NCBI GenBank assembly: GCA_030583825.1
Contig: CP129477.1
Coordinates: 74,259-138,258, forward strand
Reading direction: 5' to 3'
Length of the DNA: 64,000 nucleotides
From: Candidatus Dojkabacteria bacterium
Lineage (GTDB): Bacteria; Patescibacteriota; Dojkabacteria; GCA-002793355
Shown here: positions 1 through 64,000 of the stretch, in pieces
Position numbering within the stretch: the stretch's first letter is position 1
How the letters are laid out: every line of letters begins with the position of its first letter
Made by a program: the position numbers and the translations under genes
The notes under the pieces: model-generated
Databases searched by the model: none
Told to the model about the DNA's origin: nothing
What the model saw: only the letters and a program-made list of their open reading frames with translations

Positions 1-497
1 TTTGAGTATTCTTGTACTTTTTTATTTAATATTTTGCAGGCTTCAAAGATTGATTGGGAATAATGTCCATCTTTAAACAGCTTTTGACTTGAAAATACAA
101 CAGCACTATGTAATTTTCTATCGTTAAAGGCTTTCTGATTAGTTTTTACATGATCAATCGTAACGATCTTTAACTTCGCCTTTAGATCTGAAAACGATTG
201 TCTTGGGAACTTGTAATCTTTATCATTCTTTTTAAAGTAAATTGAGTCCTTAGATATCACCTTTTCAACGACATAATCCAGTACATCCAAACGACCAAGT
301 TCTCCAATTTTTACCATCTCATCGTAAAGGTATTCCTCTTTAGACTTTTTAGAAATCTTCCAATCCTCAGAAGCTGTACTTTCTGGAATCCAGCCAGAAT
401 CTTTGAATAACTTTGTGAATTGGCTTCCAGAAGTAGCCTTTGAAATAATATATGCAAGTAATCTAATGTTTTCTTTTGTATAGTCAAGTTTTTTCAT
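1..497 (-). CDS. Partial CDS whose C-terminus lies beyond the window start. HEPN-like (TIGR02391/Hypoth_Ymh-like) protein, candidate defense-associated.
   Basis: ATG at 497 on the minus strand, and the frame stays open to position 1. My translation gives MKKLDYTKENIRLL...HSAVVFSSQKLFKDGHYSQSIFEACKILNKKVQE, which resembles the conserved core of the Ymh/HEPN family. It sits next to restriction genes. Confidence 0.35.
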   Translation of the reverse strand, partial: MKKLDYTKENIRLLAYIISKATSGSQFTKLFKDSGWIPESTASEDWKISKKSKEEYLYDEMVKIGELGRLDVLDYVVEKVISKDSIYFKKNDKDYKFPRQSFSDLKAKLKIVTIDHVKTNQKAFNDRKLHSAVVFSSQKLFKDGHYSQSIFEACKILNKKVQEYS

Positions 498-498
498 T

Positions 499-2820
499 TT
501 AAAACCTTTTTCTTATATATTCAGTTATCTCACTCCCTTTCTCTAATGGCTGTGATGTATTCCCACTTCTGATATAAAATCTCTCAAACTTCCGCCCATG
601 TTCATCCATAACTTCTAGGAAAACAGGCTCCTTACCTGCTTCTACATCTATTCTACAAATTTCTTTTCCATCCAAGACAGGAAATGTAACTATTAAATTA
701 GTTGTACTAAAAACTGTGCCAAACGTTTTATTAAGTTGATTTCTTAAATGTATTTCAAACTCATCCTTGTTCCCATCTTTTAAGGTCAAATAATCTTTAT
801 CAAGACCCAATGCAACACCGTTATCATCAACCCCAATTATTAATGTTCCACCATGAGCGTTATTAAAAGCTGATATTGTTTTAAAAATGATTTCTTCCAT
901 TTTCTTATCTTGAATATCTCTGTCAATATCCCATCTATAAGAGGATTTAAACTCAAGCTTTGAATTTTCGCCAAGTGCAATAAGTTCTTCAATTGTATCT
1001 GGATTTGAATCATTTGTTGGGTCTTCAAATATGGTTTGTATCTGACTGAGGATTTGTTTCTTTCTTTCCTCTAAAAATTCATAGTAATCATCTTTATTAA
1101 AGGACTCTTTAGATAATATTTCTATTGCTTTTTTGCTAATCTGATGAGAGGCAAAAAGTTTATAAATTTCATCTGCATTATTACTACTAAATAATTTGGG
1201 CAAGTATTCATTAGGTAATGTATCACTAATTATGTGTCTGTTAGTTGTAGGTAGTAAAGGCGTTCTATTAAGTATTGAATTTATATCCTCACCAACAACA
1301 TCCTTTCCCCATGAGCGTGGAACAATATGATGATCATCAAGTTGTGAATAGTCAGGTAAATCAAGTGTTTTCCAATCTCTAGCTCCATTAATGATATAGA
1401 GATTAAAAATTGCATTATAAATCGCTGAATTTTGTTTTGTTTCTCGGGTTAGGTCTAAATTTTGATATGAATCTTTAAATCTCTGTACGATTTCTGGTAT
1501 TGCATTATCGTCTTCAAACCACTTAATCATCAATTTGTAGTCTTTTGCAGACTGTGATTCAACCGAACTAGAATAGTTTTGTGTAAAAACTGATGCCCAA
1601 TACCACTGTCTAAGCTTCTTGATTGCCGAAAGATGATTCTCTTCTAAATTATTATCAATGTAGGCTTTAAGTGCCGAAAATATTGGTAATATTCCATTGT
1701 AAGGGAGAAATCTCATATCGATTACTCCATATTCACGAGGGTTTCTTAGTGTTTTAACAGCATTCTTATATGCTTCAATTGAAGCATTCCATTCCTTCTC
1801 AAAAGTAAATGCATCTGCAACAAGTATCTTCTCTTCCTTAGTATTGTCTTCTAACCGAATTGTTTTCTTTGCATTAGGAACAAGATAGTACAAATATCTT
1901 GGAGAGCAATAGTCTTGTAGTTTTATAGACATATTCTGTAAAAGGTGAACTTTTGTTCTTGCTTCATCAACAAACATTAACTCATCTTTTATAATCCTCC
2001 AATTTTCTTTTAGATTGATCTCATGAGGGCGTAAAATTGCATTGAGAAGGTCGAATATACTTAATGGTACTCCTTTGCTGTTAATCTTTGTAAAGATATC
2101 ACATACTTTTTCAATAGGCATATTCCTGTCCAATTCAATGTAGCTTATGCTGTATTCGCTTAGCGTTACTTCTACTATTTGCTTTAAAGCATCATATATC
2201 TCGTTTACTTTCTCAGCGTCTACGCCTTGTTTTATAAGGGATTCCTTATATCCGTTAAGCCAAGTGAAGAAAGCAAAAGTCTCTGTTAGAACGGAGATTG
2301 GTAAAATGTTGTTCTTGTACTGTTGCTCTGGATTACTTAATAGACTTTTTATACTTTTAGATTCCCATTCATAATAAAAGGCTTCATCGAAATCGGAATC
2401 TAACAAGTTGTTAATATCAATAAAGAAATGGCAACTTGATTTTCTTTTGGGGAAAGGAATGTCCTTTGCAAAAAAGGCGTAATACAAGGCTGATAGACGT
2501 TGCTGACCATCTAGTACAATGTGTCTAGGATCACCATTACTTCTATAGCCATATATTGGCTCACAATTAAGTATTTTGATATTTTCATCAGAAGCTTTCC
2601 AAAAAAGAAGAGTACCTACATAGTAGTCCATGAAAATGGACTTTAACAAATCTGCTACATCCCAAGGATTCCACTCAAACTCTCGTTGGAAATCAGGAAT
2701 TACAAATTCCCCTTTGTGAATCTGAGAGAGTAAATTTTGTAATGATACTTTTTCAGTTTTTTCTATATGCCTCATAAGATTAATTAATAAACTTAAAATA
2801 GTCCTTCCATCTTCTTCCAA
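499..2820 (-). CDS. GmrSD-family Type IV (modification-dependent) restriction endonuclease, DUF262 + DUF1524, with a C-terminal AlbA_2/Schlafen-like domain.
   Basis: The N-terminus has FQREFEW and DGQQRL, the DUF262 ParB-like nuclease motifs. The middle has DDHHIVPRSWG...N...N, a DUF1524 His-Me finger. The C-terminal ~150 aa (KTISAFNNAHGGTLIIGVDDNG...FYIRSGNTSQPL) matches the AlbA_2 divergent-AAA/Schlafen pattern. Confidence 0.7.
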   Translation of the reverse strand: MEEDGRTILSLLINLMRHIEKTEKVSLQNLLSQIHKGEFVIPDFQREFEWNPWDVADLLKSIFMDYYVGTLLFWKASDENIKILNCEPIYGYRSNGDPRHIVLDGQQRLSALYYAFFAKDIPFPKRKSSCHFFIDINNLLDSDFDEAFYYEWESKSIKSLLSNPEQQYKNNILPISVLTETFAFFTWLNGYKESLIKQGVDAEKVNEIYDALKQIVEVTLSEYSISYIELDRNMPIEKVCDIFTKINSKGVPLSIFDLLNAILRPHEINLKENWRIIKDELMFVDEARTKVHLLQNMSIKLQDYCSPRYLYYLVPNAKKTIRLEDNTKEEKILVADAFTFEKEWNASIEAYKNAVKTLRNPREYGVIDMRFLPYNGILPIFSALKAYIDNNLEENHLSAIKKLRQWYWASVFTQNYSSSVESQSAKDYKLMIKWFEDDNAIPEIVQRFKDSYQNLDLTRETKQNSAIYNAIFNLYIINGARDWKTLDLPDYSQLDDHHIVPRSWGKDVVGEDINSILNRTPLLPTTNRHIISDTLPNEYLPKLFSSNNADEIYKLFASHQISKKAIEILSKESFNKDDYYEFLEERKKQILSQIQTIFEDPTNDSNPDTIEELIALGENSKLEFKSSYRWDIDRDIQDKKMEEIIFKTISAFNNAHGGTLIIGVDDNGVALGLDKDYLTLKDGNKDEFEIHLRNQLNKTFGTVFSTTNLIVTFPVLDGKEICRIDVEAGKEPVFLEVMDEHGRKFERFYIRSGNTSQPLEKGSEITEYIRKRF

Positions 2821-5162
2821 CCATCCAGATTGCCTACAGTATTTTGATAATCTTCATTATCGTTGTAATACCATGTACCATTCTCAAATATTGCTATGCC
2901 ACCAATATAGTCTTTACCAAGCTCCTTCAATTTTTTAGCTAGTGACTCAGCTCGCCCTTCTGTATCGGTAGCCGTTCTTCCTGCTTTGGTATCAAATATT
3001 CCGATTCTGCCATCTTTAAACCTAACTATCCAATCTGGATAAAACAACGCATCTTCTTGTTTAGAGGTATTGAAATATTTAACTGCGAAATAGTCTTTTC
3101 CGCTGTCTCCATTCTTAAACCACCATTCAAGATAATCCATTTTCGTATCGAGATATTTCATAAACTTTTCTTCATTCTCTCTACCGTCATAATCCTTTCT
3201 GATATAGTACTTGTCCAATACGCAAAGCCTTTGTTCCAATTCCTCGTAGTCTTCTGTATAAGCATATTCCTCTTTAATAGAAAAAACTGGGGTTTCATCT
3301 TTTTCTACTTTGGCTATCTTTTCCTTTAATAACTCTTGAAGTATAGGGCGATACTCCTTTAATGCTTGAGTAATTGCCTGTTTAAAAACACTACTTTCAC
3401 GCTTTAATACATCGTAAATAAATACTTTGTAGTAGTATGAGCTATCCTCACTAAAAATACCTTTAAACCAAACTCTTATTGCTGATTTTAATGGACTCCA
3501 AGACCTTGCTATATTAGTTATTTTGGCGTCTTTCTCTGTTTGCTCCTTTAATATTTCAAAGCATAGATAGTTGAATGTTTTTTCTACGTCTTGATGAGAC
3601 ATTTCAAGGTCAACATCTTCACCTGCATTAGCAAATTCAAGGTTAATTTGGTCAAAATCTGTAAATTCAGCATTGACTATGATCTTATTTGTAAGTATTG
3701 GATTTAATTCAATACCTTCTTGCTGTAACTTATCCTTCGCTTTCCCTAAAATATCGTCATTAGTGATTCCGAAATAATTATTCATCGAACCAAGAAAACT
3801 CATTTGGAACTTTGATGAATTGCTCAAGTCCCCATAATCAACCCTTGTAACAAAAGCAGATTGAATTTCAACATTTGTGATATTTTTCTTCCTTTTAGCG
3901 ACATAAATTAGTGGCTTATTAAATGTTGATTGATCTGGAATTGTAACCTCAGTTCTCTTATAGTTTGTGTATAGATATCCAGTTCTTAGATCAGAATAGT
4001 CCTTGTAATCCTCGTTGTTTTCAGGATCAGGCATCCTTAGAATTCTTCCGATTGTTTGAGTATAAAATGTAGGAGAAGTAATTTCCCTAAACATAACTAA
4101 AATGTGTGCTCTCGGACAGTCCCAACCTGTTCCTGCGGCTTGTTTAAAGAGCATAAAATCTACATCGCTATCATTCTCAGTAATAAATTCCATGTTTTTC
4201 TGTTTTCCATCAAACCACATTGCAACACGATCTTCTTTAATCCCTTTTTTGTTGAGCGTTTCTAAAACAACCTGTTCTTTAGTTTTTTGTCCGATTTCAA
4301 TTAGCTTTTTATCGTCATTAGGTAGTTGGATTAATATAAGTGGATTGATTTCTTTGTTTATCTTTTTATATTGATCGATAATTTCAGATCTCTTCCTAAT
4401 CGCTAAATCAATAAGTACTTCATCTAAATCCTGTCCTTTGAACTTCTGTAAATCTTCATCTGTTTGAACAACAATCTTTTCCTTAATTAGCCCCTCCTCA
4501 ATAACTTTTTGTCTTGGTACTTCAATATATCCTGCCTCATTGTTCTTGACTTGAGAAAAAGAAGGTTCCTCTTCTGGTGTTGCGGAAACTTTAACAATTA
4601 CTTTCGGATTAATATAATCAATTATTTCCTGTGCCAGATGTGTTCTACTATTTTTATGCGACTCGTCAACTACGAGAATGATTTCTCTCTTGGCTTCATG
4701 AGTCGCATCTATCATATCTTCAAAATATTTTCCACTTTCTTTCTGCATTAACTCATCTTCTGGTCTCCTTAGGACTCTATTCTCAGCACTTTTTGAAACA
4801 ACTTTCTGCCAATTTATGAATAAGATATCGTTTTTCAAAAGTATCCCTCTGGAATCAATATCCTGAACGGTTAATAATTCATTTTCAAGGGTATTTTCAA
4901 AATATTTGAAGAATTTTTCCTTACTCTGCATCGCTAACTCATCACTAAAAGTGATCCAGATAAAAGCTTTATCGGAATCCCAATTTGGTAGATGATTCAA
5001 TCCTTTGATAAAATGTGCCATCATAAAAGTCTTTCCACTACCTGTAGGGGATTTGAAGACTAAAGGAAGTTGTCTTTTAGGAGTTCCCCATATCGTTGTA
5101 AGTGAAGTTAGGAGTTCTTCTACTGCAGATTTTTGAAATTCTAATAAATTGAATTGTGCCAT
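2793..5162 (-). CDS. res: Type III restriction enzyme Res subunit (SF2 helicase + PD-(D/E)xK nuclease).
   Basis: Helicase motifs are FKSPTGSGKT (motif I), VVDESH (motif II) and TQTIGRILR (motif VI). The C-terminus carries YPDW...FDTKAG, a PD...DxK nuclease motif. It lies immediately downstream of, and slightly overlaps, the mod gene. Confidence 0.8.
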   Translation of the reverse strand: MAQFNLLEFQKSAVEELLTSLTTIWGTPKRQLPLVFKSPTGSGKTFMMAHFIKGLNHLPNWDSDKAFIWITFSDELAMQSKEKFFKYFENTLENELLTVQDIDSRGILLKNDILFINWQKVVSKSAENRVLRRPEDELMQKESGKYFEDMIDATHEAKREIILVVDESHKNSRTHLAQEIIDYINPKVIVKVSATPEEEPSFSQVKNNEAGYIEVPRQKVIEEGLIKEKIVVQTDEDLQKFKGQDLDEVLIDLAIRKRSEIIDQYKKINKEINPLILIQLPNDDKKLIEIGQKTKEQVVLETLNKKGIKEDRVAMWFDGKQKNMEFITENDSDVDFMLFKQAAGTGWDCPRAHILVMFREITSPTFYTQTIGRILRMPDPENNEDYKDYSDLRTGYLYTNYKRTEVTIPDQSTFNKPLIYVAKRKKNITNVEIQSAFVTRVDYGDLSNSSKFQMSFLGSMNNYFGITNDDILGKAKDKLQQEGIELNPILTNKIIVNAEFTDFDQINLEFANAGEDVDLEMSHQDVEKTFNYLCFEILKEQTEKDAKITNIARSWSPLKSAIRVWFKGIFSEDSSYYYKVFIYDVLKRESSVFKQAITQALKEYRPILQELLKEKIAKVEKDETPVFSIKEEYAYTEDYEELEQRLCVLDKYYIRKDYDGRENEEKFMKYLDTKMDYLEWWFKNGDSGKDYFAVKYFNTSKQEDALFYPDWIVRFKDGRIGIFDTKAGRTATDTEGRAESLAKKLKELGKDYIGGIAIFENGTWYYNDNEDYQNTVGNLDGWKKMEGLF

Positions 5163-5164
5163 AG

Positions 5165-6844
5165 TTATTTCGTATTCAAGTTATAAATTTGTTTATAAAT
5201 TTCGAGAATTGGTGCGGGTATTGTTTTCACTTTAGCATCCTTTATTTCTGCGAAATCATCTGGAAATTCGTTATCACCCCAACTAAATACATAGATTGAG
5301 ACAGGTTTATCAAGTTTTTTAACGGTACTCTTAAACTTCTCAAAGTTAGTCATTTCCTCCCTGAAATAAATAGCTGTATATCTATCGTTACTCTCGTAAA
5401 ATTGCATCCAATCATCTTTATTGATCAAATCTAGAGTGTTTTCAGATAATGCAAGTAATTCTCCTGCATTGTGGGCTATGAGTACCTTGTCTTCATCTTT
5501 AATGTTCGTAATATTTCTTTTTCCTATAAAGGAAGTTCTGTAATATTTTAGGCTCCCATTAGTATCTTGCATATCTGAAACTTTTCCATTCAAAACTTTA
5601 TAAATTCGAGGATAACAAACATCTTTCATAATATTAGCCTCGTTATTTGTAACAAGAATAAATTTTCTTTGTCCGTTATCGTCAATATTTTTTAGAACTA
5701 CTGAATGACCTGTTGTTCCTGAGCCAGCAAAGAAATCCAAGACATAGCTCTTTTTTACTGTAGATAATTCAATTATTCGCTTTAGTAAGGAAGTAGGTTT
5801 AGGATTATTAAAAATCTTATCTCCAAGAATTTTTTCAAGTTCCTTTGTTCCATTAGTTGTTGTTCCAACATCATCCCAAATTGATTTCGCAGTCGAGCCT
5901 TTAGCCTCTACTTCATACAGAAATCGCTTTAGTTGAGGTTTAGATTTTCCAGATTTACCAAAAATAATCCTTCCGTCATTTAAGTATTTTAAATAATCCT
6001 TTTCTGTAGTTCTCCAACACCTTCCTTTAGGTGGCATAAATTTCTTACCAGTATTAGGATTTTTAATTTCATATGTAAGGTTTGGTCTAATATTTGGTGC
6101 ATCAAAAGGATCAGCAGTCCAAGGACCTCGTGAATCATTATCAGGATTTGAGAATTTATTTTTATCCATCTTCAATCTAAATTCCTGCTTTATTTCCTGT
6201 AGAACCGAAATATCTTTCGCATAAACTAATGTATGGTTATGGTTTAAAGAAACAATGGTATCATTTGAAACAGATTTTCTAGAGTTCCAAATAACATCTA
6301 TAACAAAATTCTCCTCGTTAAAAATACTGTCACATAGTAACTTTAATTGGGCAAATTCATTATCATCAATGGAAATAAAAATTACACCTCTTTTACTTAG
6401 AAGGTTTCTAGATAATTCTATGCGTTTACTCATAAAAGAAAGCCAGTAACTATGTCTAAAGGGATGATTTCTTGGAACTTCTGTTCCATCAGGATAACTA
6501 GACAATATACGTTTATCTTTATATCTAAAGCCATCGTTTCCAGTGTTATAGGGAGGGTCAATATATATGAGATCAATTTTTCCTTTATGGGTGTAATTCA
6601 AACAAGTAAGAGCATGATAATTATCGCCTTCAATCAAAATATGTGTAGGTTTTCCGTCATCGTTTTTTATCGCTAATTCAGGTACTTCCTTAAGTATTGG
6701 TAATTTGTTTTCAACATCATCTTCAAATGCCTCTGGAACATCCATCCATACAAGTCCATACTTTTGTTTCTTAACAGACTTTTTAAGCCGCTCAACTTGT
6801 TTTTTTAGTTTTAAAATGTCATTTTGATAGTCGTTATTGTTCAT
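5165..6844 (-). CDS. mod: Type III R-M Mod subunit, N6-adenine DNA methyltransferase (beta class).
   Basis: IYIDPPYNTG (motif IV) comes before FFAGSGTTG (motif I), which is the beta-class order typical of Type III Mod. Gene order mod then res. Confidence 0.8.
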   Translation of the reverse strand: MNNNDYQNDILKLKKQVERLKKSVKKQKYGLVWMDVPEAFEDDVENKLPILKEVPELAIKNDDGKPTHILIEGDNYHALTCLNYTHKGKIDLIYIDPPYNTGNDGFRYKDKRILSSYPDGTEVPRNHPFRHSYWLSFMSKRIELSRNLLSKRGVIFISIDDNEFAQLKLLCDSIFNEENFVIDVIWNSRKSVSNDTIVSLNHNHTLVYAKDISVLQEIKQEFRLKMDKNKFSNPDNDSRGPWTADPFDAPNIRPNLTYEIKNPNTGKKFMPPKGRCWRTTEKDYLKYLNDGRIIFGKSGKSKPQLKRFLYEVEAKGSTAKSIWDDVGTTTNGTKELEKILGDKIFNNPKPTSLLKRIIELSTVKKSYVLDFFAGSGTTGHSVVLKNIDDNGQRKFILVTNNEANIMKDVCYPRIYKVLNGKVSDMQDTNGSLKYYRTSFIGKRNITNIKDEDKVLIAHNAGELLALSENTLDLINKDDWMQFYESNDRYTAIYFREEMTNFEKFKSTVKKLDKPVSIYVFSWGDNEFPDDFAEIKDAKVKTIPAPILEIYKQIYNLNTK

Positions 6845-7082
6845 TTTTATAGGTTGGGTTGTTATCTAAATTAATCTTGCCTAACAACAAATCCACCGAT
6901 GCATCTAATGCATCAGCTATCCGCTTGATAGTTTTAACCGTTGGGTTTTGAACACTACCCCTTTCGATCTTAATCAATGTCGTATAAGAAACACCAGATT
7001 TTTGAGCAAGTTCTTCTTGTGTCATATCTTTCTTTTTTCTTAACTCTTGTATAATCTCACCAATATGTTGAGACTTTTTCAT
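6834..7082 (-). CDS. XRE-family HTH regulator, candidate controller (C) protein of the Type III R-M operon.
   Basis: HTH_XRE signature (MTQEELAQKSGVSYTTLIKIERG). It is 82 aa and its stop overlaps the mod start by 11 nt on the same strand. Confidence 0.55.
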   Translation of the reverse strand: MKKSQHIGEIIQELRKKKDMTQEELAQKSGVSYTTLIKIERGSVQNPTVKTIKRIADALDASVDLLLGKINLDNNPTYKNEQ

Positions 7083-7250
7083 TCTTGTATTCCTAGCAAA
7101 GTAAGGTTACAAATAATCTACCATAAAGCGTAGAAGAAATAAAGCCAACTTTCTTTGCTTACTTTCTATTTCGGCTAAAGATAAAGAAAGTAAGTTTAAC
7201 TTACTCAAAATTTGAGGGTTTAACCTTTCAACCCTCAAAGGTCAAGAAAA

Positions 7251-7451
7251 TTAGTTTACTAGATGGATTTGCCAATCTTCAACATCTTCTTCATAATCGA
7301 CTAAATCCATTAATTCATCATAATTTTCAATCTGAGCAAGTTCGCCATCATCTGGTGTAGTACTCAATTCCTGCCATAGTTCTCCGCCTTTTTCTAGGTG
7401 TTCAATACATTCAATTAATGTTTTTGCTATTGGATATTTAATGTAGTCCAT
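7251..7451 (-). CDS. Small, highly acidic hypothetical protein (66 aa).
   Basis: ORF rich in D/E (DYEEDVEDWQ). A hairpin with a T-run follows at 7217-7250 on the minus strand. Confidence 0.4.
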   Translation of the reverse strand: MDYIKYPIAKTLIECIEHLEKGGELWQELSTTPDDGELAQIENYDELMDLVDYEEDVEDWQIHLVN

Positions 7452-7516
7452 TTTTATTTGTTTGATAATTTAATATTTTGCAAGGGCGGAAGCTATTAAC
7501 CTCCGCCCTTAACCTG

Positions 7517-7699
7517 TTATACTTGTGTGAAGCACTCCTCTGCGAATAGCTGTTCAGCCTGTCCAAGATTGAATTTTGCTTTTGCTCTGTTGAGTGCTTC
7601 ATTTTCATCTCTTACACCTTCAATCAATCCGATGAAGGTCTTTTCGTTTATTTCTTTGATGAACCTATACAAGCGATTTAGTATTAAGTAATTTTTCAT
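7517..7699 (-). CDS. Hypothetical protein (60 aa).
   Basis: ORF only. It is translationally coupled to the upstream 129-aa ORF by a 4-nt overlap. Confidence 0.3.
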   Translation of the reverse strand: MKNYLILNRLYRFIKEINEKTFIGLIEGVRDENEALNRAKAKFNLGQAEQLFAEECFTQV

Positions 7700-8085
7700 A
7701 GTTCGATGTCCTTAAAAAACTTATTTACGCATTGGATTAATTCGTTTCTTGCCTTATCTCCAATAACATATTCAACAAATTCTTTTGATTGATGTTTTAA
7801 GTAGTAGGCGTGGTCTTGTTCAATAAAGCCTGTTAGCTTGTATTGTGTATAGATAACAGTTGCTGTTAAATCCATTCCACAACCTCCAAGACCGCAGAAA
7901 ATCAATCCATCAACCTCAATAGGTATCATTCCGCACTCTCTAACGATTTGAGCGTTTCGCTCTGTCCATTGTGTTTCATCAAAACACCATAATGTATTCC
8001 ACATTATTTCCTCATTTTCTAGTAAAGTATCCCAATAATAAGGATTGATTTTTTTAATCCAATCAAGTGATAAAGTAGTAACCAT
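7696..8085 (-). CDS. Hypothetical protein (129 aa), Cys-rich.
   Basis: ORF with a CGLGGCGMD motif. Same strand as the neighbouring small genes. Confidence 0.4.
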   Translation of the reverse strand: MVTTLSLDWIKKINPYYWDTLLENEEIMWNTLWCFDETQWTERNAQIVRECGMIPIEVDGLIFCGLGGCGMDLTATVIYTQYKLTGFIEQDHAYYLKHQSKEFVEYVIGDKARNELIQCVNKFFKDIEL

Positions 8086-8146
8086 TTTAAAATTTGTAAT
8101 AATTTATATTTGAAGGTTTAACCATCCCACCTTCAAAGGTTTTCCT

Positions 8147-8440
8147 TCAGTCCATTAGCTCCTTTAGTGATTTAGGCTTGAAATACATATCTCTTTCAAT
8201 CGGTAAACCTAAAGCACCTTTTACGCTTTTAAGTTCTGAAAGTCTGAAATAACCGATTTCTTTTTCAAAACCGTCAACCAGTCCGAAAAATAAATCTTCA
8301 CCATCAAACTCTGTTGCGTACCATGTCCAGTTACTATCGGGAGTAAAAAACTTGACTACTGCAACCGCATCAAGTCCTTTTTCTTCCTGTGAATAAAGCG
8401 GAGGTAATTTCTTTAATACCTCTTCAGTAAGTAAGACCAT
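8147..8440 (-). CDS. Hypothetical protein (97 aa).
   Basis: ORF in the same-strand cluster of small genes. Confidence 0.4.
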   Translation of the reverse strand: MVLLTEEVLKKLPPLYSQEEKGLDAVAVVKFFTPDSNWTWYATEFDGEDLFFGLVDGFEKEIGYFRLSELKSVKGALGLPIERDMYFKPKSLKELMD

Positions 8441-8862
8441 AATTAGATAAATAAAAAATTAGATATAAAACTCTCCTTAACCTTTCACCTCGTAAGCTAT
8501 GCAATACGGTTATTAGCTATTAGTTAAGGCTATTCAGTTGTCAAAGAGCTTTCTTTCAAGTCAAGGATGTTTTCCCTTTCTTAACAGAGAAAAAGCGAGC
8601 CGAAACGACCGTAGGGAGAGAAGGCAGTATAAAAATACTGATTTGACAAGGAGGAATTCGCAGAAGCCAATCCTTGCAAACCCAGAGGGTAGCGAGCGTA
8701 TGCGATAGCAGAAGCGAAGCTATCAAAGGATTTTTATGCTAGTATTTTCAGAAGAAAGGGAAATAATCAAAACAAAATAAGCCTGCGTTAGCAGACCATA
8801 TTTAAGAACTGTTTCTTTTTTGCACAGCTTTATGCTTTTCAGTAGACAAAAGAAAAAAGCGT

Positions 8863-9393
8863 TTAATCGTTTAGGCTAACGAATACTCTCTGATTTGATG
8901 AATAAAACTTACATGTATAAATCGTTATATATTCATCACTGGGATTATTCGTTCCATTAGTAATTCCTTTGATTTGGTATTCATACCTCTTACCATTCCA
9001 AATAACAAACACTTTATCTCCCTCATTTAGTTTATTCACATGATAAAGTGTTTGCTTCATCTTTTGCTCGGGACTGAGAGTTGACCATCCAAAACGATGA
9101 ATTGCAATCAAATTTGGAAGATTATCTGAATCAAGTCTTTGAATCCAACCACCATAATCTAAAAACTCTTTATCTTGTCCGATTTTCATATCAACACCAA
9201 TTGAAGGAATAATAAGTCTGTTGATTGAAAGATCTTCTTCTGATTCAATCATTTCAATAATTTTCGCTTCATTCGGTGGATTGATTTTGTATTCAATCTC
9301 AGGAGAGAAAACTTCATAGATAATAAATAAGCCAATACCAATCAAAATGATTGAAATAATTATCAGTATTGATTTAATAAGTCTTTTACCCAT
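8863..9393 (-). CDS. Sortase-family transpeptidase, membrane-anchored.
   Basis: N-terminal TM helix. Catalytic His is in LIAIHRF and catalytic Cys is in ITIYTCKF (the TLxTC-like motif), followed by a conserved Arg (QRVFV). Confidence 0.6.
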   Translation of the reverse strand: MGKRLIKSILIIISIILIGIGLFIIYEVFSPEIEYKINPPNEAKIIEMIESEEDLSINRLIIPSIGVDMKIGQDKEFLDYGGWIQRLDSDNLPNLIAIHRFGWSTLSPEQKMKQTLYHVNKLNEGDKVFVIWNGKRYEYQIKGITNGTNNPSDEYITIYTCKFYSSNQRVFVSLND

Positions 9394-10253
9394 GATTCAT
9401 TCAATTGATTAAATAAAATAGGCATGGTGAGGAACGATTCAATTTCGGTTGAGGTTATGCTTTTGATGTTTTCGCACCTACCGACACTCATCCAAAGTAA
9501 ATTCTTTGATTTCTCAAGTAGTCCTCTTGCATCAATGGCTGATTGGGGATCTGTTTCGGGTTCAATCTGTAGATTATCCAATCGTTGTTTGGTTCTTTCT
9601 GAAAGAAAAAGAATTTTTGGGTATTGATTGAATCGTTTCTGCCAATCACCATAAACAAAGTATTCAAAGTAGCGTAAGAATTTTCTTGATAACTGCTCAA
9701 TATCCATACTTCCAGTATCGTATTCAAGAAAGTAATTAAATACTTTGTTATCAACCGTAAACTCAAAATATGAATCAGGTGATAAAACTCGTTTTATCGT
9801 TCGTCCAGATTTATCTGATCTGAATTCATATTGAAGTACCATTCGTTGATCACCAATCCAGTCATTCAATTGAATATGAGGAAAGGATTTAAGCCCAATC
9901 ACAAATTGCTCATAAATTTCACCGATTTTGACTGAGTGTTCCAACATTGCAAACTGCACTTTCTGCCCTTGATTGGGAATTGAAATATTTTCAAGTTCAA
10001 CACCTCTAACATCTGCAAGCAATTCACCACCTTTTTTAGTAAGATAAACAACTTTCCAATTATTACCATAGTAAAAAGATTTCAATAATCCTTTACTCTC
10101 CAAACCAATAATAGCTTTCTCCAATGACTGCCTATGAGAATATAATCCCTTTTGTTTTGCTATTGTTCTTAATACTTTGATTGGTAAGTACCTGAATGAT
10201 TCAATAATATCCAGTAACCCTATTTGATTGTATGTAATTCTAATTTTATTCAT
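9363..10253 (-). CDS. Replication-relaxation-like wHTH protein, candidate relaxase or relaxosome accessory protein of the element.
   Basis: The N-terminal region (LPIKVLRTIAKQKGLYSHRQSLEKAIIGLESKGLL) looks like a winged helix. The overall pattern recalls the Replic_Relax family. It lies next to the structured candidate oriT and the coupling-protein gene. Confidence 0.35.
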   Translation of the reverse strand: MNKIRITYNQIGLLDIIESFRYLPIKVLRTIAKQKGLYSHRQSLEKAIIGLESKGLLKSFYYGNNWKVVYLTKKGGELLADVRGVELENISIPNQGQKVQFAMLEHSVKIGEIYEQFVIGLKSFPHIQLNDWIGDQRMVLQYEFRSDKSGRTIKRVLSPDSYFEFTVDNKVFNYFLEYDTGSMDIEQLSRKFLRYFEYFVYGDWQKRFNQYPKILFLSERTKQRLDNLQIEPETDPQSAIDARGLLEKSKNLLWMSVGRCENIKSITSTEIESFLTMPILFNQLNESWVKDLLNQY

Positions 10254-10265
10254 AAATTTATCCCT

Positions 10266-10401
10266 GTTCCGACCGCTGTATTTTCACACTCTGTGTAGGT
10301 CAAACATACACATGTTGACCGTAGTCGAGGGAGTGATTGGGTGGAGTCCGAAGGAGTCCACCCAATCACTCAACACCGAGACTGAAATAGGCGGTCGGAA
10401 C
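10266..10401. promoter_or_regulatory. Nested inverted-repeat element (~135 bp), candidate oriT/nic region or structured RNA.
   Basis: An outer perfect 11-bp inverted repeat GTTCCGACCGC (10266-10276) pairs with GCGGTCGGAAC (10391-10401). An inner perfect 14-bp stem GAGTGATTGGGTGG (10331-10344) pairs with CCACCCAATCACTC (10358-10371). A third hairpin GGTCAA...TTGACC sits at 10298-10320. Confidence 0.4.
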
Positions 10402-10472
10402 ACATTATTATTAATTTATGTAAGTAAAAGAGCGTAGTTGCTTCTGATTTCCAAGCTGAAACAGGTGTGCAA

Positions 10473-13067
10473 CTACGCAAACTTGCATCCGTCAACGATC
10501 CAAGTCCTTCTGTTTTTGATTTCCTGTTCGATTTCTGACTTATGTTTTCCATATTTCTGATATGAGTTATCAATAAAATTATTTACGTACTCCTTGCTAA
10601 AAGATGTTTCTCTCTCCTGTGGGATATAGATTGAGAAAACATCTTCACCTGCCTTAACATTCGCATTGAATTCAGGTACTTCCATAACCTCCTGTTCAAG
10701 CACTTTGCCCTGTAACTCCTTAGAAATGATTTCTGAGTCTTCTAAGCCGCATCTGTAGTAGACTTTGTTCTTTACATTTCCAATTACTGAATGAAATACA
10801 TCGTCAGGAAGTTGTTTAAAGAATTGATGAGCGAGGACTAATTCAAGCTTAAATTTTCTAGCCTCTGATAATGCTTGAGAAAAATCAGAACTTGCAAAGT
10901 TTTGAAACTCATCGGCATATACAACAAAAGGTCGTCTATCTTCCTGATTAACCTTCTTTGCCTCAAACCATACTTTGGACATCAAAAGTGAACCGAGTAA
11001 GCTCATCCCTTCTTCACCGATATTCTTTGATGAGAGATTCACAAGTAGTACCTTCGATTGTCTGATAATGTTTGAAATGCTGATTGCATTTCGTGACTGC
11101 CCGAAAGTGTACATCAGAATTCCTGTGAGTATTTGAGACAGTTTATTATCAAAACCTTGCCGTATTTCTTGCCAATTCTGAGAGGTTTTATAGTTGGGCA
11201 ATGTATCTTGCCAAAAGGCTCTCAGTCCCTCGTATTTATTCAGATCAATAACTTTGAGTACACTTGATTCCATCTTGTCACTAAAAAATAGATTGCGTAC
11301 GTCAATCAAAGTAGGGGCATGTGAACTCATGAATTGAATTGCTTCTGGGGTTGAACCAAATGATTGAATCCAATCATTCTGAAATATCATCAATGTTTTC
11401 ATGGCATTGATTAACATTGGCTTTCCAGTCATTCCCATTCCGCTATCGGGGTTACTTCGTTTGACAACTTTCTCAATCAGTTTGAAGTTTGAATCAACGA
11501 TTAAATCAATTTCTCTTTCGGAGAGTCCTATTGCGTATAAAGGATTGAATCCAAAATAATAATCTTCACTCCTTGTATCCCAAGCGATTATTCTTTTTGA
11601 TTGCTCAAAGTTGTTTGGTAATCTTTGCAGAATATCAAAGAAAAAATCTTCATGCGGATCCATTAGCATCAAGCCTCGTTTATTCCCTCGATTCACCAAG
11701 TTATCAATATCCTGCAAGATAAATCGCTTTAGAATTGTCGATTTACCTGTGCCTGTTTGCCCTGTAACAACGATATGTCGTTTCCTATTCTCATAAGGCA
11801 GGTGAACCTTATAGCTTTTCTCTCTGGAAAAATTTATTCCAAGTTCTAAGTCATCAATATTCTGTTTACTTCGATAGACCTTTTTAGAGGCGATATCAGG
11901 TGTTATGAAATGATCAATTTGTGGGTCATTAATTCTATTCGGTAAGTGATAAAGCATAGAGATTTCCCTTGATGACAATCTGCCCTGTGAGGTAAAGATC
12001 TCTCTATAGAAAGGAAAGAATCTATCTTCTGGATAAATAAATCTGGAGAATACATCGTTTAGTTTATTTACTCGTTTGCGAATGAGTCGATTTTGAGTTT
12101 CGCTTTTCATTGATTCAAGTGCCTGTTCAATTGCGTTAAGTCTCGCTTCTGAATTATCTCCCTGAGCTACAACTCGGATATACGATGTAAATGAAGTTTT
12201 ATATTTCTCATCCATCCTGCTGTAAAAGTTCTGTAATTCATCTTTATCTACGAAAAACTTTCTCGGATCACTATCAGGTAAAACTGCTAGTGGATCAACT
12301 GAATTTGTTTGATTTGAAAATGATTTACTGAGAGCTGACACTAATTTCAAAAAAGCTAATGGTAGTAAAGGTATTGCGTAGATTAGATAACTCTCAAAAC
12401 GGTTAAGAAACAGGCTTAACCATGTAATTTCATTTCTTAATAGGCGAAAGTTCTGCTTTGCCATATTCAAAGCCTCCTTGTCAATCTGGGAGGGCTTTAA
12501 AACGATTTGAAATAGTGCTTGAGAGTCTTTCACTTGCCCTGACAAAGCAGTCAGTAGATCATTAATCGGATCCATGCTTTCAAAATCTCTTACATCCATA
12601 AGCATATAAACATCATGCTTGAGACTCTTATATTCATGTATTTCAGCTAACTCTGTGCGAAATGATTTAACAGGATCGCTATCAAGGGTTTTAATCTTTA
12701 CTCTGTCTTTGTAAGTGCTGTAAAGGTTTAGTTTCACCAAGTCCTGCATCTGTTTTGTAGGAGTCCATACCAGAAACCTGATTCCATCATGATCTGAAAA
12801 TATCTCAAACGATATTCTGGAATACTTTACAGAGGCGGTAAGATTATCAATAAATCTTTGCAGAGAGAATCTTTCGCCTTGTTTGTTTTTCAGTTCATCA
12901 AGTTGATATTTGGGAGGGATTATCTGCATAGTGAAGCCTTCTTCACTTTGAGCTTTTCTTTTCTCAATGAACAAAACAATGAAATATTTAATCGCCCAAA
13001 GTATCGAAATACTCATTGAGATAATTATCGCTAGTTGTACAAATTGATTGTTTAGTAATTGATTCAT
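10473..13067 (-). CDS. Type IV coupling protein-like ATPase (VirD4/TraG/TraD family) with a long N-terminal extension.
   Basis: N-terminal TM segment. Walker A is VVTGQTGTGKST, followed by LMLMDPHEDFF. Walker B-like is VVYADEFQNF. The T4CP-like RKFKLELVLAHQFFKQL motif is present. Walker A sits unusually far in, at about residue 430. Confidence 0.55.
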   Translation of the reverse strand: MNQLLNNQFVQLAIIISMSISILWAIKYFIVLFIEKRKAQSEEGFTMQIIPPKYQLDELKNKQGERFSLQRFIDNLTASVKYSRISFEIFSDHDGIRFLVWTPTKQMQDLVKLNLYSTYKDRVKIKTLDSDPVKSFRTELAEIHEYKSLKHDVYMLMDVRDFESMDPINDLLTALSGQVKDSQALFQIVLKPSQIDKEALNMAKQNFRLLRNEITWLSLFLNRFESYLIYAIPLLPLAFLKLVSALSKSFSNQTNSVDPLAVLPDSDPRKFFVDKDELQNFYSRMDEKYKTSFTSYIRVVAQGDNSEARLNAIEQALESMKSETQNRLIRKRVNKLNDVFSRFIYPEDRFFPFYREIFTSQGRLSSREISMLYHLPNRINDPQIDHFITPDIASKKVYRSKQNIDDLELGINFSREKSYKVHLPYENRKRHIVVTGQTGTGKSTILKRFILQDIDNLVNRGNKRGLMLMDPHEDFFFDILQRLPNNFEQSKRIIAWDTRSEDYYFGFNPLYAIGLSEREIDLIVDSNFKLIEKVVKRSNPDSGMGMTGKPMLINAMKTLMIFQNDWIQSFGSTPEAIQFMSSHAPTLIDVRNLFFSDKMESSVLKVIDLNKYEGLRAFWQDTLPNYKTSQNWQEIRQGFDNKLSQILTGILMYTFGQSRNAISISNIIRQSKVLLVNLSSKNIGEEGMSLLGSLLMSKVWFEAKKVNQEDRRPFVVYADEFQNFASSDFSQALSEARKFKLELVLAHQFFKQLPDDVFHSVIGNVKNKVYYRCGLEDSEIISKELQGKVLEQEVMEVPEFNANVKAGEDVFSIYIPQERETSFSKEYVNNFIDNSYQKYGKHKSEIEQEIKNRRTWIVDGCKFA

Positions 13068-13927
13068 ATTTTTGTTTTATTCATAAATGATTCTTTAAAT
13101 TGAGATAACATCTCATTCACTTTTGCTTTCTGATCATTTTCCTGTCTTTTCCCAATAAGCTTATTGAGTACTGAGACAAACCAACCTGCTGGATTTTTGA
13201 GGAAATCTGTACCATCAACTTGATCCGTTCTGATGACCCGTCTGGTATCTTCAAGAGCAGATTGGATATCCTCATCTGAGATTTCTCCACGATTACGTTT
13301 ATTGATGATTCCCTGATAGAACTTAATGCTTTTTAGATCATTGAATTCTTCTGCTAAAGCGATAGCTTCTGAGTCAAAAGAATGAAGATTAATTTCTCCG
13401 TTGTCGTTGTCTAGTCCTGAGCTTGTCGAAGGGCTTAACGTTAACGGCTTCTTATATTCTTTCTTTTTATATTCAACTTCTTCTATTTTATGCACACTCC
13501 CTTGTGCATCTGGTTGCACACAGGACTGGGCATCTTGATGCACACGCTCTTGTGCATCACTCGTTTGATCAATTAAAAAATCTAATGACAAAATGTAGTA
13601 AATATTGGTTTGTTTAAATCCTCTACGATCCCATTTAATAAGCCCAAAATCTCGAAGTTCTAGTAGATATTTCTGAATAGTGTTTCTATGTACTCCAAGA
13701 TCTTTTCCAAGTCGATTTTGACCTGGAAAACAACTTCCTTTTTGCCAAGCATAATCTAGTAGTAAGGCATACAATGTCTTTGCTTGCATACTAAGATTAC
13801 TTGCTCTTAATACAGTTCTAGGGATCTGAGAAAATCCCTGTTTAAGTGTTGTATCAAGTATTTCAATTGTTTCTTTATTCGTTTCCGTCATAATAATTTG
13901 TTGGAAATAAAAAGGGTGTTGGATCAA
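13064..13927 (-). CDS. HTH_36-type helix-turn-helix protein, replication-initiator/primosomal-like.
   Basis: IPRTVLRASNLSMQAKTLYALLLDYAWQKGSCFPGQNRLGKDLGVHRNTIQKYLLELRDFGLI is the HTH_36 pattern seen in plasmid/phage replication initiators. It contains internal 20-bp palindromic repeats. Confidence 0.5.
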   Translation of the reverse strand: MIQHPFYFQQIIMTETNKETIEILDTTLKQGFSQIPRTVLRASNLSMQAKTLYALLLDYAWQKGSCFPGQNRLGKDLGVHRNTIQKYLLELRDFGLIKWDRRGFKQTNIYYILSLDFLIDQTSDAQERVHQDAQSCVQPDAQGSVHKIEEVEYKKKEYKKPLTLSPSTSSGLDNDNGEINLHSFDSEAIALAEEFNDLKSIKFYQGIINKRNRGEISDEDIQSALEDTRRVIRTDQVDGTDFLKNPAGWFVSVLNKLIGKRQENDQKAKVNEMLSQFKESFMNKTKI

Positions 13928-14942
13928 TTAGATTCCAACCTCCCTGACTATTCTTTTCGTACATTCCAATATGTGTATGAACACCTGTAGAGAAACCTGT
14001 ATTACCCATAAAACAGATTGGATCTCCATACTTAACTGTTGAACCATCTTGAGCTATAAAGGCATCACAATGACAGTACAGGACTCTGTAATAATCGTTT
14101 GTGATATATGAACACAAAGCACCGTAACCATCTTTGAAATTTGAAACTTTTCCAGTAAGAATTGCTCTATTAATTGAATCAGTTGAACCTTTACCGGGAT
14201 TTTCCTGATACCATTTTGAAGAAGGAACAATATCAACTCCTTTATGCACGTTTTTAACTCCATCAATAACTCGAACTACATTAAATCCAGAAGTAACTGT
14301 AACTAAATCAGTTCTATTTAAGCCAATTGGATTTCCGTAAGGGATGTACATGAGTCCCACATACATTTGATACTGCTCATAGACTTCTTCTTTCTTCGGA
14401 TACGAATATTGGTTGATCTTCTTTTCAGCATCACCATCATATGCTGAAAGAATATTTGAAAGGGTAAAATAGTTATCACACAAGTCTTCGTGTGTAACTT
14501 CATTATTGTTATTTCCATCAGATCCGTAGTTATCCCAATCGGATTGAGGTATTTCTAAAAAGCCAACACCGTTTCCAGTATGCTTCTCATCAAAATCTGC
14601 AATAACTTTTCCGTATGAAGCAATAAGTTCAAACTCTTGTGAGTATTTACGACTTGCTTTATCAATACATTCTCTATGCTCTTGAGGTATCTCTTCTATT
14701 AAGCCTCTTGTACCAGCAAGTACCTGATAAGCAATTGCCTCAAGTGCAAAGATAACGAAAAAGAAGATGACTACATTGGCAAGCAGTATTTTCCACTTAT
14801 TTTTCCAGATAATATTTACAAGTATTGGACCAATTACTGGTGCGACTTTATTTGAAGCTAGTCCAATAACATCACCGACAAGACTATCTCCTATTTCTAC
14901 TGCGTTTTTTGTTGCTTGAAGTGGTTTATTTTCTTCCATCAT
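13875..14942 (-). CDS. M23-family metallopeptidase, a peptidoglycan hydrolase that would serve as the VirB1-type functional analogue of the T4SS.
   Basis: N-terminal TM helices. HKGVD (HxxxD) and GNTGFSTGVHTHIGMY (HxH) are the LytM/M23 zinc motifs. Confidence 0.7.
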   Translation of the reverse strand: MMEENKPLQATKNAVEIGDSLVGDVIGLASNKVAPVIGPILVNIIWKNKWKILLANVVIFFFVIFALEAIAYQVLAGTRGLIEEIPQEHRECIDKASRKYSQEFELIASYGKVIADFDEKHTGNGVGFLEIPQSDWDNYGSDGNNNNEVTHEDLCDNYFTLSNILSAYDGDAEKKINQYSYPKKEEVYEQYQMYVGLMYIPYGNPIGLNRTDLVTVTSGFNVVRVIDGVKNVHKGVDIVPSSKWYQENPGKGSTDSINRAILTGKVSNFKDGYGALCSYITNDYYRVLYCHCDAFIAQDGSTVKYGDPICFMGNTGFSTGVHTHIGMYEKNSQGGWNLIDPTPFLFPTNYYDGNE

Positions 14943-15808
14943 TTCACAATAATTGAAAAATTAGATGTAACAGTTAAGCCATCTTTTGAAATACGGACAA
15001 CTCCGCTTATTGATCCTGAGTTTCCATCTGGTACTGTAAAGTTAACTTTGGTTGCCCCACTTGATGAGGATGGGAAGTTGTAAGAAGCTTGTCCGCTTTG
15101 CCAATTCATGGTTGCATTTCCTGTAGCTCCATTTACTGGATTGTTGTTTTGTTCTTTAACTGAGCAATCCAAACTTACACTTTGCCCAACAAGTGGTTGA
15201 GTATTAGTTATCGAACAACTAAGTTTTAATCCAGTTATTGGATTAGGCTCTGGTTGTATAGGTTCTGTTGGTGTAACAGGCTTTGGAGTTTCTGGCTTTG
15301 GTTCAACTTTGGGTATTTCTGTTTTTGGTTGCTCTTGTTTGTCATCTTGTTTAGTCTCTTCTTTTTTCTCTTCCTCTCGAATTATTGAAAATGCAAGTGA
15401 CTTACTAGCATCATTTGAATTTTGCACCTCAATTAAAACCTCATTTGTACCAATAATAAGATCTATTTGTAATTCAAAAATACCTTCTTCATTTACAGTA
15501 ATTTCTTGTCCGTTGATCCATGCTTTATTCTGGTTTTCTGTTTTTGCAACAACTGTGATCGAGGATTCTTTGGTTTTGTAACCATCTTTTAATGAAACAA
15601 GTTCAATTGTAGGTTCTACTTCATCAGAATCATTCGTACCCTCTGATATTTGTGTTTCTACTGCATTAATTACTGAATTGAATCCGCCTTTAAGGTAAAT
15701 TTCTGCAGACAGAGAAATAGCAAACAATACAAGCAGAATGCTTGTTAGAAAAATGTATCCATGTTTTAGGTTTATTTCTTTATTGTCCATTTTTTCTTTG
15801 TTCATCAA
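14939..15808 (-). CDS. Membrane-anchored surface protein with a Pro/Thr-rich linker and a beta-rich C-terminal domain, T4SS-associated.
   Basis: N-terminal TM. The linker is KTEIPKVEPKPETPKPVTPTEPIQPEPNPITG. It sits in the T4SS operon between the M23 peptidase and VirB4. Confidence 0.4.
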   Translation of the reverse strand: MMNKEKMDNKEINLKHGYIFLTSILLVLFAISLSAEIYLKGGFNSVINAVETQISEGTNDSDEVEPTIELVSLKDGYKTKESSITVVAKTENQNKAWINGQEITVNEEGIFELQIDLIIGTNEVLIEVQNSNDASKSLAFSIIREEEKKEETKQDDKQEQPKTEIPKVEPKPETPKPVTPTEPIQPEPNPITGLKLSCSITNTQPLVGQSVSLDCSVKEQNNNPVNGATGNATMNWQSGQASYNFPSSSSGATKVNFTVPDGNSGSISGVVRISKDGLTVTSNFSIIVK

Positions 15809-17624
15809 TTTTTGCTAAATCTTCTGCATTTGAAGAAAATAATTTCCTCTCATGTGGAGTCGCATACACAAACATATGAGAATGAGTATTTCCTTTGATA
15901 AATAAAGCCTGTCCTTTGGTTAGTCTTGTAATGTAGTCTCGCTCTACATCTGACAGATCAAAGGCTTTTACTAAGCTTGGTATTGATTGTTTCTTCTGAG
16001 CAAGTATTAATGCTGTATCTGCATTTTTTGCAATAACACTTCCTTGAGGACTTTTTAGAAAATCATCTACATCCTGAGAAATTGAAATGACTCCAAGATT
16101 ATATTTTCTACCTCGTCTGACAAGATTTTCCATAAAGTTTGCACTTGATTCATCCTTCAAAAGTAGATGAGCTTCATCAATAATTAAAACTTTACGATTT
16201 CTATTTGATAAAACTTTTTGCCAAATAAAGTTTGATAGGTAAAAAATCGAAGCTTGTTTCTCCTGATCTGGAACTTTCTGAATATTGAAAACTACCATTG
16301 GAGAGTTAAAATCAACATCATCTGTAGAAGGGTTATCGTAAAGATCGCCCATTTCCCCTTTATGAGAGTATTCCAATAGTTCAACTGCAATGCGTTTACC
16401 TTCTTCACCTTGCTTTTCAAATATTTTTATAAGATCTGAAATAGTAGGAGGTTTCTTTGAATAAGTACTTGGATCATCTAGTAAGATTCCTTTACTGGCA
16501 TATGTTTCATTTACTGCTTTGCTAACAATGCCCCTGTTGTAAGCATCCTCAGATAACCAAATTTTGAGAAGACCTTTAACAACTCCAAGATGAGTTCTCA
16601 TTACTTCTTTGGTATCAGTATCACTTGAAAAGAATTGAAGGGGATTTACCTTAGTTTTGCTTTCTGGATTGATATCAATGTTTGTACCACCGACATAATC
16701 ACAAAGAGTTTTGAATTCTCCTTCTGGGTCAATGACATAAACATTAATACCTCGAAATAAGCTCCTGTATGCCTCTAATTTGGCTGAAAAGCTTTTTCCT
16801 GCTCCCGATGTAGCAAAGATGATTCCATTGTAATTTTTTGACGCTTTTGAAAATCTATCAAAACGGATTTTCTCACCACCTAATGTGATTCCATAAAATA
16901 TTCCGTCTGGATCATTTAATGTTGCTGTAGTAAATGGCAAAGAGGAAGATACATTTGAACTTGTTAAGTAAAACTCTTCTCCAACTGCATTAGTTACATT
17001 TGGTAGGAATGTTTCAAGTCCTTGTTTCTGCTTATAAACTAGTTGGTGTAATTTGATCTGTTTTGCGTAAGATAAATCTTTGAGAGCTTTATCGCTTTTA
17101 ATAAGTTTTGAGGTGTTTTCCTGACTCAATTTCAAATACATCGACATTGAGTATAGTTTTTCAACACCCCTAACAATCGAATCCTCAATACTTCTAGCAT
17201 CCGCAATAGCCTGTTCGAGATCAATTGTGTGCATCTTCCCTTTGTCTGCCTTCTCGTAGAATTGAGCGGAAAGATTAGTTATTCTATTTCGAAGACCCGA
17301 TAAGGCTTTTTGAGAATCAAGAGGCTTTATAAACTGGCTAATAACAATAGGTTCTCCGTAATTAACAAGATCGTACAACCAGTTGGGATATATGACTTGT
17401 GGAAATTCAGAAATCATATAAGACTGAATATTTCTGTCGTCTATCTCAATTAATTTTCCTTTGTTTTGAAATTCAAACACAAGAGAGTCATCTGGGGAAA
17501 GTTTCGCTATTTCAGCTTTACGAATACTGTCTTTAATGTATTCTCTGCCTTTTGAATCAATTCTTTGATTAAAGTCATTAAGTGCATATTTAGATTGTTT
17601 AAAAAAATATTTAATAGGATTCAT
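15780..17624 (-). CDS. VirB4/TrbE/TraE-family conjugation ATPase.
   Basis: Walker A is FATSGAGKS. IDPEGEF, Walker B LIIDEAHLLL and the RKYNLGVISISQ motif are all VirB4 hallmarks. Confidence 0.8.
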   Translation of the reverse strand: MNPIKYFFKQSKYALNDFNQRIDSKGREYIKDSIRKAEIAKLSPDDSLVFEFQNKGKLIEIDDRNIQSYMISEFPQVIYPNWLYDLVNYGEPIVISQFIKPLDSQKALSGLRNRITNLSAQFYEKADKGKMHTIDLEQAIADARSIEDSIVRGVEKLYSMSMYLKLSQENTSKLIKSDKALKDLSYAKQIKLHQLVYKQKQGLETFLPNVTNAVGEEFYLTSSNVSSSLPFTTATLNDPDGIFYGITLGGEKIRFDRFSKASKNYNGIIFATSGAGKSFSAKLEAYRSLFRGINVYVIDPEGEFKTLCDYVGGTNIDINPESKTKVNPLQFFSSDTDTKEVMRTHLGVVKGLLKIWLSEDAYNRGIVSKAVNETYASKGILLDDPSTYSKKPPTISDLIKIFEKQGEEGKRIAVELLEYSHKGEMGDLYDNPSTDDVDFNSPMVVFNIQKVPDQEKQASIFYLSNFIWQKVLSNRNRKVLIIDEAHLLLKDESSANFMENLVRRGRKYNLGVISISQDVDDFLKSPQGSVIAKNADTALILAQKKQSIPSLVKAFDLSDVERDYITRLTKGQALFIKGNTHSHMFVYATPHERKLFSSNAEDLAKIDEQRKNGQ

Positions 17625-18379
17625 ATTTCACTTATTGTTAATTTTGATAAATCTAAAATCTCTTGTGTATTTAATGGAATCAGCCTGATTTTAGTTTGTT
17701 CTAGCAGTCTTCCGAATGAGTTCTCCTGATCATCAAGCTTCTGTTTCGCATCGTCTAAACCCTTTGCAAAAGTAGTTAAGACAATATAAAAGCTTCTCTC
17801 CATTGTTAGCGTTAAGTCTTGGTATTCAAGTAGATACTCTCTGCATCGTTCTTGTAACAATCCGTTTAAATTGCGATACCGTAGTACTTCTGTATCAAGG
17901 CTTTTATCTTTCGTTGAAAACTTCTGAATGGTTAAAATTTGAACAGGATTTTTTAGAGCAAAAAGAGCCTGTTGTAGATATTTCTTAAAAGCAAAGATTT
18001 CTTCCTCACTACTCATTGAAAGGTTGATCGGTTCAATTCTAAATACCCTTGAGTACTGAACATCTGAACCTATTACTATTCCTTCTGAAATGTCTTTGCC
18101 AATAACAATCCTTTGTCTTTTAGTAGTAAAAAGAAAATTAAAGGCGTCTATAATGAAAATGTGGAGAGGTCTCCCATATGCATCAAAGAGAAAAGGAATT
18201 AGCAGAAGCCCAATGAACATCTCACCAAGTATTTTTTGATCTACAGTATTAAGAATATTTGTCGTCCAGACAAAAAAGGACAACCCAAGTCCGATTAGTA
18301 AAAGTAAATTTCTTCTGTTTAATACAATTGAGAAGAAACCTGTTTCTCTATTTAGTTTTGGCGGTACTATTTCCTGCAT
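17621..18379 (-). CDS. T4SS-associated membrane protein, possibly a VirB3/VirB8-position protein.
   Basis: Two or three hydrophobic helices near the N-terminus. It lies between the VirB6-like and VirB4 genes and is translationally coupled to them. Confidence 0.35.
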   Translation of the reverse strand: MQEIVPPKLNRETGFFSIVLNRRNLLLLIGLGLSFFVWTTNILNTVDQKILGEMFIGLLLIPFLFDAYGRPLHIFIIDAFNFLFTTKRQRIVIGKDISEGIVIGSDVQYSRVFRIEPINLSMSSEEEIFAFKKYLQQALFALKNPVQILTIQKFSTKDKSLDTEVLRYRNLNGLLQERCREYLLEYQDLTLTMERSFYIVLTTFAKGLDDAKQKLDDQENSFGRLLEQTKIRLIPLNTQEILDLSKLTISEI

Positions 18380-20453
18380 CTTTGTTTATTGGTTTAATCT
18401 GAAAATATTTTGTAACAGGCTTCTGACCAGATACTTTGTCCTGAACCTTCACTGTATTAATTCCTTGTGTCTGAAAATACCCCTTATCTGAGGCTGTATT
18501 TATAATATTCATCCTGTTTTGAGGATTTTGGACATACTGTTGAATCTGATTTTGATTCATTTTTCCATCAAGAACTTGATTCTTTGAGTACCACTCAGAT
18601 AGGTGACTCCAATGTTTATCGTTGCCTGAATCGAAAGTTCTTCCTTGCACAATTTCTGTAGGTTTGTTCGTAATCACATCAGATAAATACTGATTGGTAT
18701 TGGGATTTGAAAAACTTACCTGAGATAAATCCATCATTTGATGAATTGTGGCTGGTTTTTCAGTTAAAGGCTCACCAAGTGAAGAAGTGAAGTTGCTTTG
18801 TGAATATCCGTTACTAACAATATTTGAGTCTTTAACAGAAAGATCCTTGATTTTTTCAATATTAGGAGAAGTTGAGTATAAAGTTTTCGGTGTCTGAATA
18901 TCCTTTAAAGTTCTTCCACTCAAAGGCTTCATGCCAAGTTGTGAGAATGCTTTTGTAGCAGACCCACCTGAACTGACAACTGCGTTAAAAGAACCTGCTT
19001 TTGCAGTAGTCCCTCCTGACTTTAGTGCAACACCAGAATCAAGGGCTTTCTTTGCAGTACCACCAATTGGCAATTTAGAAACGATAGCTTCACCGAGTGC
19101 TTTACCTGCTAGATTTCTTATCGAGGTTGATTTTCCACCACTTGCTCCTGCTACAACACTTTCTTTCATCCTTCTTGCTTGACCTACAGTTGCACCTGCG
19201 ACAATTCCACCTGCAACAGAACCTCCAATTCCCCAAAGGATTCCAGAGAATCGATTTATTATTGAAGGAATAATATTTAGAAAGGCTAGCGAACCTAAAC
19301 CAAGTATAACTTTAGGTACAGGCTCATTTACACTTTGAATAATTTCAAGTGTTATTCCAATACCAATAAGAAATATCGGTTGCATAAATAAAGTTCTGAG
19401 AGTTTCTTCAATGTACTGTTTGAAAAACTGTCCACCACTCGGAAGTAACCCGATTACAAGCACAATAGGGAATATGATTACATGTAAAAGTAAGTGGAAA
19501 AAGCGAATGATAAATTGAAAAAGTATTGTTACTAGTAAAAAGAATAGTCCAATCCAAAGTATTATTTCAGCAAAGATATTTAGTGTTCCTTGTATTGATA
19601 ACTCAAGCTTAGAATCAACAATCTGCATACCAAGAGCAGTTAGAAGTGACTCTGACAATGTATCTCCACTGCCAACAAGGGCATTTAGTACAAGCCTATT
19701 TAAAGCGTTTACAAGATCAATAGCGTTTGCAAACAAAAATCTCATAGCAACCATACCAACAACAAAGAGAAGTACCTTTTTAGCAACTTCTTTAAGTAAT
19801 TGAATCCCTTTGAATGAACCTTCAAGAACTACATATGTTCCTGTAAGTACAATAATTAGTGGAAGAAGTAACCAAGCTACACTTTGAGTAGCATTGTAGA
19901 ATTTATTTACATGGATAGGGATATTGTTCCCTCTAGCATCAACAATCTGTCCATCACTTTTTGCAATATTTGGAGTAAATGCTACATAATCATCAAATAA
20001 TTCCAATCCTTGCATAATTATTTCTGAAATTGCATCAACAATTGATTCCTGAAAGCTAGAAAACGGATTGAGCATATCAATAGGATTTGGGATTGATTGA
20101 CCTCTGCCAAGCTCTTCTTCTGGTAAATCAAGTACACCAGAATCATCTGGAACTTGATATTCCATTTTTTGTTCAATTACTGTTGGCTCTTGTAATACTG
20201 GGTCTTGTACCTTTGGTTGATATACAAGAAAGAAGACTATTTGGAGAACTCCAATAACAATTGTTAAGATAATTCCCCAAATAAAAAGCTTGTTTATAAG
20301 ACTCTTTTCTTCATTTCCAGCCTTTTGGATTTTATCTTTCATCTCGAAAGCTTGTTTTTCAATTGTTTTGTATGAATTTAAGAAGTTAAACATTGGCAAT
20401 ATATTTGATAGCTTCCAAAATAAAATCTGGCTTAAACAGAAAGATTGCTGCAA
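18348..20453 (-). CDS. VirB6/TrbL-like polytopic membrane protein with a Gly/Ser-rich C-terminal extension.
   Basis: Multiple predicted TM helices in the central region and a G/S/A-rich low-complexity tail. An alternative start at 20342 (MKDKIQ...) would remove the overlap with the upstream pilin-like ORF. Confidence 0.5.
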   Translation of the reverse strand: MQQSFCLSQILFWKLSNILPMFNFLNSYKTIEKQAFEMKDKIQKAGNEEKSLINKLFIWGIILTIVIGVLQIVFFLVYQPKVQDPVLQEPTVIEQKMEYQVPDDSGVLDLPEEELGRGQSIPNPIDMLNPFSSFQESIVDAISEIIMQGLELFDDYVAFTPNIAKSDGQIVDARGNNIPIHVNKFYNATQSVAWLLLPLIIVLTGTYVVLEGSFKGIQLLKEVAKKVLLFVVGMVAMRFLFANAIDLVNALNRLVLNALVGSGDTLSESLLTALGMQIVDSKLELSIQGTLNIFAEIILWIGLFFLLVTILFQFIIRFFHLLLHVIIFPIVLVIGLLPSGGQFFKQYIEETLRTLFMQPIFLIGIGITLEIIQSVNEPVPKVILGLGSLAFLNIIPSIINRFSGILWGIGGSVAGGIVAGATVGQARRMKESVVAGASGGKSTSIRNLAGKALGEAIVSKLPIGGTAKKALDSGVALKSGGTTAKAGSFNAVVSSGGSATKAFSQLGMKPLSGRTLKDIQTPKTLYSTSPNIEKIKDLSVKDSNIVSNGYSQSNFTSSLGEPLTEKPATIHQMMDLSQVSFSNPNTNQYLSDVITNKPTEIVQGRTFDSGNDKHWSHLSEWYSKNQVLDGKMNQNQIQQYVQNPQNRMNIINTASDKGYFQTQGINTVKVQDKVSGQKPVTKYFQIKPINKDAGNSTAKTK

Positions 20454-20724
20454 TTATCAAGAAGAAAATATCTCTGGCTATTTTTCCTCTCATCATTGGA
20501 TTATCACCGCCATTCAGTAGTTCAAAAGCATCTTTTATGATAAATAGAATTAGAACTCCTGAACCAACCCTTGTTGCAATTGTGATGACTCTCTCAATAA
20601 TTGCTGAAATCTCTGCACTTGGATCACTTTGTGCATAAACTGTTTGAGCAAAGATAATCGGCGACATTGCAACTGTGGCAATTGATAAGGTAACTTTTTT
20701 GAGTTTTTCTATTTTGTTAGACAT
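20386..20724 (-). CDS. VirB2/TrbC-like pilin candidate (112 aa).
   Basis: A signal-peptide-like N-terminus (VTLSIATVAMSPIIFAQTVYAQS) is followed by two hydrophobic helices. It sits directly upstream of the VirB6-like gene. Confidence 0.4.
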   Translation of the reverse strand: MSNKIEKLKKVTLSIATVAMSPIIFAQTVYAQSDPSAEISAIIERVITIATRVGSGVLILFIIKDAFELLNGGDNPMMRGKIARDIFFLIIAAIFLFKPDFILEAIKYIANV

Positions 20725-20739
20725 AATAAATTTGTTAAT

Positions 20740-20880
20740 AAATTATTTAGTTTCTTCCTCAAGTAAAGCCTCATCGACTTTCTTGAGCTTTTTATCTCTT
20801 TTTTCCCTGTGTACACCTCGGAAAAAGATAATCGAGACGTACACAACAAATAGGCTTACAAATACAATTAGCGTTATCAT
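20740..20880 (-). CDS. Small single-TM protein (~46 aa), below the size cutoff of the supplied ORF track.
   Basis: Found by manual translation of the minus strand: MITLIVFVSLFVVYVSIIFFRGVHREKRDKKLKKVDEALLEEETK. Its start overlaps the adhesin stop (ATGA-type coupling). Confidence 0.25.
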
Positions 20881-23800
20881 TTTTGTTTCTTTTTGCGATT
20901 AATAAGTAAGATTGAGATACCAGTTCCGATTGAGATAAGCCCTATACCAATTACAAGAGGAGGTATAATTGATTGACCTGTTTGGGCAAGGATTACATCC
21001 CGATAAATACCTGCATTTAAGAAGTTGATACATCCAGAAGCTGTTAAGTATCTGACACCATCTATCTCATAATCTTCAATCTCACCGCTTTCGCTAGGAG
21101 CGAGTAGAACAAGCTTAAACTCATCGGGAGTAGTAATATTGTCAAAACCCTCTGGTTTGAAGACTTTGATCGTTAGCAATGTGTGATATGGAAGTCCTGT
21201 GTATTCATAATGACCATTGAATTCTGTATAGATATCTACGGAGTTTTCAACAAGATACTCTGATTCAGCCCATTTAATATTGATCTTTACATCTGGAATT
21301 CCTTGTTCTGATTCATCATACTTTCCGTTATTATTTGAGTCTTCCCAAATAAAGCCACCCATACAACACGAACTCGCAACTGCTGTAACAACTTCACTTT
21401 CAATTTCTTCAATAACAGGGGTAAATATTACAGCTGAGTTTCTAATTTCAGTTCCGCTTTCTGTGGGGATATTAATAACTACTCTAAATGAGACTGAGCC
21501 TTCTTCTTCTGAGCTAAGCTGACCGATATTCCAAGAAACTTGATTAGTTTCATTATCAAAAGTTCCTTCAATACCACTTTCAGTTGCAAGGAACTCAACA
21601 AAGCTCGTATGCTCTGGTATTGAATCGGTAATTACAGTTTCAGGAGAATAACCTGTACCAGTATTTCGATAAAGTATTGTGTAAACAATACTTTGACCAG
21701 GTGCAACTACTTCTGGCAGTTCCTGTAATTTCTCAAGTTCAAGAATAGGGGCGTGAACCACTACTTCAACCTCATCAGATACAATAGGTCTCTCGTTTTC
21801 ATTCAGATCTACATAATCATAGCCAACTTCATTATTGAAAGTATCAAGATCTGTTATAGGGACTAAGAATTTTGCTGTTATCATAATATCAATACTTTCA
21901 CCCGCATCAAGAGATACATTAAATGAGATATTTTGCCCATCAACTACTATTTGATCTTTTGGGAAATCACTTGCTACAAATTCAAGTCCTTCTGGAAGTG
22001 TATCGGATACAATTCCATTTGCTCTTGAACTGCCTATATTCTCAACGTGAATTGAGTAGGTTACTTCTTCATCACTTTGATACTCAAGCTTGTCTGAATC
22101 CTTAGTAATTTCAGCATTGGGCTGATTAACTCTGATAATTGCGTTATCTGTATCTATTTCAACAAGTTCGTTTTCAGAAGCAATTGCGGAGACGTTATCA
22201 ATCAACCTTTGAGCATCATCTGGAGATAGGGTGATATCTGAGCTCGGATTTATTTGAACTCTAAACTCTTTTACCTTCCATTCTTGCCCAACCTGTAGCT
22301 CTCCGATATTCCATCTAATATCAAACCCTATTGCAGTTTCGATTACCTCAATTTCGTCTGAGATATCAAAGATGTCCTCTAAAAGGATGATTTGATACTG
22401 ATTGCCATTTTCATCAGTAATGAATTTTGGGAGATGGTCTTCAATGTAAGTATCGGGACTGTGAGCATTACCTGTATTTCTGTAGACTAGAGTATATTTA
22501 AGTGTGTCTCCTGCAATAACAAAAACATCACTATCAGTTCCGAAGACTTCATCTGCATCTGCTCCGTATTCATCATGATCAACTTCGTTTCCACTATTAG
22601 ATCTACCATTTTCTAAAGCAGTCTCGTTGATTACATATTTCTCTATATCGGTTTCAGGGTAAGCATTTACAGGCAAGTTATGTTCTGTCTGATCAGGAGG
22701 ATAAAAGGAAGTCTCAGTTATAGCTACGTTTTCAAGATTAGTAGTCCCAACTGGAAAAACAGGATCAAGAGTTGCATCAAAACTGAGGGTCTTACTTTCT
22801 CCCCATATACTTCTTGGATCTGGATCATATGAGCCATTAAGAATGTATTGAGGCTCTGTAGTACTCCATACAACACGCCTTAACTGTTCATCCCATGCTC
22901 CATCATCTGAAATATTACTAATACTCATTCTTTCAGGTACAAGATCGTAAACCTCTGTGTTGTAGGCATTACCTGTCCCAACATTTCTTACATTAATTAC
23001 CCAATGAATTGTTTGAGAAGGTTCTGCACTTTCAAGTCCATCATCCTTTGTTATTTCAAGAATAGGGGCATGGATAGTTGTAATTGTGGAATCACTAATA
23101 GGTGGTACTTCTTGCGTTCTTACCTCAGCGATATTATTAATTTGAGTATTATCATCAATACCTGCATTAAATTGCACATCGAATGTAACTGTATGATTTT
23201 CTCCCTGAGGCAAATCGCCGATATCCCAAACAATTTCTCCAACCAACTGTCCATTTACAATCCTTGTTGTTAAAACACCGTTATCACTAATGTTTCTGAT
23301 TGATCCATTTCTAATGACTTCGGAGACATTATCATGAATGGTTACAAGATGAGCATCAGCGTCACCGCTATTTTCTATATTAATCGAATAGGTCGATAAC
23401 CTTTCGGCATTGTCTGGATGCCCACCTTGTAAGTGGTTAGAATTAGTATTTGTTTCATCACTATCGGAAACTGTTTTATCAATTTCCATTCTAACCTCAG
23501 CAGTAATATTGGTCTGTGTGGAATCGTCAATAGGATTAGTCTGGTCTGAATCAACTGTTACAGTATTTGGTGCTTGATATGTACCATGAGCTAGTGGGGC
23601 TGTTACTCTAGCTCTAATGGTAAATGTTTCAGTCTGTTGATTTTGTAAATTACCAATATTCCAAGTTATTGTATTGCCATTATCAGAGCCTCCATCAGCA
23701 TCGAGGATCTCAAGCATATCTTCTTCATAATCATCCACAACTACAACACCTGTTGCATTTCCACCAGTATTTCTTACTGTTATGTCATAAGTAATCTCTT

Positions 23801-25028
23801 CATTTGGTCTAGAGTCATTTGATTCAACTCTGGTTTCATCATTATCAGATACAACTTTATTGACAGAGATATTTGGGGGTACGTTTAAAGTAGTGTTGTC
23901 TGAGTAAACTGTATAAGGTAGTAATTCGATAAAGTAGTAATCGCCTTGAGGATATGAAACAAAATCTGGTTGTCTTCCAGTCCACCCAGAAGGAGCACCA
24001 GAATCAGTTCTATTAACTATTATTGTTCTAGTTTCGGGATTATGATCATAAATACTTGAGCCTGCTATTGCACCTTCCTCTTTATGTCTATTTGGATCGG
24101 AAATTCTTGCAGGTAAGCTTGTTATATTTGTAGGATAACTAGCCCCCATATTGGCGTAATAAGTAAAAGTCCTTGTTTGACCTGAACTGAAAGTTACTGT
24201 TTGATCAAAAGTTTCGCCACTTGGAAGATCATCAACAACCCTGATATTTGCGAGATTATAGGAAGAAACATTTCTAACAGTTAAATCATATCTGATTCTT
24301 AGATTTCCACCTCCAATAAACTCTGGTGTGGCAATTCTTGATTGAATCTGAATTGGCTGTATAGTTGTGAATGAGTAAATTGTTCTTCCACTTGGAGGAT
24401 TACTTAAAGGATTTGCAGGATATGTACCTAAATTGCCAAGACTTACATATCTTCCATTCCTTGTCTGCCAGTTACCCATATATAGATAATTGACTCCCCC
24501 TACAGAACCACCAGAACCAAGTCGTCCCCAATCACCATTTGAAGTATTACTTCTTGATACAAAAAGGTAAGCATGATCTGCTGTAATTGAATGACCTGAA
24601 TAATTATGAATATAATAACCGACATCAATTCGTGTATTAGGCGGTACTGCAACTCTATCAGCAACCCCTCGATATCTATGAGCATCTGGATATGTCACAT
24701 CAGCTACATCATGAAAATTGTGATTTTCTGGATATGCACCACTTTCACCATAAACTTGAGAAGCATTATACGAAACACAATTTGCCCCTGAGCAGTTATT
24801 TGGCAAGCTTCTGTACGAAACAGAAGTTGCTTGTGCAAAGTTACAATTATCAGCATCAGCTGACGGATAGAATGAATCAGCATAAACTGGTTGTAAGAGC
24901 AAAAGATTATATATACCAGAGATTGAGAGTATAAAATTCAGAATTATGAATTTCTTCAATATTCCTACTTTCTTAACTCTCTTTACAATCTTCTTGAGCA
25001 GTTGAAACTTAAAATATTTACTTCTCAT
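20877..25028 (-). CDS. Giant cell-wall-anchored surface adhesin (1383 aa) with DUF11 repeats, an SdrD-B-like domain and an LAQTG sorting signal.
   Basis: N-terminal signal/TM. At least five DUF11-type repeats (e.g. TLKYTLVYRNTGNAHSPDTYIEDHLP and VTYSIHVENIGSSRANGIVSDTLPEGLEFV). A C-terminal CCMGGFIWEDSNNNGKYD region is SdrD-B-like. The protein ends with LAQTG, then a hydrophobic stretch, then RKKKQK. Confidence 0.7.
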   Translation of the reverse strand: MRSKYFKFQLLKKIVKRVKKVGILKKFIILNFILSISGIYNLLLLQPVYADSFYPSADADNCNFAQATSVSYRSLPNNCSGANCVSYNASQVYGESGAYPENHNFHDVADVTYPDAHRYRGVADRVAVPPNTRIDVGYYIHNYSGHSITADHAYLFVSRSNTSNGDWGRLGSGGSVGGVNYLYMGNWQTRNGRYVSLGNLGTYPANPLSNPPSGRTIYSFTTIQPIQIQSRIATPEFIGGGNLRIRYDLTVRNVSSYNLANIRVVDDLPSGETFDQTVTFSSGQTRTFTYYANMGASYPTNITSLPARISDPNRHKEEGAIAGSSIYDHNPETRTIIVNRTDSGAPSGWTGRQPDFVSYPQGDYYFIELLPYTVYSDNTTLNVPPNISVNKVVSDNDETRVESNDSRPNEEITYDITVRNTGGNATGVVVVDDYEEDMLEILDADGGSDNGNTITWNIGNLQNQQTETFTIRARVTAPLAHGTYQAPNTVTVDSDQTNPIDDSTQTNITAEVRMEIDKTVSDSDETNTNSNHLQGGHPDNAERLSTYSINIENSGDADAHLVTIHDNVSEVIRNGSIRNISDNGVLTTRIVNGQLVGEIVWDIGDLPQGENHTVTFDVQFNAGIDDNTQINNIAEVRTQEVPPISDSTITTIHAPILEITKDDGLESAEPSQTIHWVINVRNVGTGNAYNTEVYDLVPERMSISNISDDGAWDEQLRRVVWSTTEPQYILNGSYDPDPRSIWGESKTLSFDATLDPVFPVGTTNLENVAITETSFYPPDQTEHNLPVNAYPETDIEKYVINETALENGRSNSGNEVDHDEYGADADEVFGTDSDVFVIAGDTLKYTLVYRNTGNAHSPDTYIEDHLPKFITDENGNQYQIILLEDIFDISDEIEVIETAIGFDIRWNIGELQVGQEWKVKEFRVQINPSSDITLSPDDAQRLIDNVSAIASENELVEIDTDNAIIRVNQPNAEITKDSDKLEYQSDEEVTYSIHVENIGSSRANGIVSDTLPEGLEFVASDFPKDQIVVDGQNISFNVSLDAGESIDIMITAKFLVPITDLDTFNNEVGYDYVDLNENERPIVSDEVEVVVHAPILELEKLQELPEVVAPGQSIVYTILYRNTGTGYSPETVITDSIPEHTSFVEFLATESGIEGTFDNETNQVSWNIGQLSSEEEGSVSFRVVINIPTESGTEIRNSAVIFTPVIEEIESEVVTAVASSCCMGGFIWEDSNNNGKYDESEQGIPDVKINIKWAESEYLVENSVDIYTEFNGHYEYTGLPYHTLLTIKVFKPEGFDNITTPDEFKLVLLAPSESGEIEDYEIDGVRYLTASGCINFLNAGIYRDVILAQTGQSIIPPLVIGIGLISIGTGISILLINRKKKQK

Positions 25029-25117
25029 AGATGTAAATCAAAATATTAAATAAAGCTTTCACTTGAGACAGGGCTACTCAACTGCTCAAGGTAAAAGTAG
25101 CCCTGTCTCAAAGACCC

Positions 25118-25441
25118 TCAGAAAACCCTAAAGATATTTCGATCTATTCTTTGAGAACCAATAATCCTTTTTTTCGTTAGTCTTTTTATTGAATTAATTA
25201 TCTTAACTTCATCAAACCCAAATCCTTCCGAAACAACTATTCTTTTTCCATCAGATGTAAATTTATCTATACCCCAAATTAAGTCATCAATTAAAAGATC
25301 AAAATATTGGTTTACTTTTTCGTATTTGAGGAGAATCAAAATCACTGATGCAACACGAAAATCAATATCCTTCAAATAAGGACTATCTAGTAAAACTAGT
25401 TTTTCAAATCTTTTATCTAATGACATCTTTTTCATTACCAA
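25118..25441 (-). CDS. Hypothetical protein (107 aa).
   Basis: ORF in the operon divergent from the XRE regulator. Confidence 0.35.
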   Translation of the reverse strand: MVMKKMSLDKRFEKLVLLDSPYLKDIDFRVASVILILLKYEKVNQYFDLLIDDLIWGIDKFTSDGKRIVVSEGFGFDEVKIINSIKRLTKKRIIGSQRIDRNIFRVF

Positions 25442-25895
25442 TAAAAACTACTGAATTATGTATATGAACAATTATTTTTGAACTGTTTTTATATTTAGAG
25501 ATATGAACCTCTGGGATTTCAATACCTTTTTTCCTACAAGCTTTTGCTAGATTTAAAGCTCTGGCTTCGATTTTTACAGATCTTGGATTTAAGTTTGAGA
25601 CTGCTTCTATATAGTCATTAATGTCTGTAATTTTAAAAAATCCTGCAGGCAGACTAGACTTAGAACCAATAGGCTCAAATCTCTCATTTATCAAGTACTG
25701 AACAACTTTTCTAATCTCTCGATCAGTTAGCGGAACAATCTGCATCAATTCTGATACCTGAATCGGGTTTTCTAAACCTTCATGCAAGAAGATCTCATCT
25801 AATATTCTTTGTATGTATTTTTCCGCAATAGTTTTCATATTTCTTTTTGTATTTTTAAAACACAAAAGGCTACGCTTTACATTGAGATGAATCAT
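25413..25895 (-). CDS. Hypothetical protein (160 aa).
   Basis: ORF that overlaps its neighbours. Confidence 0.35.
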   Translation of the reverse strand: MIHLNVKRSLLCFKNTKRNMKTIAEKYIQRILDEIFLHEGLENPIQVSELMQIVPLTDREIRKVVQYLINERFEPIGSKSSLPAGFFKITDINDYIEAVSNLNPRSVKIEARALNLAKACRKKGIEIPEVHISKYKNSSKIIVHIHNSVVFIGNEKDVIR

Positions 25896-26154
25896 CTGAG
25901 GGGGCGATTTCCTCAGAAAGCGTAGCCTTGTCTGTCTTAAATTTTCTTTCTTCTAATTGCTGTATTGCTAATCTACCTGCCGTAGTTAAATGAGCCTCAA
26001 TAAGAGGCTTTGAAATCATTGCAACAGCAAGAAGTTGTTCGTCAGAGTAGTCTTTAAACCGTTGATACCCACCTTGTGAAATTCTCATCTTGATGAAGCT
26101 AAATACTTCATCTAAGGTGACCTGTGTAAATTTGAATTGACTGCTCAAGTTCAT
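25870..26154 (-). CDS. Hypothetical small protein (94 aa), first gene of the divergent operon and a candidate excisionase/RDF by position.
   Basis: It occupies the Xis-equivalent position in an ICEBs1-like int-immA-immR | xis layout. No recognisable motif. Confidence 0.3.
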   Translation of the reverse strand: MNLSSQFKFTQVTLDEVFSFIKMRISQGGYQRFKDYSDEQLLAVAMISKPLIEAHLTTAGRLAIQQLEERKFKTDKATLSEEIAPSDDSSQCKA

Positions 26155-26303
26155 ATGTTTTTCCTTTATGTATAATCACCTTGAGCAGTTTGATACATTA
26201 CAGTTATCAATAATATACATATGAGTTATCAGAATGTCAAGTCCCATGTATCAGAAAATTATCTAACTGTTGTTTCATCCCTTCGTAGCATATACTTTCA
26301 CTG

Positions 26304-26333
26304 TTGACATTAATGTGCATCTAGTGATACAAT
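26304..26333 (+). promoter_or_regulatory. Sigma70-like promoter for the XRE regulator gene, in the divergent control region.
   Basis: TTGACA (26304-26309), an 18-nt spacer, then an extended -10 TGaTACAAT (26325-26333). Confidence 0.4.
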
Positions 26334-26372
26334 CCTATACAAATTAGTAACTCTATTTATAAAAACATTGAG

Positions 26373-26831
26373 ATGAATAAAGAAATAGTTGGAAAACAAT
26401 TAAAAAAGGCTCGTACAGAAAAGAATTTATCTCAAGAGGAACTAGCTCAAAAGGTCGGGATTTCCAGAATGATGATTAGTAGATACGAAATATCATCAAG
26501 TGATATCCCGCTTGAAAAACTTCAAAGAATCGCTGAAATATTAGATAAACCTATCTCCTTTTTCTTTGGTGAGGAACCTAAACAGGATTCACAGCAAGTA
26601 TGGAAAGAAGCACAAAAATATCTTGAGCTATTAAAAGATAAAGTTGGTGGAGACATTTTATTATCCCCTAAAGAAATGCTTGCTTTTTCACTTGGTCCAA
26701 ATGCAAATACTGATCAGGCAATCAGTGAAGCAAAGACCATGATGAAAAACTGGTATATCGCAAATAAATTAGAAGAATCAACTAATAAAACATTCGAAGA
26801 ATGGTGGGAAAATATGAAGAAAGAAAACTAA
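26373..26831 (+). CDS. XRE-family HTH transcriptional regulator, ImmR/cI-like candidate repressor of the element.
   Basis: N-terminal HTH_3 (LSQEELAQKVGISRMMISRYE). It is divergent from the transfer operon and followed by an HExxH peptidase gene. Confidence 0.65.
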   Translation: MNKEIVGKQLKKARTEKNLSQEELAQKVGISRMMISRYEISSSDIPLEKLQRIAEILDKPISFFFGEEPKQDSQQVWKEAQKYLELLKDKVGGDILLSPKEMLAFSLGPNANTDQAISEAKTMMKNWYIANKLEESTNKTFEEWWENMKKEN

Positions 26832-26882
26832 TTTTATGTTTTTGCCCGATAAGGGATTTCCTTATCGGTTTTATCACTACCA

Positions 26883-26912
26883 AAAGGAGGCTGAAAAGCC
26901 TCCTTTTTTTTT
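26883..26912 (+). terminator. Rho-independent terminator after the XRE gene.
   Basis: AAAAGGAGGCT-GAAA-AGCCTCCTTTTTTTTT. A second hairpin, CCCGATAAGG...CCTTATCGG, lies just upstream. Confidence 0.6.
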
Positions 26913-26987
26913 GGCTAAATAAATTAGTTTAGTTAGGAAAACTGCCCATGACTACCCTGATATTAATTATTGGGAATAAAGTAGAAA

Positions 26988-27338
26988 ATGATTTTACCTC
27001 TTGTCCAAGACATGCTAAACATGTCGGCTCAAAGCCTAAGGACAAGATTCCCTCAAGATTACAGATATATAAAGGCTATAGCTCAAGAAAAATGGCCACA
27101 TATAAAAATTGAGGAAAAATCATTTAAGGAAAATATTAAAGGGATTAGAAATCTTATTGGTGATTCAAGTGTATATTGGCTTATCGTAATCAATACTGAA
27201 TTACCAGAGGAAGAAAAGTACTTAACTTTAATTCATGAACTATTGCATTGCACTATAGATGAAATTAAATTACTTGGAAAAGAAGATGAAGAAAGACTTG
27301 TAACATCAATCGAAAAGGAAATATCAGATTCCTTTTGA
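26988..27338 (+). CDS. ImmA/IrrE-like HExxH metallopeptidase candidate (anti-repressor protease).
   Basis: LIHELLHCTIDE carries HExxH. It follows the XRE gene as in ImmR-ImmA modules. At 116 aa it is small for the family. Confidence 0.4.
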   Translation: MILPLVQDMLNMSAQSLRTRFPQDYRYIKAIAQEKWPHIKIEEKSFKENIKGIRNLIGDSSVYWLIVINTELPEEEKYLTLIHELLHCTIDEIKLLGKEDEERLVTSIEKEISDSF

Positions 27339-27370
27339 GAAGCTTTTTAAAAAATGATAATATATAAGTG

Positions 27371-27480
27371 ACCACAACTTATTTCGATGTAGACCTTAGT
27401 CATCTTAGGAAAAGATGATAATAAGGGCGATTCGTACAATTCTACATCGTAGAGTTGTGGTCAACGAGTCGCCCTTTTTT
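27371..27480 (+). promoter_or_regulatory. Imperfect ~23-bp inverted repeat plus a terminator-like hairpin with a T6 run, lying between the ImmA-like gene and the integrase.
   Basis: ACCACAACTTATTTCGATGTAGA (27371-27393) pairs with TCTACATCGTAGAGTTGTGGT (27441-27463). GGGCGATTCG (27425-27434) pairs with CGAGTCGCCC (27465-27474), followed by TTTTTT. Confidence 0.4.
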
Positions 27481-27505
27481 GTTAAATAAATATTTAATAA
27501 TAACT

Positions 27506-29116
27506 ATGAAAACAGCAGTAATTTATGCAAGAGTATCATCAAGAGAACAAGCAGAAGGCTTTTCGATTGATGCACAAGTAAAAGCTTGCAAGGTTAAAGC
27601 ATCACAGGAGAGCTTTAAGGTCTTGGAGGTTTTTAAAGATGAAGGCTTTACTGGTACAAGTCGTGATAGACCTGCATTGAATGCCTTAATCGGTTATTGC
27701 AAAGATAATAGTGTACATTCTGTAATCATTCATAAGCTCGATCGATTTGCACGCTCAATAGTTGATCACTCGGCAATTAGAGCAATGTTGATGAAATATG
27801 GAACAAACCTTATCTCCTGTACAGAGCAACTCGGTACAGCTCCACACGAAATCTTTCTCGAAAACATAATGGCTTCAATGGCTCAATACTATAGTGATAA
27901 CCTAAAAACAGAAGTTAGAAAGGGAATAGTAGAGAGATTTGAGAGCGGTTATCATATGGCAACACCTCCATATGGCTATGAAGTCCGAACAGGCTCAAAA
28001 ATTATGCAAATAATTCCAAATGAAGCTGAAATCGTAAGAAAAATGTTTTCATTATATGTAACTGGCGAATATTCATTTCAAACAATTGCTGACAAAATAT
28101 ATGATGAGAATAAGTATAAGACACGTCAAGGTAAGAAATTTTCAAAAGGTCGAATTCAAGATATACTAAATAATGTAGCTTATATGGGGCAGATTGAGTA
28201 TAAGAAACTGGGTAAAAAGGTACAGGGGTTACATGAAGCGATAGTATCACCTACAATATTTCTATTAGCACAAGAAGTTATGGAATCAAGAGGTAACATC
28301 AGAAAAGTTGAAAAAGGAAAACTTGAGTTTCTTTATAAAGGTTTTGTTGCTTGCCCAGAATGTAGCAAACCGCTTTATGCTGCTTACTCAACAGGAGGGA
28401 GCGGAAAAAAGCATCTATACTATTGTTGTAGAAATAAAAAGCATGGCGCAGTCAATATTAAGGCTGATGATGTTCATAAAGCATTCTATAAAGCTTTAGA
28501 ATCGTTGCAGATTAGTGAAGATGTTATGGAAATTGTGAGAGAGTTTGTTGGTAGGCGACTTGAAGAACAAGAAGCTCAAGCAGGTAAAAAAGTTGATGAA
28601 TGTGAAAGAAAAGTAAAAGCGATTGAAAAGGAGAAACTTGATTCTTACAAAGACCATAAGAAAGGATTGCTTGACGAAAACGCATTGAGAGCCGTCTTGT
28701 CTGACTTAGAAGATAAAAAGACACTTGCTCAGATGGAATTAAATGAGGAGAAGATAGACTACAATGATTTGCTTACACAAATTAGAATGCTAGCTCAATT
28801 TGGTGCAAGAATAGACCGATACTGGGAAATCGCAACCTTTGATCAAAGAAGGGATATTTTGGGAAGTATGTTTACGAACGTACCCACATATAAAAATTAC
28901 GAACTTACGAACATGGAAATAAGCCCTCTGTATGAGGCTTTACGTGATATTTCAAAAAATCACGTCTTGAATGGTCGGAGTGGCGAGACTCGAACTCGCG
29001 ACCTCACGCACCCCATGCGTGTACTCTACCAACTAAGCTACACCCCGATATGGGTACAATTATACCCCCGTGGGTATATGTTTGGAAAGCTTTCATTAGT
29101 TAGTACAATCCTCTAA
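27506..29116 (+). CDS. Large serine recombinase (integrase) of the element.
   Basis: MKTAVIYARVSSREQ...DAQ is the resolvase catalytic N-terminus with the Ser nucleophile. There is a recombinase domain, a zinc ribbon (CPECSKPL...YYCCRN) and a coiled coil. The ORF track starts at 27455, but the conserved N-terminus begins at the Met at 27506. The last ~48 codons run antisense through tRNA-Pro. Confidence 0.85.
   Translation: MKTAVIYARVSSREQAEGFSIDAQVKACKVKASQESFKVLEVFKDEGFTGTSRDRPALNALIGYCKDNSVHSVIIHKLDRFARSIVDHSAIRAMLMKYGTNLISCTEQLGTAPHEIFLENIMASMAQYYSDNLKTEVRKGIVERFESGYHMATPPYGYEVRTGSKIMQIIPNEAEIVRKMFSLYVTGEYSFQTIADKIYDENKYKTRQGKKFSKGRIQDILNNVAYMGQIEYKKLGKKVQGLHEAIVSPTIFLLAQEVMESRGNIRKVEKGKLEFLYKGFVACPECSKPLYAAYSTGGSGKKHLYYCCRNKKHGAVNIKADDVHKAFYKALESLQISEDVMEIVREFVGRRLEEQEAQAGKKVDECERKVKAIEKEKLDSYKDHKKGLLDENALRAVLSDLEDKKTLAQMELNEEKIDYNDLLTQIRMLAQFGARIDRYWEIATFDQRRDILGSMFTNVPTYKNYELTNMEISPLYEALRDISKNHVLNGRSGETRTRDLTHPMRVLYQLSYTPIWVQLYPRGYMFGKLSLVSTIL
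28972..29047 (-). tRNA. tRNA-Pro (anticodon GGG) with an encoded CCA.
   Basis: Manual fold: acceptor CGGGGTG/CACTCCG, anticodon stem CACGC/GCGTG, loop aTGGGgt, T-arm GGTCGCGAGTTCGAGTCTCGC, 3' ACCA. Confidence 0.7.
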
Positions 29117-29770
29117 TGTTGTTGCTCCTCTCATATCATTAAAACAACTGCCGGCTTTATTTAATACCACTACGCGAGATATGGTAGGAAATTGTTTTAA
29201 AGTCATAGTGATCTGTTCTGTAATAATTCCACCACTTAAATCACCATTAATTACTACATTTCGACAAAACTTGACTGTCGCAAGCCTATGAGAATCAATA
29301 GCAAGTGAGAAATCTTTCCCTCCACAGTTAGAATCTTCCATTACGATTGTCACTAACCTTCCTTCACCGAAGGTTGGAAGGTGCCCACTTGCTAATTCAC
29401 TAGAATCAGGACCTTTGATAAGCTGCTCTATGGCGAATGTACCCACATCTTTTCTATTTGTTGTGCGAGAAAACTCTGTAAGAAAGTTTTGTTGATTTGG
29501 CTCATTGAATTTTACTTGACTGAAGAGATAAATCTTTACCGGTACTGTGTTTTCATTTACTCCTTCAGGTTCGGGAGTTGCACTAGTAGTAGGAAGAATG
29601 GCGTTCGTTGGAGTAGGTGTTGCTGATGGAGCAATTTCAGAAGAATTGCCATTGAGAGACTCAGGTGCCGTACCGTATATATTAAATACAAGTAACATCA
29701 TACTGGTAAGTATGAAACCTACGATAACTCCGGTGACCAGTAAAACAACATCCTTTTGGGTAAGCTTCAT
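29096..29770 (-). CDS. Secreted/membrane-anchored hypothetical protein with a Pro/Thr-rich linker.
   Basis: N-terminal TM, a PSATPTPTNAILPTTSATPEPE linker and a Cys-containing C-terminal domain. Confidence 0.45.
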   Translation of the reverse strand: MKLTQKDVVLLVTGVIVGFILTSMMLLVFNIYGTAPESLNGNSSEIAPSATPTPTNAILPTTSATPEPEGVNENTVPVKIYLFSQVKFNEPNQQNFLTEFSRTTNRKDVGTFAIEQLIKGPDSSELASGHLPTFGEGRLVTIVMEDSNCGGKDFSLAIDSHRLATVKFCRNVVINGDLSGGIITEQITMTLKQFPTISRVVVLNKAGSCFNDMRGATTLEDCTN

Positions 29771-29866
29771 ATTTATTTATGAGAAATTATCTATAATTGT
29801 ACTCCCGCTCTGTTGGAATGTAAAGCATTTACAAACTTGCAAAACATTTAGTATAATTAGCTCGAC

Positions 29867-29939
29867 GGGTCGCTAGCTCATCCGGTAGAGCAACTGGCTT
29901 TTAACCAGTAGGTGCTTGGTTCGAGTCCAAGGCGACCTA
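29867..29939 (+). tRNA. tRNA-Lys (anticodon TTT).
   Basis: GGGTCGCTAGCTCATCCGGTAGAGC..., anticodon loop CTTTTAA and T-arm GGTTCGAGTCC. The acceptor stem pairs, and no CCA is encoded. Confidence 0.75.
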
Positions 29940-29993
29940 TTTTTCTTTTGTGCAGCTTGAAAGCACCTGTAGAAGGCTGTACAATGAGCACAT

Positions 29994-30066
29994 TCCTCGG
30001 TAGCTCAGCAGGTAGAGCAAGCGGCTGTTAACCGCTGGGTCCTAGGTTCGAGTCCTAGCCGGGGAG
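29994..30066 (+). tRNA. tRNA-Asn (anticodon GTT).
   Basis: TCCTCGGTAGCTCAGCAGGTAGAGC..., anticodon loop CTGTTAA, T-arm GGTTCGAGTCC, acceptor 3' CCGGGGAG. Confidence 0.75.
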
Positions 30067-30132
30067 CTGATTGCTAAGCTCGTCTGTTTAGGCGGGATTA
30101 GTAATCAGAGTTTTTTATTAATCTCCCTGGTT

Positions 30133-31047
30133 TTACGTTACTTTTTTCAAGACAAACTTGGCAAGTTGAATTGATTCTCCTTCTTTGTAAGGTAAGTATT
30201 GATCATTATAAATTCCAATTAAGTCGATGCCTTTTAATGAATAGACGATATCCCGCACTTCGTTTAGTAACCACATTTTTTCTTTCATCTGCTCACGTTC
30301 CCACTGCGCCCACTTCCCATTCTCCTCTTTTGTTCTTATAAAAATATCAAATACTATTTCTCGCGTCTTAAAATTAGGAAGATTAATCCATATTCGCTGA
30401 AAGTTCTCTGTACTAAATGTTGTTACTTTTTGCTTGAAGAAATCAATTTCCCATCCATTATCTATCCGAATATCAAAAATAAGCACTCCATTTTCTTTCA
30501 GATTTTTCAAAAGACTTTTCAGCAACTCTTTTAGCTGAGTTTCATTCAAGGCGAAGTTCGAGCTAAAATCATACCAAATAATTGCGTCAGCTTTGGGTGA
30601 TAGTTCCAAGTTCTGAATAGAAGAAACAAAATAGTCTGTTGCTTGCGGGCCTAGCTTTTTCGCCTCTGCAATCATTTCAATAGATTGATCAAACCCTATT
30701 ACACTACTGTATCCTGCCATTGATAGTAATCGAACAAAACCTCCCGTGCCACATGCTGCATCCACAATCAAAGAACCTTTATTTACTGAATATTCTTTAA
30801 AGATTCTGTCCGTGAAATCTGCCTGTGACTGAAAAATATTTTCAGGAGTATCTTCATGAAAAATTTTGGCAAAAATTGACCACGGAGGATTGACTGGCAA
30901 TCTACCCAATTTTTTAGTTATTTGTTTGTACACTTCTTCTGGGTTTAGAGCTGCATCTTGAGCCCACTTTGAAAACTCATCTGTACCTTGCTGTGCCTTC
31001 TTGGATAATTCTTGAAGATGAGCTGAATGTGTTGAATCAACAGACAT
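30133..31047 (-). CDS. Class I SAM-dependent methyltransferase.
   Basis: Motif I is IVDAACGTGGF. It is the last gene of a three-gene minus-strand cassette. Confidence 0.65.
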   Translation of the reverse strand: MSVDSTHSAHLQELSKKAQQGTDEFSKWAQDAALNPEEVYKQITKKLGRLPVNPPWSIFAKIFHEDTPENIFQSQADFTDRIFKEYSVNKGSLIVDAACGTGGFVRLLSMAGYSSVIGFDQSIEMIAEAKKLGPQATDYFVSSIQNLELSPKADAIIWYDFSSNFALNETQLKELLKSLLKNLKENGVLIFDIRIDNGWEIDFFKQKVTTFSTENFQRIWINLPNFKTREIVFDIFIRTKEENGKWAQWEREQMKEKMWLLNEVRDIVYSLKGIDLIGIYNDQYLPYKEGESIQLAKFVLKKVT

Positions 31048-31092
31048 TATTTAGATTTATCAATTTAAATGTATAGCTTATCTCCTTACTGC

Positions 31093-31890
31093 CTAAATCG
31101 AGATAATATTTTTCAGCTCTTTAATAATTAAGTCAGCATTCTGAATATTATTAGCGTCAAGAATACTCTTGAGACGAGACAAAGAAATATCATGTTTAGA
31201 AAATCTATTGGCAAGTTTGTCTTTTATTTGCGGCATACTCTGCGTACAGCGCAAAATACTATGCCAGTTTTCAAGCATCGTTTTGTAATCTTCCCCTGGA
31301 GTGAGCTGTTTGCGAATCATCTGCCGTAATCCCCGAAAAGTGAAGCCATTATAAATATCATAGTAATCATTTTGGTGGTTGGTAAGAAAGTTTTGAGTCA
31401 TTGGCCAGGTATTCAAAGTGACTTCATAAACACTGTGGTCGTGGCAATATTTCCCCATTTCATTTGTAAAAACCTTCCCTTCAGAGGTAAGAACATACAT
31501 CGAGTAAAAGTCAGCGTGGTGAGAGAAAAATCCGCAAATCTTTTCCACAACGGGAATATAAAATTCCTTTTCGCCAAAGTGCCCAACATCTAATTCATAT
31601 TTATCGCCAATAAGTTCCAGCTTCATAGACATAATAGTACTTTTTACAGTGTCACAATCACAAAGAAGGCTTGGATTTCCGCTGCTGTCTTTCAACACGT
31701 AAAATACATCAATATCTTTCGCTTGAATTCCTTTCAGTGTATCAGCAACAAACCCTCCACGGACCGCAATTTCATAAAGGTCTAACTGCTTCTGAATTAA
31801 TTGCAACTCACTTGCAATAACAGAAAATAGGTTTTGTACAGATTTATCATAATGAGAAAGATCAATTTCGACGATATTGTACTTATTCAT
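31093..31890 (-). CDS. Pol-beta-superfamily nucleotidyltransferase, resembling the poly(A)-polymerase/CCA-adding head domain.
   Basis: IAVRGGFVADTLKGIQAKDIDVF resembles the GGxVRD..LG...DxD nucleotidyltransferase motif. At 265 aa it is a minimal enzyme. Confidence 0.4.
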   Translation of the reverse strand: MNKYNIVEIDLSHYDKSVQNLFSVIASELQLIQKQLDLYEIAVRGGFVADTLKGIQAKDIDVFYVLKDSSGNPSLLCDCDTVKSTIMSMKLELIGDKYELDVGHFGEKEFYIPVVEKICGFFSHHADFYSMYVLTSEGKVFTNEMGKYCHDHSVYEVTLNTWPMTQNFLTNHQNDYYDIYNGFTFRGLRQMIRKQLTPGEDYKTMLENWHSILRCTQSMPQIKDKLANRFSKHDISLSRLKSILDANNIQNADLIIKELKNIISI

Positions 31891-31893
31891 TCA

Positions 31894-32637
31894 TTATTCG
31901 CTTAAGTTATAGTCATTAATAAAACTATATTCTTTGTAGTGTGCATTGTTTGGATCAAAAATACAAAAATCAATCTCCGGCCACTTGCCCGATAGCATTG
32001 AGATTTCTTCTTTGGAAAACCACCTATTGTGTTTTTTCAGCTGGAGATCTTCTTCCGCAAAAGCACTTACATCTACTTTGTATAGAGTTAACGCATCGTC
32101 AAAAAGAACTTTATCTCTGGAAGTTTTTTGAATCTTAAAGTGAATGCCAAAATACTCAGTCTCCGGGTAAGGGATTGCATTGAGAATTTCGAACTCTTCC
32201 TGCAGTAATCGTACACGTGCAACGGCCATGTCTTCACCAAGAAAAGGCTTCGCTCCAGGAAACTTATAAAATGTGCCGTTTGTAGATAAATGCTCACGAA
32301 GTAGGTAACTTTCTCCGTGTTTTACGATAAATCCAATAAATATATTCTTAAATTCTCTATCTTCAAATGTGGCTTTATCAAATTTTCCAGATTCTCTTAA
32401 GCCCGCAGCGGTCAAAACATAGCGTTGCTCTCTTTTTTTAATAAATTCTCGCTGAATCAACTGTTTTACATGAAACACCACGTTATCGTCGCTGGTATAG
32501 CCTTCAGTTAAGCGAGCAAATGTTAAATCATCTCTTCCGACCAACCGTCTGAGAAGATTTTTTTGAATAGTATGCATGGTGTACTTCACTACCCTAGATT
32601 TGGATATATCTCTAATTATAATATATGAATTGCTCAA
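31894..32637 (-). CDS. wHTH + degenerate Nudix-like domain protein.
   Basis: FPGAKPFLGEDMAVARVRLLQEEFEI aligns to the MutT Nudix box FPGGKIEMGETPEQAVVRELQEEVGI, with RE changed to RL and G changed to E. A winged-helix-like segment lies N-terminal to it. Confidence 0.45.
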   Translation of the reverse strand: MSNSYIIIRDISKSRVVKYTMHTIQKNLLRRLVGRDDLTFARLTEGYTSDDNVVFHVKQLIQREFIKKREQRYVLTAAGLRESGKFDKATFEDREFKNIFIGFIVKHGESYLLREHLSTNGTFYKFPGAKPFLGEDMAVARVRLLQEEFEILNAIPYPETEYFGIHFKIQKTSRDKVLFDDALTLYKVDVSAFAEEDLQLKKHNRWFSKEEISMLSGKWPEIDFCIFDPNNAHYKEYSFINDYNLSE

Positions 32638-32669
32638 GAGGTACTAAATTTAAATTAAGCTAAGTATTT

Positions 32670-33176
32670 ATGCAGCCAAAAAATGATATGTCTCCAAAGC
32701 TTCCATTACGCGTTGTGGGTTTACTCGTTAAAGATGGAAAAGTTCTTCTTGGCAAAAGAACAGAAGGTATCGGAGAAAATAATTATGTAGGGATCGGCGG
32801 CAAAGCTGAAAAAGATGAAACTCCTGCGGAAACATTAGTACGCGAAGTGAAAGAAGAAATCGGCGTGGCAATTACTTCCTTTACACAAATTGGTGACCTG
32901 AACTTTTTCTTTCCATTTCAAGAAGAAGGTAAACGCTGGGATCAAAATGTTATCGTTTTTATTTGCACAGAATGGACAGGCGAAATCCGGCAAATGGAGA
33001 CTATTATTCCGGAGTGGTTCGAGCTGAATTCTTTACCTCTTCAGTATATGTGGCACGATGCAGAAATATGGATGGGACAATGCTTAAATGGCTATTATAT
33101 TCGAGGAGATTTTATTTACAATAAAGATTTTAGACTTGAGTCCTGGGATGTTAGTGCAACACAACCTGCCGCTTAA
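32670..33176 (+). CDS. Nudix hydrolase.
   Basis: GIGGKAEKDETPAETLVREVKEEIGV is a canonical Nudix box. Confidence 0.7.
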   Translation: MQPKNDMSPKLPLRVVGLLVKDGKVLLGKRTEGIGENNYVGIGGKAEKDETPAETLVREVKEEIGVAITSFTQIGDLNFFFPFQEEGKRWDQNVIVFICTEWTGEIRQMETIIPEWFELNSLPLQYMWHDAEIWMGQCLNGYYIRGDFIYNKDFRLESWDVSATQPAA

Positions 33177-33181
33177 TATAC

Positions 33182-33810
33182 TTAGTATATGAGGCGAGTT
33201 TCACCTGTAAGAAATTTTTGTGCAAAAATAGCAGCTTTCAAATGATAAGGATCCCAATTCTCGGGAAAACTATCTTCGGTAACTGTTATGACAAGCTCAT
33301 CACCAGTCGGAGATGCGCCTGACGCAGTAAAAGAGTTAATTTCCTTATTAAAAAGCGAAATGAGTGAGTTAATGGGACATTCAACAATACCCTCAAGCTC
33401 CTCTTCTTGCATGCGATACGATAAAAGGTCGCTTTCGTCTTGTATAAAGAAAATATATGAAACAGAATTAACAACTGTGCCATCTTTTTTGACACCTACA
33501 TGAAGTCTTCTCCCTGCGGGAGTAAGGTCTTGGGAATCAAAATCTTTCCCAATTTCTTCCTTTGCTTCACGGATTAAAGCCTGCACAACAGTTCTCCAGC
33601 GTTTACTTTGCCTCCAACAATAACATCTAGTTTTCCCGGAGCCCATGATTTCGACATGCTTCGCTGTTGATACAGAATAGATTGTGTACTTTTTCGAACA
33701 ATCCATAAATTTGCGGTTGCAATCCAATCACTTGAAGTTAGTTCGTCATAGGATTTCGCTGGGCCTTTTGTAGTAAAAAGTGGAGGTAGTAACGTATCAA
33801 ATGTTTCCAT
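33182..33810 (-). pseudogene. Nudix hydrolase gene split by a frameshift inside the Nudix box.
   Basis: Frame A (33574..33810) ends ...WAPGKLDVIVGGKVNAGE. Frame B (33182..33727) continues TVVQALIREAKEEIG.... Joined, they rebuild G-x5-E-x7-REUxEExGU exactly. Confidence 0.5.
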
Positions 33811-33871
33811 ACTCGATTATATAGAAATTTTTGAAAGAAGCGTAGTTGCCCTAAATGCAGTATACTCTATC

Positions 33872-34456
33872 ATGATATTGCCTGAAACTATTATTCAAAT
33901 TGGCTCACCAGAGCTGATTACGCGCAGCAATGATGTCCAGGATATCGCATCACCAATGACGCGGGAACTTGTAACCCATTTACAGACGCTTCTCGCCCCG
34001 AATAAACTTATCGGACTCTCCGCTGTGCAATTAGGTATTCCTCAAAGAATTTTTATTATAAATGTCCGTGAACCTCAACCAAAAGGCAAGGATGAGTCAG
34101 TACTCCGTGTATTTATTAACCCACAAATTTTGAAAGAATCAGAAAGAAAAATAGAAATGTACGAAGGATGCGGAAGTATTCTTCGAAATAATCTTTTTGG
34201 CCCAGTATCACGCCCCGACACGGTTACAATTGAGGCCTATAATGTCAATGGACAAAAGTTTAAATTGACCGCAAACGGGATTCTCGCAAGAGTTATTCAA
34301 CATGAATACGATCACTTAGAAGGGATACTTTTTACAGAAAAAGTATCGGATTATAAAAAATTAATGGACTTAGAGCACTATATAGAATTTGCTCGAGGCA
34401 ACCTTGCACAAAAAGAGGCGTATACAATTACTATCCTGGAAGAAGAGTTCTCATAA
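33872..34456 (+). CDS. def: Peptide deformylase.
   Basis: GLSAVQLGIPQR (motif 1), EGCGS (motif 2, a variant of EGCLS) and QHEYDHLEG (motif 3, HExxH). Confidence 0.8.
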   Translation: MILPETIIQIGSPELITRSNDVQDIASPMTRELVTHLQTLLAPNKLIGLSAVQLGIPQRIFIINVREPQPKGKDESVLRVFINPQILKESERKIEMYEGCGSILRNNLFGPVSRPDTVTIEAYNVNGQKFKLTANGILARVIQHEYDHLEGILFTEKVSDYKKLMDLEHYIEFARGNLAQKEAYTITILEEEFS

Positions 34457-34681
34457 TTGCCAATTTTCGGCATTTGGGCTACAATTCGGCAAACGTCCGA
34501 GTAAAGGAATACTGTCGTGAACGACGAAGAACTCAGAAGAATAGTTACTAAAACAATGAAAGAAGAAAACGCGGCACTCCCGCGGTTTGTATTCGTCTTC
34601 CAAAACAGAAAATGTATAGCAGTTTTATCTTTTCCTGAAGGACAGGGGCGCTGGAAAGTCTACATTCATTGAAAGCTTTCC

Positions 34682-34735
34682 AAGTGAAGACCTATTTACA
34701 CCCGCTAGATTTGTCTTCACTCCCCTTTTTACTTT
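34682..34735 (+). terminator. Hairpin followed by a T-rich tract, candidate terminator or leader structure in the 350-bp def-MFS gap.
   Basis: AGTGAAGAC...GTCTTCACT stem, then CCCCTTTTTACTTTTTTCT. Confidence 0.35.
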
Positions 34736-34805
34736 TTTCTCAAAATACTTCACTGAAACGAGAATATTGTGTAAGATACTGTGATTAATCTACTGCCCAG
34801 AATTT

Positions 34806-36095
34806 ATGATTGAGTCAGTCACAGAGCAAGCTCCAGCAAATCTTTCAACGACAAAAGCGGGAAATCCCTTTTATTATATGCGTCCACTGGTTGCATTCGC
34901 ATTAATTTTCTTTCTTATTAGCCTGGGAGATGCAATTATGTCATACTCCTCGCCTATTTTCTTGGAAAAAGCCTTAGGGAGCGCGACACTTATGGGCCTT
35001 GTATTGGGCGCTTCGTCTATTGTCGGCTTTTTTGCCGACCTCTTTATGAGTGAATGGTTCCGCGGGAAAAGTTATAAGTTTTTCTTATTCTGGACATTAG
35101 TATTTGCATTTAGCTTCCCTGTTATTTTTCTTTTCCTTCCCCCAATTATTATATTTTTTCTTCTAGCGATGGCAGTTTGGGGAATTTACTACGAAATGAT
35201 GCAATTTTCTAACTACCACTTCATCAACAGACAAATAAAGCGTCAAAATCGAACCTTTGCATGGAGCTTATTTATGGCATTCAAGTCATTAGGCTATACG
35301 CTTGGCCCAATTATTGCAGGTCTTTTAATTGATAGACATATGTCTCAGGCATTTATTGCAGCATTTGGTTTCTTTGCGATCGCGGCATTTGGAGCATTAC
35401 TCTTTATGAAAGTACAGAAAATGAAAAGGCATGAAAATCATGCTCAGGCAGAAGAACCATATGAAGAAAAGAAGAGCGTATGGCATGTTATAAAAGTGTG
35501 GGTAGTCTTAGGGAAAAAGATTTGGCCACTATTTATTTTTACATTTATGTTATTTCTTGTTGATTCGACGTTTTGGAGTATTGGAACTGTTCTCGCAGAA
35601 AAACTCCACGTAGAACATGGTGTTCAAGGAGAGTTATTACTCACTGTATATACCATTCCCTCATTATTTGTAGGATTACTTGCAAGCATTGCTGCTGCTC
35701 CGTTTGGAAAAAAACGTGGCGCATATATTGCAGGATTAACTTCCGGATTAGTTCTCGCATTGCTGGGATTTGTCGAAAATCCATACGTTATCTTTGGAGT
35801 TGCATTCGTTTCTGCCATATTCAGCTCTTTGGCATTTCCATTGATTAGCTCAACATACGCAGACTATGTTGATAGGCTCGATAATTTGGGTAACGATCTT
35901 ATTGGTCTTCAGGGTGCAGCACATAGCATGTCATATGTTGTCGGCCCAATAATTGCTGGATTTCTAGCAGATAGAGTTGGTGATCAGCTTACTTTTACAA
36001 TGATGGGAATCGCTCTTGCAATTACAGCAATTTTAATGATCCTTCTCACGCCGCGAAAGATACGAATGCCATTAAAAGCATTACATAGCGTATAA
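34806..36095 (+). CDS. MFS-type transporter.
   Basis: About 12 predicted TM helices. The GxxxDRxGRK-like loops are degenerate. Confidence 0.6.
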   Translation: MIESVTEQAPANLSTTKAGNPFYYMRPLVAFALIFFLISLGDAIMSYSSPIFLEKALGSATLMGLVLGASSIVGFFADLFMSEWFRGKSYKFFLFWTLVFAFSFPVIFLFLPPIIIFFLLAMAVWGIYYEMMQFSNYHFINRQIKRQNRTFAWSLFMAFKSLGYTLGPIIAGLLIDRHMSQAFIAAFGFFAIAAFGALLFMKVQKMKRHENHAQAEEPYEEKKSVWHVIKVWVVLGKKIWPLFIFTFMLFLVDSTFWSIGTVLAEKLHVEHGVQGELLLTVYTIPSLFVGLLASIAAAPFGKKRGAYIAGLTSGLVLALLGFVENPYVIFGVAFVSAIFSSLAFPLISSTYADYVDRLDNLGNDLIGLQGAAHSMSYVVGPIIAGFLADRVGDQLTFTMMGIALAITAILMILLTPRKIRMPLKALHSV

Positions 36096-36101
36096 TAAAA
36101 G

Positions 36102-37202
36102 ATGAATAGTTCAGATGTCATTTCATATAAACTCCTAGGGTTTGATGCTGACGCTTATTTTTCCCTCCAAAAAGAACAGATAAAAAAACGAGTTAAGAAA
36201 TTTGCCCACGGACGACTGTACCTCGAAGTTGGCGGAAAACTACTATTTGATCCTCACGCAAGCCGTGTGTTGCCAGGATTCGACCCAGAAGTCAAAAAGA
36301 AGTTGTTTAAAGAGCTCGCTGATAGCGCAGACTTTATTTATTGCGTTGACGCAAAAAGTATCACCGAAAATAGACAGCTAAAGAACACATCTGAAACCTA
36401 TCAGGAAGTAACAATGGCAATGATTCAATCACTCCATCAAGAGATTGGCAAAGCTCCATTTATTGCTATTAATCTTTGCGAACATACGCCTCAGCCAGAG
36501 GTTAAAAAGTATGCGCACGAGCTTAAACAGCTTGGGTATGAGACATTCTTTCGCTATATTATTCCAGGCTATCCGCATGATACAAAAGTTGTACTGAGCG
36601 ATAAAGGGTATGGGCAAGATGAGTACATTCCTGTTAAGAAAAAACTTGTTATTGTTACAGGAGCTGCGTCAAACAGTGGAAAGATGTCAACATGCCTTGG
36701 ACAAATTTACCATGATACTAAGCGCGGTTTGGAATCTGGATATGCCAAATATGAAACCTTCCCTATTTGGAATCTTCCATTAAACCACCCCGTAAACCTT
36801 GCATATGAGGCCGCAACTGTGGATATTGGAGACTACAATATGTACGACACATTCCACATGAACTATTACAAAGAAACCTCGGTTAATTACAATCGCGACG
36901 TAGCAGCATTTGAAATTCTTTTAATGCTCGGTCGGGAAATGCTTTCTGAGCAAAACCCCACACGCCAGTACCATTCACCCACCGATATGGGAATTAATTA
37001 CGCCGGCTTTGCAATCACTAACGATGAAGCAATCAGTATTGCAAGTCTTCAGGAAATCCGCCGCAGAAAAGTATGGTATACAGAAATTATTGAGCGTGGC
37101 CAAGGTTCAGAGAAATGGTTAGCAGACTGCGATACACTTGAAAAGAAAGCGCTTGAGTATATCGCATCTAAAAAGTACGATCTCAGCAAAAAACTCACGT
37201 AA
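36102..37202 (+). CDS. Conserved hypothetical protein (366 aa).
   Basis: Long ORF with even codon usage. No motif I can name confidently. Confidence 0.5.
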   Translation: MNSSDVISYKLLGFDADAYFSLQKEQIKKRVKKFAHGRLYLEVGGKLLFDPHASRVLPGFDPEVKKKLFKELADSADFIYCVDAKSITENRQLKNTSETYQEVTMAMIQSLHQEIGKAPFIAINLCEHTPQPEVKKYAHELKQLGYETFFRYIIPGYPHDTKVVLSDKGYGQDEYIPVKKKLVIVTGAASNSGKMSTCLGQIYHDTKRGLESGYAKYETFPIWNLPLNHPVNLAYEAATVDIGDYNMYDTFHMNYYKETSVNYNRDVAAFEILLMLGREMLSEQNPTRQYHSPTDMGINYAGFAITNDEAISIASLQEIRRRKVWYTEIIERGQGSEKWLADCDTLEKKALEYIASKKYDLSKKLT

Positions 37203-37229
37203 AACATAAATAATTTGAATATTTTTTAA

Positions 37230-37694
37230 ATGACAGAAAAACAAATGAAAAAAGTGGGAGAAGTTCTCGCATTTTCCGAAAGTTATCTTGTGCTTCTTGA
37301 TAAAGCCAATATTGCCGCGCGATTTTTATGGAATGACGACACACTTTCCTCAATTGTGCAAACACATAAAGGTCTTATCACAGAAATAAAAACAATTGCA
37401 CAGTCATTTCCTGATAGCGAAGTAGTTACCGAAAAGGCATCAAAAACAAAAGATAAACTGCTTTCTATGGCAGAGATGTATATCAAAGATGAATGGGATA
37501 ATCCAACGGAGCTCTTAGAGTGGCTTGGATTCTTCTCTGGCGCCGCAATTGTCCATTGGGCGCTTGTTGCGGGAATTGCTGATGCAAATAAATTAGCAAC
37601 ACTTTTGCCTTTAACACAGCATGCACTTGCCACATGGAATGAAACGTTTGATTTCGTTAAAACAGAGCTCTATGAAACGGGCAAACGAAAATAA
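37230..37694 (+). CDS. Hypothetical protein (154 aa).
   Basis: ORF only. Confidence 0.4.
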   Translation: MTEKQMKKVGEVLAFSESYLVLLDKANIAARFLWNDDTLSSIVQTHKGLITEIKTIAQSFPDSEVVTEKASKTKDKLLSMAEMYIKDEWDNPTELLEWLGFFSGAAIVHWALVAGIADANKLATLLPLTQHALATWNETFDFVKTELYETGKRK

Positions 37695-37755
37695 ATCACG
37701 CAAGTAATCCGTAATATACTAGGAATAAAAACCCTACTTTGTTGTAAACCTAGAA

Positions 37756-38289
37756 TTATAGTGAGCCGATGATCTTTTTCTTTAATTCTTCGAATTCAGC
37801 AGCTGTAATAACACTATCATCGAGCAGCTTTTTCAAATCTTTCAACTTTTCAGTGACATCACCACCTGGTGCTGAAGCGGCTGGTTGAACAGTAGCAGCA
37901 GGCGCAGCAGTAATTCCGAGCATTTCTCTTACTTTCGTAACTACTTCAGAAGGCTGGTAATTTGCCTTTACCAAATATTCTGTTGCTCCAAGGTCATATG
38001 CTCGTTGAATCTGATCTTGCTGTCCCAAGTTTGAAAGAACAATAATCTTTGCTCCCAATCCCGTATTGTCGCGAATTGCTTTGAGAACCTGAAATCCATC
38101 CATATTAGGCATAAGCAAATCTAACAAAATAATCTCAGGCTTATGCTCAACAGCTGCAAGTATTCCTTTTTCTCCATCAGTTGCTGTATGTACTTCAAAT
38201 CCTTCATGAGTAAACTTTAGGTCATACATCTCAACTAAGTCTGCATTATCTTCAATAATAAGTATTTTTGGTTTTGCCTGGGTTGCCAT
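37756..38289 (-). CDS. Response-regulator receiver (REC) domain protein with a C-terminal SHOCT-like tail.
   Basis: KILIIEDNADLVEMY...ILLDLLMPNMDGFQVLK...KIIVLSNLG is a CheY-like fold with the phosphoacceptor Asp. The C-terminal LLDDSVITAAEFEELKKKII is SHOCT-like. Confidence 0.65.
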   Translation of the reverse strand: MATQAKPKILIIEDNADLVEMYDLKFTHEGFEVHTATDGEKGILAAVEHKPEIILLDLLMPNMDGFQVLKAIRDNTGLGAKIIVLSNLGQQDQIQRAYDLGATEYLVKANYQPSEVVTKVREMLGITAAPAATVQPAASAPGGDVTEKLKDLKKLLDDSVITAAEFEELKKKIIGSL

Positions 38290-38444
38290 GGCAAGGTAAG
38301 TAAGATTATTTGCCCTACTATAGCACTATTTCGCCGCCATTGAAAAGAGCTGGGAATTATTGAGCTCTTTTGGTATCATACAAATGTTGCCACTAAATAT
38401 TTGATACTGAAATATCGAGTATTAAACGTAGTGCGAATAATTTT

Positions 38445-39074
38445 TTGATTTGCTATAATTACTTCATGTATCTAAACACTTCTCTCACACTCGAAAAGTT
38501 GCTTCGTTCAAAAACACGAACAAGAATTATTTGGTATTTTCTCGAAAACCTTGATACTAAAGTCGGGCTTCGAGAATTAAGCAGAATTGTTAAACTGCAA
38601 GTTCATGCTGTTGGACGAGAGCTTTTATTATTAAAACGCTCAAATTTGCTTATTGAAGAAAAAACTCCGGCAAAAAACTTCTACTCCATTAACTCAGCAC
38701 ATCCTTTCTTTTACGAAATCGTCTCGTTGTTTAACAAATCTTATGGTGTTGGTGGTATGATTATGAATAATCAGGATTTGTTTGATGGCTCCGATTTTGT
38801 CATTTTGACTTCTCACTTTCTTTTTAAACAACCAAAATCGAAGTATGATATTGACCTTTTGATCGTTGGAACACCTAAAATTGATCAAGTTTCAATCTTT
38901 ATTCACAATATTGAGGCAAGTTTACAGCGCGAAATTTTATATACAATCATTAACCCAACAGATTTTCGCGGTAGAAAACAAAAACTCGACTCATTTATCT
39001 GGAACATTTTAGAAAAACCAAATGTTGTTCTTATTGGTAAGCAACCAGAACTTTTGAAAGCATTTGTCAATTAA
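38445..39074 (+). CDS. Hypothetical protein with an N-terminal wHTH-like segment.
   Basis: ORF with LRSKTRTRIIWYFLENLDTKVGLRELSRIV. Confidence 0.4.
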   Translation: MICYNYFMYLNTSLTLEKLLRSKTRTRIIWYFLENLDTKVGLRELSRIVKLQVHAVGRELLLLKRSNLLIEEKTPAKNFYSINSAHPFFYEIVSLFNKSYGVGGMIMNNQDLFDGSDFVILTSHFLFKQPKSKYDIDLLIVGTPKIDQVSIFIHNIEASLQREILYTIINPTDFRGRKQKLDSFIWNILEKPNVVLIGKQPELLKAFVN

Positions 39075-39166
39075 TATCTCTTTAAAGTTTACAGACTTCT
39101 GGTAAAATATGTAAACCTTTGCGATTCCATAGCAAATTTCACAAGAAATCTGTAAATTGATAACCG

Positions 39167-40285
39167 CTATATAATAAGCATTGAATCTCCGTAAGAAAAG
39201 AGTTTTGCGTCATTTTTTATAGCGAATTCGTATATGTGCTTCCAACTCAGCTTTGAATTTTTATATCGCAGAAATGCATCTACCAATACAAGTAGTGAAC
39301 TTTGGGGAACGTGGAAATTAGTTAATAATCCCGTAATAATTTTAAAATTGTACGGGTGGTAAATGAATAAATTTGTTGCAGCAATTTCATTATTTGAGTT
39401 TATCGCTGCACTTTCAATTGCTCGCATCGCCGTTGTTCCCATAGCTATAATTTTTCGTGCGGAGTTAAGACTGTCTTTGCAAAGTTGTAACGTTTCTTCG
39501 GGGGCATTATATACTTCAGCATGAAGCGTATTTTTTTCAATTGTGTTCTCGTACAATGGAGCAAATGTTCCTAAGCCAACATGAAGAGTCACATCAGTAA
39601 GATATACGCCTTTTCTCTTCAATTTGGCCTCAATTTCGTTCGTAAAGTTTAAAGAGGCAGTTGGAGCCGCGGCAGATCCTAATTGAGTACCAAACACCGT
39701 CTGATAACGCTCTTTGTCACCTTTATCATCAGTGCGCTTCAAATAGGGCGGAATAGGTGTGCCGCCATGCTTTTCCAAAAACTTCAGTAATGCCGAAATT
39801 GCGGCACTATTATTTATCGCCTTTGGATAGAACAATTCAAGATATTGTTCTCCATCTCGCAAGACAATTCGGCCTTTCCATCCTTCCTTAAAAAGATACC
39901 ATGTTACCTTCTCTTTTAGCTTCTGCTTTGCACGCACAAGTACCGGCAGAAAAAATGACTGAGAATGGCGATCAAATTGTCTGGATAAATACTCAGCAAA
40001 AACAATACTTCCAGACGATAAAATAAGAATTTCAATAGCTTTTTGTTTGGTTTGCTCACCAATAACGATATCTGTAGTAAAAATACGCGAATTAATTACT
40101 TTTGTCACATTACGAATGAGAATATCACCACCCGTGAGAACCTTTGGCAAATCTTTATATTTGAGAATATCAATCTCGCCTGTTTGGGTGTATACAACAA
40201 ATAGCTTTGAAGTACCTCGTACTTTTGGCGGGCGAATAGCAATTGCGTCTTCGGGATATTTGTAGTCAAAGTCTGAAAGTTTCAT
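39167..40285 (-). CDS. queA: S-adenosylmethionine:tRNA ribosyltransferase-isomerase.
   Basis: N-terminal MKLSDFDYKYPEDAIAIRPPKVRGTSKLFVV and C-terminal FSYGDSMLI match conserved QueA termini. Length is 372 aa. Confidence 0.75.
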   Translation of the reverse strand: MKLSDFDYKYPEDAIAIRPPKVRGTSKLFVVYTQTGEIDILKYKDLPKVLTGGDILIRNVTKVINSRIFTTDIVIGEQTKQKAIEILILSSGSIVFAEYLSRQFDRHSQSFFLPVLVRAKQKLKEKVTWYLFKEGWKGRIVLRDGEQYLELFYPKAINNSAAISALLKFLEKHGGTPIPPYLKRTDDKGDKERYQTVFGTQLGSAAAPTASLNFTNEIEAKLKRKGVYLTDVTLHVGLGTFAPLYENTIEKNTLHAEVYNAPEETLQLCKDSLNSARKIIAMGTTAMRAIESAAINSNNEIAATNLFIYHPYNFKIITGLLTNFHVPQSSLLVLVDAFLRYKNSKLSWKHIYEFAIKNDAKLFSYGDSMLII

Positions 40286-40333
40286 ATTTCCGCTACGGTT
40301 CCAATTTTAAATTGAAATCTGCAATGTAAATTT

Positions 40334-40572
40334 CACACACACGGCTTGACGTAAGCCAGTTTCTGTTGCGCATCTTATTTCTCTAAGCGGTTTCCTTGCT
40401 CATGCCAGGGGTTATCTATAGCGGCACTGCCGCGTTTCACCCTATGACGGTCTTGTTTCTGTGACCCTCTCCGCAAAGTTTCCTCTGCCGTGCTTGCGCA
40501 CGTGGCGTTCATAGAGACTGGACTTTCCTCATCATTTTGTAATGCAAGATGCTCTCAAACCGTGCGTGTATG
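40334..40572 (-). ncRNA. rnpB: RNase P RNA (bacterial type A-like, reduced size).
   Basis: On the minus strand I read GAGGAAAGTCCAG (P4 5' strand), AGGGTGAAACGCGGCAGTGCCGC (P10-P11 region) and ACAGAAACTGGCTTACG (P4 3' strand). A P1 pairing ACGCACGGTTTG/CAAGCCGTGTGT closes it. GC content is well above the flanks. Confidence 0.7.
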
Positions 40573-40636
40573 TATTATACCGTGAATCATAATTGAATAC
40601 GAAATCTAATCATTTTTCATGTGGCATAAATGAACT

Positions 40637-41587
40637 ATGATTTACACACAATTATACGAGCATAAAAGTTGCTCAATCGTTCCATGTACGGCAATTGTCC
40701 AAAGAGGAATTCGTAAATGTACATACAATCGCCCACTCAAAAGCTATTACCAAGATTTTACTCCACTCTTGTGGCACTGTTTAAAGCAGGCGGGATATTC
40801 TTCATATACGCATAAAATCGCGTTATTTCTTGAAACAGAATTAGAAAAAGTCTCAGCACCGGAATATCAGCTTCCTCTTTTCCTTAGTGTTTTGGAACAA
40901 ATGGAATTTATAAAACCAAAGACAACAATTATAACGAATGGTATTTATCGTCCGGCATTGGGAAAATGGCATATACGCAATGATTTTTGGAACACTGCCA
41001 TAATCCCTATCGAAAATTATGCGATCCTTCCTCCTATTACAGTAACGACACTAGAATTGATTGCACATTGCGCCCACTTAAAAAATGTGACAAATAAAGC
41101 CCAAGCGACACTGCCTACATCTATAAAAAGACTTATTATTGGAGGGAATCTCATTCATAAAAAAGTGTTGGATACTTGCAATGTAACAAATCCTACGGTC
41201 ATAAGCTGGTTTCAACGATTTTACCCAGATCTTGTGACCCAAAAAGGAGGCTTAGCATTCATTATCATCGGCCCGACAACGTTAAAACTATTAAAATCTA
41301 TTCCTGCGGAAATAAAAGGAGGAATACATGTTGTTGTGGACTTGAACCATGTTACTGACCTCAGACAGGCGATGACATTATTTCAAACTATGGAGTATTT
41401 TTCTCATGTAACAATTCTTTTTCCCAAGCTTGAACGAACACCCCACACGCTTGAAACAAATCAGTTAAAAATTCACGATTATGTATTGAAACATCTATCA
41501 CTGTTTAGCGATATACAATACGCACAAAATGAAAATACATATCGTAGTATAAATACAGAGGAAACGACCTCAATATTAACGCTTTGA
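40637..41587 (+). CDS. Hypothetical protein (316 aa).
   Basis: ORF only. Confidence 0.4.
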   Translation: MIYTQLYEHKSCSIVPCTAIVQRGIRKCTYNRPLKSYYQDFTPLLWHCLKQAGYSSYTHKIALFLETELEKVSAPEYQLPLFLSVLEQMEFIKPKTTIITNGIYRPALGKWHIRNDFWNTAIIPIENYAILPPITVTTLELIAHCAHLKNVTNKAQATLPTSIKRLIIGGNLIHKKVLDTCNVTNPTVISWFQRFYPDLVTQKGGLAFIIIGPTTLKLLKSIPAEIKGGIHVVVDLNHVTDLRQAMTLFQTMEYFSHVTILFPKLERTPHTLETNQLKIHDYVLKHLSLFSDIQYAQNENTYRSINTEETTSILTL

Positions 41588-41980
41588 GAATCGTGGTGCT
41601 TTACGAGCTTTCTTCAAACCTGCCTTCTTTCGCTCAACTGCACGTGCATCTCGAGTAAGAAAACCTGCTTTTCGAAGTGGTGACTTCAATTCTTCGTCCA
41701 TATTGACCAATGCTCGGGCAATACCAAGAATAATGGCATCTTTCCAACCGTTACGTCCACCACCTGAGATTTTTGCGGAAATTGAATACTTTCCAGCAAG
41801 GTTTACTGCTTTAAATGGAGCAACTAAATCACCCTGCTCTATTTCGTGAGGAAAGAATGCATCAAGAGCCTGCTCGTTAATAACAAAGGTTGTATCTTTT
41901 GAAGCAAAAATTCGAACTCGGGCAACTGTTGTTTTGCGTCGTCCGACTCCTTCAAAATATTTTCCTGTCATCTTTTCCAT
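41576..41980 (-). CDS. rpsI: 30S ribosomal protein S9.
   Basis: The C-terminus KKARKAPRFSKR is S9-specific. Confidence 0.9.
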   Translation of the reverse strand: MEKMTGKYFEGVGRRKTTVARVRIFASKDTTFVINEQALDAFFPHEIEQGDLVAPFKAVNLAGKYSISAKISGGGRNGWKDAIILGIARALVNMDEELKSPLRKAGFLTRDARAVERKKAGLKKARKAPRFSKR

Positions 41981-41991
41981 TTATTATAACG

Positions 41992-42441
41992 CTACAAATT
42001 AATCTTTTCTGGTTTCTGTGCTTCGTGAGGATGAGTTCCACCTGCATAAAGATACAAGCGGGCAAGCATTCTGTCTCGAAGTTTGTTATTTGGCAACATG
42101 CCTTTTATCGCATGACGAATAACGTCATCTGGCTTGTTGCTTAACAAATCTTTAATCTTTGTTCTTTTCAATCCACCAGGATAACCGCTATAACGCTGAA
42201 TATCTACATATTGCTCTTTTCCACCTGTTAAAGTAACCTTTTCGATGTTAACAATAATAACATTGTTTCCCATATCGAGGTGAGCATCGTATGATGGGCT
42301 ATTTTTACCCATAAGATACTTTGCAATTTCTGTGCATGCACGCCCTAACGTTTTTCCTTCAACATCAAAGACATACCATGATCGCTCAACTTCTTTACCC
42401 TTGAGCCACGTTGTTTTGTTCATCGGTCTTTTTCTGATCAA
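41992..42441 (-). CDS. rplM: 50S ribosomal protein L13.
   Basis: N-terminus KTTWLKGKEVERSWYVFDVEGKTLGR. Confidence 0.9.
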   Translation of the reverse strand: MIRKRPMNKTTWLKGKEVERSWYVFDVEGKTLGRACTEIAKYLMGKNSPSYDAHLDMGNNVIIVNIEKVTLTGGKEQYVDIQRYSGYPGGLKRTKIKDLLSNKPDDVIRHAIKGMLPNNKLRDRMLARLYLYAGGTHPHEAQKPEKINL

Positions 42442-42793
42442 AATTTAAGATGCTGACTTCATATTGCACAGCGTTATCTCCTTTTCGTGGTGCTACTTTA
42501 ACAATAGATACTTTAAAAGCATCTTTCAATGCTGCAAGCTTATCCATCGCTCGCTTTCTAAACTTCATAGAGCTGATATTCTCGTTTGCCCATCGTTTCA
42601 AGCTTCGTGAGTCTGACTGCTTTGCATAATCTGCTGCAAGTGACTGAGCATATGATTTCAAGCTCTTTGCACGCTTTACAGTAGTTGTAACAACTCCGTA
42701 AACAATAAGGCTTGTAAATAAATTCTTAATAAGGAGCTTATCGTGTGATCGCTTCGTTGTATTAAGATTTAGTCTTTTTACTCTTTTTCTCAT
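42395..42793 (-). CDS. rplQ: 50S ribosomal protein L17.
   Basis: L17-like sequence downstream of rpoA. Confidence 0.8.
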   Translation of the reverse strand: MRKRVKRLNLNTTKRSHDKLLIKNLFTSLIVYGVVTTTVKRAKSLKSYAQSLAADYAKQSDSRSLKRWANENISSMKFRKRAMDKLAALKDAFKVSIVKVAPRKGDNAVQYEVSILNFDQKKTDEQNNVAQG

Positions 42794-43712
42794 CTTTCGC
42801 TAATTCAAGGTTAAACGATTTTAGTACTGTCTCAAGCTCTTTTACCTGTTTTGCTTTCAAACCAAGCTCTTTTGAATAAAAAGTCTTTGGCTTTGTTGCG
42901 ATTTGATCAACTGTGGTAATTCCTGCTCCTTCGAGAAGTGAAATAACATCTGCTGATACACCCTGATCACCAAGTGAAATTGATGATGGATCAATACTTA
43001 CTGAAGCAACTGCTCCGGCTGCGGCACCATTGGCGACAATATCCATTTCTTCGTAGAACGATCGCAATGTATTTACTGCCTGCATGATTGATTCTTCTGG
43101 AGAAATTGTTCCATCTGTTGTAACGTTCAATACAATCTTATCGAGGTCGGTTCGTGATCCTTTTCGGGATGGAAGAATTTTTGCATCAGCAACCAATACT
43201 GGGCTAAACAATGAGTCGACTGGAATTCTTCCGATCTCATCGCGAAGTGATTCTTCTGCTCTTTTGTAGCCGATTCCCTTTTCAACAACTGCTTCGATTG
43301 TCAACTGTGCGGATGCATCTGTTAAATCTGCAACGACATAATCTTTATTAACAATAGTCACATCTGATGTTGAAACAAAGTCTCCTGCAACAATCTGGCC
43401 AAGACCTTTCTTTGCCAATGTGAGAATTGTTTGGTCACCGTGATTCATTTTGATACGAACATTCTTCAAGCGAAGAACAATATCAAGGATATTCTGGCGA
43501 ACACCTGGAATTGTCGTAAATTCATGATCAAGGTTGTTAACTCGGATGCTGGTAATTGCTGCACCTTCTAATGAAGACAACAATACTCGTCGCAAGCTAT
43601 TTCCTAATGTATACCCGTATCCTTTTGGAAGTGGGCCAATCTCAAACACTGCTGATGAATTGGCAGCATCTTCTGAGACTTTTGTTATTGTAATACCTGA
43701 GAAAGATATCAT
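42762..43712 (-). CDS. rpoA: DNA-directed RNA polymerase alpha subunit.
   Basis: N-terminal domain motifs (GYGYTLGNSLRRVLLSS). Sits in the rpsD-rpoA-rplQ arrangement. Confidence 0.9.
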   Translation of the reverse strand: MISFSGITITKVSEDAANSSAVFEIGPLPKGYGYTLGNSLRRVLLSSLEGAAITSIRVNNLDHEFTTIPGVRQNILDIVLRLKNVRIKMNHGDQTILTLAKKGLGQIVAGDFVSTSDVTIVNKDYVVADLTDASAQLTIEAVVEKGIGYKRAEESLRDEIGRIPVDSLFSPVLVADAKILPSRKGSRTDLDKIVLNVTTDGTISPEESIMQAVNTLRSFYEEMDIVANGAAAGAVASVSIDPSSISLGDQGVSADVISLLEGAGITTVDQIATKPKTFYSKELGLKAKQVKELETVLKSFNLELAKDEKKSKKTKS

Positions 43713-43730
43713 TCTCTTAGACGTGTTAAA

Positions 43731-44339
43731 TTATCTTGAGTACAACTCAACAATTAAAGATTCCTTTATTGAAGGGTCAATCTGATCACGTGTCGGCAAT
43801 GCTGCAACAACGATTTTGTTACCTTCTGGAGTTACCCATGATGGAATAACAACACCTTTATAGTCAGCTTTTACCAAGTCTGCTAATTTTTCAGAAATTT
43901 CAATAACATCTCCAACATTTACAATTGCAGACGGAGATCCTAATCTCTTTCCATTTACTTTTACATGCCTATGAGCAACAAGCTGTCTTGCTGCATTCTT
44001 TGACTTTGCGAGTGATGCAACATAAATGACATTGTCCAAACGACGCTCTAAAAGCTGAAGAAAGATATAACCTTTATCTTGGTTAGTATTTGTGGCTGTT
44101 CGCAATGCTTTTGCATAGAATGTACGGAACTGTTTTTCTTTCATACCATACATTCGCTTTACCTTCTGTTTTTCACGCAACTGACGTGCGTAAGTTGACA
44201 TTCTTGAAGGAGTTGCTCCGTGCTGACCTGGACGTGTTTGTCGCTTTGTCCAAGCTTCTTTTGAAGAAAAGCTCTTTGCTCCCTTCACGAAAAGGTTCAT
44301 TCCTTCTCTTCTGCTTAATCTTTCTTTTGGCCCAATCAT
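43731..44339 (-). CDS. rpsD: 30S ribosomal protein S4.
   Basis: MIGPKERLSRREG...; an S4 domain is present. Confidence 0.9.
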   Translation of the reverse strand: MIGPKERLSRREGMNLFVKGAKSFSSKEAWTKRQTRPGQHGATPSRMSTYARQLREKQKVKRMYGMKEKQFRTFYAKALRTATNTNQDKGYIFLQLLERRLDNVIYVASLAKSKNAARQLVAHRHVKVNGKRLGSPSAIVNVGDVIEISEKLADLVKADYKGVVIPSWVTPEGNKIVVAALPTRDQIDPSIKESLIVELYSR

Positions 44340-44364
44340 ATTTCGTTAGTTCTCAAAGTTAAAC

Positions 44365-44784
44365 TTACTTCCTCGGTTTTCTTGGTGGTCGGCATCCATT
44401 ATGTGGAGTTCGGGTAATATCTGCAAGCATTGTGATGTTCAACCCTGCGGATGACAATCCTTTAATTGCTGCATTACGTCCGACACCTGCACCTTTGACG
44501 TATACTTTAATATCTTTCAATGAGTATTTTTCGACTGCTGATGTTCCTGCGGCGACAGCTGCTTTTGTAGCTGCAAATGCTGTTCGTTTTTTGGAGTTTT
44601 TAAATCCTACCTTTGCTGGAGAAAAAGAAACCAATACATTTCCTTGCTCATCAGAGAGCGTAATAATTGTATTGTTGAAAGAAGCCAAAATGTTTGCAAC
44701 ACCCGCTGCAACCTTTACGCGCACTTTCTTTGACTTTTTCTTTTCTGTTTTTGCCTTTGTTGAGGTCTTCGTTGACTCTGCCAT
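44365..44784 (-). CDS. rpsK: 30S ribosomal protein S11.
   Basis: GVANILASFNNTIITLSD and a C-terminal GCRPPRKPRK. Confidence 0.9.
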   Translation of the reverse strand: MAESTKTSTKAKTEKKKSKKVRVKVAAGVANILASFNNTIITLSDEQGNVLVSFSPAKVGFKNSKKRTAFAATKAAVAAGTSAVEKYSLKDIKVYVKGAGVGRNAAIKGLSSAGLNITMLADITRTPHNGCRPPRKPRK

Positions 44785-44801
44785 TAAGTAAGAATATTAA
44801 A

Positions 44802-45185
44802 CTAAGTTTTAGTTACTTTTGGATTTAATCCACCAACTGCTTGATTTCGTCCTTTACGAGTATGTGCATTATGTCGTGTTCTTTGTCCACGGGCTGGTAA
44901 ACCAAGAATATGACGAATGCCTCTATAAGAGCGAATATCTCTCAAGCGGCGAATATGCTCTTTTGTTTCTTGCTTAAGCTGACCTTCTACAAGAAAGTTA
45001 GCTTCGATGTATGACTGAATTTTCTTGATTTCTTCATCTTTGATTTCTGCCATTTTCTTTTCACCATCAATCTTTGATGCTGTAAGAATTTCATCTGCAC
45101 GCTTTGGGCCAATGCCATAAAGGTAACGCAATGAAATACGAATCTTTTTATTATCTGGGAGAAGTACACCTAAAATTCTAGCCAT
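44802..45185 (-). CDS. rpsM: 30S ribosomal protein S13.
   Basis: MARILGVLLPDNKKIRISLRYLYGIG. Confidence 0.9.
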   Translation of the reverse strand: MARILGVLLPDNKKIRISLRYLYGIGPKRADEILTASKIDGEKKMAEIKDEEIKKIQSYIEANFLVEGQLKQETKEHIRRLRDIRSYRGIRHILGLPARGQRTRHNAHTRKGRNQAVGGLNPKVTKT

Positions 45186-45201
45186 ATTCTATATCAATAT
45201 A

Positions 45202-45345
45202 TTATCCTTGTTTCTGCTTATGCTTTGGATTAGCACTGCAATAAATATATACAGTCTTCTTATGGGGCTTTCCACGACCTTTTTTAGTTCTAATAACGAC
45301 GTAGCAATGTGGACATCGCTTTTTAACTGATGCTCGTACTTTCAT
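45202..45345 (-). CDS. rpmJ: 50S ribosomal protein L36 (47 aa, zinc ribbon).
   Basis: Manual translation gives [47 protein letters not shown]. It is below the ORF-track cutoff and lies between infA and rpsM. Confidence 0.8.
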
Positions 45346-45554
45346 CTATATCTATAAACAATTTTACCTTGTGTTGGGTCGTAGCTCGAAAGCTCGATTT
45401 TTACCCTGTCTCCTTCGGTTATCATAATGTGGTTTAATCTGATTTTCCCGGATACGTAGCAAGTGAATACTTTGGATTTCCCTTTGTATTCAATTTCTAC
45501 TTTGTATTTACCATCCGGTAGAGAAGAAATCACTTTACCTTCCAATGAAACCAT
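45342..45554 (-). CDS. infA: Translation initiation factor IF-1.
   Basis: S1-like fold, [49 protein letters not shown]. Confidence 0.85.
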
Positions 45555-45589
45555 AGGACTTTTGATTATACCAACATTTCTATTTTAGT

Positions 45590-46270
45590 TCAATTCTCCG
45601 TTGAGACTTTTGGAATTCTATATTGCCTCTCGGTCTTTGTCAATACAGGAGGGCCTATTTTTATATCGCCACGAAGGAAATTTTTATCATTTTCTGAAAA
45701 AAGAAGTTTTTCAGCTGTATTTTTATCTATTTTTAGTATCATATCTACTTTCCACGTCTTTTCGAATTCTTTTGCAATGCCCAAAATAGTGTTTTTTATA
45801 CGAAACATGAGCGAATCACGAATGTAAAAGCCGCTGTCAGAAAAAGTACCTTCTAAAGAAATAGTATTGCCATACTTTTCCCGAATTTCTTCAATAGCGG
45901 CACAGAGATATAAGTATTCTGCCCTATTATTAAGCTCGACTTTCCCAATATTTGCACGTGTTTTATCGTCATTTGCTAATAAAAACAACGAAATAGGCTC
46001 TATAGGAGACTCTTTTAATTGCTTTAACTTCCACATAAATAATCTACCACCATTTGTCCCTGGAGAAATCGTTGCAATCACATAGGAATATGCTGCCATA
46101 ATAAGCTCTTGTTCTTCGTATTTCGCTAATTTCATATAGAGTGTCTTAGATCTCGGATCATTCAACTTTTCGGTAAGCATAAGAGCAAGTTCCTGAAACG
46201 AATATTTCACGCGAGAACGACGTTTATTTACGTCTTCTACAATTTTTTGGAGATCAAAAACGAGTTTCAT
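45590..46270 (-). CDS. Hypothetical protein (226 aa).
   Basis: ORF only. Confidence 0.4.
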   Translation of the reverse strand: MKLVFDLQKIVEDVNKRRSRVKYSFQELALMLTEKLNDPRSKTLYMKLAKYEEQELIMAAYSYVIATISPGTNGGRLFMWKLKQLKESPIEPISLFLLANDDKTRANIGKVELNNRAEYLYLCAAIEEIREKYGNTISLEGTFSDSGFYIRDSLMFRIKNTILGIAKEFEKTWKVDMILKIDKNTAEKLLFSENDKNFLRGDIKIGPPVLTKTERQYRIPKVSTEN

Positions 46271-46300
46271 AGAGATATTATAAGGGAAAGAGCATGAATT

Positions 46301-46858
46301 TTATACAACCATGCGCAAAATTCTGCGCATCCAGATTCTTCCTATGAAATTGGCGCCTTCTGCAGTAGCTTCGCCAGTTTCATCATCTTCAAAAAGTATC
46401 ATACCCCATGAACCCGGATTTTGCGTCGCATTTATACCTGGCGATTCATAAATAAAGCTATTTCGATACTTTTCCAGGTTTTCCGCACCAAGCTCTCTTG
46501 CTTTAAATGAAATAATCTCAATCATTCTTCGAAGGGGAAGTGTGCTCGTATAATGGCCAGCGTCATCTTTATCATACTGAGGAATATAGTACTGTGATTG
46601 TAATCTTGCCTCCTCTTTTACTTCTACAGGATCCTCAATACCCAATAAGTACGTTACTATTTCAGATTGTGTCTCATTCATTGAGCCATCGGGATTAATA
46701 AATTTGGTAATTTGCCATGCATGCTCAGCTGATGGAAATTCCCATATCTGTTCACCTATGGCTATATCAACCTGCCCCAAAGCGACATTTGCTAGCTCTG
46801 GAGCATCCGCGTCAGCATCCCAAATTCGTACAGGATGAGAAGTATCTTGTAGTTTCAT
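46301..46858 (-). CDS. Hypothetical protein (185 aa).
   Basis: ORF only. Confidence 0.4.
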   Translation of the reverse strand: MKLQDTSHPVRIWDADADAPELANVALGQVDIAIGEQIWEFPSAEHAWQITKFINPDGSMNETQSEIVTYLLGIEDPVEVKEEARLQSQYYIPQYDKDDAGHYTSTLPLRRMIEIISFKARELGAENLEKYRNSFIYESPGINATQNPGSWGMILFEDDETGEATAEGANFIGRIWMRRILRMVV

Positions 46859-46929
46859 GATTATAAAAGCCCGTTTATATTATGGGCAGATGAAGGGAAA
46901 TTTAAGGTATACGAATGATATTTTCTTAA

Positions 46930-47001
46930 TGCCGCTACGGGGAATCGAACCCCGCCTAGCGGATTGAGAATCCGCTGTCCTAACCGATAGACGATAGCGG
47001 C
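46930..47001 (-). tRNA. tRNA-Glu (anticodon CTC).
   Basis: The minus strand reads GCCGCTATCGTCTATCGGTTAGGACAGCGGATTCTCAATCCGCTAGGCGGGGTTCGATTCCCCGTAGCGGCA. Anticodon loop is TTCTCAA, acceptor GCCGCTA/TAGCGGC. No CCA is encoded. Confidence 0.65.
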
Positions 47002-47196
47002 AGCACAATGAATTATAACAAACTAGTACCGCAGGTTCAATCATAATACGCGAAAACGTAAAGCCGTACGGTCTCCTCCCTAATTTGCAATTTCATATTT
47101 TCCATGTTAGCATAATAGTTCAGTCTCTGCTCCCTATCGTTATGTATTGCTTAATATATTCGGTATGGAGATACATATAAGTTAAGTTTCAGGTTC

Positions 47197-47655
47197 ATGA
47201 GTGGACTTTTACTCACAAAAGGGGGATTCAAAAAGCTCGAAGACGAATTGAAAACAATTGAAAAGGAGGTACTACCTGACATTAAGAAGCGTATGGTTGC
47301 CGCTCGCGGAGATGGAGATTTAAGCGAAAATAACGCATGGATCACATCAAAAGAAGAGATGGATGCCGCAACGTTTCGTGTTGCAGAATTGAAGAAAATG
47401 CTTAAAGAAGCAAAAATTGTTGAAAAAACAAAAACGAATAAAACTATTCAGATTGGTGACACAGTCGAAATAAAATTGGGATCACAGAAAATGACGCTGA
47501 CCTTAGTCTCGACATTGGAAGCAGACCCAATTAAAAAGTTGATTTCAGAAGAGTCTCCACTAGGAAAAGTTCTTGTCGGCAAGAAACCGGGAGATACTGC
47601 GACATTGAGCTTACCAACTGGTGAGCAACAAATCACAATTGTTTCTAAGCAATAA
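47197..47655 (+). CDS. greA: Transcription elongation factor GreA.
   Basis: ARGDGDLSENNAWITSKEE (coiled-coil finger) and a C-terminal FKBP-like domain. Confidence 0.8.
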   Translation: MSGLLLTKGGFKKLEDELKTIEKEVLPDIKKRMVAARGDGDLSENNAWITSKEEMDAATFRVAELKKMLKEAKIVEKTKTNKTIQIGDTVEIKLGSQKMTLTLVSTLEADPIKKLISEESPLGKVLVGKKPGDTATLSLPTGEQQITIVSKQ

Positions 47656-48397
47656 GTAGCAGAATTATTCCCGCAATGACGGTAATAACCCAGACCGTTG
47701 TTGCGGAGATATTTTGCGATAACTTTCTTTCTGCTACCGTTGTTGTCATTATCCAATCTACAATAAATCCCACATAATAAGCAAAAAGCCCAATGTAGAA
47801 AAAGAATTCAGGGCCAATTGTCGGCTGAGTAAGGATTTTAAATATTCCCATTACCAACACTATAAACACCGAAATATACGACGCAATTCTTTTTACTACC
47901 GAGCTAGTAATTAACACAATTATTGAAACAGTTCCAAGAGTCAAAAACTTTAATAATAACAACGGCACCTGTTGGTCTTGTCCCCACATCCAATATTCTG
48001 TGACTACAAGTCCCATTGCGATAACTGACTGCAACAAGAACATTTCACTCAAGACGCGTGGTTCTAACGCAAGGTATTTACGAATGATGAGCATTTGTAT
48101 TCCATAAAGGCTCAACAACAATACCATGGGGATAACTATAGCAAAGCTGATATTTCCATCACTAATAAAAATTGACAAGAGCCCTAATAAGACAAGTGCA
48201 AGAGATAAATGAAGTATTGTTCTTTTTTCTCTATGAACCGGAACTCCCTGTAAAAAGTAATGATGCACTCCAATAAGCATTGCAATCGAAGTAATGCTTA
48301 CAAAAAATAATGTTTGTGGATACAAATTTACAAGACCGAAAAGACACCCAACCACACATGCGCAAAGCACACATATAAGAATAAGCTGCCTAAACAT
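47645..48397 (-). CDS. Polytopic membrane protein, hypothetical.
   Basis: About 7 predicted TM helices. Confidence 0.45.
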   Translation of the reverse strand: MFRQLILICVLCACVVGCLFGLVNLYPQTLFFVSITSIAMLIGVHHYFLQGVPVHREKRTILHLSLALVLLGLLSIFISDGNISFAIVIPMVLLLSLYGIQMLIIRKYLALEPRVLSEMFLLQSVIAMGLVVTEYWMWGQDQQVPLLLLKFLTLGTVSIIVLITSSVVKRIASYISVFIVLVMGIFKILTQPTIGPEFFFYIGLFAYYVGFIVDWIMTTTVAERKLSQNISATTVWVITVIAGIILLLIA

Positions 48398-49667
48398 TGA
48401 CTACTCCGATTAAGCTTATACCGACAAGGAACACGATACCAATTAATACAAGAGCAACTTGGCGCTTGTGTGTCATAAAGATGCCTTTCTTCACCATCAT
48501 AAAGATACTAACAGCTAATGCGAGAATTGTTAGCGCAACTGAACTCCAAATAATAATTTGACCGGTTGAAATTCCCTGAATTTGTGCAGGCATAGACTGA
48601 ATTGTATCCGGCTTCTGAACTTTAAAGTAGTTGCTTTCTCCATCTCTATAAGACAAGGTAATATCAAATGTTGAAAATGTTTCCGGAAGCGAAGAAAGCG
48701 GTATTGATATTTTTGGTTCTCCAGATTGCGGCACAAAACTCATTGATGCCACTTGTACCTTCATATCTGCAAGTGTATCTTTGTCACTACACGCATATTC
48801 AACCGTGACAGAAAATACTTCTTTATTAATAACAATACATCCAGCGAGGTCTTTTCCATTATGGCGCTTACTATTTTCAATTGTGAATGTGACTTTATCT
48901 GCAAGATACTCCTGGTGGATGCCTACCGCTCGGGCCGTGAGGGAAATTGTGCCATTTGAAAATGGCGCGTTTGAATTATATTCAAACGTGTCATCATTAA
49001 CATTGACTGAGGCAAGATATTCGTCATTGACAAGCAATTCAAGCTGATTATTTTCAAGCAAAGATCCATTTCCACGTACAGTAAATACACCGCTTGCAAG
49101 AGTATCTCCTGCTTCGGGGTAAGTAATTTGCACTCTCGGGAAGTTACCTGCCTCAGGCGCACGAAACGCGGTATTTCCAAACATTTGCACAACCAAAAAT
49201 ACATCGCTTCCCAGTAAACGACCTTTTACAATAGCGATGCCGACTTCATCAAATGATGGATCCATAATATTGTCCTTATGCGCCTGGCTATTCATCCATG
49301 CCTGGTGCACAGCATCGGACTCAAAAAATCCTTTTGCAAGATTTTCACCGGCATATGCATAGCTATACCCTTCTGCAGTAATAAACTGCCACGGGCTTTC
49401 CTGATTTGGGCCAAAATGTGACCAATACTGCTTCTTAAGCATGTCTTCTGCCTTTTTATATGCCGCCTGCTCCAGTTTCTTATTGTATTTTAAAGGTGGC
49501 GCATTTTGGGAAACTCGCGACTGATTAGCAAGTTCAACAAGCACACGCGATGAAATATCCGATGCTAACAGGAAGGGAAAGCCAATACGAACAATAATAG
49601 TCACAACATAGGACAAGACTAATAATGCATATGTGGCACGCTGTAATGGCATAGATCCATTATACAC
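48390..49667 (-). CDS. Membrane-anchored CAP/SCP/PR1-domain protein.
   Basis: N-terminal TM. The CAP-like segment is YWSHFGPN...YAYAGENLAKGF...QAWMNSQAHKDNI. A beta-rich region and a C-terminal TM anchor follow. Confidence 0.55.
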   Translation of the reverse strand: MYNGSMPLQRATYALLVLSYVVTIIVRIGFPFLLASDISSRVLVELANQSRVSQNAPPLKYNKKLEQAAYKKAEDMLKKQYWSHFGPNQESPWQFITAEGYSYAYAGENLAKGFFESDAVHQAWMNSQAHKDNIMDPSFDEVGIAIVKGRLLGSDVFLVVQMFGNTAFRAPEAGNFPRVQITYPEAGDTLASGVFTVRGNGSLLENNQLELLVNDEYLASVNVNDDTFEYNSNAPFSNGTISLTARAVGIHQEYLADKVTFTIENSKRHNGKDLAGCIVINKEVFSVTVEYACSDKDTLADMKVQVASMSFVPQSGEPKISIPLSSLPETFSTFDITLSYRDGESNYFKVQKPDTIQSMPAQIQGISTGQIIIWSSVALTILALAVSIFMMVKKGIFMTHKRQVALVLIGIVFLVGISLIGVVNV

Positions 49668-49811
49668 AATCTAAGGTTCCTCTGCATGCTTTGGAGCATG
49701 TTTATGTCACCCTTTAATTTGTACGATCCGGGTACAAATAATAATAAAAAAGGGCGGGAAAAATCCCGCCCAATTACCTACAAAATGGTACTTATACGAA
49801 GTCAATCAAGA

Positions 49812-50084
49812 TTACTTGACTGCATCGCGAAGCTGTTTTCCTGCGCGGAAACGTGGAACGTTTCGTGCTGGAACATTTACTACTTTGTTGGTTCGTGGCA
49901 CTACTTGCTTTCGTGCTTTGAGTTCTCCAACAAAGAATTTTCCGAAGCCTGTCAATGTAACGGTGTCACCCTTTTTAAGAGTTGATGTTACAACGCTGAC
50001 GAGAGCCTCTACTGCAGCTTTTGCCTGCTTCTTTGACATACCAGTCTTTTCTGCTAAGACTGAAAAGAGTTCGAGCTTTGTCAT
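49812..50084 (-). CDS. hup: DNA-binding protein HU.
   Basis: MTKLELFSVLAEKTGMSKKQAKAAVEAL...GFGKF...RNVPRFRAGKQL is the HU/IHF fold signature. Confidence 0.85.
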   Translation of the reverse strand: MTKLELFSVLAEKTGMSKKQAKAAVEALVSVVTSTLKKGDTVTLTGFGKFFVGELKARKQVVPRTNKVVNVPARNVPRFRAGKQLRDAVK

Positions 50085-50141
50085 GATTTAAGCCCTCCTT
50101 TGGTTAGTTTTGATAATTTATACGCCAATTAGGGCATTCTG

Positions 50142-51659
50142 TCAAGAATTCCCCGTATTTGCGTGTGCTCTAATCTCTCGCACAACAACAATATTAACAT
50201 TACCCGGAAAGACGCCACTTTCTTTAATCTTTGTGGCAACATCCTGTGCTAATACCATTGCTTCATCGTCAGAAACCTGGCTTGGCTTGACGACAATTCG
50301 CATTTCTCGACCTGCCCGGACGGCAAAAATATCTTCAGCTTTGTCACCAATTGTCTCGTAAACGAGTTTTTCAAGAGACTCTAATCGCTCTACATAGTCT
50401 TCAACATTCTCTTTTCGAGCTCCTGGACGTGCACCTGAAACTTTGTCAGCAATTTTGACAATCTCTGCTTCTAAGCTCTGAGATTCAATGTCCTCGTGAT
50501 GTGCTTCGATTGCATTAACGATCACCGGATCAAGTCCGTACTTTCGTGCAATATCACCACTGATATGGTGGTGAGGCTTTTTAATCTTGTTTGTAAGAAC
50601 TTTTCCAATATCATGGAGAAGACATGCTTTCTGTACAACTGCAACGTTCGCCTTTAATTCTCGGGCAATATACTCACCAATAGCGATAACTTCAAGAGTA
50701 TGCTCATATAAGCTTTGTCCTTTGCTACGACGATACTTCATGCGCCCCATAATTGAAAGAAGCTCATGTGGAGCATCAAACCATGAGGCTTTTTCAGCAA
50801 TAAACTTGCCTGCCTTCTCAAGTTCGTGAAGCATTTCTTTCTTTGCCTTGTTAACCTGCTCTTCAATAGTTGCCGGATGAATTCTTTTATCTTTAATAAG
50901 CTTTTCAAGCGCAATACGAGCAATCTCACGGCGAACGGCATCAAATGAAGAAAGTCCTATTGCCGTTGGAGATTCATCAATAATAACGTCAACACCTGTA
51001 AGCTTTTCGAAGGCACGAATATTTCGACCTTCTTTACCGATAATCTTACCTTTCATTTCTTCACTGCCGATTTCTACCGTGCTGACAGTAATTTCGTCAA
51101 CATATTCCATAGAAATGCTCTGCATTGCCTCAACAATAAGCTGCTGCGCAACCTGCTGTGAACTTACTTTAATTTCTTTTTCAATTTCATTGATTTTGCT
51201 GGCTTTATACGACACCATGCTCTTTTCGAATTCGCTCATCATTTTCTTTTGAGCTTCATCTTTATTTAGTCCTGCTACTTTTTCAAGGTTGACGAGTAAC
51301 TGCTTTTGATTTTCAGCAACTTCATTCTGCTTACGAACTAACTCGACTTCACGTCGTTCCAAGCTTTTACGCTGATTCTCAATTAATCCCTGACGATTTT
51401 CAATATCTTTTAACTGAGAGCGATATTGGTTCTTTACTTTCTCGTAAAACTGACGTGCCTGATCTTTCAATTGGCGTGCTTCTTCATCAGCATCGTTGAA
51501 CTTTTCTTTCATGTATTTACGCGCAAGTTCCTGCACTTCAGTTTTCTTAAAGTTTTCTGTATCTGCAAGAATCTTTTTATTCTTTTGCTGAAGTGTATAT
51601 GCATATCCACCTGCACCGGCTGTCGTAAGCACTAATACAGCAACAATTATCCATTCCAT
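50142..51659 (-). CDS. rny: Ribonuclease Y.
   Basis: N-terminal TM, a long coiled coil, a KH domain and an HD domain (LLHDIGK). Length is 505 aa. Confidence 0.85.
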   Translation of the reverse strand: MEWIIVAVLVLTTAGAGGYAYTLQQKNKKILADTENFKKTEVQELARKYMKEKFNDADEEARQLKDQARQFYEKVKNQYRSQLKDIENRQGLIENQRKSLERREVELVRKQNEVAENQKQLLVNLEKVAGLNKDEAQKKMMSEFEKSMVSYKASKINEIEKEIKVSSQQVAQQLIVEAMQSISMEYVDEITVSTVEIGSEEMKGKIIGKEGRNIRAFEKLTGVDVIIDESPTAIGLSSFDAVRREIARIALEKLIKDKRIHPATIEEQVNKAKKEMLHELEKAGKFIAEKASWFDAPHELLSIMGRMKYRRSKGQSLYEHTLEVIAIGEYIARELKANVAVVQKACLLHDIGKVLTNKIKKPHHHISGDIARKYGLDPVIVNAIEAHHEDIESQSLEAEIVKIADKVSGARPGARKENVEDYVERLESLEKLVYETIGDKAEDIFAVRAGREMRIVVKPSQVSDDEAMVLAQDVATKIKESGVFPGNVNIVVVREIRAHANTGNS

Positions 51660-51920
51660 ACTAGCTTAAATAAAATTATTGATAATTACCGAAAAGAGAA
51701 AGAACCATACCTTCTCTACCCGATAATAGGTAAGAAAGATGAGTTACTCGCTCGAATGAGTAAGAAATTTCTTAATAAATGTCATAAATTTTTGTTTAAT
51801 CACTTTACGTTACCTGCCTTTATTGTATGAAGAATAGAGACCAAAGTCAAGAAAATATACGGAATATCGGGATATTACCGAAATAAACGTCACACTGAGA
51901 TAGCATAAAAAGGGGAAAGA

Positions 51921-53186
51921 TTAATAGTAGTCCACGTGATCCTGTTTTGCAGCGTACAATGCCTGCACTTGACGAATAACATCAAGAATAACAGAAGCCA
52001 CAATAAGCGCTCCAGTTCCTGTTACTACAAGGCGAGGAAGCTCAAGACCCAACACGATCAAGCTAGGTGCAAGAGTAATAACACCAAGTAGTATTGCACC
52101 AAAGATTGTTGTATAAACAAGAACCTTTCGTAAGTACTTTTCAGTTTCTTTACCTGGGCGAACACCTTCGATATATGCGCCTTGTTTATTTACGTTTTCT
52201 GCGACTTCGTTTGGTCTAAAGATAATAAATGCAGAAATAAACGTAAATATGACAGTTACTAGCATTAATATCATGTCATAACCAAATTGGTAATTATAGA
52301 GATTAACGACTTGTGCGGCAAAAAGCTGCAGACTTTCGTTTTGAACATTTTGCGTAACATAAGAAAATGCAATTCGAGGGACATCGAGCAATGAAATAGC
52401 AAAGATTACCGGCATAACACCTGCAGGGTTAATGTTCAATGGCAAGAAGTTTGCATATCCCTGGTTTCCGCTTGGACGAACGCGTCGAGCGTAAATAAGC
52501 TTGATTTTGTTAAATGAGGAAGAAATCACAACAGCAAGTAATACCAATCCGATAATCACCATAACCAATACTACTTTTTTCCAATCATCTGTGAGTGACA
52601 AGAAGTTTGACTCGAGATTTCGAGGAATTGAAACAAGAATACCAGCCAAAATAATCACTGAAGATCCACCGCCAAGTCCAAACTCTGTGACAAGTTCACC
52701 TAACCACATCGAAAATACTGCACCAAATGTCAAGAGCATTACTGTTGAAACAATTTGTAGAGTGTCTTGAGTTTCACCAAGTAACCCAAATTGCTTTAGT
52801 AATGTGTATATGACAATTGATTGCACAACAGCCAAAGGAACCGATAGCAAGCGTGTGTACATTGTTAATGTTTTTCGCTCAACAGGCCCACCTTGATACA
52901 TTTCTCGAATTTGAGGAATTGCAACGCTCAATAACTGAAAAATATAGGAAGCATTAATGTATGGCCCAAGACCGATAGTCAAAATTCCTACACTTTCTAA
53001 TAATCCACCTGAAAGCAGTCCTAGTACCTGAAAAAATGAACTACCAGCAAGGATATCTTTTAATGCTTCACTTGGAATACCTGGAATAGGAACAACTGCA
53101 ACAGCACGAAAAATTGTTAATGTTGCAACAGTAAAGAATAACTTACTGAGGATATCTTTTTTAGTTAGTATTTTGAGCAGATTCAT
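51921..53186 (-). CDS. secY: Preprotein translocase SecY.
   Basis: 10-TM SecY signature. It sits at the end of the spc operon. Confidence 0.9.
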   Translation of the reverse strand: MNLLKILTKKDILSKLFFTVATLTIFRAVAVVPIPGIPSEALKDILAGSSFFQVLGLLSGGLLESVGILTIGLGPYINASYIFQLLSVAIPQIREMYQGGPVERKTLTMYTRLLSVPLAVVQSIVIYTLLKQFGLLGETQDTLQIVSTVMLLTFGAVFSMWLGELVTEFGLGGGSSVIILAGILVSIPRNLESNFLSLTDDWKKVVLVMVIIGLVLLAVVISSSFNKIKLIYARRVRPSGNQGYANFLPLNINPAGVMPVIFAISLLDVPRIAFSYVTQNVQNESLQLFAAQVVNLYNYQFGYDMILMLVTVIFTFISAFIIFRPNEVAENVNKQGAYIEGVRPGKETEKYLRKVLVYTTIFGAILLGVITLAPSLIVLGLELPRLVVTGTGALIVASVILDVIRQVQALYAAKQDHVDYY

Positions 53187-53197
53187 AATCCTAGCGA

Positions 53198-53620
53198 TTA
53201 TTTCTCTTCAACTTTACCGCCTGCCTTTTCAATCACTGCCTGAGCTCCCTTTGAAACAGGAATTCCTTTTACAGTAATTGCATGTGGCATTTCGGCATTG
53301 CCAATAATCTTCATTTTCTTTGACTTCACAACTTTTGAAAGTGATTCTACAGTAACAACTTCATCTGCTTTTGTGTGAGTTGCAAGCCATTTAAGATTCA
53401 CTGCAACTGCAGGTTCATGAATTGAACGAAAACCTTTCAATGAAGGAATCTTTCGGTACAAAGGAATATTTCCACCTTCGAATCCCGGAGGTGTTTTTCC
53501 ACGTCCTCGTGATCCTTGACCTTTCTGTCCAAATCCGACTGTATGGCCACCTTTACCTGAACCAATACCGCGTCCCTTTCTTTTAGCTTTCTTTTGTAGT
53601 TTTTGCAGTTCGAACAACAT
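53198..53620 (-). CDS. rplO: 50S ribosomal protein L15.
   Basis: Gly/Arg-rich N-terminus (GRGIGSGKGGHTVGFGQKGQ). Confidence 0.9.
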   Translation of the reverse strand: MLFELQKLQKKAKRKGRGIGSGKGGHTVGFGQKGQGSRGRGKTPPGFEGGNIPLYRKIPSLKGFRSIHEPAVAVNLKWLATHTKADEVVTVESLSKVVKSKKMKIIGNAEMPHAITVKGIPVSKGAQAVIEKAGGKVEEK

Positions 53621-54140
53621 TGTTCATCTTCTTTAACTTAGACAATGCGATAAGAGCACAGTATGCATTTGTAATTGCATTGTTGGTGCCCAAGCTCTTT
53701 GAAACGACGTTTTCAACACCACTGAGTTCTAAAATCTTTCGTACACTTCCACCTGCTACAACACCAGTTCCAACAGGTGCCGGTTTAATGATAACTTCTG
53801 ATGCTTTGTATGCTGCTTCTACTCGATGAGGAATAGTTTTCTTTTTATTTTCAATATTGATTGTAAATGCTGAATCGGTTGCTTTCTTAATTGCTTTTTG
53901 TAATGCTTCCTGAGGATCCATTCCGCGTCCCATTGCAATACCAATTCTTCCGTTTTTATTACCAACAGCAACAACAGCACTGAAGCGCAATCGTTTTGCA
54001 CCTGCAGTTACTTTTGCAACTCTCTTAAGTTCGATAACTTCAGAAAACAACTTTGGCTCATCGTTATTTCTTTCGTAACGACGATTATTATTGTGTCCTC
54101 TTCTGTTTCCAGACGCTGTATTTGATCCTGTTTTCACCAT
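53583..54140 (-). CDS. rpsE: 30S ribosomal protein S5.
   Basis: S5 dsRBD and C-terminal domain. The next gene is directly rplO, with no L30 between them. Confidence 0.9.
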   Translation of the reverse strand: MVKTGSNTASGNRRGHNNNRRYERNNDEPKLFSEVIELKRVAKVTAGAKRLRFSAVVAVGNKNGRIGIAMGRGMDPQEALQKAIKKATDSAFTINIENKKKTIPHRVEAAYKASEVIIKPAPVGTGVVAGGSVRKILELSGVENVVSKSLGTNNAITNAYCALIALSKLKKMNNVVRTAKTTKES

Positions 54141-54149
54141 TGTTGGTAC

Positions 54150-54485
54150 TTAAAATTTTAATCCTGCTTTTCTTAAACCTTCTGCAAATGCTTTAACTTT
54201 GCCGTGGTAAATATACCCTGATCGGTCAAAGGCAATATCTTCAAGCTTTTTATCAGCGAGTGCTTTTCCGAATGATTCTCCCATTGCTTCAATAGTTTCT
54301 ACTGGCTTTTTGCCTTTACCTGAAGTAAATGTTTTCTGATGAATAGAAGCAATGACATTTCCGGTAGCAATCTCAATTGCCTGAGCAGAGAAATACTGGT
54401 TTGTTTTGTGAATAGAAATTCTATACAAAACAGATGTTCTCTTTAACTTGTATCTTATTCTGTCTCTTTTATTAGCAATTTTCAT
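54150..54485 (-). CDS. rplR: 50S ribosomal protein L18.
   Basis: Sequence and position. Confidence 0.9.
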   Translation of the reverse strand: MKIANKRDRIRYKLKRTSVLYRISIHKTNQYFSAQAIEIATGNVIASIHQKTFTSGKGKKPVETIEAMGESFGKALADKKLEDIAFDRSGYIYHGKVKAFAEGLRKAGLKF

Positions 54486-54501
54486 CTCTTTACTTTCTAT
54501 T

Positions 54502-55041
54502 TTATGATACTGATGTCTTTACTTCCTTCTTCTTAACATATTCTCCCAAGTAACGGATTCCTTTTCCTTTATATGGTTCCGGTGGTCGTAATGCTCTTAC
54601 TGAAGCTGCAAACTGTCCAACTTTCTGTTTGTCAATTCCAAAAATCTTGATTGCTGTCTGTGAAGGGACTTCTACTTTCAAGTCATTAGGAATATCAACG
54701 GTAACTTGATGTTTAAAACCAATGCTCAAAGAAATAGTATTTCCTTGAAGTGCTGCGCGGTAACCGACTCCGACTAATTCTAACTCTTTTGTAAATCCTT
54801 CTGATACTCCCAAAACAAGATTCTCAATAATTGAGCGAGTCGTACCATGTAACATTTTTGTCTGGCGCTTGTCAGAGTTTCGTGCAAAATAGATTTCTGA
54901 TCCATCTACTGTTGCTGTAATACCTTCTGGAATTTCAAAAGTCAATGTTCCAAGTTTCCCTGTTACTTCTGCAACAGTTCCATTCATTTTAAAGGTCACG
55001 CCCTGCGGCAATGTTATTGGTTGTAATCCTATTCTCGACAT
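54502..55041 (-). CDS. rplF: 50S ribosomal protein L6.
   Basis: Two-domain L6. The start is probably the internal Met (MSRIGLQPITLPQGV) at 55041, not the track start at 55095, which would overlap rpsH. Confidence 0.85.
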   Translation of the reverse strand: MSRIGLQPITLPQGVTFKMNGTVAEVTGKLGTLTFEIPEGITATVDGSEIYFARNSDKRQTKMLHGTTRSIIENLVLGVSEGFTKELELVGVGYRAALQGNTISLSIGFKHQVTVDIPNDLKVEVPSQTAIKIFGIDKQKVGQFAASVRALRPPEPYKGKGIRYLGEYVKKKEVKTSVS

Positions 55042-55042
55042 A

Positions 55043-55426
55043 TTACCAAACTTCACATATAAGCTCACCACCAACATTCGCCTTCTTGGCATCAACGGTT
55101 GTCATAACACCCTTTGGTGTTGAAACAATCTGAATACCAGTTCCGGAACGGACAGGTGTCATTTCTAAACTTTTAATATACCAACGTCGGCCAGGGCGAG
55201 AAAACAATTTCACATCCTGAAATGATGGCATACCGTTATCTTCGTATTTCAGTGTGACTAAAACAGTGTTACCTGTAATTTCATAGTCACCAATAAATCC
55301 TTTATCTTTGAGAATTTCGAGAACTCCAAGTCCAAATTTGAATTTTGGAACTTCAATAGTTTCTCTTGCAACTAATGATGCGTTTTTAATTCTTATGAGT
55401 AGGTCTCCAATTGAGAAGTTAGTCAT
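55043..55426 (-). CDS. rpsH: 30S ribosomal protein S8.
   Basis: Sequence and position. Confidence 0.9.
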   Translation of the reverse strand: MTNFSIGDLLIRIKNASLVARETIEVPKFKFGLGVLEILKDKGFIGDYEITGNTVLVTLKYEDNGMPSFQDVKLFSRPGRRWYIKSLEMTPVRSGTGIQIVSTPKGVMTTVDAKKANVGGELICEVW

Positions 55427-55429
55427 CTT

Positions 55430-55624
55430 TTACCAGCTAGATTTAGTTACTCCAGGAAGCATTCCCTGATGAGCAAGCTCTCGCAGACAGATTCTGCAAA
55501 GGCTAAAATAACGAATATATGCTCTTCGGCGGCCACATCGTGAGCACTGATTAAAAATGCGTGACTGAAACTTTGCCTTTTTAACGAGTGCGGTGTGTTT
55601 TGCCTCTTTAATCTTTTTCGACAT
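55430..55624 (-). CDS. rpsN: 30S ribosomal protein S14, zinc-binding type Z.
   Basis: 64 aa with CSRCGRR...CRIC. Confidence 0.85.
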
Positions 55625-55627
55625 AAC

Positions 55628-56170
55628 TTACTCTTCTTTAAAAATAAAACCTAATTCTCTCATCATAGTTTTGTTAAGGTTCGCATCTTCTGTGTTGAAT
55701 GCGATTCCAATTGAGAGCCCCTTTGTCTTTGTGACTTTCGCAGGGTCAATTTCTGCAAATACTGTATGTTCTGGCATTCCGAGCGTATAATTCCCACGAT
55801 TATCAAAGGCTGTACCAGAAATACCTCGGAAGTCTTTTACTCTTGGGAGCACAATATTTATGAGCTTGTCCAAGAAATGCCACATTTTATCACGTCGCAA
55901 TGTAACTTTCAAGCCGATGACTGCGCCTTTTTGTAAACTAAAGTCTGCAATTGATTTACGTGCACGTGTTCGAACCGGCTTCTGTCCTGCAATAAGAGTC
56001 AAATCTTTTTCGAGTGCATCAATAATTCCGGCATCTTTCAATGCTTCACCCAATCCAATATTCAATGTTATTTTCTGTGGTGTTGGAATAGAAGAAACAT
56101 TTGCGATTGAATGAGCTTTATGAAACTTTGGCGCAATATCTTTTGTAAATCTTTCCTTAAGAGTCTGCAT
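55628..56170 (-). CDS. rplE: 50S ribosomal protein L5.
   Basis: Sequence and position. Confidence 0.9.
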   Translation of the reverse strand: MQTLKERFTKDIAPKFHKAHSIANVSSIPTPQKITLNIGLGEALKDAGIIDALEKDLTLIAGQKPVRTRARKSIADFSLQKGAVIGLKVTLRRDKMWHFLDKLINIVLPRVKDFRGISGTAFDNRGNYTLGMPEHTVFAEIDPAKVTKTKGLSIGIAFNTEDANLNKTMMRELGFIFKEE

Positions 56171-56585
56171 TTTCCTTCTTGTCTAACTTAGCCTTTTTAG
56201 TTGTTTTCTTTTTTACTGCTTTTTTTGGCTCAACTACTTCTTCTGACTTCTCTTTTTTTGCTGGCTCCGCGTCTGCAATAGCTTTCATTTTTGTTGGCTT
56301 TGCAAATCGAATCTTTTTACCATTTTCAATTTTGAACCCAATACGTGTTGGAGCTTCTTCTCCTTCAAGAATAACTCGTACATTAGAAATATGGATTGGC
56401 TTTTCAAAGTCAACGATACTTCCTTCTGTATTTTTGCCTAAGACATTCTTTTTAACGAACTTTTTTACCATATTGATACCTTCAATCGTTACACGATCTT
56501 CTTTTACAAAAAGGACTTTACCCTTTTTGCCCTTGTCTTTTCCTGTTGTGACAAGTACGGTATCACCTTTCTTCACTTTTCTCAT
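56157..56585 (-). CDS. rplX: 50S ribosomal protein L24 with a Lys-rich C-terminal extension.
   Basis: KOW motif (KGDTVLVTTGKDKGKKGKV) plus a ~40-aa basic tail. Confidence 0.85.
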   Translation of the reverse strand: MRKVKKGDTVLVTTGKDKGKKGKVLFVKEDRVTIEGINMVKKFVKKNVLGKNTEGSIVDFEKPIHISNVRVILEGEEAPTRIGFKIENGKKIRFAKPTKMKAIADAEPAKKEKSEEVVEPKKAVKKKTTKKAKLDKKENADS

Positions 56586-56953
56586 AATGTCTCAGGTGCC
56601 AAATAAGTTATCTTGTCGAATCCATATGTTTTTAATTCTCTTGCAACCGGCCCAAAGATACGAGTTCCCATTGGATCGTTGGTTGTACCGTTTAACAATA
56701 CTACTGCATTGTCGTCGAAGCTAATGTATGTACCGTCATCTCGACGTGTTTCTTTTCGCATTCGTACAATAACGGCACGGTGCAAAGTACCTTTTTTAAC
56801 TGTACCATCAGTTTTTGCCCGTTTTACAGTTACTTTTACAACATCAGCCATTCTAAAAATTCGCTTCTTGGAACCACCATAGTGACCAATAATCTGAACT
56901 TCAATAGCTCCCGAGTTGTCCGCAACTTTTGCTGTAGATTCAAGACGCAACAT
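56582..56953 (-). CDS. rplN: 50S ribosomal protein L14.
   Basis: Sequence and position. Confidence 0.9.
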   Translation of the reverse strand: MLRLESTAKVADNSGAIEVQIIGHYGGSKKRIFRMADVVKVTVKRAKTDGTVKKGTLHRAVIVRMRKETRRDDGTYISFDDNAVVLLNGTTNDPMGTRIFGPVARELKTYGFDKITYLAPETL

Positions 56954-57208
56954 CTATTTTGCAGTAATTTTAGTTTCATCAACAATGCGGTAATATTTCT
57001 TCTTAGAAATTTTTGTTACCGGCACAATATATACTTCTTCTCCAACTTCGTGATTTTGCTCACTATGCGCAAGAAATGACTTCTGGGATGAAACAATCTT
57101 TTTATAGATTGGATGTGCCCATCGTTCGTTAATAGTCACTCTGTATGTATTAACTCCGCTTTTACGTGTTACTACTCCCTTTAATTGTTTTGAGAAATTA
57201 AGAGCCAT
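56954..57208 (-). CDS. rpsQ: 30S ribosomal protein S17.
   Basis: Sequence and position. Confidence 0.85.
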   Translation of the reverse strand: MALNFSKQLKGVVTRKSGVNTYRVTINERWAHPIYKKIVSSQKSFLAHSEQNHEVGEEVYIVPVTKISKKKYYRIVDETKITAK

Positions 57209-57368
57209 TTCTCTCCTGTGATAATTTAGTCTCTAATTTTGCAATCTGTTTTCGTGTTTTCTTTAACTGGGACATATCTTTTAATTTACCCAAAATCTTC
57301 TCTGATTTCAATGTTGTTAGCTTCTTTTTAAGCTCTGTGATCTGTGCATTAATTTCTTTTGTTGCCAT
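57198..57368 (-). CDS. rpmC: 50S ribosomal protein L29 (56 aa).
   Basis: Manual translation gives MATKEINAQITELKKKLTTLKSEKILGKLKDMSQLKKTRKQIAKLETKLSQERNGS. It lies between rplP and rpsQ and is below the ORF-track cutoff. Confidence 0.75.
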   Translation of the reverse strand: MATKEINAQITELKKKLTTLKSEKILGKLKDMSQLKKTRKQIAKLETKLSQERNGS

Positions 57369-57369
57369 A

Positions 57370-57774
57370 CTACTTTACTACAACTTTATTTTTAACTGAC
57401 AATTTGTTTGATGCACGGCGGAACGCTTCTCGGGCGTCTTTTTCATCAAGACCACCAAGCTCAAAGAGAATACGGCCTTTTCGAACTACTGCATCGTATC
57501 CATCAATCGCACCTTTACCGCTACCCATACGAGTCTCGGCTGGATGGCGTGTATGTGGACGATCAGGAAATACTCTCATCCAAATTTTTCCTTTTCTTTT
57601 TACGTAGTTTACGATTGCTTTTCGTGCTGCTTCGAGTTGTGTCGCTGGAATAAGTGAATTCTCCAATGCCATAAGCGCGATACTACCGAAGATAATTTTA
57701 TCGGTAACTGCTCTATTATTCTTTGGCGCGTTTGTAAACGACTTTCTATATTTTACTAATTTCGGTTGTAACAC
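57370..57774 (-). CDS. rplP: 50S ribosomal protein L16.
   Basis: Sequence and position. Confidence 0.9.
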   Translation of the reverse strand: MLQPKLVKYRKSFTNAPKNNRAVTDKIIFGSIALMALENSLIPATQLEAARKAIVNYVKRKGKIWMRVFPDRPHTRHPAETRMGSGKGAIDGYDAVVRKGRILFELGGLDEKDAREAFRRASNKLSVKNKVVVK

Positions 57775-57799
57775 AGCGAATTATATCAAATCTTATCCT

Positions 57800-58435
57800 T
57801 TAATACATCTCTCCACCTCGGTAAATCCAGACCTTAACGCTCAGGATACCTGCCTTTGTTGAATGAGCACGCTCGTAAGCGTAGTCAATCTGAGCACGAA
57901 GAGTTTGCAATGGCACTCGGCCAACTTGTTTTTTATACATGTTTGCATGCTCACCACCAGTCAAACGTCCAGCGACCCAGACACGAATACCTGTAACACC
58001 AGCTTTTGTTGATGTCTCAACAGCTCGCTTTACCAATGACTTTACTGAACGGCGCTTTTCGATACCATCAGCAATCTGCTTTGCAATAACTCGAGCTGAC
58101 ATTTGTGGCTGCTTAATACCTTTAATTTGAAGGTCAATTGCCTTTCCTTTAAACTTCTTCTGAAGATCTTTCTTGGCTTTTTCGATGAGTTTTCCTTCAC
58201 GTCCAATAGCAAGACCAGGTCGTGCAACCATTACCAATACTTCGAGAGAAGTATGTGTTCGGCTAATATTGATTGCTTCAATTTCTGCTTGCTTAAATGT
58301 TTCGTTCACAAATTCACGAATCTTTAAATCTTCGTGCAAGTTCGTTCGAAAATCTTTTTTATTTCCACCAAACCATTTCGATAGCCACTCCAAAGAGACG
58401 CCCATTCGATAGCCTGTTGCATTTATTTTATGACC
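57800..58435 (-). CDS. rpsC: 30S ribosomal protein S3.
   Basis: KH and S3-C domains. The likely start is MGHKINATGYRMGV at 58435; the track start at 58453 adds 6 residues. Confidence 0.9.
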   Translation of the reverse strand, partial: GHKINATGYRMGVSLEWLSKWFGGNKKDFRTNLHEDLKIREFVNETFKQAEIEAINISRTHTSLEVLVMVARPGLAIGREGKLIEKAKKDLQKKFKGKAIDLQIKGIKQPQMSARVIAKQIADGIEKRRSVKSLVKRAVETSTKAGVTGIRVWVAGRLTGGEHANMYKKQVGRVPLQTLRAQIDYAYERAHSTKAGILSVKVWIYRGGEMY

Positions 58436-58766
58436 CATAGGAGAGCTCAACAAACAAGTTAGATCTATATTTTCTAATTACTGTGACTCGTGCTCGTGAT
58501 GCAAAGCGATAACGACGCAATGACTTCATTCCATCTGTTACCCAAATCTTTGACACAACTAATTTGCTTGGATCAAGCTTAAAGTTATGCTCTGCATTTG
58601 CCATTGCTGATTTAACAACTTTACCTGCAAATACTGCACCTTTCTTATCCAAAAGCTTTAATTCGTCTAAAGCGAGTGATGCTTTGTGTCCTTTCACCAC
58701 TTCCACAACGCGTGCAAGCTTTTTTGGTGAAATAGGTATGTTTTTTATGTTAGCACTTACAATCAT
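58428..58766 (-). CDS. rplV: 50S ribosomal protein L22.
   Basis: Sequence and position. Confidence 0.9.
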   Translation of the reverse strand: MIVSANIKNIPISPKKLARVVEVVKGHKASLALDELKLLDKKGAVFAGKVVKSAMANAEHNFKLDPSKLVVSKIWVTDGMKSLRRYRFASRARVTVIRKYRSNLFVELSYGS

Positions 58767-58777
58767 ATCTCGCCGTA

Positions 58778-59095
58778 TTATAATTCATCTTTAAGAAATC
58801 TACCAGAGAAGGCATAAATCTTTGAAATTTTTCCTTTCTTCGCGTGTCCTTTAAACTTGCGAGTCATTGAAAATTCTCCAAGACGATGACCAACCATATC
58901 TTCTGTCACAAAAACAGTAATAAAGTCTTTGCCGTTGTGAACACCAAACTTTATACCAACCATATCAGGAGTAATTGTACAATCGCGTGCCCAAGTTTTA
59001 ATGACCGCATCTGTTTTGCCTTCTGCTCGTGCTTTAAACACCTTCTTCAGAAGCTTTTCATCTATGTATGGGCCTTTTTTGAGTGATCGAGACAT
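58778..59095 (-). CDS. rpsS: 30S ribosomal protein S19.
   Basis: [12 protein letters not shown]... and [23 protein letters not shown]. Confidence 0.9.
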
Positions 59096-59117
59096 AGTTT
59101 CCTCTGCTTATATTACT

Positions 59118-59948
59118 TTATTTCTTATATCTGCGCTTAACAATAAATTTGTCAGTACGCTTATTATTTCGTGTTCTCTTTCCAATACGGTTACCCCATT
59201 TGTCTGACGCTGGGCCACCTGTACCTGTTCTACCTTCACCACCACCATGTGGGTGATCCTGTGCATGCATTGCGACTCCTCGAACGGTTGGTCTGCGACC
59301 TAATCGGCGGTTAACACCTGCTTTTCCGAGAACTTCGTGCATATGATCTTCATTTGAAACTGTTCCAATTGTTGCCATACAGTTTTCATGAACCAATCGG
59401 ATTTCTCCTGAAGGCAATTTAACCTGTACGTATTTTCGTGTTCGTCCCTGTACTTGTATTTTCATTCCTGCACTTCGTCCTAACTTTCCACCTTGACCTG
59501 GAACCATTTCCACATTGTGGACATATACCCCCGAGGGTATATTTTTAATGAGAGTTGCGTTACCAACTTCAAGTGGGACTTCGTTCTTACTTGCAATAAT
59601 TGTATGCCCAATTTCTAATCCTGAAGGTGCAAGAATAAATGTTTTTGTTCCGTCTTTGTAAGTAATCAATGCAATATTTGCTGTACGGTTTGGATCAAAT
59701 TCGACTGATGTCACCTTTCCTTCGATGTCAAGCTTTGAGCGTCCGAATTCAATAATACGATACTTTCGTTTCATTGCTCCACCTCGGTGGCGAACTGTAA
59801 TTCGTCCTGTATTATTTCGTCCAGTTACCTTTTTCTTTGACGTAATCAATGACTTTGGAGCCAATGTTTTGTCTGGTAATCCAGAACGGTCAATAATAAC
59901 TCGCTGCCTGATTCCCGGTGTTACTGGTGTGTACTTTTTAAGCGCCAT
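59118..59948 (-). CDS. rplB: 50S ribosomal protein L2.
   Basis: The GGGEGRTGTGGP motif region. Confidence 0.9.
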   Translation of the reverse strand: MALKKYTPVTPGIRQRVIIDRSGLPDKTLAPKSLITSKKKVTGRNNTGRITVRHRGGAMKRKYRIIEFGRSKLDIEGKVTSVEFDPNRTANIALITYKDGTKTFILAPSGLEIGHTIIASKNEVPLEVGNATLIKNIPSGVYVHNVEMVPGQGGKLGRSAGMKIQVQGRTRKYVQVKLPSGEIRLVHENCMATIGTVSNEDHMHEVLGKAGVNRRLGRRPTVRGVAMHAQDHPHGGGEGRTGTGGPASDKWGNRIGKRTRNNKRTDKFIVKRRYKK

Positions 59949-59964
59949 ATTCTCTTATTCGACC

Positions 59965-60249
59965 TTATTTATAAATTTCTAATTGCTGTCCCTTGGCAAG
60001 CTGTACATACACTTTCTTGTATGAAGGTGTCTGAAACTTCTTACGGGTTCTCCAATTTACTTTGTTCTTTGCACGTCGAGTCAATGATTTGTATGAAGTA
60101 ACATCTACTCCATAGATTTTCTTAATTGCATCAACAATTTCTGCTTTTGTTGCCTGATCAATAACCGCAAATGTATAAATACCTGTGTTTGCAAGTTTAA
60201 ATGTCTTTTCGGTTTTTACCGGAAGGACTGTGATAAGTTTACTTTTCAT
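59965..60249 (-). CDS. rplW: 50S ribosomal protein L23.
   Basis: Sequence and position. Confidence 0.85.
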   Translation of the reverse strand: MKSKLITVLPVKTEKTFKLANTGIYTFAVIDQATKAEIVDAIKKIYGVDVTSYKSLTRRAKNKVNWRTRKKFQTPSYKKVYVQLAKGQQLEIYK

Positions 60250-60880
60250 TCTTGGTTACACGATCAACTAAGTTCTTGTATGCTGTTTCTGTAATAATAA
60301 ATGCTGCACTGTTAAACATATCTACAGGGCTAAGCATTTCTGCTCTACGAATTTTAACATTTCTTACATTTCTAAAAGAGCCTGCAACATTCACTTCTCC
60401 AACCGGAAGTACAATAACAACCGGACGGTGATGAATCTGCTGCTTTTTCAAAAAGTCGAATGCATCTTTTGTCTTTATTGTGCTATCTGCATCTTTTACA
60501 ACTAAAAAGTTTTCTGCTCGAACTTCTGCATCAATAAAGTACTTCATGACTTTATCTTTCATTTTCTTTGGTACAGAAAGACGTCGTGTGTGTGGTCTTG
60601 GCCCAAATGTAACACCACCGCCAACAAAGATTGGAGAGTTACGGCTACCTGCGCGTGCTCGTCCTGTTCCCTTCTGTTTCCATGGTTTTATATCTGAACC
60701 AGTTACTTCACCTCGGGTTTTTGCTTTCTTTGTCCCCTGGTGCTGATTAGTCTGATAGACTCTCATAACCTGGGTCAACAATTCATCACTTACTGTGACA
60801 TCAAAAAATGTGTGTGCTACAGTTCCTGTCTTTTCACCTTCCAGGTTGTAAACTTGTAAATCTACCTTTGACATTACCAC
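60239..60880 (-). CDS. rplD: 50S ribosomal protein L4.
   Basis: Sequence and position. Confidence 0.9.
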
Positions 60881-61455
60881 GAGATGTTAACTAATGTACC
60901 TTTTGCTCCTGGAACTGATCCCTTAACGAGTAAGTACGATCGTCCATCAATTTCTACTTGCTTTACTACTTTCAAATTTCTTACTTTTACTGTATCGCTT
61001 CCCATACGTCCTGCCATGCGTGTTCCTTTAAGAACTCGTCCAGGATCTGTACCTGCACCAATTGAACCTGGAGCTCGCAGTCTATCTGATTGACCGTGAG
61101 TCTTTGGCCCACCGCCGAATCCGTATCGCTTAACAACTCCTGCAAATCCTTTTCCTTTTGAAATACCTGTAACGGCTACTTTTTCAGGAAGCTCAGTAAT
61201 AACAATCTTGTCTCCGACTTTAACATCCGCAGGAAGTTCTGTAACTTCCATTGCACGAACCGGAGCGAATCCTAATCCTTTATATTGAGACATTTCTGCT
61301 TTTGTTGCTTTCTTTTTCTGTCCCCAGGCAATCACTGATTTCTGTTCGCCAAGTCTTGCAACAACGTTATCTGTGACATCAATAAGAGTTACTGGTGTAG
61401 AAATAACACCAACTTCGACTCGTGTCATTTGTGTTTTCTTTCCAAAAATCTTCAT
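60874..61455 (-). CDS. rplC: 50S ribosomal protein L3.
   Basis: Sequence and position. Confidence 0.9.
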
Positions 61456-61457
61456 AC

Positions 61458-61772
61458 TTATTTCAATTCAACTGAAACACCTGCTGGAACTTGCAAACCT
61501 TGCAAAAGTTCAATCGTTTGTGGATTTGGATTGACGATCATAATTAATCGTCTGTGTGTCCTCATCTCAAAATGCTCCATAGAGGACTTATATACGTGTG
61601 GTGAACGGTTAACCGCCCACACTTTTTTCTTCACGGGGAGCATGACAGGCCCGACAACCTGTGCTCCGCTCTTTGCTGCCGTGGCGACAATATTTCTAAC
61701 TGTCGTATCAAGAACCTTGATATCGTAGGCAGAGAGTTTTACATTTATTTTTGTTGTAGGTGCGTTTGTCAT
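61458..61772 (-). CDS. rpsJ: 30S ribosomal protein S10.
   Basis: Sequence and position at the head of the S10 operon. Confidence 0.9.
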
Positions 61773-61796
61773 GCTTCCTCGTGAATGAAATAAGAG

Positions 61797-62963
61797 TTAC
61801 TTAGTGATCTTGGTTACAACTCCGTGTCCAACGGTAATACCACCTTCTCGGACTGCGAATCGCATTCCTTCTTCAAGTACTACTGGAACAATAAGTTTTA
61901 CCTTAATATTTGCGTTATCTCCTGGCATAACCATTTCAACGCCTTCTGCAAGAATAACTTCACCAGTTACGTCTGCAGTCTTCATATAGAACTGTGGTCG
62001 GTAACCACCAACGAATGGTGTGTGTCGTCCACCTTCTTCCTTTTTAAGGACATATACTTCTGCGTCGAATTCGCTATAAGTCTGAACTGATCCTGGCTTT
62101 GCAACAACCATACCTCGCTCAACAGCGTCTCTTTCAACACCTCGAACCAGAATACCGACGTTATCACCTGCGACAACTGAGTCGAGTGACTTTCGGAACA
62201 TTTCCAATCCTGTTGCTGCTGTCTTGAATGGCTTCTTACCAAGTCCAAGAATTTCAACTTCTTCGTTAACTTTAAGAGTTCCTCTTTCAACACGTCCGGT
62301 AACAACTGTACCACGACCTGTGATTGAGAAGACGTCTTCTACTGGCATTAAGAATGGTTTTTCTGTTTCTCGCTCTGGAAGTTCCATATATTCTTCAATA
62401 GTAACGAACATTTCGCGAATCTTTGTCAACCATTCTTCGCTACCCTGTGATCCATTGTATGCGTCAATAACAAATACTGGTGCGTTTCCATCGAATCCAT
62501 TCTTTTTCAAGAGGTCACGAACATCTTCTTCGATAAGTGCAAGAATATCTGCATCTGTTTCTCCGAATTTGTTAATAACAACTGCGAGCTTTGGAACTCC
62601 AACCTGCTTTGCAAGAAGAACGTGCTCACGTGTCTGCGGCATAGGGCCATCAACAGAGCTAACTACGAGTAATGCACCGTCGAGCTGTGCTGCACCGGTG
62701 ATCATGTTCTTAATGTAGTCTTTGTGTCCTGGACAGTCAATCCATGCGTAGTGACGTGTTGGTGATTCGAATTCTACGTGTGCAATGCTAATAGTGATTC
62801 CACGCTGACGTGATTCTGGTGCTTTATCAATCGAATCAGTCTTTGCTTCGAAGTCTGGAGCAAATGCTCGCAACACCGCCTTTGAAAGGGTTGACTTACC
62901 GTGGTCAACGTGACCAAGGGTTCCAATATTAAAGTGCGGCTTTGTTCTATCAAAAGTTGCCAT
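61797..62963 (-). CDS. tuf: Elongation factor Tu.
   Basis: [14 protein letters not shown] and NKFD GTPase motifs. Length is 388 aa. Confidence 0.95.
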
Positions 62964-63079
62964 GCTAACTTTAAATATAATTTTATATAGTGCTCAAAGA
63001 GCATAATTTCAAAAAACTTCCCAATGATAACAAATATTTTTCGCGAACGCAATAGGTTTTTTGCGTTTTTCGCTATATT

Positions 63080-64000
63080 TTACTTGCTATTTTGAACAAT
63101 CTGCTGGACGATCGAGTTAGGTACCTTCTCATAATGTGAGAATTCAAGGTACGAGCTTCCTCGTCCGGAGGTTGCTGCGCGAAGTTTTGTTGTGAAATCA
63201 AATGTCTCCGAAAGAGGAATGTTTGCAAGAATTACTTGCAACCCTGCACGCTCTGCAGTTCCAACAATCTGAGCTCTCTTACTATTCAATAATCCAGTCA
63301 CTTCACCTAAGTGCTGATCTGGAACCATCACTTCAATTTTCATAACAGGCTCCAAAAGATATGGAATTGCTTTTTCCTGTGCTGTCTTAAATGCCATAGA
63401 TCCTGCAATCTTGAATGCTGATTCTGATGAGTCGACATCGTGATAAGAACCACCGAGCAATGTTACTTTGACATCTACAACAGGATATCCGGCAACTACG
63501 CCCGAAAGCATTGCTTCCTCGATACCTTTTCGAATTGGTGGAATATACTCGTTTGGAACTTCACCACCCTTCACTGCGTTAACAAATTCAAATCCTAGTC
63601 CACGCTCTTGTGGTTCGACTTTAATACGTGCGTGTCCATATTGTCCACGACCACCACTTTGTCGAACAAACTTTTCGTCTGCTTCAACTATGTTTGTCAA
63701 AGATTCGCGGTATGCTACCTTTGGCTCTCCAAGCTTTGCAGAAAGACCCATTGCGCTTTGCATACGCTCTGTCCAAATCTGCAAGTGAAACTGACCCATA
63801 CCCATGATAATAGTTTCTCCTGTTTCTGAATCAACCTTTACTTTAATTGTTGGGTCTTCAACCATAACCTTCTGAAGCACTTCTGACATTTTTTCAGAGT
63901 CAGCCTTTGTCATTGGATAAATAGATGCAGACACAACTGGTTCTGCAAATGAGATATTTTCAAGAATAACCTGTTTGCTCTGATCAGAAAGAGTATCACC
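63080..64000 (-). CDS. fusA: Elongation factor G, partial. This is the C-terminal part; the N-terminus lies beyond the window end.
   Basis: EF-G domains III-V (HLQIWTERM..., GYPVVDVKVTLLGGSYHDVDSSE). The frame stays open through 64000. Confidence 0.9.
   Translation of the reverse strand, partial: GDTLSDQSKQVILENISFAEPVVSASIYPMTKADSEKMSEVLQKVMVEDPTIKVKVDSETGETIIMGMGQFHLQIWTERMQSAMGLSAKLGEPKVAYRESLTNIVEADEKFVRQSGGRGQYGHARIKVEPQERGLGFEFVNAVKGGEVPNEYIPPIRKGIEEAMLSGVVAGYPVVDVKVTLLGGSYHDVDSSESAFKIAGSMAFKTAQEKAIPYLLEPVMKIEVMVPDQHLGEVTGLLNSKRAQIVGTAERAGLQVILANIPLSETFDFTTKLRAATSGRGSSYLEFSHYEKVPNSIVQQIVQNSK

Follow-up and report, generated by a model that had tools for sequence, protein, structure and literature searches.

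The Schlafen domain is treated as an effector, with DUF262 as one of its partner domains, in the work of Perez Taboada et al. (Nat Microbiol 2026, PMC13056530). In that study DUF262-Slfn proteins made up 1.8% of 5,930 prokaryotic Schlafens, and one of them, EcoSlfn7, defends against phage T7; the mechanism of the class is not characterised there (PMC13056530). RorSlfn5 needs its Ex4(E/D)xK motif to cleave tRNA (PMC13056530). GmrSD-like genes are often embedded, in the same orientation, in Type I restriction-modification (R-M) and Hma systems (bioRxiv 10.1101/2024.01.29.577857), and R-M operons have also been described as a setting of Ymh HEPN proteins (Anantharaman et al. 2013, PMC3710099). 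In Mycoplasma gallisepticum, a C-family regulator lies upstream of a whole Type I hsd operon (reviewed in PMC12707154).

Operon layout and the cargo site

Positions 1–7082 of the window (the whole 64,000-nucleotide stretch that was analysed) hold five co-oriented minus-strand genes, i.e. XRE, mod, res, gmrSD-slfn and the 5′ part of ymh, which overlap or are separated by gaps of at most 17 nt. Profiles and motifs confirmed all five genes, and with them the gene content claimed in the first-pass annotation. The MTase_III, REase_III, HEC-05 and HTH_VI models of PADLOC match proteins of the block, and all catalytic motifs that were tested in it are intact. The genes and their surroundings are as follows.

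7134 to 7195, minus strand: conserved 62-bp junction module at the backbone/cargo boundary
7083 to 7140, minus strand: cassette-specific leader with a −10-like TATGGT and the operator-like repeat CTTACTTTGCT
6834 to 7082, minus strand: XRE-family HTH regulator, 82 aa (Pfam HTH_3, E 8.5e-18)
5165 to 6844, minus strand: Type III Mod, beta-class N6/N4 DNA methyltransferase, 559 aa (N6_N4_Mtase 7e-34, MTase_III 5e-100)
2793 to 5162, minus strand: Type III Res, SF2 helicase with a C-terminal PD-(D/E)xK nuclease, 789 aa (ResIII 1.9e-21, REase_III 9e-16)
499 to 2775, minus strand: GmrSD-Schlafen fusion, 758 aa (GmrSD_N 2.4e-34, SLFN_AlbA_2 7.8e-18)
3 to 497, minus strand: Ymh-family HEPN protein, first 165 codons of 249 aa, starting 1 nt after the gmrSD-slfn stop
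8863 to 29116: conjugative/integrative backbone (sortase, Replic_Relax, ATPases, M23 peptidase, TrbL-like protein, DUF11 surface protein, recombinase)
27455 to 29116: large serine recombinase (Resolvase 1.7e-30, Recombinase, Zn_ribbon_recom)
28972 to 29047: tRNA-Pro, beside the large serine recombinase

The block is an operon of anti-phage genes on an integrative conjugative element (ICE), where it occupies a site with exchangeable cargo. The hallmarks of such elements are present: type IV secretion ATPases, a relaxase-type protein, an integrase and an adjoining tRNA gene. The backbone encodes a VirB4/TraG P-loop ATPase (P-loop_TraG/AAA_10, 5e-19), a Replic_Relax protein (5e-13), an 864-aa coupling-protein-like ATPase (TrwB-like, a weak match) and a protein with a weak TrbL match. 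The identity of the backbone to that of sibling elements (85–96%) ends sharply at ∼7141, beyond which the sequence is specific to the cassette. Seven sibling contigs share the backbone to this point, beyond which they have cassettes of Type III or Type I. Among the sibling loci, the cassette is of Type III in L006, L070, L071, L073 and L076 and of Type I in L001, L069, L072, L074 and L075. This exchange of R-M cassettes behind one shared backbone, together with the adjoining conjugation genes, supports the earlier proposal that the block is ICE cargo.

Alternatively, the block could be a chromosomal defence island at a tRNA-Pro hotspot beside an integrated ICE rather than travelling cargo. Window position 1 falls short of the left end of the element, and sibling contigs end too early or diverge. 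In L075 the junction module and an XRE/Type I cassette are located ∼500 bp from the 3′ end of tRNA-Pro, with only a remnant of the recombinase gene between them, and conjugation genes are absent. However, in the window and eight siblings (L001, L006 and L069–L074) the cassette stands behind one and the same set of backbone genes, identically oriented and including DUF2958, a 129-aa ORF and a 66-aa ORF, and L075 looks like a deletion derivative, because its recombinase homology is truncated internally. We therefore regard the chromosomal island as quite improbable. tRNA and Rfam scans of a 240-nt element downstream of the sibling islands were negative.

The 62-bp junction module varies little or not at all among the window, L001, L006 and L069–L075. 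It contains a 15-nt inverted repeat (CTTACTTTCTTTATC / GAAATAGAAAGTAAG) and a −35-like TTGGCT, and its 24-nt core occurs once in the window, with 0 occurrences expected by chance. Upstream, a hairpin followed by a T-run at ∼7240–7205 ends the backbone operon. In the leader that accompanies a Type I-linked XRE allele, the palindrome GTAATATCATATTAC replaces CTTACTTTGCT. The leader may have a regulatory role. The promoter and operators are consensus-level guesses from the sequence; a promoter scan returned no more sites than it did in shuffled sequence.

The Type III genes and a candidate XRE regulator

The first-pass annotation described a beta-class Mod followed by a Res with helicase and PD-DxK domains, a description borne out by profiles, motif order and the relatives of Mod in the PDB. 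In Mod, DPPY (residues 96–99, nt 6548–6559) precedes FAGSG (residues 372–376, nt 5717–5731), which is the beta-class order, and the PDB relatives include a Mod at 3e-60, Mbo45V and EcoP15I Mod at 7e-40. A phmmer search with Res found no relative in the PDB, EcoP15I Res included. The res gene starts 2 nt past the mod stop, and the length of its product is typical of a family of >4000 proteins of ∼790 aa. The motifs of Res are located as follows.

5028 to 5042, minus strand: GSGKT (Walker A), residues 41–45
4656 to 4667, minus strand: DESH, residues 166–169
4035 to 4058, minus strand: motif VI, QTIGRILR, residues 369–376
3030 to 3038, minus strand: nuclease PD, residues 709–710
2985 to 2996, minus strand: nuclease DTK, residues 724–726

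The Mod/Res pair is intact, and the helicase and nuclease motifs of Res are all present and invariant across 15 homologues. The variable target-recognition region of Mod (TRD, ∼5765–6325) is only ∼30% identical between otherwise near-identical siblings, and three specificity alleles occur among the sibling contigs. A tandem-repeat search of mod turned up one weak array (a 9-nt unit in 2.1 copies) but no simple-sequence tract of the kind used in phase variation, so nothing in the gene points to switching by repeats.

The 3′ end of the XRE gene overlaps the mod start by 11 nt. The earlier suggestion that this gene encodes a C protein holds as far as its position is concerned, since it is a small HTH gene that heads the R-M operon and is coupled to mod, but its sequence has no specific affinity to the C family. 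In PADLOC, HTH_VI (2e-14) ranks ahead of Control_protein (4.8e-8). The best PDB match is SinR (1.7e-8), followed by C.Esp1396I (1.3e-5) and C.BclI (1e-4), and matches of the SinR, RstR, TrbA and HipB types outrank or equal those to C proteins. Inverted repeats are present upstream of the gene, and no recognisable C-box was seen among them.

Comparison of the ten sibling loci points to a role linked to the cassette. There are three XRE alleles with ∼50% mutual identity, each tied to one cassette type and to its own leader: the 82-aa allele is found in all five Type III cassettes, a 70-aa allele in all four Type I cassettes that begin with HsdR, and a third allele in the Type I cassette that begins with HsdM. 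The switch of the allele with the R-M type supports a cassette regulator. A general repressor of the ICE or its cargo, or an antitoxin-like protein, in either case without specific control of R-M, would be in keeping with the generic sequence and with the position of the −35 element and inverted repeats in a backbone module common to all cassette types. Set against the tracking of one cassette type by each allele and leader, this explanation appears rather unlikely, although it deserves appreciable weight. We consider the XRE protein a candidate controller of the operon, which by sequence is a generic XRE regulator rather than a specific C protein.

The GmrSD-Schlafen fusion and ymh

A three-part protein of 773 aa had been proposed for the fourth gene. 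That length is counted from a TTG at 2820, a start that would overlap res; with the ATG at 2775 as start, the protein has 758 aa, and its N-terminus agrees with that of every homologue. The architecture itself, DUF262 followed by a probable DUF1524-like domain and AlbA_2, is supported, though the Pfam GmrSD_C model is silent. Its parts are as follows.

2032 to 2742, minus strand: DUF262 domain, with DGQQR at residues 89–93 (nt 2497–2511)
∼1096 to 1458, minus strand: DUF1524-like His-Me finger, with DDHHIVP at nt 1318–1338
Residues 586–592, minus strand: disordered linker after the DUF1524-like region
544 to 969, minus strand: Schlafen/AlbA_2 domain, with ENSKLEFK at nt 946–969

The NTP-hydrolysis motif DGQQR is invariant in 40 family members. 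BrxU is related to the fusion protein at 4e-11 by phmmer and at 6e-18 by profile, and the PADLOC HEC-05 (BrxU-type) model aligns with residues 7–584. An AlphaFold model of the fusion (pLDDT 86.8) matched the full-length, 580-residue BrxU in Foldseek over 654 columns (E 7.5e-13). No match to the Pfam DUF1524 model (GmrSD_C) was obtained with the whole protein or its central region, even at E 10, and NCBIfam gave none with the fusion protein. D481-H482-H483-I-V-P, N503 and N512 are nevertheless invariant or nearly so in the family (H482, H483, N503 and N512 fully so), with the acidic residue shifted. In the model these residues are located on a strand (480–483), a second strand (504–507) and a helix (509–516), with short helices between the strands. 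Given the missing Pfam match and the sequence D-H-H-I-V-P in place of the (D/E)-H-x-x-P of BrxU and HEC-06, DNA cleavage by this domain is not certain.

The AlbA_2 assignment was confirmed by the Pfam SLFN_AlbA_2 profile (7.8e-18), and Foldseek matched the fusion model to DIP2311 (8e-4), SLFN11 (1.8e-2) and the N-domain of SLFN13 (4.3e-2), with a probability of 1.0 or 0.99 for these matches and 1.0 for the best chain of each. The fusion protein retains the Ex4ExK motif (E603-N-S-K-L-E608-F-K610). Across 53 relatives from GTDB genomes, E603, E608 and K610 do not vary, and D651 varies little if at all. Elsewhere the same Schlafen subtype is joined to domains that are genuinely sensory or regulatory, namely SBP_bac_3, cNMP_binding and Response_reg. 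Most relatives of the fusion protein carry an HEPN-like helical C-terminus instead of Schlafen, with an invariant R136-N137-x-x-R140-H141. An AlphaFold model of this majority domain is all-helical (pLDDT 88.4); it has no Foldseek match below E 1, and the sequence gave no Pfam match to HEPN and nothing meaningful in a PDB profile search. Its HEPN label comes only from the R-N-x-x-R-H motif and a 2013 report of fusions of DUF262, HNH and a Swt1-like HEPN (PMC3710099).

The first-pass annotation saw in the Schlafen domain a sensor module attached to a Type IV enzyme. The roles are probably the reverse, with Schlafen as the effector, since the catalytic motif is kept, the subtype has sensor or regulatory partners elsewhere, and Schlafen is the effector in PMC13056530. 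AlbA_2 has long been annotated as a DNA-binding domain, and the position of this subtype C-terminal to Response_reg and cNMP_binding is that of a DNA-binding output domain in classical regulators, as would be expected if AlbA_2 bound nucleic acid as a sensor or targeting module and controlled the GmrSD DNase without RNase activity of its own. Such a module is improbable in view of the near-complete invariance of D651 and of E603, E608 and K610, which make up the motif needed for tRNA cleavage (PMC13056530), and the nuclease activity of published prokaryotic Schlafens. The all-helical domain with its invariant motif at the same place in the parent GmrSD clade also fits an effector slot better. 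The fusion is as uncommon as had been stated, but the DUF262-Slfn class to which it belongs has been published (PMC13056530).

The ymh gene was correctly described as a partial HEPN/Ymh gene that runs off the window edge. The window fragment covers positions 1–38 of the 119 of the Pfam Hypoth_Ymh profile and scores 23 bits, below the cut-off of 25, because the window ends there. In L006, whose DNA matches window positions 1–5550 at 99.4% identity, ymh is complete (249 aa; Hypoth_Ymh 5e-34, 117 bits; PADLOC PD-Lambda-3_B 4.4e-18), and its Rx4H motif, which falls beyond the window edge, reads RNPKGH. NCBIfam gave no match for Ymh.

Comparison with siblings separates the two genes. The fusion gene is absent precisely from L070, which keeps mod-res-ymh with res and ymh overlapping. 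It recurs in another Dojkabacteria genome, L007, with a nucleotide identity of 97.7%; there it stands behind a Type I system and is followed by a convergent lexA. In L001 an unrelated 188-aa gene is located downstream. These arrangements led us to reject an obligate two-gene system, with Schlafen acting in cis and HEPN in trans, and to regard it as largely refuted and very improbable, despite the 1-nt spacing of the two genes, the HEPN-like C-terminus that most relatives have where Schlafen sits, and the orthologue in L002–L005, whose downstream neighbour encodes another protein, with an RNxxxH motif and a CBS domain. The gmrSD-slfn gene is an insertion the size of one gene, complete in itself, that sits between res and ymh and belongs integrally to neither the R-M system nor Ymh. 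The neighbours of 12 distant GmrSD-Slfn genes from several phyla are rich in ResIII, HsdM, HsdR and HsdS. An exact-protein look-up found the fusion protein in no contig and Res only in short contigs.

A broader reading, which we put forward tentatively and hold to be somewhat doubtful, would join the variable C-terminus with the mobility of the gene. In a single GmrSD clade, a chassis of ∼585 residues (DUF262-DUF1524 and the disordered linker) would carry interchangeable effector modules: an Rx4H HEPN-like domain in most members, Schlafen in one subclade, and a third, unassigned module with HDRWII...GQYSE. The Schlafen version would move among Dojkabacteria genomes as a cassette of one gene that brings only ∼14 nt of upstream sequence with it, landing at the 3′ end of XRE-led R-M operons and borrowing their regulated transcription. 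If true, GmrSD-type DNA recognition would be generally coupled to RNA cleavage, not to DNA cutting alone.

A more diverged, frameshifted copy of gmrSD-slfn is present in a MAG labelled Saccharibacteria.

Proposed layered defence and comparison with known systems

We think it highly probable that an anti-phage operon with several layers of defence is carried as cargo on an ICE of Candidatus Dojkabacteria, a CPR bacterium, that positions 1–7140 hold its promoter-proximal part, and that it works along the following lines. Transcription from a promoter straddling the backbone/cargo junction would run through XRE, mod, res, gmrSD-slfn and ymh. In the first layer, Mod would methylate one strand of its site, and Mod with Res would cut unmodified incoming DNA after ATP-dependent communication between sites. 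In the second, the DUF262 NTPase and the DUF1524-like His-Me nuclease would engage DNA, which by analogy with GmrSD and BrxU is probably modified DNA that escapes classical restriction, and the Schlafen domain, as a metal-dependent RNase, would cut tRNA and shut down translation. The Ymh HEPN RNase would form the third layer, a suicide-type back-up such as R-M operons often contain. Through autoregulation of the operon, the XRE protein most likely keeps restriction from being expressed too soon once the element has reached a new cell.

The block would be a clean natural example of defence layering, combining restriction, a modification-tolerant GmrSD-type enzyme and two RNase-type back-ups in one operon on a conjugative element, in a CPR bacterium with a tiny genome; mobile elements and immunity are poorly described in CPR. 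The host assignment agrees with the SecY protein, which is 100% identical to the one of a Dojkabacteria MAG with a 1.09-Mb contig. The siblings form a natural series of deletions and insertions (with and without gmrSD-slfn, three Mod alleles, Type I or Type III with the matching XRE) that could guide work on cassette exchange and regulation.

Each part of the block belongs to a kind already described, and none changes existing knowledge. With EcoP15I and its Type III relatives the block shares the mod-res order, a beta-class Mod, an exchangeable TRD and a Res with SF2 and PD-(D/E)xK domains. Unlike in those systems, mod is preceded and overlapped by an XRE gene, and Res (789 aa) is shorter than EcoP15I Res and too divergent from it for phmmer. 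The XRE gene resembles those of R-M C proteins as a small HTH gene, the first of its operon, translationally coupled and with inverted repeats around the promoter. However, its sequence resembles C proteins no more than it does other XRE regulators, and classical C proteins are encoded in Type II systems ahead of the nuclease gene, whereas this one precedes a Type III mod. Ymh shares with PF09509 HEPN proteins and PD-Lambda-3 component B the C-terminal Rx4H Ymh domain and the setting in an R-M operon (directly after res in L070); it differs in its N-terminal ∼125 aa, which have no Pfam assignment.

The fusion protein resembles GmrSD enzymes (BrxU, PDB 7P9K; EcoCT GmrSD; SspE; HEC-06) in its DUF262 domain with DGQQR, helical linker and apparent His-Me/HNH domain, in its full-length fold match to BrxU, and in the co-oriented placement of its gene beside R-M genes, which has been described for GmrSD-like genes as well. 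It differs in the ∼170 extra C-terminal residues that form the Schlafen domain, in D-H-H-I-V-P without a GmrSD_C match where those enzymes carry DHIYP or EHICP, and in an identity to BrxU of only ∼16% in the structural alignment. EcoSlfn7 and the DUF262-Slfn class are also close in domain architecture, with DUF262 and an Ex4(E/D)xK Schlafen domain encoded by a single gene in a defence island. The window fusion is found on an ICE in a CPR bacterium, not in Enterobacterales. Between DUF262 and Schlafen it also has a DUF1524-like nuclease with conserved His and Asn residues, so two nuclease centres may be active.

The defence block and its conjugative element

The first 7082 nt of the window hold five genes in one orientation, in agreement with the gene block proposed in the first-pass annotation. 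The following features of the window are relevant here:

7082-6834, minus strand: XRE/HTH_3 protein, 82 aa (HTH_3 E-value 8.5e-18)
6844-5165, minus strand: Mod of the Type III restriction-modification (R-M) pair, 559 aa
5162-2793, minus strand: Res of the same pair, 789 aa
2775 (ATG) to 499, minus strand: GmrSD-AlbA_2 (GmrSD-Schlafen) fusion protein, 758 aa
497 to past the window edge, minus strand: ymh ORF, partial
Downstream in window coordinates: backbone with sortase, Replic_Relax, coupling-protein-like ATPase, M23 hydrolase, VirB4/TraG ATPase, TrbL-like protein and 1383-aa DUF11 surface protein
27455-29116, plus strand: large serine recombinase beside tRNA-Pro, with XRE regulators also in this part

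The XRE gene and mod overlap by 11 nt, and the remaining intergenic gaps are 2 nt (mod-res), 17 nt (res-fusion gene) and 1 nt (fusion gene-ymh). Given these tiny overlaps and gaps, the co-orientation, and a hairpin with a T-run (about 7240-7205) that terminates the backbone operon upstream of XRE, the five genes look like a single transcription unit. The block adjoins the conjugative backbone, and identity of that backbone to seven sibling elements, which carry varying cargo, stops sharply at about 7141; the earlier reading of the block as defence cargo of an integrative and conjugative element is therefore supported. With a length of at least 29 kb (conjugative part, 8863-29116), the element takes up a sizeable share of its very small CPR genome, that of a Candidatus Dojkabacteria bacterium with about 1.09 Mb. 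The element's sortase, DUF11 surface protein, Replic_Relax and large serine recombinase are Gram-positive-type features. Past the recombinase and tRNA-Pro lie the housekeeping genes for RNase Y and SecY and an apparent ribosomal-protein cluster. The SecY sequence shows 100% identity to SecY of a Candidatus Dojkabacteria MAG that has a 1.09-Mb contig. The recombinase ORF extends through the opposite-strand tRNA-Pro gene (28972-29047); either its true stop lies earlier, or the element is integrated into the tRNA gene. In L006, the closest sibling, a 1.5-kb insertion with a 502-aa minus-strand ORF (L006 460-2028, against window 8798-8881) occupies the interval between the sortase and DUF2958 genes. 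In the 2-kb contig L075 (positions 1-560, against window 28480-29060 and 7134-7195), the 62-bp module at the backbone/cargo junction is joined directly to a truncated homologue of the 3′ end of the recombinase gene and to the 3′ end of tRNA-Pro, and the entire conjugation module is missing. The most plausible reading of L075 is an element that has decayed while retaining its R-M cargo.

The ymh fragment in the window matches only the first 38 positions of the Hypoth_Ymh profile. The claim that a HEPN/Ymh-like gene runs off the window edge was borne out by L006, which matches window 1-5550 at 99.4% DNA identity and encodes a complete product of 249 aa (Hypoth_Ymh 5e-34) with the RNPKGH motif and a match to PADLOC PD-Lambda-3_B. 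The occurrence of Ymh HEPN proteins within R-M operons has been on record since 2013 (PMC3710099). Since L006 and a further sibling, L070, continue identically beyond ymh, the cargo very probably extends past window position 1. Other cargo of siblings at the same site, and the copies of a non-coding element, are as follows:

L070 6848-11212 (same genes in L006): Type II-like methyltransferase, HerA-like ATPase and 453-aa protein
L071 5918-8863: Ppl-like PHP+ATPase protein (PADLOC Ppl 2e-39)
L001 6174-9139: OLD-family nuclease and DUF2130
L070 11260-11499 and 13036-13304, L071 13035-13303, L001 13005-13273, L007 13858-14096: non-coding element

The non-coding element is about 240-270 nt long and 85-95% identical between copies. 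In three sibling elements it is found 1.5-3.5 kb past the defence genes, with two copies in L070, and it also occurs at L007, a Dojkabacteria chromosomal locus that is unrelated; the window has no copy. tRNA and Rfam scans of it gave no match, and it could be the far edge of the variable region or an RNA.

The Type III system and its XRE regulator

Mod matches the PADLOC MTase_III models (5e-100) and the solved Type III Mods 6k0w (3e-60), Mbo45V (7e-46) and EcoP15I (7e-40), and has the beta-class motif order, with DPPY (residues 96-99) ahead of FAGSG (372-376). Res matches ResIII and PADLOC REase_III and is one of >4000 family members with lengths of about 785-795 aa; it is ~60% identical over its full length to homologues in CPR, Omnitrophica, Caldisericia and Saprospira. 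A phmmer search of the PDB with Res found no relative, the sequence being too divergent. The Walker A, DExH, motif VI, PD and DxK motifs of Res are all present and invariant across 15 homologues. With the catalytic motifs of both proteins kept, no inactivating changes of the kind considered earlier were found, and the Type III system is predicted to be intact. The central target-recognition region of Mod (window 5765-6325, residues ~174-360) is only ~30% identical between siblings, whereas its flanks are 93-100% identical, and three alleles were distinguished: that of the window (559 aa), that of L006/L070 (626 aa) and that of L071 (621 aa). This implies that near-identical elements differ in predicted methylation specificity. 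A tandem-repeat search of mod found no simple-sequence repeat.

The small XRE protein had been proposed as a C protein. Its sequence is that of a generic XRE, but its allele follows the cassette type: the 82-aa allele was found in 5/5 Type III cassettes of the sibling loci, a 70-aa allele accompanied by a palindrome of its own, GTAATATCATATTAC, in 4/4 HsdR-first Type I cassettes, and a third allele in the HsdM-first cassette. A -35-like TTGGCT within the 62-bp module is conserved in every sibling, and the putative -10 element and leader are part of the cassette. Together, these observations support XRE as a candidate cassette-linked regulator. It bears a closer likeness to the upstream C-family repressor of a Mycoplasma gallisepticum Type I operon (PMC12707154) than to a classical Type II C protein.

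Domains of the GmrSD-Schlafen protein

The three-part fusion originally described is supported, but its length of 773 aa, which results from a TTG start overlapping res, is not; starting from the ATG at 2775, the protein has 758 aa and agrees with every homologue at the N-terminus. The DUF262 assignment was upheld by Pfam (2.4e-34; DGQQR at residues 89-93) and by BrxU as the best PDB sequence match. The Schlafen/AlbA_2 domain passed the profile search (Pfam 7.8e-18) and its Foldseek matches include DIP2311, SLFN11 and SLFN13 (probability 1.0 or 0.99). The DUF1524 His-Me finger had no Pfam match in the fusion protein, but it is indicated by the PADLOC HEC-05 (BrxU-type) model, which spans residues 7-584, by an AlphaFold model (pLDDT 86.8) that aligns to the whole 580-residue BrxU chain (E-value 7.5e-13), and by family-wide conservation of D481-H482-H483-I-V-P, N503 and N512. 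HEC-05 is 99.2% identical to BrxU (bioRxiv 10.1101/2024.01.29.577857). Unlike the BrxU nuclease motif DHIYP, the fusion has a His instead of the acidic residue just before the catalytic His, so the predicted DNase activity is only likely.

The AlbA_2 domain had been regarded as a sensor; the roles are probably reversed. In the catalogue of 5,930 prokaryotic Schlafens (Perez Taboada et al., Nat Microbiol 2026, PMC13056530), the Schlafen domain is viewed as a tRNase effector and the fused domains as sensors, and the catalytic motif is defined as Ex4(E/D)xK. The corresponding residues of the window protein (E603-NSKL-E608-F-K610) keep this motif, with E603, E608 and K610 invariant across 53 relatives from GTDB genomes. 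Domains found in these relatives include GmrSD_N (14), SBP_bac_3 (9), cNMP_binding (4) and Response_reg (2), and this repeated placement of the Schlafen subtype behind sensor or regulatory domains fits an effector role.

Putative module exchange and mobility of the fusion gene

Each of the best 120 protein matches of the fusion is a DUF262 protein, and almost all have a length of ~750 aa. In about 99 of them the C-terminus is an all-helical domain of ~165 aa bearing an invariant R-N-x-x-R-H (Rx4H type), 13 share the Schlafen C-terminus with the window protein, and four or five carry a third module, marked by the motif HDRWII...GQYSE and without a Pfam match. Examples of the latter (P0073, P0090, P0095 and P0110; ~170 aa) belong to the GmrSD subclade closest to the window protein. 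In a neighbour-joining tree built from the N-terminal part, all Schlafen-bearing proteins fall into one 19-leaf clade with third-module proteins, nested among the Rx4H type. The modules are swapped at a low-confidence linker of the AlphaFold model (residues 586-592). Fusion of DUF262+HNH to a Swt1-like HEPN was reported in 2013 (PMC3710099); the HEPN label of the Rx4H domain rests on this report and the R-N-x-x-R-H motif, and we could not confirm it by Pfam, PDB profile search or Foldseek of a model.

In L070, XRE-mod-res-ymh are 87-97% identical to the window, exactly window 2795-498 is absent, and res and ymh overlap. Conversely, L007, from a different Dojkabacteria genome, has only the fusion gene in common with the window, at 97.7% nucleotide identity across window 2789-499; there, the gene follows a Type I system and DUF2130 and precedes lexA. 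Fusion proteins 84-86% identical are encoded in L001 and L002-L005, where the gene again sits at the 3′ end of a Type I system. A copy in a Saccharibacteria-labelled MAG (L008 5103-7398; 85% nucleotide identity) is frameshifted into ORFs of 108 aa and 666 aa. These comparisons identify the fusion gene as a putative mobile single-gene cassette. The L008 copy lies ~150 bp from a tRNA-Pro-like sequence. An obligate partnership of the fusion with Ymh is largely ruled out by L070, which lacks the fusion gene, and by the L007 copy, which lacks ymh.

As a defence island the block is ordinary, if nicely modular, and of modest interest for apparent effector swapping in the GmrSD clade, gene-sized cassette mobility, XRE alleles that track R-M type, and its CPR host. 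A GmrSD-like N-terminus and the Schlafen subtype occur together at 17 of 63 GTDB loci (tblastn), spanning Pseudomonadota (alpha, gamma), Bacteroidota, Chloroflexota, Bipolaricaulota, Actinomycetota and CPR, with many Type I and other helicase-nuclease restriction genes in their neighbourhoods. The cassette pattern at R-M systems agrees with the published embedding of co-oriented GmrSD-like genes in such systems (bioRxiv 10.1101/2024.01.29.577857). The fusion is uncommon, as claimed, in that DUF262 fusions make up 1.8% of catalogued Schlafens, but it is not new: it falls within a published class that includes the DUF262-Slfn protein EcoSlfn7, which cuts T7 plating about 540-fold (PMC13056530).

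Follow-up and report, generated by a model that had tools for sequence, protein, structure and literature searches.

HUH relaxases act at origins of transfer (oriTs) that place a conserved inverted repeat directly 5' of a conserved single-stranded motif, or around it, next to the relaxase gene, as in R388 (TrwC; IR2 and nic) and pMV158 (MobM; nic in a hairpin loop). The sequence of the hairpin arm is kept in these oriTs because the relaxase reads it. For the MOBC family, Francia and Clewell are said to have located, in 2002, the nic of pAD1 within an inverted repeat of ~140 bp between the T4CP-like gene orf53 and traX. The MOBC prototype, TraX of pAD1, combines a wHTH at its N-terminus with a restriction-endonuclease-like DEE site, and its Y181 is essential. 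According to a 2025 review, TraX binds five direct repeats at a distance of 70–120 bp from nic. MOBC relaxases are poorly understood, and a covalent DNA intermediate has never been detected.

As the pAD1-type reference we examined pTEF1 (NC_004669), a pAD1-like plasmid of E. faecalis V583 that is typed as MOBC. Its T4CP gene (19757–21970, minus strand) is followed by a gap of 700 bp, a small ORF and a Replic_Relax gene (18114–18899, minus strand). Part of the gap is taken up by a 142-bp nested inverted repeat (19498–19639), in which both the outer arms (18 bp) and the inner arms (25 bp) are perfect and the DNA fold z-score is −13. A direct-repeat array (12 bp × 5.5, detected with TRF) adjoins the inverted repeat.

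The Patescibacteria (CPR) make up a large, mostly uncultured share of bacterial diversity, and genetic tools for them are scarce. Quinonero-Coronel et al. (2025; PMC12102498) reported 58 MOBC homologues in Patescibacteria and 39 relaxase genes near t4cp, and concluded that most CPR T4SSs are non-conjugative. In that paper the word 'oriT' occurs zero times and a conserved cis element is unmentioned; the accessions of the loci analysed here are not listed in its supplement. The module described below is of the same kind as the MOBC/t4cp modules of that survey.

The window, by which we mean the whole 64,000-nt stretch of DNA that was analysed and to which all positions refer unless pTEF1 is named, carries such a module within a larger conjugative element. 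Its relevant genes are the following:

9363–10253, minus strand: putative MOBC-type relaxase, 296 aa (PF13814)
10473–13067, minus strand: T4CP-like ATPase, 864 aa (TrwB_AAD_bind, 21.7 bits against a cut-off of 20.5, plus P-loop families)
13064–13927: HTH_36 protein (Pfam/NCBIfam scans)
13875–14942: M23 peptidase (Pfam/NCBIfam scans)
15780–17624: VirB4 (E = 3e-87 to the ICE VirB4 equivalog)
18348–20453: VirB6/TrbL-like protein (Pfam/NCBIfam scans)
27455–29116: large serine recombinase, beside tRNA genes

The T4CP-like ATPase also gave weak TraD matches in NCBIfam. Pfam/NCBIfam scans placed a DUF11-repeat surface protein (1383 aa), a sortase and a DUF2958 protein in the same element, and its cargo comprises a Type III-like Mod/Res pair and a GmrSD-family protein. 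No other relaxase domain (HUH, Rep_trans, MOBH or tyrosine-recombinase) was found in the element with these scans. With its serine recombinase, VirB4, VirB6-like protein, M23 hydrolase, sortase and adhesin, T4CP and MOBC/Replic_Relax relaxase, the conjugative element is most likely an ICE.

The initial annotation had pointed to an inverted-repeat structure between the T4CP gene and the Replic_Relax-like gene as a candidate oriT, and both flanking genes were found where it had placed them. The non-coding gap between the two ORFs measures 219 bp, the genes around it all lie on the minus strand, and it contains the element that is the subject of this analysis. The parts of the element are:

10262–10404, minus strand (the gene-sense strand): whole structured element, candidate oriT core, with a four-helix fold (P1–P4)
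10391–10402, minus strand: 5' arm of P1, TGTTCCGACCGC, with 10265–10276 as its partner
10265–10276, minus strand: 3' arm of P1, GCGGTCGGAACA (minus-strand letters), ending 11 nt before the relaxase ATG
10372–10386, minus strand: conserved P1–P2 junction, TTCAGTCTCGGTGTT, with columns nearly invariant in alignments A2 and A5
10331–10371, minus strand: P2 core hairpin, GAGTGATTGGGTGGACTCC-TTC-GGACTCCACCCAATCACTC, from the repeat search and covariation
10319–10330, minus strand: invariant motif directly 3' of the P2 core hairpin, CCTCGACTACGG, the leading candidate for the nick region
10298–10320, minus strand: P3 hairpin, GGTCAACAT-GTGT-ATGTTTGACC, with a covarying stem and a loop that is the alternative nick candidate
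10285–10295, minus strand: P4 mini-hairpin, CACA-GAG-TGTG, with 4/4 pairs compensated
10405–10478, minus strand: upstream spacer from the T4CP stop to the element, with a 10-bp perfect inverted repeat (10432–10441/10469–10478)

The outer inverted repeat had been described as a perfect 11-bp repeat enclosing about 115 bp; it is indeed perfect, with arms of 12 bp (10265–10276/10391–10402), 114 nt between them and a total span of 138 bp. The inner hairpin, previously given as a 14-bp stem with a short loop, is present and longer: its arms are 19 nt each (10331–10349/10353–10371), 95% complementary and separated by a 3-nt loop, and they form 15 perfect pairs, then one C.C mismatch, then three pairs. 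Where a single further 6-bp hairpin had been noted, there are two (P3 and P4). The junction TTCAGTCTCGGTGTT may in part pair with the 3' motif (AGTC with GACT); this pairing was present in the RNAalifold consensus only and had no covariation support.

The claim of exceptional secondary structure was borne out by folding of a 158-nt stretch. The RNA minimum free energy was −72.8 kcal/mol (z = −8.6), and DNA folding gave z = −10.4 for the plus strand and −9.4 for the minus strand, with 0/200 shuffles folding as well. The GC content of the element region was ~0.52, compared to 0.32–0.42 across the window.

Several ordinary sources of such structure were considered. An intrinsic terminator was rejected, in line with the view of the initial annotation that the structure exceeds one, as no terminator-like site was found in 10150–10600 and no T-run follows the outer stem (the sequence directly after it is GGGATAAATTTATG). 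A dispersed repeat of the REP or MITE type was rejected as well: the element has no further copy in the 64-kb window, and a search with a covariance model (R1, see below) over 314 kb of related loci returned one copy per locus and no extra ones. An Rfam cmscan at E ≤ 10 gave best scores of 15–19 bits against gathering scores of 40–90, all at chance level, and blastn in distant mode found no match to the element in plasmid and phage collections. A retron or ribozyme was not supported by any reverse transcriptase or Rfam match. TRF returned 0 rows for tandem repeats in 10100–10700.

Related loci (L001–L029) came from scans of genome and metagenome collections that were guided by the protein, together with exact look-ups. 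Wherever a relaxase homologue follows a T4CP gene, in all such loci examined from Patescibacteria MAGs and metagenomes, the element is located shortly before the relaxase start; these T4CP-linked loci with the element number 19 distinct ones. The order M23, HTH_36, T4CP, element, Replic_Relax recurs in related loci. The element is absent from L029, an orphan DUF4143-fused homologue with no T4CP. Conversely, one locus (L031) keeps the element with no downstream relaxase gene, and in another (L008) the core hairpin and motif are cleanly lost while the other helices are kept.

In diverged loci, with proteins ~50% identical, the element was mostly 73–80% identical, compared to 62–67% for the relaxase CDS and 68–72% for the 3' end of the T4CP gene. 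Exceptions were the three most diverged loci (L009, L011 and L012), where the identity of the whole element was 61–67% and not above that of the flanking CDS. A core of ~55 nt was nearly invariant in all loci compared. The essentially invariant parts were the core hairpin (GAGTGATTGGGTGGACTCC-loop-GGACTCCACCCAATCACTC), the 3' motif CCTCGAC(T/C)A(C/T)GG and the 5' junction TTCAGTCTCGGTG. Alignment columns C86–C92 and their neighbours were invariant over 20 loci, in which the flanking protein is 49–98% identical.

The four helices differed in how they were conserved. In P1, 10/11 modelled pairs were compensated in relatives, and the outer stems of L005, L009, L011, L012 and L031 are very different in sequence from that of the window and still complementary. 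In P2, the lower stem is invariant, the C.C mismatch is conserved, the 3-bp tip covaries and the loop is variable; pairs 56/64 and 57/63 switched from CG to UA in 4–5 sequences, and pair 45/75 from UA to GC in two. In P3, six changes from GC to AU were counted at pair 93/119 and seven from UA to CG at pair 95/117; the loop keeps GTGT(G)TA. Compensatory changes occurred in every pair of P4, for example to ATCC/GGAT in L006-type loci. In an alignment that was fitted to model R1 and whose sequences are mutually related, standard pairs made up 96.3% of cells and 20/44 pairs had compensatory changes. The covariation score was 0.248, compared to 0.094 for shuffles, and 0/500 shuffles scored as high; when the 3' partner was slid by 1–3 columns as a control, at most five pairs were compensated. 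An independent analysis with MAFFT and RNAalifold found 16/35 pairs compensated.

The four-helix intrastrand fold is thus under selection; the inner hairpin and two flanking motifs are sequence-constrained, and the element is genetically locked to the T4CP–MOBC pair. An invariant P2 stem next to other helices that covary is how a protein-recognised hairpin would be expected to look. The near-perfect 41-bp palindrome of the core, immediately upstream of a gene for a wHTH protein, could also be taken as a double-stranded operator, with palindromic sites for a dimeric regulator (the relaxase wHTH or the HTH_36 protein) that autoregulates the relaxase promoter, and with no part in DNA processing; autoregulation from promoters that overlap oriT is common among relaxosome proteins. 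Co-evolution of half-sites, however, does not explain the covariation of four helices, including arms 114 nt apart and clade-specific hairpins, and the C.C mismatch and the compensated tip point to an intrastrand fold. We regard a pure operator as highly improbable.

Model R1 also bears on the strand that folds. In the window, it scored 162 bits on the minus strand and 38 bits on the plus strand, where it matched the palindromic hairpin only. Each related locus had exactly one full-length copy, always on the gene-sense strand, with 110–163 bits; the most diverged loci, L011 and L012, which had been excluded from the seed, scored 44–48 bits. In the outer stem, G.T pairs outnumbered A.C pairs 12:2, counts with few independent events behind them, which weakly favours folding of the sense strand. 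Overall the ratio was 30:11, and 17 of the 30 came from one invariant, unsupported pair. Watson–Crick covariation looks the same for folds of single-stranded DNA and RNA and does not tell the two apart.

The element could therefore act as a structured cis-acting RNA, either as the 5' leader of the relaxase mRNA or as an intercistronic element between T4CP and relaxase, where it would control stability, processing or translation, possibly through bound relaxase or another protein. Given its sense-strand site just upstream of the relaxase ATG, the element is probably also transcribed. The RNA fold z-score of −8.6, the strong covariation with junctions and loops conserved as in functional RNAs, the excess of G.U over A.C in the outer stem, the match of the full covariance model to the sense strand only and the location 11–80 nt upstream of the relaxase start codon all agree with a role as RNA. 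Such an RNA would form a new class, since no Rfam family matched even at E = 10. A scan for sigma-70-like promoters predicted none 5' of the element on the sense strand, and the distance to the start codon varies from ~11 to ~80 nt, which makes direct coupling to the ribosome-binding site unlikely. A sequence-invariant stem of 13–15 bp is unusual for RNA helices and typical of DNA sites recognised by proteins, and L031 keeps the element although the relaxase gene downstream is missing. Moreover, an oriT is indispensable to any conjugative element, and 1–30 kb of the window offered no better candidate. As the main role of the element, an RNA function seems unlikely to us.

A further possibility is a single-strand origin (sso) or single-stranded DNA promoter. 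The transferred strand would then fold at this site in the recipient and attract RNA polymerase or a primase to begin complementary-strand synthesis, with the nick located elsewhere. SSOs of Gram-positive rolling-circle plasmids and of ICEBs1 look generally similar to the element, which has ~140 nt, is heavily structured and strand-biased, and lies in a non-coding gap of a conjugative element; ssoA-type origins and ICEBs1 sso1 share with it size, heavy structure, strand specificity and a non-coding site in a mobile element. The conserved motifs of ssoA are CS-6, a loop hexamer TAGCGT (TAGCGT/A), and RSB. By direct reading of both strands, TAGCGT is absent, as is TAGCG from 10262–10404, so an ssoA-type origin was rejected as a class; an RSB-like motif is missing too. 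No −35/−10 pair is embedded in the stems, save a weak TTGACC. SSO sequences are usually poorly conserved, whereas the core here is nearly invariant, and the tight linkage to relaxase and T4CP, together with the pAD1 parallel, fits an oriT better. An sso function is accordingly very unlikely in our view, and it ranks with the pure double-stranded operator among the less likely explanations.

The neighbouring 296-aa protein had been described as a relaxosome-like wHTH protein. The wHTH is there, and the accessory role is not what its family suggests: the protein matches PF13814 (Replic_Relax) with 50.1 bits against a cut-off of 25.3 and is the sole relaxase candidate of the conjugative element. 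Replic_Relax was placed in the PD-(D/E)XK superfamily by Steczkiewicz et al. (2012), and Coluzzi et al. (2017; PMC5357655) list 'Rel_PF13814/MobC', i.e. they equate PF13814 with the MobC relaxase superfamily. On the basis of the PF13814 match and this published equation, we assign the protein to the MOBC type, as a putative relaxase in which a wHTH at the N-terminus precedes a PD-(D/E)XK-like core.

Homologues of the protein formed 34 clusters with 38–97% identity, from MAGs labelled Nomurabacteria, Saccharibacteria, Dojkabacteria and 'Patescibacteria group'. In an AlphaFold2 model built with 31 homologues (pLDDT 91, pTM 0.87), the N-terminus forms a winged helix and leads into an alpha/beta core. 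Residues D160, E177, D179, K191, R194 and Y195 are invariant in the homologue alignment; in the model, D160 stands at the beginning of the first and E177-x-D179 at the end of the second of two consecutive beta-strands, after which comes the helix with K191...R194-Y195. The enterococcal TraX family has D152, E170-x-E172 and K176...R180-Y181 as invariants. When compared with the TraX family by hhalign, the protein aligned over its N-terminal half alone (113 columns, probability 77%, E = 2e-5), and pairwise BLASTP and profile-versus-single-sequence comparisons with the TraX-like protein of pTEF1 were not significant. Judged from these sequences and profiles, the resemblance between the CPR protein and TraX is clear and the relationship appears distant. 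Searches for closer counterparts yielded little: tblastn against plasmids gave no match at 1e-3, an exact look-up of the 296-aa protein returned no record, NCBIfam had no model for it, an HMM search of the PDB found nothing, and Foldseek against the PDB gave weak matches only, with E > 1e-3 (FokI, PfoI and MarR-type wHTH).

The parallel with pAD1 oriT2 and pTEF1 is one of architecture. In both cases, a T4CP gene, a non-coding gap and a Replic_Relax/MOBC gene follow each other on one strand, and the gap holds a nested inverted repeat of ~140 bp with very low folding energy (142 bp in pTEF1, 138 bp in the window). Both relaxases pass the PF13814 cut-off and share an N-terminal wHTH and a signature of the PD-(D/E)XK type, D...ExE/D then K...RY. 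There is no DNA similarity between the pTEF1 repeat and the element, and model R1 has no match in pTEF1. The pTEF1 gap has five 12-bp direct repeats, the reported binding site of TraX, whereas TRF found none in the window; ~440 bp and a small ORF separate the repeat from traX, compared to 11 nt in the window; and pTEF1 has one long nested hairpin, in contrast to the four-helix junction with an invariant inner hairpin. The relaxases are only remotely related, and the host of pTEF1 belongs to the Bacillota, that of the window to the CPR. The expectation that the element lies where oriTs of Gram-positive ICEs lie holds for position, as in pTEF1, but not for the host, which is not a classical Gram-positive. 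The hairpin-plus-nic oriTs of HUH systems likewise share with the element an inverted repeat by a conserved motif, a conserved arm and an adjoining relaxase gene. They differ in that the enzyme here is not an HUH protein, the nic consensus is unrelated, and the extra helices P1, P3 and P4 are untypical.

The element is probably the oriT of a MOBC-type ICE of Patescibacteria. We infer this from the structure, the selection acting on the DNA, the strict linkage to T4CP and relaxase, the relaxase family and the pAD1-type architecture, together with the single copy per locus on the sense strand and the absence from the T4CP-less L029. The candidate oriT of the initial annotation thus gained support from conservation, covariation, the relaxase family and the 142-bp repeat at the same position in pTEF1. 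Two missing features weaken the reading: a pAD1-type direct-repeat array, and similarity to a known oriT.

In the mechanism we propose, the wHTH and PD-(D/E)XK relaxase of 296 aa would recognise the invariant P2 hairpin and its flanking motifs when the region is single-stranded or extruded, with the covarying helices P1, P3 and P4 holding the fold. It would then cut one strand, most likely the gene-sense strand (the minus strand of the window), as suggested by the G.T excess in the outer stem and the strand asymmetry of the full model. One candidate for the cut is the invariant CCTCGACTACGG that follows the hairpin on its 3' side, a role that the general build of oriTs with a hairpin 5' of nic suggests; the other is the GTGTGTA loop of P3. 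The cutting step is drawn by analogy, MOBC enzymes being poorly understood and lacking a detected covalent intermediate. Delivery of the cut strand to the T4SS would fall to the T4CP, whose gene lies immediately upstream. A cut in the sense strand would mean that the recipient receives the relaxase gene and the restriction–modification cargo at the start of transfer and the T4SS genes and the hairpin at its end, where the hairpin may serve in termination. The same site could start rolling-circle replication of the excised element.

The 2025 survey reported MOBC genes beside t4cp in Patescibacteria with no oriT analysis, which leads us to consider the element a candidate for a previously undescribed oriT, in which a large nested inverted repeat adjoins the gene for a MOBC relaxase and the build, of four helices and no direct repeats, is unusual. 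If so, it would be a second and very different MOBC-type oriT, and it would bear on how PD-(D/E)XK enzymes choose and process their site with no detectable covalent intermediate. A bolder and rather unlikely reading is that the element is more than a nick site and represents a new class of conserved four-helix fold in single-stranded DNA or RNA. The PD-(D/E)XK 'relaxase' would read this fold and form no covalent intermediate, which would be a mechanistically new way to start and terminate transfer. On this reading, the near-invariance of the core in several Patescibacteria lineages would also be the sign of a genuinely conjugative ICE family that is actively spreading, in a phylum in which most T4SSs are currently held to be non-conjugative. 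In a variant of it, copies with no relaxase gene nearby, such as that of L031, would be oriT-only hitchers that are mobilised in trans.

A strongly selected cis element that is locked between T4CP and MOBC genes argues that at least this ICE family works conjugatively and moves among CPR lineages. The pattern of conservation makes CPR conjugation and the MOBC mechanism directly testable: a fragment of ~140–220 bp and one protein of 296 aa are a defined in vitro subject for binding and nicking, and a working fragment could be used as a mobilisable cassette for DNA delivery to CPR bacteria.

Two observations concern the sequences on either side of the element. Downstream of it, loose GATAGAG-like repeats occur in some relatives (L007, L008 and L025). 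Upstream, the spacer of ~70 nt is conserved at the DNA level in close relatives and retained in L031; it may belong to the oriT or to a promoter region.

Two metagenome-assembled genomes (MAGs) each carried two diverged modules of T4CP gene, candidate oriT and relaxase gene (L001 and L002 in JAKPPS01; L006 and L013 in CAZCSM01). In these MAGs, the core hairpins were identical and the outer stems different. Compared with the relaxase of the window, those of one MAG were 98% and 89% identical, and those of the second MAG 52% and 97%. The module pairs could bear on the specificity between oriT and relaxase, or they could be the product of mixed bins.

A copy on a 5-kb contig (L031:2419-2573; IMGVR_UViG_3300028241_002699) scored 77 bits with R1, the covariance model of the candidate oriT. 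It carried the invariant core and CCTCGAC motif and the conserved upstream spacer; the outer stem differed in sequence, with its complementarity kept. Neither a T4CP nor a relaxase gene was present within 2.5 kb of this copy, and its neighbours encoded an EcoRI-like methylase and a small Phage_rep_O-like wHTH protein. The L031 copy may be a mobilisable remnant consisting of the oriT only, or it may be a decayed integrative conjugative element (ICE). The homologous locus L008:3836-3927 (JBGSIU010000045.1) retained the outer stem and the smaller hairpins P3 and P4. The core hairpin and the CCTCGAC motif were cleanly deleted, and the deletion was flanked by two short GAT repeats. Either the site has been inactivated or the assembly collapsed at the palindrome. 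Two independent short-read contigs from Logan assemblies (L026:1 and L028:1) started within the core hairpin, in its 3' arm, most likely because the assembly broke at the palindrome and not for a biological reason.

The 3' end of the T4CP gene differed among loci. In loci of the window type, a TAG ended the T4CP ORF 68 nt ahead of the candidate oriT (window 10421-10475). The 15-18 codons past this TAG remained open, and their translation was still similar to the C-terminal tail that makes distant homologues longer (EIRSNY versus EARSTY). The T4CP ORF of L006, L007, L008 and L025 overlapped the 5' outer arm by 18-39 nt (around 3830-3866), and the arm is therefore dual-coded in those loci.

The following features of the window concern a probable end of the ICE and the upstream end of the conjugation operon:
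27455-29116, large serine recombinase ORF (Resolvase, Recombinase and Zn_ribbon_recom)
29867-30067, tRNA-Lys and tRNA-Asn genes, after the recombinase and tRNA-Pro
25854-25941 and 25063-25111, two strong inverted repeats, upstream end of the operon

The recombinase ORF was overlapped on the opposite strand by a tRNA-Pro gene (28972-29047), and its real stop may lie earlier. The recombinase and tRNA region probably marks the end of the ICE or its integration site. In certain relatives, the ICE ended with its relaxase gene (L023:3465-3480, L025:4900-4915), which places the candidate oriT there within approximately 1.1 kb of an ICE boundary. The relaxase gene was directly followed by housekeeping genes on the opposite strand; one of these loci had genes for dCMP deaminase and NUDIX proteins, the other for MFS and ABC transporters. 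One of the two operon-upstream repeats had arms of 25 nt with 88% complementarity and 38 nt between them; the other was a perfect 16-nt repeat with its arms 17 nt apart. Both may be operators or terminators.

Downstream of the relaxase gene, the window contained cargo (499-6844) that looks like a defence island:
5165-6844, N6_N4 methylase
2793-5162, ResIII/SNF2 helicase
499-2820, protein with GmrSD_N and Schlafen/AlbA_2 domains

The methylase and helicase resemble a Type III restriction-modification pair. The same cargo place in related ICEs held a Type I HsdM (L024).

Follow-up and report, generated by a model that had tools for sequence, protein, structure and literature searches.

Introduction

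Adhesins of the LPxTG type are known from Gram-positive conjugation (PMC12857230). In Enterococcus faecalis, the aggregation substance PrgB of pCF10 is a large wall-anchored adhesin of this type, is encoded in a type IV secretion system (T4SS) operon and promotes mating-pair formation (PMC12857230). In Clostridium perfringens, pCW3 transfers efficiently only with its plasmid-borne sortase SrtD (Revitt-Mills 2021, as cited in PMC8225981). Efficient mating by pLS20 from Bacillus subtilis, particularly in liquid, depends on TIE, an adhesin encoded in its conjugation operon (PMC8092201). Sortases are common in the genomes of Patescibacteria/CPR (PMC6744442), and a published survey found no PrgB-like adhesins in this phylum (PMC12102498). 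The chromosomal T4SS of these bacteria have a VirB4, VirB6 and cell-wall hydrolase of the monoderm type together with VirB2-like pilins, which are unusual for monoderms (PMC12857230, PMC12102498). In Saccharibacteria, this chromosomal T4SS is essential for epibiotic growth (PMC12857230).

This report concerns a locus from the ultra-small genome of a Candidatus Dojkabacteria bacterium (Patescibacteria/CPR). The window, meaning the whole stretch of DNA that was analysed, covers 64 kb of the 1.09-Mb genome, and its features are listed in Table 1. On balance, we favour the reading that an integrative conjugative element (ICE) encodes, within its transfer array, an enzyme together with its matching substrate: a sortase, and an adhesin that it would anchor to the cell wall and that would stabilise donor-recipient contact.

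Table 1. Features of the element, ordered by position in the window
Feature	Position	Strand	Basis or remark
Variable cargo/accessory genes	499..8440	-	GmrSD_N plus SLFN/AlbA_2, ResIII helicase, N6_N4 methylase, DUF2958
Terminator-like hairpin, T-rich tail	8780..8797	-	66 nt past sortase stop codon; consensus match only
Minimal sortase, 176 aa	8863..9393	-	Membrane helix at residues 2-28; catalytic domain of ~120 residues
Catalytic residues of sortase	His99 9097..9099; Cys161 8911..8913; Arg169 8887..8889	-	
Replic_Relax (PF13814) protein	9363..10253	-	Candidate MOBC-type relaxase; 3' end overlaps sortase start by 31 nt
P-loop ATPase, 864 aa	10473..13067	-	Candidate coupling protein; weak TrwB/DUF87/FtsK matches around Walker A motif
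HTH_36 protein	13064..13927	-	
Peptidase_M23 protein	13875..14942	-	Likely peptidoglycan hydrolase of transfer apparatus
289-aa protein	14939..15808	-	Glucodextran_B-like domain; conserved across element family
VirB4-type ATPase	15780..17624	-	
Conserved 252-aa protein	17621..18379	-	TraC-like PF26593 match in orthologues
TrbL/VirB6-like polytopic membrane protein	18348..20453	-	
VirB2/TrbC-like T4SS pilin, 112 aa	20386..20724	-	Weak T4SS_pilin match; directly downstream of adhesin
Fibrillar adhesin, CLIPPER/DUF11, 1383 aa	20877..25028	-	ORF and Pfam/NCBIfam matches
Hydrophobic membrane segment (26 residues) plus basic tail, QSIIPPLVIGIGLISIGTGISILLIN-RKKKQK	20880..20975	-	Translation
LAQTG pentapeptide	20976..20990	-	Translation
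Signal peptide, residues 1-50	24879..25028	-	Basic n-region, hydrophobic core, predicted cleavage VYA/DS (residues 48-52; slash marks the cut)
Three small ORFs	25118..26154	-	Head of array; without family match
Best promoter-like site	26212..26240	-	11/12 matches, head of minus-strand array; consensus match only
Regulatory pair	26373..27338	+	HTH_3 repressor-like protein 26373..26831; weak Peptidase_M78 (ImmA/IrrE-like) protein 26988..27338
Large serine recombinase	27455..29116	+	Resolvase, Recombinase and Zn_ribbon_recom domains; 3' end overlaps tRNA-Pro
tRNA-Pro(GGG)	28972..29047	-	Likely integration site, right end of element

The Element and Its Relatives

Judged by gene content, the window carries an ICE, probably inserted at tRNA-Pro. 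Genes for a serine recombinase, a MOBC-type Replic_Relax protein, VirB4, a VirB6-like protein, a pilin, an M23 hydrolase and a coupling-type ATPase lie in one block, and the gene order is the same in relatives. The family PF13814, to which the Replic_Relax protein belongs, has been equated with MobC (PMC5357655). The insertion sites vary, since relatives were found at four other tRNA types (tRNA-Ser, tRNA-Gly, tRNA-Glu(ttc) and tRNA-Glu(ctc)), and the cargo differs from element to element. The G+C content is 0.32-0.37 in the element versus 0.36-0.42 in the flank. A search for att sites found no repeat copy of the tRNA-Pro region in 1..8900, and the left end of the element probably lies outside the window.

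Both the adhesin and the sortase gene are housed in a co-directional transfer array of about 17 kb, as the first-pass annotation had placed them. At the head of the array, the minus-strand promoter-like site diverges from a plus-strand one at 26304..26333, which is likewise a consensus match only. The hairpin downstream of the sortase gene may mark where the transfer operon ends. Promoter-like and terminator-like consensus matches of this kind, on which the operon boundaries rest, are not enriched above chance in the region.

The window was compared with eight distinct related elements (L004, L005, L006, L007, L089, L090, L091 and L092) whose VirB4 proteins are 69-93% identical; L085, which shows the L007 element on another contig, was not counted separately. 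The L089 orthologue of the pilin matches TrbC. The window and 8/8 of the related elements encode both a sortase and an adhesin whose C-terminus has [LI]A[QDEK]TG followed by a membrane segment. Neither a sortase nor a sorting-signal adhesin was found in 76 loci around distant CPR VirB4 genes (31-35% identical; 1.22 Mb in total, with both 10-kb flanks in 29). Because both genes are present in the eight relatives and neither in the distant loci, the pairing is not a chance one on this comparison, and it is conserved as a unit across the element family. The earlier proposal of a dedicated sortase-adhesin pair within a conjugation module is borne out in this respect. Each sortase homologue whose context was read lies directly after, and overlaps, the Replic_Relax gene of such an element. 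The place of the adhesin is fixed in every element, between small leader ORFs and the pilin gene, and variable cargo is positioned beyond the sortase.

The Adhesin and Its Sorting Signal

The adhesin consists of a signal peptide, a beta-rich N-terminal region (residues ~51-380), CLIPPER/DUF11-type repeats (~385-1210), an SdrD_B domain (1223-1299) and a sorting signal. Pfam matched DUF11/CLIPPER in 5 stretches (5.9e-52), together with DUF7619, DUF7927 and SdrD_B, and NCBIfam matched a DUF11 repeat and an isopeptide-forming fimbrial domain. With tandem PF01345-type domains flanked by the signal peptide and the sorting signal, the protein has the layout of a fibrillar adhesin with a CLIPPER/DUF11 stalk, a family that has been described (PMC12617251). 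Modelling of the N-terminal domain was poor (pLDDT 62), and its fold matches were uninformative. At the signal peptide, V48, A50, D51, F53 and Y54 are invariant (alignment A3), and the pattern A/D[SYEF]F around the predicted cleavage point is repeated in nine orthologues.

At the other end of the protein, 20877..20975 on the minus strand translates to QSIIPPLVIGIGLISIGTGISILLINRKKKQK followed by a stop codon. All elements of a sorting signal are present, namely the N-terminal signal peptide, the pentapeptide, the hydrophobic segment and the positively charged tail. Among nine orthologous adhesins (33-85% identical), the A, T and G of the pentapeptide are invariant and the remaining tail diverges. 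In L090 the preceding domain has been swapped for an N/Q-rich linker and the tail is longer and less basic, yet the A, T and G are retained. When all stop-to-stop ORFs of the window were considered, antisense junk ORFs aside, the adhesin alone had a C-terminus with the pentapeptide, a hydrophobic stretch and a basic tail. A bare [LI][PA]xTG was found in the last 50 residues of nine ORFs of at least 150 aa, other than the element adhesins, in 93 sources, and a membrane segment plus basic tail in 0/9 of these. The translations and the conservation in orthologues thus support the initial description of LAQTG, hydrophobic helix and RKKKQK as a real tripartite sorting signal. The objection raised with it, that such a C-terminus might be coincidental, is made improbable, for the loci examined, by the bareness of the nine chance pentapeptides and by the co-occurrence of the motif with the sortase.

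The Element Sortase

In the sortase ORF, also on the minus strand, IAIHRF lies at 9091..9108 and YTCKFYSSNQRV at 8884..8919. The match to Pfam Sortase (PF04203) is borderline, its 26.6 bits being exactly the gathering cut-off of 26.6 (E 5.6e-06), and a family profile matches B. anthracis SrtA at 8.9e-05. Each of 20 homologues has H99 (IAIHR), C161 (YTC) and R169, and the triad is also present in 120-122 of 125 diverse sortase-family proteins (96-98%). The AlphaFold model (pLDDT 85), which shows an N-terminal helix and a beta-barrel, is a confident prediction of the eight-stranded beta-barrel fold of sortases with an N-terminal membrane anchor. The chain stops right after the last strand, without a C-terminal membrane segment. 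The alignment confirmed the triad of the small sortase that had been noted earlier, and the model its fold.

The first-pass annotation had also taken the LAxTG motif as a sign of a class E sortase, an assignment that found no support. The class E profile (NCBIfam NF033747) scores 14 bits versus a cut-off of 160. In class E enzymes, the beta3/beta4 loop holds a conserved Tyr to which the choice of Ala at P3 has been ascribed as a proposal, and the beta6/beta7 loop has a 21-residue insertion relative to class A (PMC5148588). In the element sortase the beta3/beta4 Tyr is absent, the loop between strands 81-87 and 93-98, as placed from the predicted model, being DSDNL; its columns are variable in the family and hold no aromatic residue. 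The long beta6/beta7 insertion is also absent from the model, where the loop between strands 135-147 and 156-161 has 8 residues. The enzyme further differs from the class E sortases of Streptomyces coelicolor (SrtE1/SrtE2) and Corynebacterium (SrtE), which have LAxTG substrates, in lacking a long cytoplasmic N-terminal segment.

Class C, the pilus sortases, is nominally the best NCBIfam class at 19 bits versus a cut-off of 160. It found no support either, given the missing C-terminal membrane segment and the lack of a YPKN motif or E-box in the nine adhesins. The nearest non-element sortase relatives also fall below every class cut-off, and fold scores fail to separate classes A, C, D and E. 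On these scores the enzyme counts as a minimal sortase outside the named classes, and all of its homologues whose context was read belong to these elements. The sole candidate substrate in each element carries [LI]A[QDEK]TG, enzyme and substrate being matched only through co-occurrence. Beyond the 64 kb covered, the genome may encode a housekeeping sortase and further LAxTG or LPxTG substrates. If the element sortase uses LAxTG, its specificity is probably convergent with that of class E.

Proposed Mechanism and Alternatives

In the proposed mechanism, the adhesin would be exported via Sec, and the hydrophobic segment and basic tail at its C-terminus would retain it in the membrane. The sortase, predicted to be a type II membrane protein with its ~120-residue catalytic domain facing outward, would cleave [LI]AxT/G through Cys161 and join the adhesin to an amine of a wall precursor, leaving it covalently on the peptidoglycan. 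The stalk of putative isopeptide-type CLIPPER/DUF11 domains would push the N-terminal domain outward, where it could bind another cell and stabilise donor-recipient contact for the T4SS of the element. We infer cleavage at the motif, peptidoglycan as the acceptor and the mating-pair role; the adhesin probably helps donor cells to hold recipients. A wider reading is tentative and, in our estimate, rather doubtful: this family could be the first among the conjugative elements of Patescibacteria to be clearly self-transmissible, and it would unite a VirB2 pilus of Gram-negative style with a sortase-anchored adhesin of Gram-positive style, served by a previously unclassified, element-restricted class of minimal sortase whose LAxTG specificity arose independently of actinobacterial class E. 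In its boldest version, the sortase would attach the adhesin covalently to the pilus, where it would act as a tip adhesin.

Among other explanations of the pair, the one that survives best, although we consider it unlikely, accepts the pair as real and assigns the adhesin to attachment to a host organism in an epibiotic lifestyle or to aggregation, as an element-borne fitness trait with no mating-pair role. Patescibacterial T4SS and surface structures have been tied to epibiotic growth (PMC12857230, PMC12102498). Since the chromosomal T4SS of Saccharibacteria serves epibiotic growth and not conjugation (PMC12857230), host attachment is a live alternative for the adhesin. The adhesin also diverges much faster than VirB4 (33-85% versus 69-93% identity), which fits adaptation to variable partner surfaces. 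However, its position is fixed in the core transfer array of every element, whereas true cargo varies beyond the sortase, and the presence of a relaxase, a recombinase and a coupling ATPase sets the elements apart from most chromosomal CPR T4SS loci.

We regard it as very improbable that the sortase is a pilus-type polymerase, linking adhesins together or to the VirB2-like pilus (as a VirB5-like tip adhesin) without peptidoglycan anchoring. Lidded pilus sortases, such as 2xwg and 6bwe, rank high in the fold comparison, but the sequence shows no DP[WFY] lid motif, the C-terminus has no membrane segment, and the nominally best class C score is far under its cut-off. The adhesin matches the model of an isopeptide-forming fimbrial domain and its gene is directly upstream of the pilin gene; yet the pilin has no sorting motif, each element has one substrate gene, and a YPKN-type pilin motif or E-box occurs in 0/9 adhesins. 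Least credible of all is a plain membrane anchor with an accidental LAQTG, the sortase acting on chromosomal substrates or being an inert passenger: nine unrelated ORFs in the loci examined do carry the bare pentapeptide by chance within their last 50 residues, but the invariant A, T and G outlast the L090 domain replacement, sortase and motif occur together in the window and all eight relatives and in 0/76 distant loci, and the sortase family was found only in these elements.

Comparison with Known Systems

The strategy of wall-anchoring an adhesin for mating is known from Gram-positive plasmids; for this phylum no report was found in the literature searched. The likeness to pLS20 is that of a conjugation-operon adhesin. 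TIE differs in having no sorting signal and being sortase-independent, and pLS20 has no sortase gene (PMC8092201). The analogy with PrgB drawn in the first-pass annotation would be a functional likeness only. It does not extend to the functional module of PrgB, a polymer adhesin domain, as the Pfam search detected no such domain (glucan-binding, antigen I/II type) in the Dojkabacteria adhesin; the motifs differ too, LPxTG versus LAxTG here. PrgB relies on the sortase of its host. A sortase of its own would free adhesin display by the element from dependence on the sortase of the current host.

The chromosomal T4SS of Patescibacteria resemble the present system in their components, and the VirB4 of this element shares 31-35% identity with many CPR VirB4s. 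Those loci are mostly without a relaxase (PMC12102498), and the 76 that were examined lack a sortase or sorting-signal adhesin. A recombinase, a MOBC-type relaxase and integration at tRNA genes distinguish the present clade. The system of pCW3 differs in its Firmicute host, in being a plasmid versus a tRNA-integrated ICE, and in its Tcp system, which has no VirB2-like pilin. A tblastn search with the Dojkabacteria sortase against 72,556 plasmid records gave no match. As far as the cited account of pCW3 describes it, both are conjugative elements of monoderm bacteria that bring along a sortase gene, located within or close to the transfer locus, and by this analogy SrtD of pCW3 is a closer precedent than PrgB.

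Identity of the sortase and its candidate substrate

Sequence comparison and structural modelling provide good evidence that the last ORF of the transfer array encodes a sortase. Its score against the Pfam Sortase model, 26.6 bits, is exactly the cut-off. H99, C161 and R169 were invariant across 20 aligned homologues (52-90% identical), confirming the catalytic triad read in the first-pass annotation. When the alignment was widened to 125 sortase-family proteins taken from an exhaustive search, the triad columns held His and Cys in 120/125 each and Arg in 122/125. The AlphaFold model (mean pLDDT 85) forms a compact beta-barrel preceded by a helix at the N-terminus (residues 2-28), and its top 50 Foldseek matches in the PDB are sortases without exception. 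A tblastn search of plasmids with the sortase returned no match.

The adhesin begins with a signal peptide (basic n-region, hydrophobic core and a VYA/DS junction at residues 48-52). Translation of its C-terminal region and of the sortase motifs showed that the annotated adhesin, LAQTG signal and sortase had been read accurately. Pfam assigns the adhesin DUF11, now named CLIPPER, in five stretches (5.9e-52), together with DUF7619, DUF7927 and an SdrD_B domain at residues 1223-1299; NCBIfam adds a DUF11 repeat and an isopeptide-forming fimbrial domain. Recent work describes these domain families as isopeptide-bonded modules that build the stalks of fibrillar adhesins (PMC12617251). Modelling of the N-terminal domain was uninformative, with five homologues only, a pLDDT of 62 and Foldseek TM scores of about 0.2 to generic beta-sandwich proteins.

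Coordinates of the features discussed, in the window and in related loci (L-numbers) fetched around VirB4 relatives or through a metagenome scan and exact-protein look-ups
Locus	Feature	Coordinates	Strand	Details
Window	Cargo	499..6844	-	GmrSD_N with SLFN/AlbA_2, ResIII helicase, N6_N4 methylase; downstream of sortase
Window	Sortase	8863..9393	-	176 aa
Window	Sortase motif	8884..8919	-	YTCKFYSSNQRV
Window	Sortase motif	9091..9108	-	IAIHRF
Window	Transfer array	about 26154 to 8863	-	
Window	Pilin	20386..20724	-	VirB2/TrbC-like; directly downstream of adhesin gene
Window	Adhesin	20877..25028	-	1383 aa
Window	Adhesin C-terminus	20877..20975	-	QSIIPPLVIGIGLISIGTGISILLINRKKKQK, then stop codon
Window	Sorting motif	20976..20990	-	LAQTG
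Window	Best promoter-like site at array head	26212..26240		consensus match only
Window	Strong divergent promoter-like pair	26212..26333		consensus matches only
Window	HTH_3, then weak Peptidase_M78	26373..27338	+	HTH_3 repressor-like; M78 ImmA/IrrE-like; followed by recombinase
Window	Serine recombinase	27455..29116	+	3' end overlaps tRNA on opposite strand
Window	tRNA-Pro(ggg)	28972..29047	-	
L006	tRNA	386-460		
L060	ORF just after VirB4	12404..13009		201 aa; distant CPR T4SS locus
L089	tRNA; recombinase	433-525; 493-1962		
L090	tRNA; recombinase	115-189; 136-1773		
L090	Adhesin	3277..6264		
L091	tRNA; recombinase	268-342; 302-1924		
L092	tRNA	389-463		

Conservation of the pair

The pairing was compared across 80 loci around VirB4 relatives, plus further loci from a metagenome scan and exact-protein look-ups. 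The scan, run with a single VirB4 protein, gave two close loci only, and context came via the look-ups. Eight distinct elements have both ends visible (L004, L005, L006, L007, L089, L090, L091 and L092; VirB4 69-93% identical); L085 is the L007 element on another contig. All eight carry a sortase and a large adhesin ending in [LI]A[QDEK]TG and a membrane segment. These adhesins are 33-85% identical to that of the window; despite this divergence, the motif keeps its A, T and G without exception, also in L090, where an N/Q-rich linker precedes the motif. By comparison, 0/76 loci around more distant CPR VirB4 genes (31-35% identical; 1.22 Mb in total, 29/76 with full 10-kb flanks) encode a sortase or such a sorting signal. 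The dedicated sortase-adhesin pair proposed in the first-pass annotation is thus strongly supported by the comparative evidence. Where the context of a sortase homologue was read, at identities down to 53%, its gene always lay immediately after the Replic_Relax gene of an element of this kind. Because of this fixed context and the co-occurrence across relatives, the sortase is a core gene of the element family. The adhesin is the sole visible candidate substrate.

The low-complexity linker of the L090 adhesin stands in place of the SdrD_B-like C-terminal domain, and the tail after its membrane segment is long and less basic, with LAKTG still kept. Among the distant loci, the L060 ORF ends in LPFTG, a short hydrophobic stretch and KIEKKQ; this is probably chance, given the short hydrophobic part and the absence of a nearby sortase.

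Class of the sortase

The enzyme had been linked to class E on account of the LAxTG-type motif of its candidate substrate. This label was not borne out and is rejected. The NCBIfam profiles gave 19 bits for class C, 15 for class D and 14 for class E, against cut-offs of 160 bits (C and E) and 140 bits (D, the SrtD model). Its closest relatives from outside the element family likewise reach none of the class cut-offs, and PDB sequence searches with the sortase returned weak class A and C matches only. Class E enzymes have been proposed to recognize LAxTG through two features, a Tyr conserved in the beta3/beta4 loop and a long insertion between beta6 and beta7 (PMC5148588). Neither appears in the modelled element sortase, in which the beta3/beta4 loop reads DSDNL (variable within the family) and the beta6/beta7 loop spans 8 residues. 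Class C hallmarks are likewise missing, as the sortase has no C-terminal membrane segment and its substrate no pilin motif. We conclude that the element sortase is an unclassified minimal sortase.

Organization and mobility of the element

The array encodes, in order, three small ORFs, the adhesin, the pilin, a TrbL/VirB6-like protein, a conserved 252-aa protein, VirB4, a Glucodextran_B-like protein, an M23 peptidase, an HTH_36 protein, an 864-aa P-loop ATPase, a Replic_Relax protein and the sortase, whose gene overlaps that of Replic_Relax by 31 nt. Replic_Relax (PF13814) has been equated with the MobC relaxase superfamily (PMC5357655). By gene content, the element appears to pair a pilus gene typical of diderms with an adhesin of the wall-anchored type typical of monoderms. 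A scan for promoters and terminators gave suggestive sites at both array ends, including a terminator-like hairpin 66 nt past the sortase (consensus match only), yet counts were at or below shuffle expectation. G+C is 0.32-0.37 across the element (1..26000) versus 0.36-0.42 in the chromosomal flank (30000..64000). GC skew is negative nearly throughout the window and tracks the dominant minus-strand coding.

Diverging from the array are the HTH_3, Peptidase_M78 and large serine recombinase genes, the first two of which we take to resemble the ImmR/ImmA control module of ICEBs1 and phages. Relatives occupy tRNA-Ser(gct), Gly(tcc), Glu(ttc) and Glu(ctc), and the 3' end of the recombinase gene overlaps the tRNA wherever that gene was called among them (L089, L090 and L091). 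Integration at tRNA genes is usually linked with tyrosine integrases; a family of serine recombinases that had switched among several tRNA targets would merit attention. No att repeats were detected when the tRNA-Pro end was compared with 1..8900, which leaves the left boundary of the element undefined.

Past the sortase, DUF2958 and several small ORFs are conserved, followed by restriction or defence genes. This cargo differs among related elements (type I restriction-modification, an MmeI-like enzyme, a SMODS protein, a P-type ATPase) and is mostly a variable set of defence genes (window, L001, L089, L091, L093 and L095), with the P-type ATPase with cupredoxin of L089 as the exception. The differing tRNA sites and cargo support an ICE family that may be active or recently active. 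Two proteins matching the window's VirB4 at 97-99% identity (P0058 and P0074) are filed under Candidatus Micrarchaeota archaeon and Candidatus Nomurabacteria; either these bins are mislabelled or the element crossed lineages recently.

Proposed role of the module

The adhesin would be exported via Sec and retained in the membrane by its C-terminal anchor. Cys161 of the element sortase may then cleave it between T and G and pass it to the amine of a peptidoglycan precursor; the M23 hydrolase of the element suggests that there is a wall to cross. The CLIPPER stalk would display the N-terminal domain, and contact with a recipient could stabilize mating pairs alongside the pilus. Such a mating-pair role is a plausible hypothesis.

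Among the rivals, attachment of the cell to a host ranks first. Next is pilus-type polymerization by the sortase, which is largely rejected, as pilin motifs are missing; the pilin was also rejected as a substrate, since its 'FAQTV' sits within the signal peptide and no sorting signal is present at its C-terminus. A merely coincidental anchor ranks last, set against the recurrence of the pair in the related elements.

Comparison with known systems

In Gram-positive conjugation, the standard means of holding mating pairs together are LPxTG adhesins such as PrgB (PMC12857230). Efficient transfer is reported, as cited in PMC8225981, to depend on the pCW3 sortase SrtD, and the pLS20 adhesin works without a sortase (PMC8092201). 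Sortases are common in CPR genomes (PMC6744442). A recent survey of Patescibacteria T4SS described neither PrgB-like nor any conjugation adhesins; the relaxases in it were few and most often of the MOBC class, and it suggested T4SS co-option for non-conjugative roles (PMC12102498). The literature searched contained no description of a patescibacterial conjugative element with a sortase-adhesin module.

For a phylum in which neither the envelope nor the genetics is well understood, the element family gives a tangible starting point for work on horizontal gene transfer and contact between cells. Provided that they do transfer, the elements are candidate vectors for CPR genetics. Users of sortases for protein ligation could take an interest in an enzyme with a catalytic part of 120 residues and a motif that apparently has Ala at P3. 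The family stands as a counter-example to the surveyed T4SS: its mobility toolkit is complete, and its surface-display module is self-contained. The strategy is a known one, of which the sortase-adhesin module is a new version in a phylum that has been little studied.
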